37,333 nt of DNA from Candidatus Aenigmatarchaeota archaeon (GCA_030615165.1 JAUWZW010000003.1:1-37333); one strand, 5' to 3'; counted from the stretch's first letter, positions 1 through 37,333 are shown. Translations and numbers: made by a program. The notes: generated by a model not told the origin, from the sequence alone.

Positions 1-604
1 TTAGAAAGCGCAGTGACTTAAACCCCTCAGCATATTTTACCTTTCCCTGAAAGCCCCTAAAGTTGGCAACAGCCCTGGCACTCTCTATGATGTCCAGACT
101 GGCTGGATTGGATTTGGTAATTTGAGACTTATACACTTCCAGAAGCCTAATCTTCTCCTCTAAAACATCCTCTATATCCACAAAAACATCAGGTTCAAAG
201 TTACAGGTTGTATAGCCTTCGTAGAATAATACCTTCTTGATATATCTGGTAGCAGAAATAACACATTTGGCCAAGACCCTATGATCCTGATGGATATCAT
301 CAAAATAATTAACATACACCTCATCCGGCTCTACTTCTTTTATCACTTCCTCAATAATAGAAATGGTCTTTTTGTTTACAGGGATTTCCGTATCCTTAAA
401 ACCTCCCCAGAAGACCTTCTTTGCCTGCAGTAACTCAGCAGCCTTTTCCTGTTCCCTTCTCCTCGCAGCAGCTTCACCGCCTGCGCTACCGTCAGTTAAG
501 ACCATAAGATATACATTATCCCCTTTCCTTGTATCTTTAAGCAGTGTTCCGCCACAGCCATACTCAATATCATCAGGGTGGGCAGCAGTAGCCAAAATAT
601 TCAT
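1..604 (-). CDS. PIG-L/LmbE family N-acetylglucosaminyl deacetylase, 3'-partial (C-terminus runs off the window start)
   Basis: My translation of the minus strand from ATG at 604 gives MNILATAAHPDDIEYGCGGTLLKD...DDIHQDHRV... The AHPDD and HxDH zinc motifs are diagnostic of the PIG-L/LmbE family. There is no stop before position 1. The ORF track omits it, presumably because it is an edge ORF. Confidence 0.75.
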   Translation of the reverse strand, partial: MNILATAAHPDDIEYGCGGTLLKDTRKGDNVYLMVLTDGSAGGEAAARRREQEKAAELLQAKKVFWGGFKDTEIPVNKKTISIIEEVIKEVEPDEVYVNYFDDIHQDHRVLAKCVISATRYIKKVLFYEGYTTCNFEPDVFVDIEDVLEEKIRLLEVYKSQITKSNPASLDIIESARAVANFRGFQGKVKYAEGFKSLRFL

Positions 605-637
605 TCTATCTTTCCTCATCCCACCACCTAAAAAATG

Positions 638-1057
638 TTATTTACTTTTCCGTCCGGTTCGCTTGGCTTCCTGTTCCCTCTCCCCGTATTTTTCGAAAAT
701 GCAGCGAACCTTTAAATCCCCTTCATTCATTGTGTTGTGAACGCGATGGAACACCCCCGCGGGGATGAGGACCAGATCCCCCTCCTTCACATAGAACCCG
801 CGATCGTCAAGCTCCATCCCTCCGGTGCCTTCCAGGAAAAAATAAACCTCCTCCTGATTATCATGGCTATGACCCTTTGTACTCTTTCCCGGATGAAGAA
901 TAGTCTCTGAAACTGTCAGGTGGTCGAGCCTGTCTGCCAGGTCAAAAACATCATAAACATCAGTATGCCTTATTCTTTCCGCAATCTTAGTGAAATCATT
1001 CAATGATATTTTTAGTTCCTCTATTGGATAAGCCTGAATTCCTTTTGCCATATTCAA
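638..1057 (-). CDS. cupin-domain protein
   Basis: The two cupin motifs are present: GHSHDNQEEVYFFLEG and GDLVLIPAGVFHRVHN. It is 139 aa. Confidence 0.7.
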   Translation of the reverse strand: MNMAKGIQAYPIEELKISLNDFTKIAERIRHTDVYDVFDLADRLDHLTVSETILHPGKSTKGHSHDNQEEVYFFLEGTGGMELDDRGFYVKEGDLVLIPAGVFHRVHNTMNEGDLKVRCIFEKYGEREQEAKRTGRKSK

Positions 1058-1117
1058 GAGTCATCCTCGAAAGGTAAATACATTTGGTATAAAAAAAATC
1101 AACCAAAAGGTTTAAAA

Positions 1118-1525
1118 CTACAGCTGTTTTTTTGCCTTCGCAGGCTTTGTTTTCTTTCCTTCCACTTTCTTGAGCAGCTCCTCAAAGTCCTTTTCCAGGG
1201 TGGCGAATCCGAAGACCCTCGCAATGCCCAGCAGAAGCAGGGCTGCTCTCACAAAACACAGGGAAGTCAGGACAAATGCTACACCTGTTGATACCAGCAG
1301 CGTGGGCGCATAGATTGACCCCGTTATTGATGAAAGAACATAAAGCATGTTGAGGAATGAGCCGAGTGTGAATGCTACCGCTGCTGCCACAATCCAGTTT
1401 ATGAAACCCTTAAACTCCCCCTTCAGGAACTTCCTGCTCGAGTAATAAAGAACGCACGCTGTAGCCAGGGCTATGAAAAACACAATGGTGTAAACACCTA
1501 TATCCACAATCGGTATCATATACAC
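1118..1525 (-). CDS. small integral membrane protein with a K-rich C-terminal tail
   Basis: 135 aa with 3-4 hydrophobic helices. The tail is KKVEGKKTKPAKAKKQL. No recognisable domain. Confidence 0.45.
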   Translation of the reverse strand: MYMIPIVDIGVYTIVFFIALATACVLYYSSRKFLKGEFKGFINWIVAAAVAFTLGSFLNMLYVLSSITGSIYAPTLLVSTGVAFVLTSLCFVRAALLLLGIARVFGFATLEKDFEELLKKVEGKKTKPAKAKKQL

Positions 1526-1577
1526 CTCGCCTCACAAACTTAACGGAAACATAGACTTCGTCTATGTCAACCCTCCT

Positions 1578-2132
1578 TCAGTTAACCTTTATAATCCTGT
1601 CGCAGAACTGCTTTATCTGCGAGAGCAATATCTCCTCCATTTCCTTTTCCACGACCATGAAGATTCCAGCCAGGCCCAGGAGCTTAACCCTTGTCATGAG
1701 GAAGTGCGAGAACTTTGCAATGGACTTCGATGAATTATAGATTACAAGTGTGCTGAGGGCATCTATAAACAGAAACTTCTTCCCCGGCATTGCCTGAAGT
1801 GCCTGTGTTATCGATATGCCGAGCTCTGTGAGGCTGCCCGGGGAATTGATAAATAAACAATTCCTAACCCTTTCTGACCTGCCGCCGCTTGTTTCTGTTA
1901 TGCAGTCTATAAAGAATACCCTACTGGTATCAATTCTTCCATTTTCCATTACTTTTTTCAGTCTACTGTATGGCTGGTTGATGGCAACGTAAAGACATAA
2001 GTTTTTATTTTTCATTACGGTTTTCACTATTTTTATGTTTGTACTCATCAGTTTTTCCCCTGATGTTATAACCATTACGGCAAGGTCTTCCCCCAGGTCT
2101 CTAAAGCCATCCAGCATTACTTGGTTCTTCAT
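1578..2132 (-). CDS. hypothetical protein, possibly a degenerate RecA/KaiC-like fold without a P-loop
   Basis: 184 aa. LFIDALSTLVIYN...LLGLAGIFMVVEKE resembles the KaiC/RecA-superfamily strand pattern, but no Walker A is present. The function call is weak. Confidence 0.4.
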   Translation of the reverse strand: MKNQVMLDGFRDLGEDLAVMVITSGEKLMSTNIKIVKTVMKNKNLCLYVAINQPYSRLKKVMENGRIDTSRVFFIDCITETSGGRSERVRNCLFINSPGSLTELGISITQALQAMPGKKFLFIDALSTLVIYNSSKSIAKFSHFLMTRVKLLGLAGIFMVVEKEMEEILLSQIKQFCDRIIKVN

Positions 2133-2195
2133 TTGAACCCCCTAAAGCACTAATAATTAATTATTATAATACCCTAAATATAAATTAGTGGTTTT

Positions 2196-2585
2196 ATGGT
2201 TGTTGGTGAATTTATTGGTATCAGCAAGGAATTGATTTCGCAAATCCTGCAGCTTGATGTAATGCTGATATTCATAATACTCTTTGTCTTCATAATAATA
2301 GCCTACAAGGTTTTCAAATACCTGATGAAGGCACTCATTATAGGCATAGTCTTTGCACTCATACCCATACTTGCAAACTTCCTGGGATTTCCCGTAGAAA
2401 TAAACTTTTATGTAATATTACAGTACGCGATATATGGCATAATTATTTTCGTTGTCTACTCTGTCATACACACAGGTCTCAGGATTGTTGGTTTTGCGCT
2501 CTCCCCGTTCAAGAGGTCATTCAAGAAAAAGGAAAAGGTTGTAGTAAAGGAAGTCGAAAAACCGAAAAAGAAGAAAAGGAAATAA
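2196..2585 (+). CDS. small membrane protein with a lysine-rich C-terminus
   Basis: 129 aa with 3 predicted TM helices. The tail is KKKEKVVVKEVEKPKKKKRK. Confidence 0.45.
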   Translation: MVVGEFIGISKELISQILQLDVMLIFIILFVFIIIAYKVFKYLMKALIIGIVFALIPILANFLGFPVEINFYVILQYAIYGIIIFVVYSVIHTGLRIVGFALSPFKRSFKKKEKVVVKEVEKPKKKKRK

Positions 2586-2594
2586 TTTATTATA

Positions 2595-3164
2595 TCAACC
2601 TGTTATCTCTTTCTTCAGAAGGTTATCCCCTCTTCTCAGCTGGATGAATGCATAGATGTTTACCTTGTCCCTCTGCCATTCCACTGTTGCATTCTCTGTA
2701 TCAAACAGTATGGTCATGTTGAATGCAGAGGCAATCCCCGTGAATGTTGTTGAATTTGTTGCATTATCAGGAGCTGTCAGATTTTGTGATGTAGCTCCTA
2801 TTGTGATATTTACTGTCTTGCTGGAGTCCAGAAAATTCCCCACTGTTATATTCAGGTCATTTGTGCTTATGTTCTCTGTGACAATCCACAGGGTTGTGAA
2901 GTTGGCCAGGCGCTCCAGCATTATTCTCTCAACAAATCCTGTGAAGTTCTTCAGGTATTCCATTGGCTTGCTTTCATTCAGACCGAGATTCAGGACATTC
3001 GGAATCTCCCTCTCAAGGTTATCGGACAGATAAGTTAAATCCTGTGTTACAGGCATGACCAGCTGGCCTCCCCTTGGTATCCCCATATAAAACAGGGTGC
3101 AGAGCATGAATGCCCCGAGTATGAAGAATTGCCCCTTGCGTTGATGGATGCCTTTCGCTACCAT
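2595..3164 (-). CDS. archaeal type IV pilin-like / class III signal peptide protein
   Basis: The N-terminus is MVAKGIHQRKGQ|FFILGAFMLCTL: [KR]GQ followed by a hydrophobic helix, as in the archaeal prepilin signal (DUF1628-like). It has many N-x-S/T sequons, suggesting a surface glycoprotein. Confidence 0.5.
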   Translation of the reverse strand: MVAKGIHQRKGQFFILGAFMLCTLFYMGIPRGGQLVMPVTQDLTYLSDNLEREIPNVLNLGLNESKPMEYLKNFTGFVERIMLERLANFTTLWIVTENISTNDLNITVGNFLDSSKTVNITIGATSQNLTAPDNATNSTTFTGIASAFNMTILFDTENATVEWQRDKVNIYAFIQLRRGDNLLKKEITG

Positions 3165-3523
3165 AAAAATAACCTCACTTCGTGCGGGTCGTAACTGTCA
3201 CTGCCAGCTATGAGATAAACCGCAATCCATATGTTGCTTGCATCAGGAGTGGGCCCGACACAGGTGCCGGAATAGTTGCATATCTTTATGCTGTGATTGT
3301 AACTGCCCACTGCTACCAGGGAGTTAAGGCCGGTGTAATTCTTATCAACCACATAGCTCCTGAGCAAGCCCTGGTCATCAAGGCTCTTTAATGTCTCGTA
3401 ACCCATGACGCTCAGGTCTATTGGTTCCGGTAAAGTAATGTATGTTCTCCCCAGTACGGTAAGGAAGCCGATTATAACCACACCAGCAAGTACAGATTCT
3501 ATTATGTACCAGAACCCTCTCAT
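3158..3523 (-). CDS. pilin-like protein (class III signal peptide candidate)
   Basis: The N-terminus is MRG|FWYIIESVLAGVVIIGFL: RG cleavage context, then a hydrophobic helix with Glu near +5/+6. It overlaps the downstream pilin-like gene by 7 nt, so likely the same operon. Confidence 0.45.
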   Translation of the reverse strand: MRGFWYIIESVLAGVVIIGFLTVLGRTYITLPEPIDLSVMGYETLKSLDDQGLLRSYVVDKNYTGLNSLVAVGSYNHSIKICNYSGTCVGPTPDASNIWIAVYLIAGSDSYDPHEVRLFLW

Positions 3524-3567
3524 AACAACCCAATTAATATTTTAGTTCTGGGTAATAAAATAATAAC

Positions 3568-5001
3568 ATGAACCTATACTCTGTTCTCTCTTACATTGGC
3601 ATGATTCTGGAGATACTTGGTATTCTGGCTTTCATACCCATAATCATTTCCCTTATATATGGGGAGGGGCTGCATTTCCCGTTCATTATCACAGGGATAA
3701 TATCTTTTGCAATAGGTTCTATTCTGAGCAAAAGATTCGAGAAAGAGGATTTGGACCTTGGTTCTGCAATGGTTGTGGCTGCCCTGAGTTTCATAGTGGT
3801 ATCCTTAATAGGCTCCATCCCTTATCTCTATTTCCTCAATCCCCTGGATTCCGTATTCGAATCCGTTTCCGGCTTTACAACAACAGGATTAACAGTCATC
3901 CAGCCTGAGGGTTACCCGTTATCCCTCTTGTTCTGGAGGAGTTTCACACAGTGGATCGGGGGAATAGGCATAGTGATTATATTCATTTTGCTCATAGCCT
4001 CGCCCGGAATCTCATCATACCACCTCTACAGGGCAGAGGGAAAGGCAGAAAAGATAGAGGCCGGGATTAAGCACACTGTCAAGAAGATGTTCAAGGTGTA
4101 TGGTTTTTACACGGTTCTTGGGATAATCCTGCTCTGCCTTGCGGGAATGCCCCTGTTTGATTCCCTTCTGACCACATTTACATCCGTATCAACAGGCGGC
4201 TTCAGTCCAAAAAATGCCTCAATAGGCGCGTATGGAAATCCCTGGATAGAGCTGGTGATAATAATCCTTATGATAATCGGAGGGACATCGTTTTTCGTTC
4301 ACAGCAGGATATTTAGTGGTCCTCTAAAAGAGGCCTTGAAAAAAACAAAAACAAGGGTTGTTAAATATTTGAAAAACCCGGAGACAAAGCTTTTCTGGTG
4401 CATAATGGTCGTATTCTTCATCTTAATCACCCTTACTCTTATGCCCCAACAGGATGCCATCAGGCATGGTATATTCCATTCTGTTTCAGCACTGACAACA
4501 ACAGGGTACACAACATTCGCAATAACCCCGTCAGGAAGCGTGCTGTTCTTTTTGATAATCTTGATGGTAATTGGTGGTTATGCTGGCTCAACAGCGGGTG
4601 GTTTAAAGCTTGTCAGGTTCGGGATTGCCGGGAAATCCATTGCATGGCTTGCAAAGAAGATATCACTGCCATTTGAGGCAATAATCCCCTTCAGATTTGG
4701 GAAAAGGGTTATAAAGGAATCAGAGCTGACTATAATATCCCTCTTTGTTGCGATATACATCATGCTCCTTGTGGTAAGCAGTATAATATTCATACTCCTC
4801 GGTTATCCTCCTCTCACTTCCTTCTTTGAGGTGGCCTCTGCACAGGGGACTGTTGGTCTGAGTGTCATAAACATGGCTGCACTGCACTGGCTGGGCAAGA
4901 TAGTTCTGATGATAAACATGCTTCTGGGCAGGCTGGAGATATTCCCGTTCCTGGTCTTAATCTACGGCATATGCAGGACTATCGGGAGGAAGAAGTACTG
5001 A
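3568..5001 (+). CDS. trkH: Trk/Ktr-type potassium uptake protein, TrkH/KtrB family
   Basis: 477 aa polytopic protein with four pore-loop signatures: GFTTTGLTV, STGGFS, ALTTTGYTT, QGTVGLSV. These fit the M1-P-M2 x4 architecture of TrkH/KtrB. Confidence 0.85.
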   Translation: MNLYSVLSYIGMILEILGILAFIPIIISLIYGEGLHFPFIITGIISFAIGSILSKRFEKEDLDLGSAMVVAALSFIVVSLIGSIPYLYFLNPLDSVFESVSGFTTTGLTVIQPEGYPLSLLFWRSFTQWIGGIGIVIIFILLIASPGISSYHLYRAEGKAEKIEAGIKHTVKKMFKVYGFYTVLGIILLCLAGMPLFDSLLTTFTSVSTGGFSPKNASIGAYGNPWIELVIIILMIIGGTSFFVHSRIFSGPLKEALKKTKTRVVKYLKNPETKLFWCIMVVFFILITLTLMPQQDAIRHGIFHSVSALTTTGYTTFAITPSGSVLFFLIILMVIGGYAGSTAGGLKLVRFGIAGKSIAWLAKKISLPFEAIIPFRFGKRVIKESELTIISLFVAIYIMLLVVSSIIFILLGYPPLTSFFEVASAQGTVGLSVINMAALHWLGKIVLMINMLLGRLEIFPFLVLIYGICRTIGRKKY

Positions 5002-5033
5002 GGTTAAGCAAGTAATAAAAATACAAAACCTTA

Positions 5034-5660
5034 TTGATTTTTATGAACCTTCTGAAAATCTATAACAGGCTTCTGAAACATTTCGGCCCGCAGGACTGGT
5101 GGCCAATGCAGCGCGGCTTTAAGCCACCGGAGTGGGAGGTGTGTATAGGTGCTGTGCTCACGCAGAACACGAACTGGGGGAATGTTGAGCTTGCCCTGAA
5201 AAACCTGAAGAAGGCAGACCTTTTATCCAGAAAGGATATTGAAAAAACCAGGAAGAAGAGGCTTGCGGCCCTGATAAGGCCTGCAGGCTATTATAACCAG
5301 AAGGCAAGGAAGCTCAGAATTCTGGCCTCCTTTTCCGGGAAGCCAACAAGAGAGAACCTGCTCGGTTTGTGGGGCCTGGGCCCTGAAACAGTTGATTCAA
5401 TCCTGCTCTATGCGCATGGAGAGCCCTATTTTGTCATAGACGCATACACGCGCAGGGTTTTCTCGAGAATGGGCCTCCAGCTGGATACAAAAACAGATTA
5501 TGAAGAAATCAGGAGCATCTTCGAGGATAATCTCCCCAGGGATGTCAGCCTCTATAAGGAATTTCACGCGCTGATTGTGGAGCTGGCAAAGAGGCACTGC
5601 AGGGCAAGGCCGCTCTGTGAGAACTGCCCCCTGAGTGGGGAGTGCAGGAAAATAATTTAA
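5034..5660 (+). CDS. endonuclease III-related HhH-GPD DNA glycosylase with a 4Fe-4S loop
   Basis: It has a helix-hairpin-helix (LLGLWGLGPETVDSILLYA) and a catalytic Asp region (VIDAYTRRV). The C-terminus has C-x6-C-x2-C-x5-C (CRARPLCENCPLSGEC). Confidence 0.8.
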   Translation: MIFMNLLKIYNRLLKHFGPQDWWPMQRGFKPPEWEVCIGAVLTQNTNWGNVELALKNLKKADLLSRKDIEKTRKKRLAALIRPAGYYNQKARKLRILASFSGKPTRENLLGLWGLGPETVDSILLYAHGEPYFVIDAYTRRVFSRMGLQLDTKTDYEEIRSIFEDNLPRDVSLYKEFHALIVELAKRHCRARPLCENCPLSGECRKII

Positions 5661-5708
5661 ACTGTCAATTGACTTATTATCCCTTTAAGTTGACAATAAA
5701 AAGGGACA

Positions 5709-5738
5709 GGGGAACAGGTTTTGGTAACCCTGTTCCCC
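5709..5738. terminator. perfect 10-bp-stem hairpin (GGGGAACAGG / CCTGTTCCCC) between convergent genes, flanked by A/T runs on both strands
   Basis: It sits directly after the stop of 5034..5660 (+) and after the stop of 5750..6499 (-). It is preceded by the motif TTAAGTTGACAATAAAAAG (5686-5706) that recurs at 26634 and 29124. Confidence 0.6.
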
Positions 5739-5749
5739 AAAATAAATAT

Positions 5750-6499
5750 CTAAGAAATCGCATCCAGGATGAATAAAGCCGCTTTTCTCAGGAGCGCACG
5801 CAATCCCCCGCCGCCCCGAAAACCATAGACCAGTCGGTGCTGACCACGCCGTTTGTAACAGCCTACATTGCCAACGATCTGCTCACATATTTCTCTGTAG
5901 ACATACAGCTCTGGCTGGTAGTCCATTCTAATGGCATAGTCGACTGGCCAGGCATTAGAGTCCAATGACAGTTTGTCATTGGCTGTGGGCTCGATTGTGT
6001 ACCATTCCCAATCACCGGTGAATAAGTCGGTGCACACATCCACCCAGGCATGCCCGTTGCCTTGGAATGCTCCAAGAGGCACCCTTACCATATCGTCCGC
6101 GTATACGTTCAAACCGCTGCCTTGCAATTCATCCAAATATTGGGTTGCAAGCAGCAGTGAACCCAGCAGCCAGGAAACGTCCTCGCAATCCCCTTTGAGC
6201 CTCTTAAGCGTCTCGCATGGGAATGACCAGTATTCAGGTATCCCGTGCTGTTTCCTGTCGGAAACGTATTTGATGGTTCTTACGAAATTGAAGAACACCA
6301 TCAGCGGGTCGTCTCTCCAGCCGTTTTCTTCCATCAGCTTTTGCGCCATGGCTATTACTTCTTTGTTTTCGGGTGTCAGGAACGAATAAACAAAGTAATC
6401 ACCTTCCGGCCTGGCAGGGTATGTAGGGCAGGGTTTCACCACCACCGTATTATCAAGCGAATCGGTCTTTCCTGCGCTTTTAAATTTTAGAGCCGTCAT
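5750..6499 (-). CDS. transglutaminase-like superfamily protein (putative Cys-His-Asp hydrolase)
   Basis: The Cys motif is GDCEDVSWLLGSLL, the His motif is GHAWVDV, and TIEPT lies downstream. This is the typical transglutaminase-core pattern. Confidence 0.6.
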   Translation of the reverse strand: MTALKFKSAGKTDSLDNTVVVKPCPTYPARPEGDYFVYSFLTPENKEVIAMAQKLMEENGWRDDPLMVFFNFVRTIKYVSDRKQHGIPEYWSFPCETLKRLKGDCEDVSWLLGSLLLATQYLDELQGSGLNVYADDMVRVPLGAFQGNGHAWVDVCTDLFTGDWEWYTIEPTANDKLSLDSNAWPVDYAIRMDYQPELYVYREICEQIVGNVGCYKRRGQHRLVYGFRGGGGLRALLRKAALFILDAIS

Positions 6500-6560
6500 A
6501 ATATCACCTTACCTTTGCGAAATTTCCGAAAAGTTGCAGTTATGGACATCCGGTCAACAA

Positions 6561-7703
6561 TCAATCTTTGCCAATATCCCTGACATCCGAAGTCCTTAGT
6601 GCATTGCGAATCTTGCGAATGCGTAAAGGCAGGAACCAGACATTCCGGATTCTGTACCACTCGATTTTGTTCTCGGGGTTGTTGACCACAACATCTCCTA
6701 TGAAGAAAGGCGGCAATGCTCTGAAGAGATTCGGGTATCTCGAATCAGCGTTCTTGGTACCGGCAACCGCGGTTTCGGTGCCGCCGATGAGATAGAACCT
6801 TCTTATGGTCTCGCTTTGCACCCAGTGCATCTTGTTCAGCCTTGTCCATATTATGGAACAAATGATGATAAACATCCAGACCACGCTCCAGACGAAAGCG
6901 AAATTCCTCAAGTCGCCCTGGTAGGCGATATCCAGCTCCACGTAATAGTCCTTGATATCTCCCAATATGTTTATGCCCTGGGTTCTCAAAAGGAAGAAAT
7001 TACCAAGCGGTAGCAGCAATGACAACAGCAAAAGGAACCCAATCATATGCTTGCTCATGGAGTTGTTGAGCGCACAAACAGCGTATACGCCAGTGAGAAT
7101 CCATATCAAGGCGCATGTGTTTGGGCTCAACCAGCCGGCATCGATTATAGGGCCCATAATGAATCCTGCAAGGACCATCCAGGTCAGGAATAGGAAATCA
7201 GAATAAGAGCCAAGTGCAGGCGCACCCGCCTCTGTTTTAATCACGAATAGCCTGATGGGCGCTTTGATTATAATTTTCAGGAACCCCGTTACCTTACCTT
7301 TAGTGTTCCTTCTCATGATAAGCCAGGCAATAACAACAAATGCTGCAGGCACTGCGGTATACATCACTACGGCTTTGCTCGTCTCCCATTCCATTACCAG
7401 GACGGCAATGGATGCGGCTATTCCAGCTATTCCGCATAGCACTCCAAAGACGGCTTTCAGCGTTATGGTATCTTTCCTGGATATTAGTAACAGCCACAAC
7501 ATCACTGCAGCCGTGGGCGCGGCGATATACAGGGCTATCATTTCGCTTGCCTTCCAATGGATTGTGTCCCTGTGGGCAATTATGCCGTATATCAGCGCCC
7601 CCAGATACGTGAATATGAACAGAGAGAACATCTTAGCAACAAGGGCTCCTTTGGAAGTTTCCGCATTTTTATCATTTTTTTGTGTTTTTTCTTCATTCAT
7701 CAT
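6561..7703 (-). CDS. polytopic integral membrane protein, function unknown
   Basis: 380 aa with about 9-10 hydrophobic helices. No recognisable motif. Confidence 0.55.
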   Translation of the reverse strand: MMNEEKTQKNDKNAETSKGALVAKMFSLFIFTYLGALIYGIIAHRDTIHWKASEMIALYIAAPTAAVMLWLLLISRKDTITLKAVFGVLCGIAGIAASIAVLVMEWETSKAVVMYTAVPAAFVVIAWLIMRRNTKGKVTGFLKIIIKAPIRLFVIKTEAGAPALGSYSDFLFLTWMVLAGFIMGPIIDAGWLSPNTCALIWILTGVYAVCALNNSMSKHMIGFLLLLSLLLPLGNFFLLRTQGINILGDIKDYYVELDIAYQGDLRNFAFVWSVVWMFIIICSIIWTRLNKMHWVQSETIRRFYLIGGTETAVAGTKNADSRYPNLFRALPPFFIGDVVVNNPENKIEWYRIRNVWFLPLRIRKIRNALRTSDVRDIGKD

Positions 7704-7762
7704 ATTGCTCCTTTATCAGAAAACTGAACCTGTGGTTTTTGTTAACAATTTTGTCATTTCCC

Positions 7763-8713
7763 TTACGCCCGGTATGTCCGGTATGCTCGGCGGCACTTTC
7801 CAGACACGCTTACTGTATGCCGCTTTATCCGCTTATACAGTCGGACAATTGCCGCGATTAATCTCTTGACTATGTATTTCTCGGGGATATCAAACGGAAC
7901 TTCTGTGGCTATCTGTGATTGTGATACATCCGCCGAGAAAACAATAGCACAAACATTATTCACGAAAAGCTCCTTTTGCCTTCCGTCACTTGGTGGGTCT
8001 TTCCCTGCACATTTAAAGTATGCTTCATTAGCCGCTGAGATGGCAAAGTCAAACAGACTATTAATGTTCTGTTTAAACTTGGATTTGGCGTCTTCAGTGG
8101 TTGTTCTGTAGTTGTCTGTGATGGTCTTGATTTCCCTCTCAAGGCGCCTTGACCTCCAACAGATTCCAAGTATCGTGAACGCCAAAATTAGTGTAATCGA
8201 ACCCCAGGTTGCATTTCTGCTAAAGTCGCCCTCATGTATCGGAATTGTGATACCAAACAAGGACAAAATGAAAAGCACGACAACGGTTAAAACTATACCA
8301 ACACCGCCTATCGCACAGGCCATCAAAAGCAGTCTTATCCCTCCACCAAGAAGGTAAGTCAATTTTTCCTTATTGGTGATGCTTATTCTCCCGTTCTTGG
8401 CATTTAAATGGGCGTCAGCCATCTTTTTGTCGTATTCAATTTTCTCTAAGTTGGTGTGCAGGGCAAGCTTTGACACAATGTCACAAATAGTGGTGGCATA
8501 CAATGACTCCCTGGTGCCTGTTTTAAAGGATTTCATGATATTTAAAAACATTTCAACTACGGCACTCGATGATTTGCCAAACAATGATGCAGGATCTTTA
8601 TCGCGAAAATGATTCCGAACGAACAGCGCATAAGCGAATCTCGCGAGAATCCCAGCAGGGCACATGTCATGCTCAACGGAAATCTGTTCATCTTGTTTTT
8701 TATTATCCGTCAT
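7763..8713 (-). CDS. membrane protein (2 central TM helices), function unknown
   Basis: The long ORF is 7763..8752. The likely start is MTDNKKQ, at the 14th codon. The central hydrophobic block is LLLMACAIGGVGIVLTVVVLFILSLF...ITLILAFTILGICW. Confidence 0.45.
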   Translation of the reverse strand: MTDNKKQDEQISVEHDMCPAGILARFAYALFVRNHFRDKDPASLFGKSSSAVVEMFLNIMKSFKTGTRESLYATTICDIVSKLALHTNLEKIEYDKKMADAHLNAKNGRISITNKEKLTYLLGGGIRLLLMACAIGGVGIVLTVVVLFILSLFGITIPIHEGDFSRNATWGSITLILAFTILGICWRSRRLEREIKTITDNYRTTTEDAKSKFKQNINSLFDFAISAANEAYFKCAGKDPPSDGRQKELFVNNVCAIVFSADVSQSQIATEVPFDIPEKYIVKRLIAAIVRLYKRIKRHTVSVSGKCRRAYRTYRA

Positions 8714-9112
8714 CGGTAAACTCCTTTCTCCCAAAGGGCTAACTAAATCCAAAATACGAAATTATAATTACAACATATAAGAGATCATTGCCTCTTACCA
8801 TATCCCCAACGAACAACCCACAACAACAAACAAACGTCCTTGGTGGTGGGGAAGTGGTGAAAGGCATTGCATGGACTCTTGGTTAATGAAAAGGATTTTA
8901 TCATGTATGGCTATAATGAAGGTTTTATGGCGTTTCCCAAATCGTTCTTTTTCGTTAATATCCATCAAGGCCTATAATCTGTGGTTCAGCATAAAGCAGA
9001 GCAAAGGAAGAGTGAATTACCAACCGCCGTTCTGATGGGCATTATTCCGCTCTTCCTTGCTCTTGCCTTTGCTTCATAGCCATTATGCATGCTATGCTGT
9101 TGAAGTTATTCT

Positions 9113-11371
9113 TTATTCATCTTCACCGGTGGTAGTATCATCATCATCTCTCTGCTTAACTTCGAGGATGTCCCTGATCTTTGTGTATGCTTCAGCCAAC
9201 GTTGCGCTTTTCGTGTCCCTACTCGTTGACACATCGCCTGCACATTCCAGCAGAATCTTTAAGGCGGTTTTATGCTCGCTTCCTACTACTATTTCCACGT
9301 CCCGGTCTGCGCCCATTTCAATGAGTTCTGAAACGGCATCGGTCAACCCCAAACGCGTTGCAGTAATTAGAATGGTGGTTTCATCCGGCTCGTCATCTGT
9401 ATCATGGGCAAGGGGCTTGAAGACCATATTGATGTCATCATCTTCAATAATGCCTTCGTTCAAGCATTCCTGAATCTTATCCGTGGCGCTGCTTGCTTCG
9501 TCTGCCCCTTCCGAGAGTTGGCCTGCGAAGTATGTCATCAGCAACTGTGTGGTTGTTCTTCCGTCGCTATCTATGGCATCAATGTCTTCTTGGCCATCGT
9601 TTTTAATCCATGTCAAGATGTTTATGGCGCCGCACCGGGCTGCCAGGCATTTAAATATTATCATATTCCCGTCGTCTTCCGGATCGGGTACTTCGATATT
9701 ACAATCTTCCCAGACATAAACGAGTTCTTCGGAAGTGCTGCTTCTCCACTGCAACTTTTCATCCCAGAAACCGTTGAGGATATCCGTGTCGTCGTTAGCG
9801 CAGGCTTCCGCAAGGCATTGCAACACCATATCACACGCTGTTTCGCCGTTGTTGTCTGCCACATCATTGAATGCGCCCAAACTGATGAGCCATTTCATGA
9901 CATCGAACTGGAAGTAGCGTGTTGCGATGTGAAGGGTTGTTTTCCCGTCATCTGTCACAGGGAAATTGACGTTCTTATCTGTCAGATGGCCGAGTTTCTC
10001 CAACCCTTTCAGGGCTTGCAGATTGCCTTTCATGGCGGCTGTGGCAATCCTTGCGTTAACCTCATCCGGCGATAACATCGCCGATATCGTTGACTTAACT
10101 ATTTTTTCCATTTCGGCTCTATTTTGCGTTGCAGTTTCTTGTGCCGCAAGGGTTGCTTCTGCACCACCTATTCTCCCAGTATCTCTGACATTGGATGATT
10201 TATTATCCATGAGCTGCCGGTTTTGTTGCATGATTTCGAGGAAGATTTTGCGCAAACCTTTTATGCCCTTAGAACAATTAGGATCTCTGCATTCACTACT
10301 ACCACAAGGTTTACCGTTGATTGCTTCCGCGACAAGCTCCAGGATTTGGCGAATGCTCATCCTACCATAATAATCAGATTCCCTATTGGCGCAAAACAAA
10401 TTATTGATATTCTTTGTTTCAGCGGCAATTTGCTTCAACATTTCCGTTAACTCCGCTGCATCCACGATTCCTTCAAACGGATTACGGTCGGATGAGGGTT
10501 GGACCTGTCTTCCGGCTGTGCCTGCTGTTGACAACTTCTTAATACTTTTTGAGATTCTTGCAAATGCCTTTTTGGTGCGCCTGCCGCGCCGCCACCCGAA
10601 TAGTATTATCAAAACGGCTGCTATTACGATCACCTTAATCATGGTGCGTTCAGCCATGAACCCGGTATAGAGCCCGACAGCAAACCCTTTGGAAACACCG
10701 AAGCCTTCCCAGGCACGCCTTTTCACGGAAACTACCAATGTCTCTGGTTCAGACTCGGTTTCAGACGCTTCAATGGCTTCGGCGTCCGTGGTCTCCAGGG
10801 TGGCAAACTTCACCTGCGGATCCTGTTCGGACCCGGGCCCTGCTGACAGGAGTTCCGGCTGCTGCGCCTTTTCGATTTTGGCGTCCTTGAACTCAATCAG
10901 TCCGGCCATGAGCTTGTACTCAGCAGCGAGCTCTTTCCCATCTTCAGCGTCGATATTGCCTTCATAGTCTTCGAGTTCTGTTCGTTTCTCGGCGATGAAG
11001 CTGTTCGCGTCTTCAACGGTTACGGCATCCAGCCCTGTTGTTTTACAGAGAGCTTTGTCCAAGAGTTCATCTTTAGAACGCATGTGTTTCAGGAACTTGT
11101 TTATCTTGGCCCAGTCTTCCTTGGTTTTTTCCGCGTTGACAACCTCCATATCGTGCCTTATGGACTCCTCCAGCCCAGAGTCGACGACGTACAGGCTAGA
11201 AAGATATTGTGTTGAGGTATTCTTGTCCCTGATTTTCATTGTTTCGTGCCTGTACAGCGGTGTAAGAGCCGCGGCAACAAGCACCACCAAAAATAACATC
11301 ACTATGACTCCCCTTAGCGTGAGTCCTCTTCTTTTAACTGTGATTTTTTCCTTTATGGTTTTCATTGTCAT
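9113..11371 (-). CDS. large membrane-anchored protein with C-terminal ankyrin repeats and an acidic tail
   Basis: The track ORF is 9113..11599, but its first 76 codons overlap the upstream paralog gene. MTMKTIK at 11371 is the more likely start. There are two TM helices (VIVMLFLVVLVAAAL and IKVIVIAAVLIILFGW). The ankyrin-like repeats are DGKTTLHIATRYFQFDVMKWLISLGAFNDVADNNGETACDMV and ITATRLGLTDAVSELIEMGADRDVEI...HKTALKILLECAG. It ends in RDDDDTTTGEDE. Confidence 0.65.
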   Translation of the reverse strand: MTMKTIKEKITVKRRGLTLRGVIVMLFLVVLVAAALTPLYRHETMKIRDKNTSTQYLSSLYVVDSGLEESIRHDMEVVNAEKTKEDWAKINKFLKHMRSKDELLDKALCKTTGLDAVTVEDANSFIAEKRTELEDYEGNIDAEDGKELAAEYKLMAGLIEFKDAKIEKAQQPELLSAGPGSEQDPQVKFATLETTDAEAIEASETESEPETLVVSVKRRAWEGFGVSKGFAVGLYTGFMAERTMIKVIVIAAVLIILFGWRRGRRTKKAFARISKSIKKLSTAGTAGRQVQPSSDRNPFEGIVDAAELTEMLKQIAAETKNINNLFCANRESDYYGRMSIRQILELVAEAINGKPCGSSECRDPNCSKGIKGLRKIFLEIMQQNRQLMDNKSSNVRDTGRIGGAEATLAAQETATQNRAEMEKIVKSTISAMLSPDEVNARIATAAMKGNLQALKGLEKLGHLTDKNVNFPVTDDGKTTLHIATRYFQFDVMKWLISLGAFNDVADNNGETACDMVLQCLAEACANDDTDILNGFWDEKLQWRSSTSEELVYVWEDCNIEVPDPEDDGNMIIFKCLAARCGAINILTWIKNDGQEDIDAIDSDGRTTTQLLMTYFAGQLSEGADEASSATDKIQECLNEGIIEDDDINMVFKPLAHDTDDEPDETTILITATRLGLTDAVSELIEMGADRDVEIVVGSEHKTALKILLECAGDVSTSRDTKSATLAEAYTKIRDILEVKQRDDDDTTTGEDE

Positions 11372-11445
11372 TCCCTTTCTAAATTTTTCGCAAAAAGTGT
11401 GGTTATTGAAGTTTTTTGTTTCGTAAGTGTCAAGTATCCGGGCTT

Positions 11446-11904
11446 TTAGCAAATCCGAATACAGAGGTATATAAACCAGATTACGAAGATTATCCCAAAT
11501 ATAAACCTCAACCGTTTCCTCCAAGCGTCTTCTTTCTGGCTGTGGGGCTGCTGCCTTAACCGCCTGATAAGCCCCGAAGTGATGCTGAACAGGAACCATA
11601 GGGTCAATATGTAACCCGACCCCTTGAGCGCAAAATCATCCCAGGTGTTTATTTGGAGCAGACCTATCCGCAAATGGTTCAGAATCAGAAATGCGAATAT
11701 CAATGCTATACAGAACCGTACGGTGTACTTAGCAAACCATACCAGCCTGTTCCTGCCCATCTTTTCCTTTCTGGCCTTTTTGGCTATTTTCGCTGAATTG
11801 CCAGATAAACCAATGGTTTTCGGAGGCGGCCGCCACAGGCCCAAAGACCACAAGCTGAAACCACTGAAAAAGGCAATTAAGTATATTGCACACAGACTAT
11901 CCAT
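11446..11904 (-). CDS. small membrane protein, member 4 of a tandem paralog array
   Basis: It starts MDSLCAIYLIAFF behind a conserved RBS (GAAAGGAGGCACAAAATGGA). It has 3-4 TM helices. It shares the N-terminal signature with 12664..13140 and 13268..13717. Confidence 0.5.
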   Translation of the reverse strand: MDSLCAIYLIAFFSGFSLWSLGLWRPPPKTIGLSGNSAKIAKKARKEKMGRNRLVWFAKYTVRFCIALIFAFLILNHLRIGLLQINTWDDFALKGSGYILTLWFLFSITSGLIRRLRQQPHSQKEDAWRKRLRFIFGIIFVIWFIYLCIRIC

Positions 11905-12049
11905 TTTGTGCCTCCTTTCGTTTATCCATTTACGGGTTTTCATTATCCATTACCGGGTTTTTTGCTTAAACCCAAGAATTTATGACTGTTTATGGTCGTA
12001 TGACTGTTTTTGTTTATCGTTCATGAAGGCTATAACAAACCTACATATG

Positions 12050-12550
12050 CTAAAGAAGGGGCTGAAAGTGTATAATACATGAAGCTAATACACAGCCTAC
12101 CAAACCTACCAAAGTTATAACCCAGAAAACCAGCCATGTGCCCAACATAAGATCGGTGCCTACACTTTTGAATGGGTACTGAGATTTCCAATTCGCGGCC
12201 TGGTATTTCCCCTGTATGTTGACTTCCTCGATCCTTGACATGAACACGCTAAGGGCCGAGACAACCACCACGAAAGCCCCGCCCCAAAGGAACATGCCTT
12301 TAAAGCCGATGATCTTGAGGCCGAGGACATCAGTGATCAGCATAAGCAGGGCGCCTGCGACGATGAAACGCAGGATGAAACCAAAGCCCCAGATGAACAG
12401 GTTTTTTCTTGCTTGTCTTATTTCCGGTTTACTGCAGTATATGTTCAATACGTCCAATGCCTTCGGCAGCGATTTCAGCAGCTTCACGCGCCAGTTGAAT
12501 GCCGCGACGCCGAGAACGATATACGTTATTATCATGCTGTTCATTATCAT
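12050..12550 (-). CDS. small membrane protein, member 3 of the tandem paralog array
   Basis: FNWRVKLLKSLPKALDVLNI...RKNLFIWGFGFILRFIVAGALLMLITDVLGLKI is near-identical to the corresponding stretch of 13268..13717. The RBS is AAAGGAGAG. Confidence 0.55.
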   Translation of the reverse strand: MIMNSMIITYIVLGVAAFNWRVKLLKSLPKALDVLNIYCSKPEIRQARKNLFIWGFGFILRFIVAGALLMLITDVLGLKIIGFKGMFLWGGAFVVVVSALSVFMSRIEEVNIQGKYQAANWKSQYPFKSVGTDLMLGTWLVFWVITLVGLVGCVLASCIIHFQPLL

Positions 12551-12663
12551 TTGTGTCTCTCCTTTCTTGCATTCATTTCACATTTCTTTTATTGCTTTTC
12601 ATTAATTATCCGCAGGTTGGAGATGTTACCAACTGCGTCCTGATTTACTATTAGTTCACCATT

Positions 12664-13140
12664 CTACTGAAGTATTCTGAGTCTGGACACCACCAGGAGA
12701 ACCACCCAGATGTCAAGTAACACAATCCAATATTTCCACCAATTGGCCGAAATGTCGGTCTCGGCAGTATCCGCGGCGTATTTATGCTGGATGTACACTT
12801 CTTCAGAGACTGAAAAGACCAAGCTCAATATCCAGTAAACGAGTATGTAAGCTGGCCCCAGGGCAAGCAAGCCGCTCCATGTATGGATCCGGGCTCGGCC
12901 GACGAAATGCATGAACAGTGATGTTAATACAAGAATGACGCAAAACCTGCCAACGAATCCGGCGAACCATATCAACCTGTTCTTGTCCGTCATCACCTTC
13001 AGTTCCATAAGACACCTACTACAATTATCATCGTATCGACATTTCACATCAGTATCGCAGTTCAGCTTTTTCAACAGCGTCGTGCGCCAGTTGAAACATC
13101 CGGCAAGGGAAATTATGTATATTGCATACAGGTTATCCAT
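12664..13140 (-). CDS. small membrane protein, member 2 of the paralog array, with a Cys-rich insert
   Basis: It starts MDNLYAIYIIS behind the conserved RBS. The insert is CDTDVKCRYDDNCSRC. It also has IWFAGFVGRFCVILVL. Confidence 0.5.
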   Translation of the reverse strand: MDNLYAIYIISLAGCFNWRTTLLKKLNCDTDVKCRYDDNCSRCLMELKVMTDKNRLIWFAGFVGRFCVILVLTSLFMHFVGRARIHTWSGLLALGPAYILVYWILSLVFSVSEEVYIQHKYAADTAETDISANWWKYWIVLLDIWVVLLVVSRLRILQ

Positions 13141-13267
13141 TTTGTGCCTCCTTTCATTATGCCGAAAAATGCTAATGCTGAATAGCATATACAGTTAAAC
13201 CAATAATTGAAACTATTATCCAGATTACCAGAATTATGAACCATGTCCGTGCACGAATACGGATTGC

Positions 13268-13717
13268 TTAAAGATGACTAACTGTCCACTGAAAAAATCC
13301 TAACCGGTTAAGAACATATATCACAACTATAATGAACCAGATAATCAGAAGTACACTCCATGAAGCCGCCCATACATTAAAAGCTACTCCCTCGGGTGTT
13401 GACAGCTTTATGTTAATGAGTGAAACAACCACCACGAAAGCCCCACCCCAAATGAGCAGGCTCCACACGCTGGTTATTTTGAGGCCCAAGACGTCAGTGA
13501 TAAGCATAAGCAGGGCGCCTACGATGATGAAACGCAGGATGAAACCAAAGCCCCAGACGAACAGGTTTTTTCTTGCACGTCTTCTTTCCAGTTTGCCGGG
13601 ATTAGGGCCGCATATGTTCAATACGTCCAATGCCTTCGGCAGTGATTTCAGCAGCTTAACGTGCCAGTTGAATCCCGAGACAAGAGAAATAATATATATT
13701 GCATACAGGTTGTCCAT
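13268..13717 (-). CDS. small membrane protein, member 1 of the paralog array
   Basis: MDNLYAIYIISLVSGFNWHVKLLKSLPKALDVLNI... with 4 TM helices. Conserved RBS upstream. Confidence 0.55.
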   Translation of the reverse strand: MDNLYAIYIISLVSGFNWHVKLLKSLPKALDVLNICGPNPGKLERRRARKNLFVWGFGFILRFIIVGALLMLITDVLGLKITSVWSLLIWGGAFVVVVSLINIKLSTPEGVAFNVWAASWSVLLIIWFIIVVIYVLNRLGFFQWTVSHL

Positions 13718-13786
13718 TTTGGTCTCCTTTCCGCTTAGCTTATTGTTATTGATGGAACGGGTTTAGAGAAATTATACTGACAAAAT

Positions 13787-13833
13787 CAGCATGCAGGCAG
13801 CAAGTCCCTGACTTGCGTTCCCGCATGGTAACG
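13787..13833. repeat. hairpin-forming element A: CATGC...AAGTC ccT GACTT...GCATG
   Basis: It is about 80% similar to element B at 15683..15727. Both fold as nested inverted repeats: outer CATGC(A)/(T)GCATG and inner AAGTC/GACTT. Together they bracket the regulator cassette. Confidence 0.5.
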
Positions 13834-14276
13834 CTTATGTCATCAAGACAGCTTTCCAGACCAAAATTTAATCTGTCTGGCAATAGCTGTTAAGGTGTGT
13901 ATCTAGGAGCATGATATCAGCACGAAACGGTTTGAAACTGGCTAGCTACAATGAGGTCAATAACAATAGATTAACAAAAAAACTTTATATAGCTATCCAC
14001 CTTCCTTTTCAAAAAATCAGTAAAGTTAATGTTTCGGTTAATCGCAAAAAACAGAAAACCCGCTCCCGCAAACATAATTCCTATTTATGTTCATTTGTGT
14101 CAGGCAGGTTGGGTTCGGGCAAGTGCTGGATGGCTTGTCCCTGCTGCTTCCATTTTCTGTACTCTTCAGTATTGCGGAAGGAATTGATTTCTGTCGCGTT
14201 CGGGTCTTTTGTGATAGCCATTTCGACCTCACTATGAAGCAGAATTGAAAGGTCATCCCTGTAATAAATTGTGTCA

Positions 14277-14567
14277 TTAAAGCGCTTTGGCATTGACTTC
14301 TATTCTGACCAAATAACCCGGCACTTCAAAGACTATCTCTTTATGAAATGGCACAGAATTCGGGTCTATCAGAAAGGTTTCTCCCCGGCCCCCCAGGGTC
14401 CTTGCACCTTCATACATATGCCATCCCAAAGAGAATTCAATTCTTGCTAGTGCTGGTGCATCTGGATTCTGCTTGAATGTATTATTTTCCGGTGTGAGTA
14501 TAATTATTAATAAAAATACACACATGGAAAATACTAACCAAATTATTATCCTTTTTTTCCTTGACAT
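14277..14567 (-). CDS. small secreted or membrane-anchored protein
   Basis: 96 aa. The N-terminal signal-like helix is MSRKKRIIIWLVFSMCVFLLIIIL. It is tightly linked (3 nt) downstream of the LuxR gene. Confidence 0.4.
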   Translation of the reverse strand: MSRKKRIIIWLVFSMCVFLLIIILTPENNTFKQNPDAPALARIEFSLGWHMYEGARTLGGRGETFLIDPNSVPFHKEIVFEVPGYLVRIEVNAKAL

Positions 14568-14570
14568 GGG

Positions 14571-14900
14571 TTAATCCTCCTTATTAAGAAAATCTGCAAC
14601 TTCCATGAATCTCAGAAGCAGAGAAACTTTATTTGTCACCCGGGTTTTTGCAGAAATATGCTTTATATGTTGTTTTACGGTATTGACGCTTCTGTCCAAC
14701 TTCTTAGCAATATCCTTATTGGTTAACCCCTTGCATACAAGTTTCGCCACCTGCAATTGCCGGGGACTCAGATGAAAATGTTTCTGGAGACTTATCCACT
14801 GTTCATTATCAAAAACCTCAAAATCCGGCAGTTTGTTAGGGTCATCCTGGATATTGTTTTGGCGTGCCATTTTTGACATCACCTCCTTTCTTTCAATCAT
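14571..14900 (-). CDS. LuxR/GerE-type HTH transcription regulator
   Basis: The C-terminal region LSPRQLQVAKLVCKGLTNKDIAKKLDRSVNTVKQHIKHISAKTRVTNKVSLL matches the LuxR-type HTH signature. Confidence 0.7.
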   Translation of the reverse strand: MIERKEVMSKMARQNNIQDDPNKLPDFEVFDNEQWISLQKHFHLSPRQLQVAKLVCKGLTNKDIAKKLDRSVNTVKQHIKHISAKTRVTNKVSLLLRFMEVADFLNKED

Positions 14901-14903
14901 CTC

Positions 14904-15482
14904 CTAATAGATAATCGCTGTTGCTTCTTCAATCTTTTTGATAACTTCAGCCACATCGGCAGAATCGGATATGCAGCCGTCAAAGCCCTTCTGCAGCAGG
15001 GCGGCTGACTCGGAATCGTTCAACTCGCCCGCAAGGGCTATAATCTTGATGGTCTGCAAATCCTCATTGGAACGGATGCTTTTGCATAGGCCTGCTGCAT
15101 CTATGTCTTCAGCCAAGAGGTTGACCAATAGAACATGTGGTGCAAATTTCTGGGCGATTGCACCGGTCTCAAAATCACTATGTGTGGTTTGCACTTCGTA
15201 ATCTGTCTTGGTTCGCAAAGTATCAGCCAGGGCCGAGGCTGCTTTTTCGTTGCTGTTCACTATAAGGACCCGGATATTGCCGATTGGAAGTGTTGGCGCA
15301 GGCATGTTATGCGCTTTCATAAACCGGATCAGCTCTGCTACGGGTATCCTCCTGTCCTTGCTGCCAGGTATCCTGTATCCCTTCATCTGGCCTGTATCAA
15401 ACCACTTTGAGACTGTCCGGGGCGCTACATTGCAGATCCTTGCAACATCGCCTGTTGTCAGTACGTTTTTTCCCTTTGCCAT
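14904..15482 (-). CDS. excisionase/MerR-type HTH domain fused to a degenerate (pseudo-)receiver domain
   Basis: The likely start is MAKGKNVLTTGDVARICNVAPRTVSKWF... at 15482, with GGAGGT 8 nt upstream. The HTH is excisionase-family. A CheY-like fold follows (VLIVNSNEK...VLLVNLLAEDIDAAG...IKIIALAG), but the acidic pocket is altered (NS, N, A). Confidence 0.65.
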   Translation of the reverse strand: MAKGKNVLTTGDVARICNVAPRTVSKWFDTGQMKGYRIPGSKDRRIPVAELIRFMKAHNMPAPTLPIGNIRVLIVNSNEKAASALADTLRTKTDYEVQTTHSDFETGAIAQKFAPHVLLVNLLAEDIDAAGLCKSIRSNEDLQTIKIIALAGELNDSESAALLQKGFDGCISDSADVAEVIKKIEEATAIIY

Positions 15483-15682
15483 TGGTATACCTCCTTTCAA
15501 ACACCAAGCAGTACACAAGGCTGGGTTTCAGGTTTTGTGTTTGTCTCCGGTCAATGCTATTCCGCATAGAATAATAACAAATAATACGGGCGCAATAAAC
15601 ATGGCCAGAAAAAGTATCATCGGGTCTGATGTTTTTTATTTTCCATTTCTTGCCCTTTCGCAGAAATTTACCTAACAAAAAC

Positions 15683-15727
15683 AGCCATGCAAGAAGTCTT
15701 TGCTGACTTTCGTCCCTGCATGGTCAC
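15683..15727. repeat. hairpin-forming element B (CCATGCA...AAGTC tttgcT GACTT...TGCATGG), paralogous to element A
   Basis: It lies about 165 nt upstream of the HTH-REC gene. The sequence covaries with element A and preserves both stems. Confidence 0.5.
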
Positions 15728-15858
15728 GATTTAACTTCAAAGCCAAGCTGCCAGAACTGAATCTTCTATGGTTCAGTTATGACGCGGAAATCGCTGTTGG
15801 CTGTAATGTATGTATCAAGGGAACATGAATACTACTGCTTCATAGTTAATAGAAAATT

Positions 15859-16905
15859 TTATATACTTGTGAAATGGTATTTACTCAACTCGGTCCTGAA
15901 CCTCAGAAATCCAGCGACACCGCCCAGGCCCAGGAACTTCTCGCCTGATTCGTGCTCGGAGGAGATTATCACAATCGAGCCGCGCATCTTCTCGACCTGG
16001 TCCATCAGGCCTTCAAACCCCTTGACTTTCTCCTCGGAAACCAGAAGGGTTTCCACAGCGCCCATCCTGGCAGCGCTCTTTGTTTCCTTATCCCCGTAAA
16101 CAGCCTTCCCGTCCTTCCCTATTTCAACAAGAAGCCTCTCGACAAGCCCTGTCTCCTTTGCAACCCTTGTCTCTTTCAGGATTTTGTTCGCTGACCTCTT
16201 TATGACCTCCTGTATCCCTGTCTTCCCTGTGCTTGAGGCATATTCCAATGCAAGCTTTCCTGCGAGCTTTGGGTTTGCCTTATCTATGAACTCCAGAAGG
16301 TTCTCCTTTTCAAACCCTGGACCGGCAATAACCATTGCCTGGCAGCCCTTCTGCTTCTCCAGGACTGATAAAATATCCCTGTAGTAATCGCTCCTGTCCT
16401 CCCTGCCCTTTACCTTTTTGGCAGAAACAGAGCCCTTCATCTCAACACCTGATTCCTTAAGAACTGCAAAATCTGCCTGCTCCCTGTCAAGGATGCATAT
16501 GAACAGGAGGGGCTGCTTTACCATTGCCCTCTTTATCCTTTCAAGCTGGTATTGCTTCCATCCCTGTTCCTTTTTGATAGTCAGCACAGACCAGGGCTCT
16601 ATATTCAGGGTGTGGTAGGAGCTCAGCTTTATGTCCTCAGGGCCTGAAACAATCTTTCCCCTGAGGCGAAGGATTCCTGCCTGCCTCTCAACATCTTCCA
16701 GGTTTATCGTAAGTGTCATTGGCTTTCTCTCACCTTCCAGGATTTCCTTTCCCCTCTTGATTGCCTTCTTGCGCAGGGTCCTGGAGGTAACCAAATCCCC
16801 CTTCTCAAGTATCTTCTCCAGATGCCAGAGGTCATCCGGTGTTTCAACCCTGAACTTTATCTTGCCTTCCTTCCTGTCCTGGTGGATGATTTTCATAACC
16901 TTCAC
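15859..16905 (-). CDS. pelA: Pelota/Dom34 mRNA surveillance protein (eRF1-like)
   Basis: 348 aa starting MKVMKIIHQDRKEGKIKFRVETPDDLWHLEKIL... It has the eRF1 domain 1-3 architecture typical of archaeal Pelota. Confidence 0.85.
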   Translation of the reverse strand: MKVMKIIHQDRKEGKIKFRVETPDDLWHLEKILEKGDLVTSRTLRKKAIKRGKEILEGERKPMTLTINLEDVERQAGILRLRGKIVSGPEDIKLSSYHTLNIEPWSVLTIKKEQGWKQYQLERIKRAMVKQPLLFICILDREQADFAVLKESGVEMKGSVSAKKVKGREDRSDYYRDILSVLEKQKGCQAMVIAGPGFEKENLLEFIDKANPKLAGKLALEYASSTGKTGIQEVIKRSANKILKETRVAKETGLVERLLVEIGKDGKAVYGDKETKSAARMGAVETLLVSEEKVKGFEGLMDQVEKMRGSIVIISSEHESGEKFLGLGGVAGFLRFRTELSKYHFTSI

Positions 16906-17023
16906 CTTGTGAACTTTTTACGGATGCTCAGACTTCGTCTGAGCCAACCCCTTTGCTGCCTTGTTTATTATTTATAAAACTGGATTAATATCATTTTATA
17001 GATTTTGAGCAGGTGCGGAACCT

Positions 17024-17338
17024 GTGCTTATAAATATAACTGTTTTATCTTGGTTTATGGAATATTTTACCCAGTTCTTTGTTGAAGGCGATAAACCTGG
17101 AGAATATATTGGATGGGGAAGGGTACAGTTTAAAGCAATAAGCCGAGGGTATGCAGAAGGAAAACTCCAGAAACTCTTATCTATGGTTCAAGAAAGATTC
17201 CCAGAATTGTTAGTAGGATTAGATAATCATGAGAAATATGAAGGCAAACCAATAAAACTGGGAACTGATGTGTATGAGTCAGAAGACCAGATTACACCTT
17301 TAAGTGAGCCAGACTTGGGAAAAATAGAATTGCCCTAA
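17024..17338 (+). CDS. small hypothetical protein, probably leaderless starting at MEYFTQ (17057)
   Basis: The TATA-like element CTTATAAATATA (17028-17038) lies about 20-25 nt upstream of the ATG at 17057, an archaeal leaderless arrangement. The longer track ORF would start inside the promoter. Confidence 0.4.
   Translation: MLINITVLSWFMEYFTQFFVEGDKPGEYIGWGRVQFKAISRGYAEGKLQKLLSMVQERFPELLVGLDNHEKYEGKPIKLGTDVYESEDQITPLSEPDLGKIELP
17028..17038 (+). promoter_or_regulatory. archaeal TATA box for the 17057 gene; related TTATTTATAAAACT elements at 16966-16980 and 17362-17377
   Basis: These are AT-rich TATA-like boxes 20-30 nt upstream of ATG codons with no intervening SD. The motif TTATTTATAAAACT occurs twice in the divergent Pelota / 17393 promoter region. 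Confidence 0.4.
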
Positions 17339-17392
17339 ACCCTGCGTCAACCCCCTTCTTTTATTTATAAAACTATTGTTAAATACTATTAT

Positions 17393-18529
17393 ATGAGGCA
17401 GCTGAAAGGTGTTGAGGATTTCATATATGTGCTTGCAGTAGCGCTGATTCTGATACTTGTTTTTGCAGCCATATCCGCACTATGGCCTGTAGGGCCGGGC
17501 GGAGGTGTTGTCGGTAATGTTTCCATTGCAGAGTTCTCACTGGGAGGTGTTGGTTATTCAGGGGATTATGAAGCAAGCTCTATTACACTGGGCTCTTTCA
17601 GTGTCGGGGAGACCCAGACAGAGAATCTCAGGACCGCTCCGCAGCTAAGCCTTTCATCAAGCCTGCTCGGTTCGAAAAAAGAGACCTTCAGCATAAATGT
17701 GCTCAGCGCGTACCAGGATTCCCTGAGGGATGTTCTGATAAGCTTTGATGTTTTTGAGACAAACCAGTATGGGGATTTGGTTGTGAAATGGAACGGGAAT
17801 GAGTTCTACAGGGGCAGGGCGAGCCCGAGGGATTACAGCATTGTTATTGACAAGAGCAGCGTGAAGAGCATGAACACGCTGGAGATTTACTGCGACGGGC
17901 CGGGGCTAATATTCTGGGCATCCACTGTATATACGCTCAGGAACTTCAATGTTGACCTGGAATACGGGCCATCAAAGATATTTGCGTTCACCCTCTCCCA
18001 GGGAGAGATAGAGGCATGGGACAGGGGAGAGGTGAGTTTTTACGGCTTTGGAACAGGGGACAAACTGACCCTTGAGGTTAATGATGTTGAGATATATGAG
18101 CAGGCCCCTTCCGGTTCCACAACCATTACGTTCAACTACACGTCTGCCCCGCTCAGGGTCGGGCAGAACCTTCTAACCATTAAAACAGATACAGGTGTCT
18201 TTACCCTGCAGAATGCGGTGTTCAAGATATTCCTTCTCACAAACCTTGTTGCAAAGCAGAGGACATTCGAGCTGGATTCTGACCAGTATGCCAGGCTGGC
18301 AGAGCAGGGTTATGCAGGTGTAATAGAGTTCAAGGTGGATTCCATTGAAAGGTCTGGTGTTCTGGATGTGGAATTGAACAGGAATGACCTGGCAGTGCCC
18401 CTTCCGCGGACAGGATGGAACAACATCACGTTCACTGATGCAGAGGCGAGTATAGGGACCAACACACTCGAATTCTCAGGAAACGGCTACTGGGACATAA
18501 GCGAAGTAAAGGTCAGGCTGGAGAAATAG
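17393..18529 (+). CDS. N-terminally anchored extracellular protein, beta-rich, unknown function
   Basis: 378 aa with one N-terminal TM helix (FIYVLAVALILILVFAAISAL), then a Gly/Thr/Ser-rich beta-like sequence. Confidence 0.55.
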   Translation: MRQLKGVEDFIYVLAVALILILVFAAISALWPVGPGGGVVGNVSIAEFSLGGVGYSGDYEASSITLGSFSVGETQTENLRTAPQLSLSSSLLGSKKETFSINVLSAYQDSLRDVLISFDVFETNQYGDLVVKWNGNEFYRGRASPRDYSIVIDKSSVKSMNTLEIYCDGPGLIFWASTVYTLRNFNVDLEYGPSKIFAFTLSQGEIEAWDRGEVSFYGFGTGDKLTLEVNDVEIYEQAPSGSTTITFNYTSAPLRVGQNLLTIKTDTGVFTLQNAVFKIFLLTNLVAKQRTFELDSDQYARLAEQGYAGVIEFKVDSIERSGVLDVELNRNDLAVPLPRTGWNNITFTDAEASIGTNTLEFSGNGYWDISEVKVRLEK

Positions 18530-18569
18530 GCCCGCTTCTCCTTACACTTGGGATAAAAACGAAACTGGG

Positions 18570-18992
18570 TCAGGAGTTTAGAAGCCTGAGCATTTCCCCT
18601 GGCTTAACAATCTTGATGCCCCTGAATTCTCTAAGATTCAGTATGTGTTTATCATAAGAAACGATATATTCGGCGTTACTGTCAAGTGCAGCATCAAGCA
18701 TGATATTGTCTGCCGGATGCTCTTTTATTACATTAATAACCGATTTTGTATGGATAAGCGTGCTGATTTTCAGAATTGTCCTTATCAAATCCTCTATATT
18801 TTGTTTCCTTTCATCAAGAAAACGCTGGAATTTGGACTCCTTGCTCAACACCGCCGCAATTTCAAGCAGGATATCCCTGGTTATGGTTATTTCAATTCTG
18901 TCCTTTTCCGCTAACTCAATGATTCTGCTGGCTTCCCCTTCCCAGAATATTGCAGAAAGCCAGACATTGCTATCCAGGACCGCTCTTATCAT
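18570..18992 (-). CDS. vapC: PIN-domain ribonuclease toxin (VapC-like)
   Basis: It starts MIRAVLDSNVWLSAIFWEGEAS. The acidic PIN residues are conserved (D at 7, E at 44, D at 100/118). It overlaps the upstream antitoxin by 4 nt. Confidence 0.8.
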   Translation of the reverse strand: MIRAVLDSNVWLSAIFWEGEASRIIELAEKDRIEITITRDILLEIAAVLSKESKFQRFLDERKQNIEDLIRTILKISTLIHTKSVINVIKEHPADNIMLDAALDSNAEYIVSYDKHILNLREFRGIKIVKPGEMLRLLNS

Positions 18993-19261
18993 TTACCAGA
19001 CCTTCTAACCTCTTCTATAAGCACGTCCAACTCTTCCTTTTTGAAACCGGACATTTTTGCTGCCTTTCTAAAGGGCTTCACAGCCTCTCTCCAGGGTTTT
19101 ATCCTTGGCATTTCGATCTTCTTCAGCAGAATCATGTCGTCCTGTGATGTTACTGCAAACGGCGTTCCCTCCTTTAGATGGAGATCCTGCCTTATGTCCT
19201 GGGGTATTACAATCTGGCCCTTTGAGGACAGTTTTGTGAATTCTACCGTCATATTTATCAC
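18989..19261 (-). CDS. vapB: AbrB/SpoVT (MazE-like) swapped-hairpin antitoxin (VapB-like)
   Basis: MINMTVEFTKLSSKGQIVIPQDIRQDLHLKEGTPFAV is a classic SpoVT/AbrB N-terminus. 90 aa. Confidence 0.75.
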   Translation of the reverse strand: MINMTVEFTKLSSKGQIVIPQDIRQDLHLKEGTPFAVTSQDDMILLKKIEMPRIKPWREAVKPFRKAAKMSGFKKEELDVLIEEVRRSGK

Positions 19262-19311
19262 CTGTAAGAATGTAAGATTTGCAGATATTTAAAGCTTTGC
19301 TTTACCTTGAA

Positions 19312-19365
19312 ACGGCACCGGCTACTGGGAAATCAGCGAGGTCAGGGTCAGGCTGGAGAAGTAAG
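19312..19365 (+). pseudogene. remnant 3' gene fragment encoding NGTGYWEISEVRVRLEK*, a diverged copy of the C-terminus of 17393..18529 (NGYWDISEVKVRLEK*)
   Basis: It shows about 85% nucleotide identity over about 50 nt to 18481-18531. An in-frame TGA lies immediately upstream, so only the tail survives. The VapBC module lies between the two copies. Confidence 0.5.
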
Positions 19366-19453
19366 CAGGGTTTTGATAGTCAGTAATACTTAAAAAGCTT
19401 TCCATCAATTATTTATGAGTATAATTCCCACATTTCCCATTCAGGTGAGTTTA

Positions 19454-20377
19454 ATGGAAGTCAGAATACAAAAACCATCGGTTGCATTCACAATAAAGGA
19501 ATTCGAACGTGGTGTTAAACTAAGGTTCGGAAAAAGCAAAGGCATTATTGGACCAGGTCTACATCTTGCAATACCTAGAATCGATGAAGTAAGAATAGTT
19601 GACATAAGGCCGCGGCAGTATGAGGCTTCTTTTGATGTTTTGAGCCAAGACAATTATCCGCTGGCCACGACGGTTGATATAAGGTATAAAATATCAAATG
19701 CTGAGGATGCCGTCGTAAAGGCACCTGAGAATTTTGAAGGTCAGATAGATTTTCTCTTAAAGTCTGAGAGTGGCAAAGAAGCATGTAAGAATATGACAAT
19801 GGACAGTATTCTTAAAAACAGGGATGAACTTGGCAGAAATGTACAAGCTTTTCTGGACGAACATGTAGGTGAATGGGGAATTGATATAGAAACAGTCCAA
19901 GTTAAAGAAGTGGTCCCGCCTTCTGAAGTCCCTGAATTACAAACAGAACTGTACGATGCAAGCATGAAAAGGATAATTGAGCCTGTACGGGCTGGCACTG
20001 AAGCTGAGGTTTATAGAACAAAGGCAGGCGCAAAGCTTGAAATGATGAAACAATATCTCGGGATAATAACTGATGTTGCCGGAGAGCTTGCGAAACAGTA
20101 CGGAGCAAAGGAAGCCAGAGATATCATGTATATTCTTTTCGGCAAGACCTTGGGTTATGAACATCCTGTTACACAGAAAATAAGAACCAAAATGGGAGCA
20201 GAGGGGATGGGCGAAGGGGCAGCAAGTGCTGCAGAAAGCATTGGTGCAGATCCCAAGTATACCTATCTTATGACAACTTTGCAGAACATGAAAGGTATTG
20301 GTATTTTTGATATAAGGTCTTTTGATGACCTTGCTGATTTGGACAAACAATTAAATCAAAAATTATACCCAAAATAA
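19454..20377 (+). CDS. SPFH/band-7 (stomatin/prohibitin-like) domain protein, no TM anchor apparent
   Basis: FERGVKLRFGKSKGIIGPGLHLAIPRIDEVRIVDIRPRQYEASFDVLSQDN...TVDIRYKISNAEDAV fits the SPFH core. The likely start is MEVRIQ, with AGGTGA 6 nt upstream. The track ORF starts at 19415. Confidence 0.7.
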   Translation: MEVRIQKPSVAFTIKEFERGVKLRFGKSKGIIGPGLHLAIPRIDEVRIVDIRPRQYEASFDVLSQDNYPLATTVDIRYKISNAEDAVVKAPENFEGQIDFLLKSESGKEACKNMTMDSILKNRDELGRNVQAFLDEHVGEWGIDIETVQVKEVVPPSEVPELQTELYDASMKRIIEPVRAGTEAEVYRTKAGAKLEMMKQYLGIITDVAGELAKQYGAKEARDIMYILFGKTLGYEHPVTQKIRTKMGAEGMGEGAASAAESIGADPKYTYLMTTLQNMKGIGIFDIRSFDDLADLDKQLNQKLYPK

Positions 20378-20386
20378 GATGATACT

Positions 20387-21157
20387 ATGAACCCAATAGA
20401 CCCTAATGAAATTCTAGGCAGCATGGATTTTTCTGATTTGGATAATTTAGATGAAGTTTCAGATGGCGGAGTCATAATGATGCCTGAAGGTGTAAAAGTG
20501 GCTGAGCCGATTGTGACAAGAGAGGCTGTATTGAAAAAAGTAAAAAGCCAGACAGTTTTGAGAACTAATCATCTTCTTGGTATGCGTTCATGGAGCTATA
20601 ATGAAAGGGGTGGCTATTTAGCGACTCACTTCATAAAGGAAAACGAGAAAAGTTACTGTCTTCCAGTTCCTTCTGGATACGAATATCTTGAACCCATCCT
20701 AGATTATCACCCCTATTCTGTTCGCCATTTTCGAGGGATGGTGCTTATAAGGGATTTACATAATGGTGATCCTGGAAGTGCAAACATTGATAGTAATCCA
20801 GAGCTGAATGGGTTTTCCGAAATGCTTAGTAGAAGAGGGCAATTCGGCGATTTCCTAAAGGGGCGTGGTGATTATGATCAAGGGCATAATCAACATCCAG
20901 TGGCGTGTGCAATCGATATTCTAGACCAACTTGGAAACTATACGAATAGGATTATAAAAAAAGGTAAAACAATTATACGAAAACCAATGGAAAATCTAAG
21001 TCATGACATATGGTACTTCCCTTTATGGGAAGTTCCTATAAAAATATTACCACCTAAAGAAAAAAAATATAACTGGGGAGTAGGTAAACCAGGCCTTGGT
21101 GCTTTCTATTTTGATGGTGTTTTTGGAGTAATGTTTAAGGCACTAAAGAGATATTAA
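20387..21157 (+). CDS. hypothetical protein, paralog A of an unrecognised family
   Basis: 256 aa. Shared with paralog B: an acidic N-terminus LD.LDEV.DGGVIMMPEGVKVA, then EPILDYHPYSV, NPELNGFS, IIRKP, DIWYFPLWEVP, FYFDGVFG. It is 9 nt downstream of the SPFH gene. Confidence 0.6.
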   Translation: MNPIDPNEILGSMDFSDLDNLDEVSDGGVIMMPEGVKVAEPIVTREAVLKKVKSQTVLRTNHLLGMRSWSYNERGGYLATHFIKENEKSYCLPVPSGYEYLEPILDYHPYSVRHFRGMVLIRDLHNGDPGSANIDSNPELNGFSEMLSRRGQFGDFLKGRGDYDQGHNQHPVACAIDILDQLGNYTNRIIKKGKTIIRKPMENLSHDIWYFPLWEVPIKILPPKEKKYNWGVGKPGLGAFYFDGVFGVMFKALKRY

Positions 21158-21178
21158 ATCTTTGTAAGTGGTGACTAT

Positions 21179-22243
21179 ATGAGACATGATGATATTTTAG
21201 GCGGATTGAACATGGAAAGTTTGGATGATTTAGGTGAAGGTGAATACATAGTGATGCCTGAGGGGGTTAAGGTAGCTCCTTATAAGGTCACCGCGGAAGA
21301 AGCAAGGGCTCTTGCACAAAAAGCTGCTGAATCATACAAAGATTCTGATGTATATTTTCATGTTGATCCGGCTGGTAGTGGTTGGGGAGAAGACTTTTTT
21401 GAAGATGGCCCAAGAATGTCCAAAAGATATGAAAATTTGATAAAGACACTCAAGGATAAGATGCCCGCCTTTTTGGAGATTATTGAATCCAAATACAGAA
21501 ACGAGGGACCGTATACTTTCACTGCTGGTTATCTTGGGATAAAACATGTTGATTTCGAGGCTGGTGAGCCAATTCTCGATTATCGCCCGTTATCTGTTTT
21601 TTTAGAGTCGAATCTTCTTCATGTGGAAGATTTGTATACAGGATATCGATATTATTGCAGGGCGACACTGCATCCTGAATTAAATGGTTACTCTAGCATA
21701 CAACCATCAGTTTCTGGGGATGATGAAAATTCTATTCCTTTTTCTATAAGTATGATAATGAATCATGGAAAACCGCTAAGAAAGATAGAAAAATCAGAAA
21801 AAGTTATAATAAGAGAACCCAGAAGAAAGCCTACACGGGGACCAAAAGGTGAAATTTGGTACTTCCCTCTATGGGAAGTGCCAATGGTATCGCACAGAGA
21901 ATTTTTGACTGAGCGGGGGACATACTTCTATCTAAAACGTGGTATTCTTTCCAATAAGTGCACATCGCACGAACACAAGTGGAGAATCCACGTACCTTTC
22001 ATTACCCGAGGTGCGGTATTTTTTGATGGGTTTTCAGGAAAGAAAATATCAAGTGTGTTAGCAGATTCCTTTTTCAATGCTGAAAATCCTCAAGATAATC
22101 AATTTAAATGCTATGCGATTTTGCTTTCGGATAAGAAAGATTTAATAAAAGTAGGATATGCGTATTTGGATTCCTGGCTTAGAAAATGTAGTTTAACAGA
22201 GAAAGAAATAATGAGTATACCAGAACGTATTGAATTTGGTTAA
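21179..22243 (+). CDS. hypothetical protein, paralog B of the same family (longer, C-terminal extension)
   Basis: 354 aa with LDDLGEGEYIVMPEGVKVA, EPILDYRPLSV, HPELNGYS, IIREP, EIWYFPLWEVP, VFFDGFSG. Confidence 0.6.
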   Translation: MRHDDILGGLNMESLDDLGEGEYIVMPEGVKVAPYKVTAEEARALAQKAAESYKDSDVYFHVDPAGSGWGEDFFEDGPRMSKRYENLIKTLKDKMPAFLEIIESKYRNEGPYTFTAGYLGIKHVDFEAGEPILDYRPLSVFLESNLLHVEDLYTGYRYYCRATLHPELNGYSSIQPSVSGDDENSIPFSISMIMNHGKPLRKIEKSEKVIIREPRRKPTRGPKGEIWYFPLWEVPMVSHREFLTERGTYFYLKRGILSNKCTSHEHKWRIHVPFITRGAVFFDGFSGKKISSVLADSFFNAENPQDNQFKCYAILLSDKKDLIKVGYAYLDSWLRKCSLTEKEIMSIPERIEFG

Positions 22244-23177
22244 TCTAATATTAAGTTCACATCGCTGGGGTTCTGATATTTATTCTGCCCAAGCTAATTA
22301 TTTAACAGGTGCTTTAGTGGCAAAAGACAGAATCCTTGAGAACAAGAACTGCCCCAGATGCTGGAACGGCATTCTTTATTCTACGAATATTGTGAGCAAA
22401 AGGAAGCTTGTCTACTACCAGTGTGCATACTGCGGCAGGATGATAACAAGGGGTGTGTTCAGGAAATTGATGGAGAGGATGGAGAAGATAGGAGCAATCG
22501 TGACATCTCATGAAAAGGCTAAGCTGCACAGGAAAAGGATTAGAAAAGCAAGAAAGGAGAAAAAGCCAGGATTCATCGTTGGTGTTGTAAGGGATGTGAA
22601 AAACAAAAAATCCCTTGGAGGGGTTTATGTTTACGTAAGGGGAATAGGCATTGAGGCATTCACCAATTCCTACGGGCAGTATGCATTAAAACCCATTCCC
22701 CCTTCAGAGAATATCACAGTGGAAACATCCAAGCCCGGATACAGGAGGAAGGGAAGGATTCTGAAGAGGGGGATAAAGAGGGGCGAGGTCAGGGAAATAT
22801 ATTTCGGCATAAGGACGTTAAGGGTCAGCAAGACACCCCCTCCGGAGTTCCCCGAACTCAGACCCATATGGGCAAGCCCTGAGGCAAAGAAGGCGCCCCG
22901 CCCGTCAGGCATCCATGGCTTTATCAGGGACAGCAAAGGCAATCCGCTGCAGGGTGCTATAATAACCATCTTTGCCGGGAGAAAGGAATACATAGTCCAG
23001 ACCGATGCAACTGGTCATTACGAGCTGCTCAATGCCCTGCCACCGGGATATTACCATCTCAAGGCAACAGCAGACGGGTTCACATATGACAGGAAAACAG
23101 TCAGGGTGGATTTCATGTTCCTCTCTGCACAGGACTTCAAACTGTTCGTCATGCCGAGGAGAAGCGCGGGCGGCTGA
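22230..23177 (+). CDS. C4 zinc-ribbon protein with two carboxypeptidase-regulatory-like (Cna-B-type) beta-sandwich domains
   Basis: The zinc ribbon is CPRCWNGILYS...YYQCAYCG. The beta domains are GVVRDVKNKKSLGGVYVYVRGIGIEAFTNSYGQYAL and GFIRDSKGNPLQGAIITIFAG...TDATGHYELLNALPPGYYHLKATADGFTYDRKTV. The start is uncertain, because the track ORF overlaps the upstream gene by 14 nt. Confidence 0.55.
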   Translation: MNLVNLILSSHRWGSDIYSAQANYLTGALVAKDRILENKNCPRCWNGILYSTNIVSKRKLVYYQCAYCGRMITRGVFRKLMERMEKIGAIVTSHEKAKLHRKRIRKARKEKKPGFIVGVVRDVKNKKSLGGVYVYVRGIGIEAFTNSYGQYALKPIPPSENITVETSKPGYRRKGRILKRGIKRGEVREIYFGIRTLRVSKTPPPEFPELRPIWASPEAKKAPRPSGIHGFIRDSKGNPLQGAIITIFAGRKEYIVQTDATGHYELLNALPPGYYHLKATADGFTYDRKTVRVDFMFLSAQDFKLFVMPRRSAGG

Positions 23178-23218
23178 TTTTTAAAGAATTTATACATATC
23201 TGGATAATTAATTATTAG

Positions 23219-26200
23219 GTGAAGGATTTGGTCAAGTGTAAGGATGTCGGGGGTCCAGATTGGTGCGATGAGGATGCGGAATATGTAAGGACATATAGGG
23301 AGAGGGGAGGTACTTACGTTGAGCTGAGATGTCCATCCGGTCATTTAAGTGTAATTCCTGTTTCTGAATACAGAGACAAAGTCAGGGCAGAAGAAGCAGC
23401 AAGAAGGATAACCAATGCGGATATTGCGCACTTAAGAATAGAGATAGAATCCATGGTTTTCCAGAGGTTGCCTGAGCGGCAGATGATAAATGAGGTTGTT
23501 CTTTACCTTGAGTCAACAGGAAGGTATGCAGCTTTGAAGAGGGAGGAACTTGAAAAAACAGCACGCAAGCTGTTGGATTTGGTTAGAAAGAAAATAGAAA
23601 AAGAAAGGCTGGGAGCTGTAAGTAAATACATATGTCCTGATTGCAAGAAGGTTTACCTGAATGAAAAGCCCGGGGCGGATGGCAACCTTCTTTATTACTT
23701 CTGCACAGAGTGCAAGAAAAAATTCTCTCCACGTGATATAAAGAGAAGAAAGGTTTATGGGAAGCCTGGTTGGTTGAAGAGGAGAAAGGCATACAGAGAG
23801 AAGAAAAAGGAGTTGAAAGGCACTGCAATCAAAAAGGAGTTGGAGGAGCTTGAAACCTTGGAAGAGAGAAGGCGAGCAGGTTTATTAACTGCTGATGAGC
23901 ATGAAAGGTTGTTAGAATTAAGGGGGACTGCAGCAGAAAAAAGGGAGGAATTCAAGGGTACACTCTTTGGTGCCAAGAAAGAATATAAAACTGGTGTGAG
24001 TGAGCTAAAGGAAAAGGCCAAAGCAGAGAAATGGACCAGGGTAAAATACAAGGAAGAAAAGAGAAAGCTCAAGGAGAAGTACATTAGAAGCAAAAGGGAA
24101 TATAAAGAGAAAGTGGGGAAAGAGAAAGAGAAGAGAAAGGCGCACATAGGAAAGAGGGTAACCGGTTTTATTGAAGATAAATGGGGCAAGGACGTGATGA
24201 AGGCATTTATCGTGATTCTCTTTGCTGCCCTGGGCTTTGCTATCTCAGGTGCTTTTGGAAGCATTTTATTCCTGTTCGGGTTCCTTTCATTGGCTCTTTA
24301 CTACATTTTCCCGAGCCCTGATGAAGAAACCCCGCCCCGGGAGCTGGCGAGACAACTCAAGGAAAACCCCCTGACATGGAGGATGGTGGGGTCAAGGGCC
24401 TTCCTGAGGAATCCCCACACGGTCTGGGGGTTCTTGAAAACAATCTTTAAACTGTCAACATTCATACTGTTCATTTTCGGTGTCTGGTACAGCCCGATGG
24501 TTCCGTTCAAGAATATAGTTTTGATAATACTGTGCTTTGGGGCATACTTCTCGCTCAAGATGACCTATAACACTCATATGCCGCACCAGTTCATAGAATC
24601 CGTGATAAGGTTTGGTCTGCTTGGGGCGTTCTTCATACCGTGGGTTATATTCTACGGGATTTTCCAGTCAGGTCTTCTTGCCCTGCTTGCAATGGCATTC
24701 TTCATGATTCCGCCCATAGCAGAGGACAAGCAGAATACTGAAACCTTTGCAATGTATGAAATGTTTGATAAATTCATATTTTTTGGTTTCATGCTCGTTG
24801 CGCTCATTGCATCCGGGGTTCTGCCTCTTCCATGGTTTGGTGAAGTTGGATGGAAACTTACAGGAACCCTCCAGTGGACATTCCTCTACTTCTGGGTTGT
24901 TTCCTTTGTTGCAGGATTCTTCTCTCCTGCACAGACAAGACCTGCAATGGGTTTCATAATGCTAGGCGCTGCTACCATAATCTACGGCATAGGGCCTGGG
25001 GCGCAGGAGTTCGGGACAGCTTTGCTTGGTCCCTGGTATCCTGTTATACAGAATCTTTTCAGCTCAATTGCAAAGCCGTTTGCTGAAGTATTCGGCCAGT
25101 TTGCAAACACATTCGGCAGTGCCCTGATGCTGCTTGTAAATCCTGTTGGGTATGCGCAGTCTATAATGAACGGAACGTATGCAAGGGATACCACTACAGG
25201 TTTGCAGGGCGCGTACGGCATTGAGATAGAGAGGTTTGAGGTAATGCCCATATACACAGAGAGCCCTTATGTTGTAAGTGTCATGGTTAAGAACAAGGGG
25301 GCGTTTGAGGCAAGGAATGTAATAGTTGCACTTGTCCCGAGCGTTAATGTACCCAGGGAGGAAAAGAGCTGGGTTTGGGGTGTCAAGGAGGCTGTGCTTA
25401 TTATACCGAAAGCTGCTGTGGCAGTTGGAGGTTGGAATCCTCTTAGTATTGAAGTGCACATGCCGTTTCTGAGGCCTAACATAACCATGACAAAGGAAGG
25501 GCTGGGATTTGTTGAAGAGCCTGATACGGACAGGGGCATAACACAGAAATGCATAGATGACAGGCGGTGTGTATTTGCCATAGGCAACATGACAAAGCTG
25601 CAGACAAGCCAGGCAAACTTCTACTCTGATGGTATAATGTGCCCTGCAGTGGTTAATTATGGCTTGATGACAAAGGAAAAGGCGAAAGTGCTCCCGTTCA
25701 TAGGCATGATACAGTATGACTACAACATAAGCTCGAACCTTGAGGTTGAGGCAATGAGCAAGGAGGAATGGGAAAGGCAGGTGGAGGAAATGGAGCTGCA
25801 GCCAAAGTTCAAGAAGCTTACAACCTTCACAAATGCGCCTGTCATGCTCAATCTGGACACACTGGAGCAGCCCATACTGGAGGGCTCACCATTCCATATA
25901 GCCCTGAACATTGTGTCTGCGCACAAGAAGGGGAGGGTAGTGGGCAATGCTACTGTAAGGTTGGAGATACCAACCAACTTCACGAAGGGGAAGGGAGAAG
26001 AAAACCTGCCTCCCTGCGTGCCGGATAAGATCAAACCCAAAATTATAAAGCAAGATGATACAACAACACTTCTCGAATGGAAAGGTCTCACCGAGCCTTA
26101 TGCCATATTCTGCAGCTTCCCTCCTGTGAAGGTTCCTGAAGGTCCTACAATAACATACATGGTAAGGGCTGATGCTAGTTACACATTCAGCAAGTGGGAC

Positions 26201-26617
26201 ACACTTGATACAAGGATGCAGTTCGGGGGGACAGCATGCTGCAAGAAATCCGAGGACTGTCCGATTCCCGGTCAGATATGCGACACATCAATAAATAAAT
26301 GCGGGGCTGGGGAAATTGATATTAGCGAAAGATTGTCTGAGCTTGAGGCGCGTATGAATGAACTCCAGAATGAAGTGGACCAGATAACAGAGGAGTTTGC
26401 TGATAAGCTTATAGTGGACATAAATGCATATGACCAGCTTCTGGATGAGATGGGCATCCTTAAACAGCAATACTCAGGTGATGCTGAGGTCATATCGGCT
26501 ATAGAGAATGTTGAAACCAGTGTTAATAATGCAATAAAAGTGGCATGTGAAAAATGCAGGAGATGGGGTGTGGATTGTCCATCAGACATCTGCAGTTCTG
26601 TGGGTGTTGATTTATAA
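23219..26617 (+). CDS. giant (1132 aa) polytopic membrane protein: N-terminal zinc ribbons + K/E-rich coiled coil + ~8 TM + large beta-rich domain + Cys-rich segment + C-terminal coiled coil
   Basis: The N-terminus has CKDVGG..WCDED...RCPSGH and YICPDCKK...YYFCTECKK zinc ribbons. A highly charged KEKxK block (aa ~190-300) follows. The hydrophobic core spans aa ~330-620. The long C-terminal soluble region has CARDB-like strands (YVVSVMVKNKGAFEARNVIVALVPSV). The coiled coil is EIDISERLSELEARMNELQNEVDQITEEF. Confidence 0.75.
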   Translation: MKDLVKCKDVGGPDWCDEDAEYVRTYRERGGTYVELRCPSGHLSVIPVSEYRDKVRAEEAARRITNADIAHLRIEIESMVFQRLPERQMINEVVLYLESTGRYAALKREELEKTARKLLDLVRKKIEKERLGAVSKYICPDCKKVYLNEKPGADGNLLYYFCTECKKKFSPRDIKRRKVYGKPGWLKRRKAYREKKKELKGTAIKKELEELETLEERRRAGLLTADEHERLLELRGTAAEKREEFKGTLFGAKKEYKTGVSELKEKAKAEKWTRVKYKEEKRKLKEKYIRSKREYKEKVGKEKEKRKAHIGKRVTGFIEDKWGKDVMKAFIVILFAALGFAISGAFGSILFLFGFLSLALYYIFPSPDEETPPRELARQLKENPLTWRMVGSRAFLRNPHTVWGFLKTIFKLSTFILFIFGVWYSPMVPFKNIVLIILCFGAYFSLKMTYNTHMPHQFIESVIRFGLLGAFFIPWVIFYGIFQSGLLALLAMAFFMIPPIAEDKQNTETFAMYEMFDKFIFFGFMLVALIASGVLPLPWFGEVGWKLTGTLQWTFLYFWVVSFVAGFFSPAQTRPAMGFIMLGAATIIYGIGPGAQEFGTALLGPWYPVIQNLFSSIAKPFAEVFGQFANTFGSALMLLVNPVGYAQSIMNGTYARDTTTGLQGAYGIEIERFEVMPIYTESPYVVSVMVKNKGAFEARNVIVALVPSVNVPREEKSWVWGVKEAVLIIPKAAVAVGGWNPLSIEVHMPFLRPNITMTKEGLGFVEEPDTDRGITQKCIDDRRCVFAIGNMTKLQTSQANFYSDGIMCPAVVNYGLMTKEKAKVLPFIGMIQYDYNISSNLEVEAMSKEEWERQVEEMELQPKFKKLTTFTNAPVMLNLDTLEQPILEGSPFHIALNIVSAHKKGRVVGNATVRLEIPTNFTKGKGEENLPPCVPDKIKPKIIKQDDTTTLLEWKGLTEPYAIFCSFPPVKVPEGPTITYMVRADASYTFSKWDTLDTRMQFGGTACCKKSEDCPIPGQICDTSINKCGAGEIDISERLSELEARMNELQNEVDQITEEFADKLIVDINAYDQLLDEMGILKQQYSGDAEVISAIENVETSVNNAIKVACEKCRRWGVDCPSDICSSVGVDL

Positions 26618-26654
26618 TTTTATTTTAAATCCCGTTAAGTTGACAAATAAAAGC

Positions 26655-26685
26655 GGGGGCTGGTTTTTTGGAACCATACCCCCAC
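26655..26685. terminator. conserved GC hairpin (GGGGGCTGGTT tttt GGAACCATACCCCC) between convergent genes
   Basis: It follows the stop of 23219..26617 (+) and the stop of 26708..27253 (-). It is preceded by GTTAAGTTGACAAATAAAAG. The core CTGGTT..GGAACCATA..CCCC is shared with the copies at 29150 and 30953. Confidence 0.6.
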
Positions 26686-26707
26686 CCTTTGGTGTCTCAA
26701 TTCTCAA

Positions 26708-27253
26708 TCAGTTGTTCACGTCTGGAGCCAGAATCACAGCTTCACTGTTCGGCCCGGGAGGAGCAGGCGGCATTGTTCTGGCGCGTATTGTCGTATTCAG
26801 TTCTCGGATCGATTGGGCAACGCTCTGGTTGGCATTCTTCAAGTCTCTCATGTCACTCTGTAGTTCTCCCACTTGGCCTTTCATGTGGTCGAATCCGCGT
26901 TCAAGCCTTTCGACCCTTCGCTCAAAGGCGGCATCGCCCCTGGTTCTCCGGGTAGTCGGTCTCGGAGGAGCAGGCGGAGCAACAGGTGCTGGCCTGTACC
27001 AATTCCTCATGTCTTTGATTACTTCATCGGCTCCGTCGCGTAAGGTTTTGGCGCGGCCGTGTACAGCAGCAGCAAATGCTTCTGCCTTCTCGGCGTCTAT
27101 GTGCAGTTGATTCAGCACTTGCTCTTCCAGGGGTACCGAGTTTGAGCGCTGGCCGATTCCCGGTAGTGGGTCTGCGATACCTTTGTATATAACGCCCCCA
27201 ATGAAGCATGCCACCAACAACACGGCAATAAATATGGTCTTTTTCCAGTCCAT
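26708..27253 (-). CDS. N-terminally anchored coiled-coil protein with Pro-rich segments and C-terminal tail ...EAVILAPDVNN
   Basis: 181 aa. GGAGGT lies 6 nt upstream of the ATG. The TM helix is TIFIAVLLVACFIGGVIY. The coiled coil is RVERLERGFDHMKGQVGELQSDMRDLKNANQSVAQSIRELN. The last ~12 codons and 3' flank are shared with 29209..30114. Confidence 0.6.
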   Translation of the reverse strand: MDWKKTIFIAVLLVACFIGGVIYKGIADPLPGIGQRSNSVPLEEQVLNQLHIDAEKAEAFAAAVHGRAKTLRDGADEVIKDMRNWYRPAPVAPPAPPRPTTRRTRGDAAFERRVERLERGFDHMKGQVGELQSDMRDLKNANQSVAQSIRELNTTIRARTMPPAPPGPNSEAVILAPDVNN

Positions 27254-27342
27254 AACGGACCTCCTTTCATCTGTCTAAACCTTAAATTCCTTTTAGCTTG
27301 TCGCTTGTTTCAGCAGGCAGAAGGCACAACAGCAAAAATACT

Positions 27343-28272
27343 TTAGCCCTGAGTCGGCTGCTTCAGCAGCTTTTCAACCACTTCAGAAACTACCAGCCAT
27401 CTTCCCTTGTCACCAGGTTGTTTCTTGATGACTTTGTCACCGGCAAACCTGTCACGTAGTTGACGTGATTCTTGATTTGACAGATTGAACTTGTCTCTTA
27501 CCTGACTTCTGTTGAATGTTTCTTTATCTTTGAGGTATTCCAATTTCTTCCTGTAATCATCGTCAATGACAGGTTTTTCCTCTTGGGCAACGGTGGTAGG
27601 GGCAGCAGTTGTTGCCGATTCTGGTTCTGGCTCAGCAGGCTCGGGTACGGGTTGCTCGGTTTCGGCAACTGGTTCCTCAGCCTCTGCAGTGGTCTCTGCA
27701 GGCTCTTCCTTTGGCTGCTGCTCAATCTCGGTCTTGATAACCTTTAGCGTTCCCAAATCCAGAAGGGTCTGAAGAATTTCAGGGGTCATTATGCATTCCC
27801 TGCCTTTGTGTTCAACAAATGAACCGAGAACACCAAGTTTCTCCAGCTTGGTTAGAACCGAATCGGCTTCTGCACGTTTGATGCCCAATGATTTAAGCAC
27901 CTTATCATACAGGGAACCCACACCCCAGTTCTTGCCCTTGCCACCGGCAACAACAATGCTGATGATTTTGAGCATTTCTTCGGAAATCTGGGTTGTTTCA
28001 GCAGCTGGAGGGGGAGTAGGTTCAGCGGGTTCGGTGGGTTCAGGTGTTTCAGCGGGCTCATGGGATTCGGGTGTTTCAGGCGCAGTTACTGTCTGGAGCC
28101 CCTCAACTTTTGAAGTGTCAAGCTCCTCCTGAGGCTGGTCAACTGCAGGAGGAGGTTCTTCGATGCCCTGCTGCCGGGGTTGCTTGTCCGGTTGGGACTT
28201 TGACCCCGCGACCAAGATGCCCGCTACTATTAATAACGCGAGTAATACTAAACAAAGTGTTCCTAAATCCAT
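27343..28272 (-). CDS. membrane-tethered protein with Pro/Glu-rich linkers and two small globular (possibly winged-helix-like) modules
   Basis: 309 aa with an N-terminal TM (LCLVLLALLIVAGILVAG). The linkers are PETPESHEPAETPEPTEPAEPTPPP and EPAETTAEAEEPVAETEQPVPEPAEPEPE. GAGGTGA lies 4 nt upstream of the ATG. Confidence 0.55.
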   Translation of the reverse strand: MDLGTLCLVLLALLIVAGILVAGSKSQPDKQPRQQGIEEPPPAVDQPQEELDTSKVEGLQTVTAPETPESHEPAETPEPTEPAEPTPPPAAETTQISEEMLKIISIVVAGGKGKNWGVGSLYDKVLKSLGIKRAEADSVLTKLEKLGVLGSFVEHKGRECIMTPEILQTLLDLGTLKVIKTEIEQQPKEEPAETTAEAEEPVAETEQPVPEPAEPEPESATTAAPTTVAQEEKPVIDDDYRKKLEYLKDKETFNRSQVRDKFNLSNQESRQLRDRFAGDKVIKKQPGDKGRWLVVSEVVEKLLKQPTQG

Positions 28273-28299
28273 ATATCACCTCACTTTCTACAATCTTTT

Positions 28300-28338
28300 T
28301 CTCTATTCTCAAGTCTCATTTCTCTATTCTCAAGTCTC
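28300..28338. repeat. tandem direct repeat, 2 x TCTCTATTCTCAAGTCTC with 21-nt period, in the promoter region of 27343..28272
   Basis: Read directly from the sequence. On the minus strand the repeats lie 30-65 nt upstream of the ATG at 28272. This is a candidate operator or promoter element. Confidence 0.6.
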
Positions 28339-28725
28339 TTTCAACGCTTGAAGCTTATTTTGGGCTCTTGTGCACCAATCAGGTGTTAGGAAAAGAGCGC
28401 GGTGGGCCCTCCAGCCTTTTCCAGTTCGCCCGCGTCTCCATATTACATGCCAGAAGACAACACCATTGCCGCAATCCTTCTCTTCAGGAATATCATCTTC
28501 CAGCCACACCTTAGGATTTGTGAGCTCGCAGGTGACATTGCTTTTTCTGCCATCCTTGCGAAATTTTGGATCATCCGGCGGGTCAATCACTGCAAATACT
28601 TTTCCATGCTTTTTCAGTATGTCGGAAAGATACCCAAAATAGACTTCATAACCTTCATCTGGCTGTGGCGCTTTCACATCAAAACTACCTCCTTTCCTGC
28701 TAAAACAAGCAAACAAGAACAACAA
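28330..28725 (-). CDS. hypothetical protein (weakly supported)
   Basis: 131-aa ORF with no recognisable motif. The start is uncertain. The coding call rests only on ORF length and being in the same orientation as its neighbours. Confidence 0.3.
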   Translation of the reverse strand: MLFLFACFSRKGGSFDVKAPQPDEGYEVYFGYLSDILKKHGKVFAVIDPPDDPKFRKDGRKSNVTCELTNPKVWLEDDIPEEKDCGNGVVFWHVIWRRGRTGKGWRAHRALFLTPDWCTRAQNKLQALKET

Positions 28726-29149
28726 AATAAAACCTTTGAGACACGCTTATCAGGAACCAGGAAGGGGTTCTTCCCGGGTTAAAAAGGATTTGATAGGTTC
28801 GGCTATACAAAAACCCTCATCCCAAGACCGAATGCATGCGCCTATAAGTTTTATGCATTGTTAACTTCTCAAGGCACAATATGGTTTGGGATTCGGTTAT
28901 AGCCAAGTTCTTCAATGTTGTCTGCAACAGAATATTTATTCAAATATCCTGAGGACCCGAATGGGTTTCATGTGATGTTGTATTTGTGGAATATGATGAT
29001 ATGATGTATTGAATATGAAAGTGATATTGCTTAATTATACAGGGGAAAGCTTTATAAACCTTTCTGTATTTGTCACTGTAAAGAAGTTAAATATTTGTTA
29101 TATTTGGTTTATTCTTTGACGCCGTTAAGTTGACAGTTACAAAAGGAAA

Positions 29150-29185
29150 GGCGGGGCTGGTTCTTGGGAACCATATAACCCCGCC
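29150..29185. terminator. conserved GC hairpin GGCGGGGCTGGTTC ttgg GAACCATATAACCCCGCC downstream of the PspA-like gene
   Basis: Followed (on the minus strand) by TTTCCTTTTGTAACTGTCAACTTAAC. This is the same module as at 26634-26685. Confidence 0.6.
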
Positions 29186-29208
29186 TCTTGTCGCCATCTT
29201 GTCGTCAA

Positions 29209-30114
29209 TTAGTTGTTCACATCAGGGGACAGTATTACTACTTCAGGCTCGGCACTTTCAGGCTCCGGCTCTGCAGCAGCTGGCTCCTCAGTGCTGGCAG
29301 GCGGCTCGGTGCCGAAGTAAGCGTTGATTGCTTCAGTAGCATTCCTTGGCCCAACCTCGGCTTCCCAGTCAACTATCTCACCCCTGCCTGTTCCAACCGC
29401 AGTTTCACGGGTAACCCTCAGATCAGCTTCAAGCTCCAGATAACGGTTCTGAAGGGCGTTCATTGCCCTTGTGACACCGCTGGCAGAACCAAGGGGGTCG
29501 CCCTTGATAGCCTTAACAAGTTCTGAAACCTGAACCTCTACCTGTTTGGCAGCGATCTTGGCTTCCCATTCCTGGATTTTGCCCGTAAGTTCATTAACCT
29601 TGTTGGTAGCAATAACCAGCTGACTCTTTGCCTCTTCTATCTCTCTGCTAAGCCCCTCAAGAAGGATTTCCTTCTCTTTTATTTCTGTATCCAGGGCTTT
29701 GCAGCGGTCGATCCGGAGGAGGGCATCCTGGTTAACCTGCTCCCAGGTATAGGATTTGTTGTTGACTGTGATGGAATTGCCAGGCTGGCTGTTGGCAAGA
29801 ACCGTCTTGACTTTCTTCAGTATGGCCTCATTGCCTGCCTTGCGCTCTTTGAGCTCTTCAACATCTTCTGCGATAAGATTTGCCTTGATTTCACCCCTGC
29901 TGATATTCACATGATAGTTGCGAATTTTTCCTCGGCATTTCTCAGCTTCATCTTTGGCTATATCCACAAGGGTGTTAAGAGAGGCCTTATCGTCAAGATA
30001 ATCCGCAACACGTTTGCCCCTTGCATTGATGTGAGCACCCAGGTTGGGGACAATTGTCCAACCTAATACAGCAACTATGGCGACAGCCACTACAATAATC
30101 CAAAAAGTTTTCAT
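29209..30114 (-). CDS. N-terminally anchored coiled-coil protein, PspA/IM30/ESCRT-III-like (tentative), with acidic/Pro tail ending ...VVILSPDVNN
   Basis: The probable start is MKTFW (GAGGTG 6 nt upstream). The track ORF start at 30123 appears to be a GTG. The TM is WIIVVAVAIVAVLGWTIV. Long amphipathic helices (LIAEDVEELKERKAGNEAILKK...; ...GSASGVTRAMNALQNRYLELEADLRVTRE) resemble the PspA helix pattern. It is about 65% identical to 31037..31858. Confidence 0.6.
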   Translation of the reverse strand: MKTFWIIVVAVAIVAVLGWTIVPNLGAHINARGKRVADYLDDKASLNTLVDIAKDEAEKCRGKIRNYHVNISRGEIKANLIAEDVEELKERKAGNEAILKKVKTVLANSQPGNSITVNNKSYTWEQVNQDALLRIDRCKALDTEIKEKEILLEGLSREIEEAKSQLVIATNKVNELTGKIQEWEAKIAAKQVEVQVSELVKAIKGDPLGSASGVTRAMNALQNRYLELEADLRVTRETAVGTGRGEIVDWEAEVGPRNATEAINAYFGTEPPASTEEPAAAEPEPESAEPEVVILSPDVNN

Positions 30115-30120
30115 AATACA

Positions 30121-30245
30121 CACCTCTTTTCTTCACAAAAAGGGTTAACATTTTTGCAAGCTTCCTCAATAATCTGTTCTGTCTGTTTGGGGGATTTTCT
30201 GAATAACCTCCTTTCTGCCAGGGACCCATGCCAGGCAGACAGAAA
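30121..30245. repeat. promoter/5'UTR block copy 1, duplicated at 31863..31987 with near identity
   Basis: About 115 nt are almost identical: ...TTCACAAAAAGGGTTAACATTTTTGCAAGCTTCCTCAATAATCTGTTCTGTCTGTTTGGGGGATTTTCTGAATAACCTCCTTTCT..GGGACCCATGCCAGGCAGACAGAAA. It contains an inverted repeat TCTGCC...GGCAGA. Confidence 0.7.
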
Positions 30246-30299
30246 TATTGGTTCAGCTTGCATCAGTAAGAAACGCTAATACACGAGTCCTTTATTAAC

Positions 30300-30923
30300 T
30301 TAATGTTTATGAACCAAAGACCGCCTTGGTTCCGGGAATTTCTTTCCCGTAACATTCTCATAGAGCCTGGCAAGATTCTTCTCAAGATTCCTCATGTGTC
30401 TGGGGTAAAGGGAAATCACCTTTATACCGTGCTTTCTATAAAGCCATTTCTTTCCATTCATTTTCTCCACGTAGTTCATATCATCATCAGCCAAGCCCCA
30501 GAACTCAATGAAAACCTTTTCTCTGGGCAGATAAAAGTCCGGTCTGAGTTCTATGCCGTCAAGAATCAAAGGGTGCTCATACCTGTATGTGATGCCCCGC
30601 TTGTCAAGCAGTTCTGCTATCCGTTTCTCTGACCTGCTTCTGACCCTGACTCCTGAGTTGGTTCTTACGCTTCTTCCGTTGTATAATGCCCATGTATCAA
30701 GTTTGTCCAAAAGCAGGGAGAGATAGAATTTTGCTCTGATAAGCCAGTCCAAAAACCGGTTTCCTGTCCTTTTAAATTGGGGTCTTTTGGTGCCCCCGCG
30801 GATGAATGAGAAGATGGCCTTGTCCAGTCTGCTGAATTCCCTGCCAGGTGTATTGATAACCGCATCGTCAAGTCTGTCAAGTACCCACATTATTATCCTC
30901 CTTTTCGGTTTTTGCTTATTCAC
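30300..30923 (-). CDS. hypothetical protein, possible DUF559/Vsr-like (PD-(D/E)xK-type) nuclease fold
   Basis: 207 aa. RPDFYLPREKVFIEFWG resembles the RxDF...IE.DG core of endonuclease-like DUF559 domains. This is weak. Confidence 0.4.
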   Translation of the reverse strand: MNKQKPKRRIIMWVLDRLDDAVINTPGREFSRLDKAIFSFIRGGTKRPQFKRTGNRFLDWLIRAKFYLSLLLDKLDTWALYNGRSVRTNSGVRVRSRSEKRIAELLDKRGITYRYEHPLILDGIELRPDFYLPREKVFIEFWGLADDDMNYVEKMNGKKWLYRKHGIKVISLYPRHMRNLEKNLARLYENVTGKKFPEPRRSLVHKH

Positions 30924-30952
30924 ATCTGTTCACCTCTTTCTTAACCAAGAAA

Positions 30953-30988
30953 AGGCAGGGGCTGGTTGGAACCATATAACCCCTGCCT
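30953..30988. terminator. third copy of the conserved hairpin (AGGCAGGGGCTGGTT GGAACCATATAACCCCTGCCT)
   Basis: It lies between the stop of 31037..31858 (-) and the start of 30300..30923 (-). On the minus strand it is followed by TTTTCTTGGTT. Confidence 0.6.
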
Positions 30989-31036
30989 CTTTTAACCAGG
31001 TAATTGCTCCCTACACCAGGGAACACAAGTGCTGGC

Positions 31037-31858
31037 TCATTCGCTTTGCCCTGAGAAGTAGGCGTCAATTGCTTCAGCAGCTTTCCTTGGTGCGATATCG
31101 CCTTCCCAGTCAACGATGTTATCCCTGCCTGTTCCGACCGCGGTTTCACGGGCAACCCTTACATTGGCTTCAAGCTCCAGATAGCGGTCCTGAAGGGCGT
31201 TCATTGCCCTTGTAATCCCGCTGGTAGAACCAAGGGGGTCGCCCTTGATAGCCTTAACAAGTTCTGAAATCTCGACCTCTACCTCTTTGACAGCGATCTT
31301 GATTTCCCATTCCTGGATTTTTCCCGTCAGCTGGTTGGTTTTATCAATAGCAATAACCATCTGCCTCTCCGCATCTTCTATCTCTCTGTTGAGCCCATCA
31401 AGAAGGGTTTCCTTCTCTTTTATTTCGGTATCCAGGGTTTTGCAGCGGTCGATCCGGAGGAGGGCATCCTGGTTAACCTGCTCCCAGGTATAGGATTTGT
31501 TGTTGACTGTGATGGTGTCGCCAGGCTGGTTTTCCTTAAGAGCCTTCCCTGCTTTCTTGAGTATGGCCTCGTTGCCTGCCTTGCGCTCCTTGAGCTCTTC
31601 AACATCTTCTGCGATAAGATTTGCCTTGATTCTGCACCTGCTGATGTTCATCTGGTACTCAGATATCCTTTCAAGGCTTTTCTGGACTTCCTTTTTAGCA
31701 ATGTCAATGAGCTCCTGCAGAGACGCCTTCTTGTCAAGGTACTCCGCAGCACGCTCACCCTTTGCACTGATGTGAGCGCCCAGGTTGGGGATGACTGCAG
31801 AGGCAATGGCACCAAGTATGCAGACAGCCACCACGATAATTAGTATTTTTCTAAACAT
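31037..31858 (-). CDS. PspA/IM30/ESCRT-III-like (tentative) membrane-anchored coiled-coil protein, tandem paralog of 29209..30114
   Basis: The probable start is MFRKILIIVVAV (GAGGTG 4 nt upstream). Many stretches of about 75 nt are identical to the paralog at nucleotide level (e.g. 31441-31516 matches 29700-29775). The C-terminus differs (...AYFSGQSE). Confidence 0.6.
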   Translation of the reverse strand: MFRKILIIVVAVCILGAIASAVIPNLGAHISAKGERAAEYLDKKASLQELIDIAKKEVQKSLERISEYQMNISRCRIKANLIAEDVEELKERKAGNEAILKKAGKALKENQPGDTITVNNKSYTWEQVNQDALLRIDRCKTLDTEIKEKETLLDGLNREIEDAERQMVIAIDKTNQLTGKIQEWEIKIAVKEVEVEISELVKAIKGDPLGSTSGITRAMNALQDRYLELEANVRVARETAVGTGRDNIVDWEGDIAPRKAAEAIDAYFSGQSE

Positions 31859-31862
31859 AATA

Positions 31863-31987
31863 CACCTCTGTTTCTTCACAAAAAGGTTAACATTTTTGCA
31901 AGCTTCCTCAATAATCTGTTCTGTCTGTTTGGGGGATTTTCTGAATAACCTCCTTTCTACCCGGGACCCATGCCAGGCAGACAGAAA
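31863..31987. repeat. promoter/5'UTR block copy 2
   Basis: See 30121..30245. Confidence 0.7.
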
Positions 31988-32055
31988 ACTGACCCGGCCT
32001 GCGTTAAGGAAACAACAGAATTACATGAATCCTCTGTTAACAATAACCGTTTATA

Positions 32056-32727
32056 TCAGCCAATAAGACTTCCTGTAATCATCAGGTTTGCAAGCACAAG
32101 CAGGACACCCAGAGATAAAATGCTCCAGGCAATGGCCCACCCAAGGGCATGGACCTTTGTCATGCTCTGCAACTGCTCTGCATCCGTGTCCCCGCTCTGC
32201 CTGTGCCAGAGCCTTTTCCTGTAATGGCTTATAACAACAAAGGAATAGAGCACAGAACACAACCCAATAAATCTTGCGATAAAGTTTTCAATTGCGCCCG
32301 TAAGGAATATCCCGGCAGCAATAAGCGCTATTCCCGTGGCAATCGAGGAGAAGAACATCCTGGAATCCCTGACCCAGAGGAGCGTAAGGAGCAGGACCAT
32401 CAGGCCCATGAATGTGAGCGCATGGCCGGATGCATTTGTGTACGTCAGGTAGAAAAAGAAGAACCCGATAAGGATGCTGCCCAGGTATCCTGCATTCAGT
32501 ATTAGAAATGTGTTTCCTCCAAGGGTTTCTGTAATCCAGTATCCCCTTACTTTGTCGAATACTATCCCCTTTACCCTGCCTCCTGTAAGCACTGCTGCAA
32601 GGGCATGGCTGGCCTCATGGTAGAGGATGGTGAGCAGCCTTATGGGATAGGTGAAAATACTCCTCCAGCTCATCCATACAAGGATGAAGAGAAGGAGCAT
32701 GAGGATTAATTCTCTGAAATTATCCAT
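32056..32727 (-). CDS. membrane-embedded HExxH zinc metallopeptidase-like protein (site-2-protease/M50-like, tentative)
   Basis: LTILYHEASHALAAVLTGG places HExxH inside a TM helix. There are 5-6 TM segments. The likely start is MDNFRE (GGAGGTG 6 nt upstream). Confidence 0.45.
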   Translation of the reverse strand: MDNFRELILMLLLFILVWMSWRSIFTYPIRLLTILYHEASHALAAVLTGGRVKGIVFDKVRGYWITETLGGNTFLILNAGYLGSILIGFFFFYLTYTNASGHALTFMGLMVLLLTLLWVRDSRMFFSSIATGIALIAAGIFLTGAIENFIARFIGLCSVLYSFVVISHYRKRLWHRQSGDTDAEQLQSMTKVHALGWAIAWSILSLGVLLVLANLMITGSLIG

Positions 32728-32771
32728 GGTAACACCTCCTTTCACAAAACAAGGATTGCCATAACATTTTT

Positions 32772-33845
32772 CTAACGCTTCGGTTTTTGCTTGACCTCAA
32801 AACCTTTCCAAACTTGATGGGGAAGTGGGGATTGTTTTTTCTCTGGCCGGGACTTCTTTGGTTCTGACTTCTCTGGCCGGGATTTTTTGCCGCTCTTTTC
32901 TTCATTTTTTTTCAGGATACTCTCAATTCTCTCATATGCTTTACTATCCTTCTTTTGTTCCTTAAGGGCGGCTCTGAGCTCCGGCTCCACCTCGGTGCCT
33001 AAGTCCACCAGTATGAAGGTGGCATGGTCCTGAATAGCACCGGAACCCTTCAAGCTGTCATTAATGATCCTCCTAACTGGTGACCTGTCTGCCGGGTTAG
33101 TCTGGATGAGTGACTTGTCAGCATATAAACTTAATTTCCTTTCTTCAGGATCGCTGTTTTTTGCATAGTAGCTTTCCATAATCACCTTCAGTACAGGGAC
33201 AGCCGCCTTTGCATTGGGGCCTATCTCTCCTAGGGCTTTTATTGCTGCCAGGCGCACATGAATCTCAGAATCACCCACGGCTGTTTTTACAAGCGCAGGA
33301 ACAGCAGGAGCAGATGCAGGGCCTATCTTTCCCAGGGCTTCTGCAGCAGCTAATCGTATATTACCATATCTGTCAGACAGTTTGGTGTTGAGTGTCTTGA
33401 CTGCATCCTTAGCCCTGGATCCCATCTTCCCTATGGCATTGATAACTGCTACCTGCAGCACCTTCGGTTGCGAATCACCAAGGCTTTTAACAAGCGCGCT
33501 TACTGCTTCTTTTGTATCCTCTGCATCCGGACCTATTTCACCAAGTATTTCAGCAGCAGCAATGCGTATATCAGCGCTTTTACTGCCTAGCTGCTTTATC
33601 AGCGGCTTTACAGCAGGCCTGCCTATCTTTACCAGGGATTTTTGAACGTTCTTTTTTATTCCGGTATCCTTGTATTTCTCGCAGAGGAGTTTGACAAGCT
33701 CTTCAGCGACATCTGCTTCTGTTGGTATGTTGGGGTTTGCCTCGGTATTGGCCTTTTCAGGCACATAGCCCATCGCGATGTTACAGCTGTACAGGATCGG
33801 CAGCAGAACTATTAGTATTCTTATTGTCTTGTTCAGGTGTTTCAT
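32772..33845 (-). CDS. secreted/lipo HEAT-repeat (PBS-lyase-type) protein with a K-rich C-terminal tail
   Basis: The signal peptide is MKHLNKTIRILIVLLPILYSCNIAMG. Repeats are IRIAAAEILGEIGPDA, IRLAAAEALGKIGPAS and VRLAAIKALGEIGPNA. The tail is KKSRPEKSEPKKSRPEKKQ. Confidence 0.65.
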   Translation of the reverse strand: MKHLNKTIRILIVLLPILYSCNIAMGYVPEKANTEANPNIPTEADVAEELVKLLCEKYKDTGIKKNVQKSLVKIGRPAVKPLIKQLGSKSADIRIAAAEILGEIGPDAEDTKEAVSALVKSLGDSQPKVLQVAVINAIGKMGSRAKDAVKTLNTKLSDRYGNIRLAAAEALGKIGPASAPAVPALVKTAVGDSEIHVRLAAIKALGEIGPNAKAAVPVLKVIMESYYAKNSDPEERKLSLYADKSLIQTNPADRSPVRRIINDSLKGSGAIQDHATFILVDLGTEVEPELRAALKEQKKDSKAYERIESILKKNEEKSGKKSRPEKSEPKKSRPEKKQSPLPHQVWKGFEVKQKPKR

Positions 33846-33906
33846 TTATTCGCCTCCTTTCGTTCAAAAACAGGGAAGGGGGCGACCCGAGTAAGCATCG
33901 CCCCGG

Positions 33907-34992
33907 TTAGGTTAAACTGTCCAAACCATCTGGATACCACTTGTCCAGGTCTTTCAGAGAAACACTGGGCCTGGAATCCTGAAGGGCCACCAGGAAGTCC
34001 TGCATGCAGACAGGTCTTACCTGGTTCCTGGCCAGATGGGTGCTGCGCAATAGGGCTGCACGCCTTGCCTTCTGGGCAAGGCCCTTTACCAGGTCTGCAC
34101 CGGAGAAGAGCCTTGTTCTTTCAGCGAGCAGGTCGTAATCAATGTCATCTGTTGTTGGTACTCCATTCATGCTTTTCACGAGAATCTCTTGTCTCTCATG
34201 GATGAGAGGAAGGCCGACAAATATCACCTCGTCGAACCTGCCGGGTCTTTTCAGAGCCGCCCTCATGATTTCTGGTTTGTTGGATGTGCCAACCATCATG
34301 AGCATGTTGTTGTTGCCGTTCCGGCCAAGAAACCCGTCTGTCTCATTCAGGAACTGTGAATTGACTGACTTCTGTATCTCGGAATTTGATTCACGGAGAA
34401 ATCCCTCAATCTCATTGATTATTATCACCACACGCTTGTAACGCCTTACAACCCTGAACAGCTCCCGGACACATTTTACTGATGCCTCCTGGCTCTTCCT
34501 GATTATGTCGGCTGTTGTTATCTCAAAGACCACCATACTGACCTCGTTTGCAACAGCCTTGGCGAGCATGCTCTTGCCGTTGCCGGGCGGACCGACAAGG
34601 AGTATTCCGCCGCCTTCCACAATCTTCAGGAGCCTGGCCTTGTCCCTGTGCTGTAATGGTGTCAGGGCCCGGATTTTAATTTCCTGTTTGGGTTTGTTAA
34701 GGCCGACCACGTCACTAAACCTGACCCTTTGGATTTCGGATTTGTTAACAGGTCTGAACATGGGCTCGTTCGCAGCAACCATTTTGCTTTTTGCAGGAGC
34801 TTTCTTTTTCCTGCTGCGCATGGCAGAAGCTGTCCTTTTACAGCCCCATATGATGAAATCAACAATATGCTCGGCAGTGGTAAAGAGCAGGGACATTGCA
34901 AAGTCAGCAAGGCCCCTGCCCCTTTTGGCCCACTTTCTTCTGGAAGACCCCGGCAATGGTAATGCAAAACCGGATTTTCTGTGCCTTTTCAT
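33907..34992 (-). CDS. AAA+ ATPase (classic AAA clade) with an atypical Walker B (IIINEIE)
   Basis: Walker A is GPPGNGKS. Sensor-1 is TSN. The Arg-finger region is ALKRPGRFDEV. The C-terminal helical lid is FSGADLVKGLAQKA. Walker B reads VVIIINEIEG, with Asn where Asp is expected. It overlaps the upstream gene by 4 nt. Confidence 0.75.
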   Translation of the reverse strand: MKRHRKSGFALPLPGSSRRKWAKRGRGLADFAMSLLFTTAEHIVDFIIWGCKRTASAMRSRKKKAPAKSKMVAANEPMFRPVNKSEIQRVRFSDVVGLNKPKQEIKIRALTPLQHRDKARLLKIVEGGGILLVGPPGNGKSMLAKAVANEVSMVVFEITTADIIRKSQEASVKCVRELFRVVRRYKRVVIIINEIEGFLRESNSEIQKSVNSQFLNETDGFLGRNGNNNMLMMVGTSNKPEIMRAALKRPGRFDEVIFVGLPLIHERQEILVKSMNGVPTTDDIDYDLLAERTRLFSGADLVKGLAQKARRAALLRSTHLARNQVRPVCMQDFLVALQDSRPSVSLKDLDKWYPDGLDSLT

Positions 34993-35663
34993 TGGGGGCC
35001 TCCTTTATTAACATCTACATTCTTCCAGTCCTCATCATTTATCAAGCCCTCTCTGAGCTGCTTCTCCAGCTGTTCCAGTCGCTTTTTGTCTGCATAATCC
35101 CTGATGAGCTTTTCAGATACCTTCACGAGTTTCACCATCTCTGGATTTTCCGTGATTGTACCTGTTGTCTTTACCATGGCAATGACCTCGCGGAGCTTCA
35201 TGTCCTGGTTGGCCAGGGAATCGTTAAAGGACTCCAGCTGTTTCAGCTGCTCTTTCATGTTGCTTATCTTCTTCCTGAGGATGTTGCATTCCTCGGAGTT
35301 CGGGTCATTCTTCTCATAGTTAATGCTGACCGTGAGGGAGTTTTCTTCCAGCTGGATTCTGTCCTTCACACTCTCTATCTGCTCCTTTATCATCTTCCGC
35401 ATTTCGCCCATCCGCATGATTATGACTCCTATGTGCTCAGCAGAGGGATTGTCCAGTATGCCGGGGTTCCCTGGGTTCCCGGGGTTTTCCTGGGGTGCCT
35501 CATGAGACTGCCATTTCTCATACAGTATGTCGTACGTCGGCCGCAGATAAATGCCAAGGGCAAAGCCCACGATAAGAACGACTACCAGGGCAAACAATGA
35601 TCCGAAAAGTCCGTTCTTTTTTGGAACCTTGGAGGGCTGCTGAATTGTCTGTTTATTCTCCAT
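34989..35663 (-). CDS. N-terminally anchored coiled-coil protein
   Basis: 224 aa. AGGAG lies 8 nt upstream of the ATG. The TM is LFGSLFALVVVLIVGFALGIYL. It has a (NPG)3 motif, then long heptad-like segments (IKEQIESVKDRIQLEEN...KISNMKEQLKQLESFNDSLANQDMKLRE). Confidence 0.55.
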   Translation of the reverse strand: MENKQTIQQPSKVPKKNGLFGSLFALVVVLIVGFALGIYLRPTYDILYEKWQSHEAPQENPGNPGNPGILDNPSAEHIGVIIMRMGEMRKMIKEQIESVKDRIQLEENSLTVSINYEKNDPNSEECNILRKKISNMKEQLKQLESFNDSLANQDMKLREVIAMVKTTGTITENPEMVKLVKVSEKLIRDYADKKRLEQLEKQLREGLINDEDWKNVDVNKGGPQ

Positions 35664-35703
35664 AATTCAAACTCCTTTCTGACGCTGTTGCGCCTTTAAA
35701 GGT

Positions 35704-37326
35704 TTACAAATCTCTGGTCTGGAAAAGCTCACAAACCCTTAAGTTACATACTTTAAAGGCTGAAAACATCACACCTATGAAGGCAGATGTGCTGTATATC
35801 AGCAGGGATACCGTATGTATCCACCAGTACCTGAAGTCCAGGATTGAACCAGAAGCATATTTCACAAGGGATATTCCGCTGTTTAGCAGGGTGTTTCTGA
35901 TAATGGGCTCTGCAAGACCTAAAAAGAAGACTGAAGAAATACCTGCCAGCCCCACTATCACAATAACCATCATCACATATATCCAGATTATCCCTGACCT
36001 GCTTGCACCTGCAGACCTCAGTATTCCCATGCGGAACATCCCGGAACGGGTGTTCATCCATATTATCACTAGGATGTTCACCGTGCCGACTATGAGGGTA
36101 CCCAGCACAACAATAAACACGAAGGAAAACAGGGACCTTCCGAGCCTTATCAGGCCCTCCTGTTGAGCGAGGGAATCCTCGGTCTCATAGCCCATTCCCC
36201 TGAGATGTGCAACCACAGGCCGCACCTTATCAATGTTCTTCACATAGACATTGCAGGCTATCCTGCCCTGGCTCTTGTAGATTTCGTGCGGATGTATGAA
36301 CCCCCTGTCAGTGTCATAGTCCAGCAGGCCTTCTTTCCAGAGGGATATCCTATTTGCCAGGTCTACCGGGATATAGCCCCTGTCCCCGGAAACAACCCCT
36401 GCGATGCGCGTCTCTATGTTAAGGCTTGGTTCAAAGAGGAGCTGTTTGTCCTTCTTGAACAGCAGGGTGACGGGCTTGCCGACAATAAACCGCGGTTCAA
36501 TACCCAGCTCCTTTAGTGCTTCTTCCGGCAGGACAGCCTGGTATTCAGAGGTGTCGGACAGCCATCCGCCTGCCTTCAGCCCACCGTTCATGAACATTGT
36601 CATGTCATTGGCATAGCTGCTCATCAGGGTGAAGTCCTTTGATGCACTGGTGCCACTGTCCTGTTGGGCCGGAACCAGGGATGCCTTTGCCGTGATATTC
36701 GGGCATACATTAATGAACATGCGCTCGCTTCTCAGTATGGGAAGGAGCTTCTCATCCATCTTGCCGTCACTGGATATGGCGTCTGTCACATTGTAGCATA
36801 CAATCATCCTGCTCTTTAAGGAGAAAAGCGGCTTCACAGAAAATCCGTCCAGGTATCCCAGCACCTTCTGGTAGTTTGTAACATCCGGGAGCATGATTTC
36901 CGCCATAACCGGTAGCATCTTCCTGGAGGGACCGAAGAAGAAGGCGGGGTTGGAGGCAACAAAATGCCTGTTGATAACCATCAGACCGGGAGGCAGGGAA
37001 TCACTTTTCACTCTTTTCAGAAGGATTTTATGGTGACCCAGGGTGAAGCGGCTCACATCAGAGTAGTATGGGCAGTCGTGATAGTTGATTAATATCTCAT
37101 TGGATTCCATGGAACCGTGATTCCTGGCCCATCCAAAGGGCAGGCGGGTTATTGAGGGGTCGTTGCATATAACAGGTGTGAATATCTGCTCCCTGCTGTA
37201 ATTGCTGAATTTTATTGTTTTGTTAGGGAGCATCTCCAGCTCCACAAGCTCGAGGGTAAAGGGCTCAATACTCATGCGTTTCAGGTATTTTCCCACCTCG
37301 TTCTTGGACATGTGAAGTATTGCCAT
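35704..37326 (-). CDS. FtsX/MacB-like ABC-transporter permease, probably 5'-partial (extends past the window end)
   Basis: The C-terminal FtsX-type domain has 3 TM helices and the GILRSAGASRSGI motif. A roughly 380-aa N-terminal soluble region has no TM1 in-window. The frame stays open to position 37333. Confidence 0.6.
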   Translation of the reverse strand: MAILHMSKNEVGKYLKRMSIEPFTLELVELEMLPNKTIKFSNYSREQIFTPVICNDPSITRLPFGWARNHGSMESNEILINYHDCPYYSDVSRFTLGHHKILLKRVKSDSLPPGLMVINRHFVASNPAFFFGPSRKMLPVMAEIMLPDVTNYQKVLGYLDGFSVKPLFSLKSRMIVCYNVTDAISSDGKMDEKLLPILRSERMFINVCPNITAKASLVPAQQDSGTSASKDFTLMSSYANDMTMFMNGGLKAGGWLSDTSEYQAVLPEEALKELGIEPRFIVGKPVTLLFKKDKQLLFEPSLNIETRIAGVVSGDRGYIPVDLANRISLWKEGLLDYDTDRGFIHPHEIYKSQGRIACNVYVKNIDKVRPVVAHLRGMGYETEDSLAQQEGLIRLGRSLFSFVFIVVLGTLIVGTVNILVIIWMNTRSGMFRMGILRSAGASRSGIIWIYVMMVIVIVGLAGISSVFFLGLAEPIIRNTLLNSGISLVKYASGSILDFRYWWIHTVSLLIYSTSAFIGVMFSAFKVCNLRVCELFQTRDL

Positions 37327-37333
37327 ACAGAAA

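What the first reader, a model, noticed from the sequence alone, without database searches (positions are those of the whole stretch)
31037..35663. PspA-like genes co-oriented with an AAA+ ATPase, a coiled-coil membrane protein, an intramembrane HExxH peptidase and a HEAT-repeat lipoprotein
On the minus strand the order is FtsX-like permease, coiled-coil anchor protein, AAA ATPase (4-nt overlap), HEAT-repeat secreted protein, HExxH membrane peptidase, PspA-like, DUF559-like, PspA-like, then two more anchored proteins. ESCRT-III/PspA-family polymers are typically remodelled by a partner ATPase. Here that role could be played by an AAA ATPase of the classic clade (RPGRFD Arg fingers). This could be a membrane stress or remodelling module.
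Basis: inference. Interest (0 to 1): 0.62.

Follow-up and report, generated by a model that had tools for sequence, protein, structure and literature searches.

The report
Archaeal PspA-like, AAA envelope gene cluster
This is a real, conserved gene cluster of a DPANN-type archaeon that links an unusual AAA ATPase, a membrane protease and a nuclease-fold protein to membrane-anchored coiled-coil proteins that faintly resemble PspA but probably sit outside the cell, so the proposed ESCRT-like "polymer plus remodelling ATPase" pair is unlikely.

Summary
The genes are present as described. On the minus strand lie a FtsX-like permease (cut by the contig end), a coiled-coil anchor protein, an AAA ATPase (4-nt overlap), a HEAT lipoprotein, an M50B HExxH peptidase, and two paralogous about 290-aa proteins flanking a PD-(D/E)XK-fold protein.

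Gene order is conserved in six independent loci (AAA identity 45-87%), one of them from a Candidatus Aenigmatarchaeota MAG. AAA and the hairpin protein co-occur in 6 of 6 loci.

The "PspA-like" label is weak but not noise. No member reaches the Pfam cut-off, yet 28 of 122 relatives hit PspA_IM30 below threshold. hhalign scores 32 against at most 18 in controls. Foldseek's top hit is VIPP1 (E 0.02).

The Vps4-type mechanism is not supported:
- The AAA has no MIT domain, only a single N-terminal helix.
- It has no pore-loop aromatic in any of 16 orthologues.
- Its Walker B is never the canonical DE (NE or DD instead).
- It is equidistant from CDC48, PAN, FtsH and CdvC.

Three natural fusions (nuclease-fold domain, then TM, then hairpin) place the hairpin outside the membrane, away from the cytoplasmic AAA.

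Best reading: a trans-membrane envelope device built around an ABC/FtsX engine, external coiled-coil hairpins, and cytoplasmic AAA, M50B and nuclease-fold control. Its function is unknown.

The parts
35704..37333 (-). C-terminal half of a giant FtsX/MacB-type ABC permease, truncated by the contig end
   Evidence: Pfam FtsX scores 23.1 bits over residues 405-519. It is 90% identical to residues 617-1157 of the 1157-aa L001 protein. The reading frame is open to the window end. In relatives it is preceded by ABC_tran and VWA genes.
34989..35663 (-). 224-aa N-terminally anchored coiled-coil protein, translationally coupled to the AAA gene
   Evidence: No family hit. It has a basic N-terminal tail followed by a TM segment. 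Homologues sit in the same position in L001, L007, L003 and L086. It overlaps the AAA start by 4 nt.
33907..34992 (-). Divergent single-domain classical AAA ATPase: no MIT domain, no pore-loop aromatic, Walker B is INE
   Evidence: PF00004 E 1e-25; Vps4_C 25.3 bits. NCBIfam is equidistant between clades. Orthologue alignment A4, motif positions, AF2 model and Foldseek give the details.
32772..33845 (-). Secreted HEAT-repeat lipoprotein; an accessory, mobile component of the cluster
   Evidence: HEAT_2 E 9e-32. Signal peptide or lipobox in all three orthologues. Present only in the window, L005 and L020, at different positions.
32056..32745 (-). Peptidase_M50B-like intramembrane HExxH metallopeptidase
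   Evidence: PF13398 E 3.5e-37. The HEA[SG]H motif is conserved in four orthologues. Present in the window, L001, L003, L007, L086 and L020.
31037..31879 (-). Hairpin protein copy 1 (280 aa): N-terminal TM anchor plus a long coiled-coil hairpin; remote PspA/Vipp1 similarity
   Evidence: No Pfam hit. About 70% identical to copy 2.
30300..30923 (-). 207-aa cytoplasmic protein: conserved N-terminal region plus a PD-(D/E)XK nuclease-fold domain with an E..PDF..IEFWG motif (Lys replaced by Trp)
   Evidence: PADLOC HEAT_CxxC_PD-DEXK 72.5 bits, PDC-S69 65.5 bits. Weak T7 endonuclease I and Vsr-like matches. Alignment A2. Fused to the hairpin protein in P0140, P0158 and P0161.
29209..30123 (-). Hairpin protein copy 2 (304 aa), with an acidic/Pro-rich tail ending VILSPDVNN
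26708..28725 (-). Three downstream co-oriented genes (131, 309 and 181 aa; the last two N-terminally anchored) that probably extend the module
   Evidence: ORFs. Homologues lie downstream of the cluster in L001 and L020. The 181-aa protein shares the C-terminal VILxPDVNN motif with hairpin copy 2.

Best explanation
This is a conserved operon-like envelope module of a DPANN-type archaeon. It is not a Vps4/ESCRT-III-style pair.

Outside the membrane sit:
- the type-II-anchored coiled-coil hairpin proteins (remote PspA/Vipp1-like, with a conserved beta-hairpin tip);
- the 224-aa coiled-coil protein;
- the HEAT lipoprotein;
- in relatives, a VWA protein and the large extracytoplasmic domains of a MacB/FtsX-type ABC permease.

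At the cytoplasmic face sit:
- the ABC ATPase;
- a membrane-proximal AAA that is probably a nucleotide-dependent switch or scaffold rather than a threading motor;
- a PD-(D/E)XK-fold protein that contacts the hairpin protein's anchor, and is covalently fused to it in some lineages.

The M50B protease lies in the membrane.

Inferred mechanism: the ABC/FtsX engine and the external hairpins work by mechanotransmission, as FtsEX-EnvC or MacAB do. AAA, M50B and the nuclease-fold protein act on the anchors from inside. They would control assembly or turnover, or carry out S2P-like intramembrane cleavage that signals to or releases the cytoplasmic domain.

Shown: gene content, synteny, motif states and the fusions. 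Inferred: topology, the physical contacts and every functional step.
For: Synteny. The order VWA - ABC - FtsX - CC - AAA - M50B - 207 - hairpin occurs in L001, L003 and L007. The same core occurs in L086, L005 and L020.

Host. A pelota equivalog scores 256.6 bits against a cut-off of 177.65. L008 comes from a Candidatus Aenigmatarchaeota MAG.

Topology.
- Fusions P0140, P0158 and P0161 have an about 200-aa nuclease-fold domain with no signal peptide, then a basic linker, one TM, then the hairpin.
- Family N-termini are 'M[KR]x' followed by a hydrophobic stretch, and the flanking charge favours N-in.
- All HEAT orthologues carry a signal peptide or lipobox. VWA and CC proteins are N-in anchored. 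Neighbouring genes encode lipoproteins.

AAA. No MIT domain. No pore-loop aromatic in 16 of 16 orthologues, and Walker B is NE or DD.

Against: - Topology is predicted, not measured.
- The locus L005 has AAA-HEAT-207-hairpin without an adjacent ABC/FtsX, so the ABC link is not obligatory.
- L086 lacks the 207-aa gene.
- No hydrolase or channel partner of the EnvC or MacA type was identified.
- The recurrent weak PspA/Vipp1 signal fits a membrane-remodelling protein at least as well as an EnvC-like adaptor.
- Nothing here shows proteolysis, ATPase activity or nuclease activity.
Confidence: 0.4

Rival explanations
1. The hairpin proteins are membrane-anchored PspA/ESCRT-III-superfamily polymers on the cytoplasmic face, and the adjacent AAA is their Vps4-like remodelling or disassembly ATPase. 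The cluster would then be a membrane stress or remodelling module.
For: - AAA and hairpin genes are neighbours in 6 of 6 loci.
- PspA_IM30 is by far the commonest weak Pfam hit: 28 of 122 members, best E 5e-8, against at most 3 members for any other coiled-coil family.
- hhalign scores 32.1 (probability 35%), against 16.2 for reversed and at most 18.3 for shuffled controls.
- Foldseek's top hits are VIPP1.
- The Vps4_C Pfam hit is above its cut-off.
- There is published precedent for TM-anchored PspA/Snf7 homologues next to AAA+ and ABC genes (PMC11237479), and for MIT-less Vps4-like ATPases next to weak PspA-like genes in haloarchaea (PMC10936438).
Against: - No MIT or other N-domain.
- No pore-loop aromatic and no canonical Walker B in any orthologue.
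- No clade affinity to Vps4 or CdvC.
- No family member reaches the PspA_IM30 cut-off.
- A true TM replaces the amphipathic helix alpha0.
- The fusions and flanking charges put the hairpin outside the cell.
- The Vps4_C match covers only the RPSVSxxDLxKW motif, which p97-D2 also shares.
Confidence: 0.17
2. An anti-virus defence or abortive-infection system. A surface-exposed coiled-coil sensor would be coupled through the membrane to a PD-(D/E)XK nuclease effector, with the AAA and M50B acting as activator or regulator.
For: - The nuclease-fold domain belongs to families held in PADLOC: HEAT_CxxC_PD-DEXK 72.5 bits, and the phage-defence candidates PDC-S69 and PDC-S68.
- There are weak AAA hits to IetA and TRIP13.
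- The nuclease domain is fused to the sensor-like hairpin.
- The hairpin protein diverges fast relative to the AAA in L086: 23% against 71% identity.
Against: - No complete known defence system matches.
- The AAA hits to IetA are generic AAA similarity (48 bits or less).
- The catalytic Lys of the E-x-K motif is replaced by an invariant Trp.
- The neighbours are envelope genes (ABC/FtsX, VWA, lipoproteins), not typical defence-island genes.
- There are no close copies on viral contigs.
Confidence: 0.15
3. A split FtsH-like membrane protein quality-control protease. The membrane-proximal AAA would feed substrates to the M50B metallopeptidase, and the coiled-coil proteins would be substrates or HflK/C-like modulators.
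For: - The AAA gene is immediately followed by M50B in four loci.
- The AAA scores 131.9 bits against the FtsH family model.
- The AAA has a conserved basic and hydrophobic N-terminal helix.
- An SPFH gene lies nearby in the window.
Against: - A processive unfoldase would be expected to keep the pore-loop aromatic and a DE Walker B. Both are missing.
- M50B is absent from L005.
- The SPFH gene is on the other strand and is not part of the conserved order.
Confidence: 0.13

Closest known systems
PspA/Vipp1(IM30)/ESCRT-III with Vps4/CdvC (archaeal Cdv and ESCRT systems; PMC8281802, PMC10936438)
   Same: - Long alpha-helical hairpin followed by shorter helices.
- Weak, reproducible profile and fold similarity to PspA/Vipp1.
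- An adjacent classical-clade AAA ATPase with SRH arginine fingers and a Vps4_C-type C-terminal motif.
   Different: - A TM anchor replaces amphipathic helix alpha0.
- The hairpin is predicted to lie outside the cell.
- A beta-hairpin is inserted at the hairpin tip.
- No family threshold is met.
- The AAA has no MIT domain, no pore-loop aromatic and a non-canonical Walker B.
- There are no wH, CdvA or ESCRT-II-like partners in the conserved core.
Bacterial operons with TM-anchored PspA/Snf7 homologues, an AAA+ ATPase, an ABC ATPase and a permease (Ravi et al. 2024, PMC11237479; for example OGG56892.1)
   Same: A membrane-anchored divergent PspA/Snf7-like protein lies next to a classical AAA and an ABC ATPase plus permease. 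Function was inferred only from gene context.
   Different: - Those AAA proteins have two domains (an inactive one plus an active one); this one has a single domain.
- Those operons carry PBPB/OmpA solute-binding proteins.
- This cluster carries M50B, a PD-(D/E)XK-fold protein, HEAT and VWA, and it is archaeal.
- Homology between the two anchored families was not tested.
FtsEX-EnvC/PcsB/RipC and MacAB (type VII ABC mechanotransmission systems)
   Same: - An ABC ATPase plus a FtsX-fold permease with large external domains is encoded next to extracytoplasmic coiled-coil hairpin proteins.
- MacA is likewise N-in anchored.
   Different: - The hairpin protein has no LytM, CHAP or NlpC/P60 hydrolase domain, and no lipoyl or beta-barrel MFP domain.
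- An AAA ATPase, M50B and a nuclease-fold protein have no counterpart in those systems.
- The similarity is structural only.
Site-2-protease regulated intramembrane proteolysis, and FtsH
   Same: A type-II single-pass membrane protein is encoded beside an M50-superfamily intramembrane HExxH peptidase and an AAA ATPase.
   Different: - M50B is an uncharacterised sister family of M50.
- No site-1 protease, anti-sigma factor or sigma factor is present.
- The AAA is not fused to a protease and lacks threading pore loops.
PADLOC HEAT_CxxC_PD-DEXK, PDC-S69 and PDC-S68 nuclease-fold families
   Same: [quoted passage not shown] A HEAT-repeat protein is encoded in the same cluster.
   Different: - Here HEAT is a separate, secreted lipoprotein and is not fused.
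- There is no CxxC module.
- The N-terminal 85 residues are specific to this family.

Membership tests
PspA/IM30 (PF04012), ESCRT-III superfamily | Sequence match to the family model above the curated cut-off | tested here: not met
   The 304-aa copy scores 16.3 bits against a cut-off of 33.9. The 280-aa copy has no hit. Of 122 relatives, 28 hit below threshold, best E 5e-8.
PspA/IM30 (PF04012), ESCRT-III superfamily | Profile-profile or fold similarity across the alpha1-alpha5 ESCRT-III fold | tested here: inconclusive
PspA/IM30 (PF04012), ESCRT-III superfamily | Peripheral cytoplasmic protein with an N-terminal amphipathic helix alpha0 | tested here: not met
   The family has a fully hydrophobic 19-23-residue TM right after 'M[KR]x'. 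Fusions place the hairpin opposite a cytoplasmic domain. Topology is predicted, not measured.
PspA/IM30 (PF04012), ESCRT-III superfamily | Forms homo-oligomeric rings, rods or filaments on membranes | not testable with these tools
   This needs expression of the ectodomain and electron microscopy.
Vps4/CdvC | N-terminal MIT three-helix bundle | tested here: not met
   AF2 on 16 orthologues predicts a single helix 18-59 (pLDDT 55-67), then disorder 60-90. The conserved motif SRRKWAxRGRAxADF..LLF..AEHIVDF is not MIT-like.
Vps4/CdvC | Pore-loop-1 aromatic-hydrophobic pair (K-W/Y-x-G) used to thread ESCRT-III | tested here: not met
   The window has RKSQEAS where p97-D2 has MWFGESE. No aromatic occurs in any of 16 orthologues.
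Vps4/CdvC | Specific sequence affinity to the family (equivalog score or clade placement) | tested here: not met
   CdvC scores 128.6 bits against a cut-off of 650. That is no better than CDC48 135.9, PAN 133.2 or FtsH 131.9. Foldseek puts p97-D2, katanin, FIGNL1 and M. sedula Vps4 all at 1e-20 to 1e-22. A formal phylogeny was not run.
Vps4/CdvC | C-terminal Vps4_C element | tested here: met
   PF09336 scores 25.3 bits, above the cut-off of 21.3, over residues 326-351. The same RPSVSxxDLxKW stretch also aligns to p97-D2, so it is not discriminating.
Classical AAA clade | Walker A, sensor-1 Asn and two SRH arginine fingers | tested here: met
   GPPGNGKS at 134-141. N238, R249 and R252 are invariant.
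Classical AAA clade | Canonical Walker B (hhhhDE) | tested here: not met
   IIINE in the window and 7 other orthologues. hhhDD in the remaining 8. DE never occurs.
Peptidase_M50B (PF13398) | Family model above cut-off, and an HExxH motif in a TM helix | tested here: met
   128.5 bits against a cut-off of 26. HEASH or HEAGH in four orthologues.
MacB/FtsX type VII ABC transporter | FtsX 4-TM domain, large extracytoplasmic domain and an adjacent ABC ATPase gene | tested here: inconclusive
   The window copy scores 23.1 bits against a cut-off of 25.5 and is truncated. Orthologues carry PF02687 and are preceded by ABC_tran genes. The ABC gene lies beyond the window end.
PD-(D/E)XK nuclease fold (Vsr/DUF559-like) | Sequence match to a PD-(D/E)XK family model | tested here: met
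   PADLOC HEAT_CxxC_PD-DEXK 72.5 bits over profile positions 181-280; PDC-S69 65.5 bits. Pfam Vsr reaches only E 0.03-0.16, and there is no DUF559 hit.
PD-(D/E)XK nuclease fold (Vsr/DUF559-like) | Complete catalytic E...D...(D/E)xK constellation | tested here: not met
   E99, D129 and E140 are invariant. The Lys position is an invariant Trp (IEFWG).
FtsEX-EnvC-type adaptor | Coiled-coil hairpin carrying a hydrolase or activator domain and binding the FtsX external domain | tested here: not met

The most novel reading that the evidence does not exclude
The hairpin family may be a genuine but highly divergent branch of the PspA/Vipp1/ESCRT-III superfamily that works on the outer face of the archaeal membrane. 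It would be tethered by a TM helix. Through that helix it would be coupled to a cytoplasmic nuclease-fold protein, a non-threading AAA ring and an intramembrane protease. That would make it an 'inside-out' ESCRT-III-like membrane or contact apparatus in host-dependent DPANN archaea, possibly used at the cell-cell interface.
Probability: 0.12. Interest if true: 0.85.

Novelty: new variant of a known kind. Interest (0 to 1): 0.5.

Why it matters
PspA/ESCRT-III proteins and their ATPases are the one membrane-remodelling system traced back to the last universal ancestor, and how prokaryotic members without Vps4 are regulated remains open. This cluster shows a rare lineage, mostly from uncultured archaea. 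The AAA family has only 16 clusters among 5.8 billion proteins, and the hairpin family has 123 representatives at 50% identity. In this lineage a PspA-like hairpin is permanently TM-anchored and is genetically locked to four other components:
- an AAA that has lost the hallmarks of a threading motor;
- an intramembrane protease;
- a nuclease-fold protein;
- an ABC/FtsX engine.

If the predicted outside topology holds, it would extend the superfamily to the extracytoplasmic face, or show convergent use of the same hairpin architecture there. It would also give a concrete candidate for surface machinery in DPANN archaea. If the topology does not hold, the cluster would be a new MIT-less AAA/PspA pairing in archaea.

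Tried and rejected
1. Exact-sequence cluster look-up of 8 window proteins gave no names or organism.
2. A word-indexed homology search with the hairpin protein found only 6 hits. The exhaustive HMMER search was needed.
3. A profile search of the hairpin family against PDB sequences returned generic coiled coils (GCN4, gp26), with Vipp1 only at E 0.03.
5. I tested whether the nearest non-orthologous AAA relatives (about 600-aa two-domain proteins) are PspA-linked. They are not: their neighbours are urease and ABC genes, or HECT and BEACH genes.
It returned only close enterobacterial relatives, so the PspA profile used in hhalign is shallow.
7. Literature searches for the PADLOC model name HEAT_CxxC_PD-DEXK found nothing.
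8. Viral contigs hold no close copy of the 207-aa family. The hairpin alignment was too divergent for a pattern scan.
9. A hydrophobic segment in the N-terminal region of fusion P0140 was considered as a second TM helix, which would invert the topology argument. It was rejected because the equivalent segment in the other family members is charged and amphipathic.
10. No tRNA genes were found. No formal AAA phylogeny was run, because reference sequences of Vps4, katanin, FtsH and PAN could not be fetched.

Full report
**What is in the sequence**

The minus strand from 37333 down to 26708 carries eleven co-oriented genes separated by short gaps (-4 to 483 nt). In order they are:
- A FtsX-like permease, 35704-37333. 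Pfam FtsX scores 23.1 bits, just below the cut-off of 25.5. The frame is open to the contig end. It aligns to residues 617-1157 of a 1157-aa orthologue.
- A 224-aa anchored coiled-coil protein, 34989-35663.
- A 361-aa AAA ATPase, 33907-34992, overlapping the previous gene by ATGA.
- A HEAT-repeat protein, 32772-33845. HEAT_2 E 9e-32; signal peptide with an LYSC lipobox.
- A Peptidase_M50B protein, 32056-32745. E 3.5e-37; HEASH motif.
- A 280-aa hairpin protein, 31037-31879.
- A 207-aa protein, 30300-30923.
- A 304-aa paralogue of the hairpin protein, 29209-30123.
- Three more small genes.

Two labels are generous. The 280-aa protein has no Pfam hit, and the 304-aa copy scores only 16.3 bits on PspA_IM30 (cut-off 33.9). 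The 207-aa protein hits neither DUF559 nor Vsr.

**Host**

The window encodes a pelota equivalog (TIGR00111, 256.6 bits against a cut-off of 177.65) and a DUF7504/KaiC-like protein. One orthologous locus (L007 = L008) lies on a contig of a Candidatus Aenigmatarchaeota MAG. The organism is therefore an archaeon, probably DPANN-type.

**Synteny**

The AAA has only 15 orthologous clusters among 5.8 billion proteins. The next relatives are about 600-aa two-domain CDC48-like proteins at about 31% identity. Contigs carrying the orthologues show the same neighbourhood:

| Locus | AAA identity | Gene order |
|---|---|---|
| L001 | 87% | VWA - ABC ATPase - giant FtsX permease - CC - AAA - M50B - hairpin - 207 - hairpin |
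| L086 | 71% | FtsX - CC - AAA - M50B - hairpin (no 207) |
| L007 | 52% | VWA - ABC - FtsX - CC - AAA - M50B - 207 - hairpin |
| L003 | 50% | VWA - ABC - FtsX - CC - AAA - M50B - 207 - hairpin |
| L005 | 45% | AAA - HEAT - 207 - hairpin (no ABC/FtsX or M50B nearby) |

Partial loci add M50B - 207 - hairpin - HEAT (L020) and 207 - hairpin (L024).

The AAA and the hairpin protein are thus neighbours in 6 of 6 loci. M50B and the 207-aa gene are each present in 5 of 6. HEAT is an accessory, position-variable component.

**The 'PspA-like' proteins**

An exhaustive profile search found 123 representatives (E <= 1e-3). Almost all are 260-310 aa and match end to end.

The AF2 model predicts the following (pLDDT 80-93 over the hairpin, low elsewhere):
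- an N-terminal TM helix;
- a long antiparallel hairpin, helices 49-110 and 127-208;
- a small beta-hairpin at the tip, 117-126;
- a further helix, 215-233.

The tip is the best-conserved part of the family: I/V120, G122, Y125, T126, D133, A134, R137, C141.

Evidence for PspA kinship is weak but consistent:
- PspA_IM30 is the only recurrent Pfam hit. It appears in 10 of 50 and 18 of 72 members, best E 5e-8, all below threshold. No other coiled-coil family is hit by more than 3 members.
- hhalign against an E. coli-type PspA alignment gives probability 35% and score 32.1 for family positions 154-239 against PspA 99-185. A reversed PspA scores 16.2, and 20 column-shuffled controls score at most 18.3.
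- Foldseek's two best PDB hits are VIPP1 (E 0.02-0.03), and several more Vipp1/PspA entries are in the top 30. Nothing reaches 1e-3.

I conclude that 'remote PspA/Vipp1-like' is the best available description, but family membership is not established.

**Topology**

Family members begin 'M[KR]x' and go straight into a 19-23-residue fully hydrophobic segment. That is a signal-anchor pattern. The flanking-charge difference favours N-in, C-out.

More tellingly, three representatives are natural fusions (P0140, P0158 and P0161, 500-504 aa). P0140 was confirmed as one continuous ORF in L022. Each has a 207-family nuclease-fold domain of about 200 aa with no signal peptide, then a basic linker, one TM, then the hairpin. 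With a single TM between them, the two domains must lie on opposite sides of the membrane. A large N-terminal domain without a signal peptide stays in the cytoplasm, so the hairpin is extracytoplasmic.

The rest of the cluster agrees:
- All three HEAT orthologues have a signal peptide or lipobox.
- The VWA and CC proteins are N-in anchored.
- Neighbouring genes encode lipoproteins.

All of this is inference from standard topology rules, not measurement.

**The AAA**

The AAA is a classical-clade member. Walker A is GPPGNGKS, the sensor-1 residue is N238, and the arginine fingers R249 and R252 are invariant. It cannot be assigned to the Vps4/meiotic clade:
- NCBIfam scores are CDC48 135.9, PAN 133.2, FtsH 131.9 and CdvC 128.6 bits.
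- Foldseek gives p97-D2, katanin, FIGNL1 and archaeal Vps4 all at 1e-20 to 1e-22.
- The Vps4_C hit (25.3 bits) covers only the RPSVSxxDLxKW motif, which also aligns to p97-D2.

There is no MIT domain. The first 90 residues form one conserved basic and hydrophobic helix (18-59) followed by a disordered linker. This helix probably mediates a membrane-proximal contact.

All 16 orthologues lack the pore-loop-1 aromatic residue: RKSQEAS sits where p97 has MWFGESE. None has a DE Walker B; eight have NE and eight have DD. These are not the features of a processive substrate-threading unfoldase such as Vps4.

**The 207-aa protein**

Its C-terminal half matches the nuclease part of the PADLOC model HEAT_CxxC_PD-DEXK (72.5 bits). 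It also matches the candidates PDC-S69 and PDC-S68. It aligns weakly to T7 endonuclease I and to a Vsr-like homing endonuclease. The residues E99, D129 (in PDF) and E140 are invariant, but the E-x-K lysine is an invariant tryptophan (IEFWG).

The same domain is widespread in other contexts:
- about 300-aa proteins with repeated N-terminal modules;
- a UvrD-like helicase;
- 140-aa TM-anchored bacterial proteins.

**Interpretation**

The module spans the membrane.
- Outside: hairpin proteins, CC protein, HEAT lipoprotein, VWA protein and the FtsX external domains.
- In the membrane: M50B.
- Inside: ABC ATPase, AAA and the nuclease-fold protein, which is tied to the hairpin anchor.

The closest working analogies are type VII ABC mechanotransmission systems (FtsEX-EnvC, PcsB or RipC; MacAB). 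In those systems an external coiled-coil hairpin is driven by FtsX. On the cytoplasmic side, the analogies are S2P-type intramembrane proteolysis and FtsH-like control of single-pass proteins. I rate this composite reading at about 0.4. Its functional steps are all inferred.

It has literature precedent: TM-anchored PspA/Snf7 with AAA+ and ABC genes in bacteria (PMC11237479), and MIT-less Vps4-like ATPases beside weak PspA-like genes in haloarchaea (PMC10936438). It conflicts with the predicted topology and with the AAA motif states.

A defence-system reading rates about 0.15, and a split FtsH-like protease about 0.13. Both remain possible.

**Novelty**

The components belong to known superfamilies, and a loosely similar bacterial neighbourhood has been noted in the literature. 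I found no description of this archaeal cluster. What sets it apart is its single-domain, pore-loop-less AAA, its M50B protease, its nuclease-fold protein and the 207-hairpin fusions. I class it as a new variant of a known kind, of moderate interest (0.5).

The most novel reading still open is a true ESCRT-III-superfamily protein acting on the outer face of a DPANN membrane. I give it about 0.12 probability, and it would be of high interest if true.

Noticed in passing
window 29209-30123 and 26708-27253: Two otherwise unrelated anchored proteins end in the same C-terminal motif after a Pro/Glu-rich tail: ...EPEVVILSPDVNN and ...SEAVILAPDVNN. A relative, P0126, ends TLILDVNEPNLN. This may be a shared docking or sorting signal.
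   Followed up: no
P0140 (L022:855-2366), P0158, P0161: Natural fusions of the 207-aa nuclease-fold family to the hairpin family with one TM between them. They were used here for the topology argument. They also imply that the two proteins contact each other physically in the unfused systems.
   Followed up: partly
window 17393-26617 (+ strand): A converging block holds a 378-aa protein, an SPFH/Band-7 protein (19415-20377, E 2.5e-28), two paralogous 256-aa and 354-aa proteins, a CarboxypepD_reg protein (22230-23177) and a 1132-aa protein. The 1132-aa protein also lies next to the cluster in L001 (78% identity). SPFH-PspA/ESCRT links are discussed in PMC10936438.
   Followed up: no
window 15859-16905; 1578-2132; 9113-11599: A pelota equivalog and a DUF7504/KaiC-like gene mark the contig as archaeal. 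The same contig also encodes an 828-aa ankyrin-repeat protein.
   Followed up: partly
L005:16697-21002: In the GCA_030692005.1 relative, MerR, DUF4325, a 647-aa protein, bAvd, GIY-YIG and a reverse transcriptase lie 4-9 kb downstream of the cluster. This looks like a diversity-generating retroelement.
   Followed up: no
L026, L027, L037, L045-L048, L053; L014; L009-L011: The IEFWG-type PD-(D/E)XK domain, with Lys replaced by Trp, is widespread. It occurs in about 300-aa proteins with repeated N-terminal 'GWI..KN.KW.LT..GK' modules, is inserted in a UvrD-like helicase, and occurs in 140-aa TM-anchored bacterial proteins. It has no Pfam family.
   Followed up: partly
AAA alignment A4 (window 33907-34992, residues 190-194): The AAA family splits evenly into a Walker B 'NE' form (8 of 16, including the window) and a 'DD' form (8 of 16). 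The canonical DE never occurs.
   Followed up: partly
L086:3039-6020: This locus has an AAA 71% identical to the window's, but its hairpin protein is only about 23% identical and it has no 207-aa gene. Here the external hairpin evolves much faster than AAA and M50B.
   Followed up: partly
window 27343-28272: A 309-aa protein has an N-terminal TM, a long acidic/Pro-rich linker and two C-terminal globular segments that by eye resemble winged-helix domains. It has no Pfam hit. A homologue lies downstream of the cluster in L001 (44% identity).
   Followed up: no
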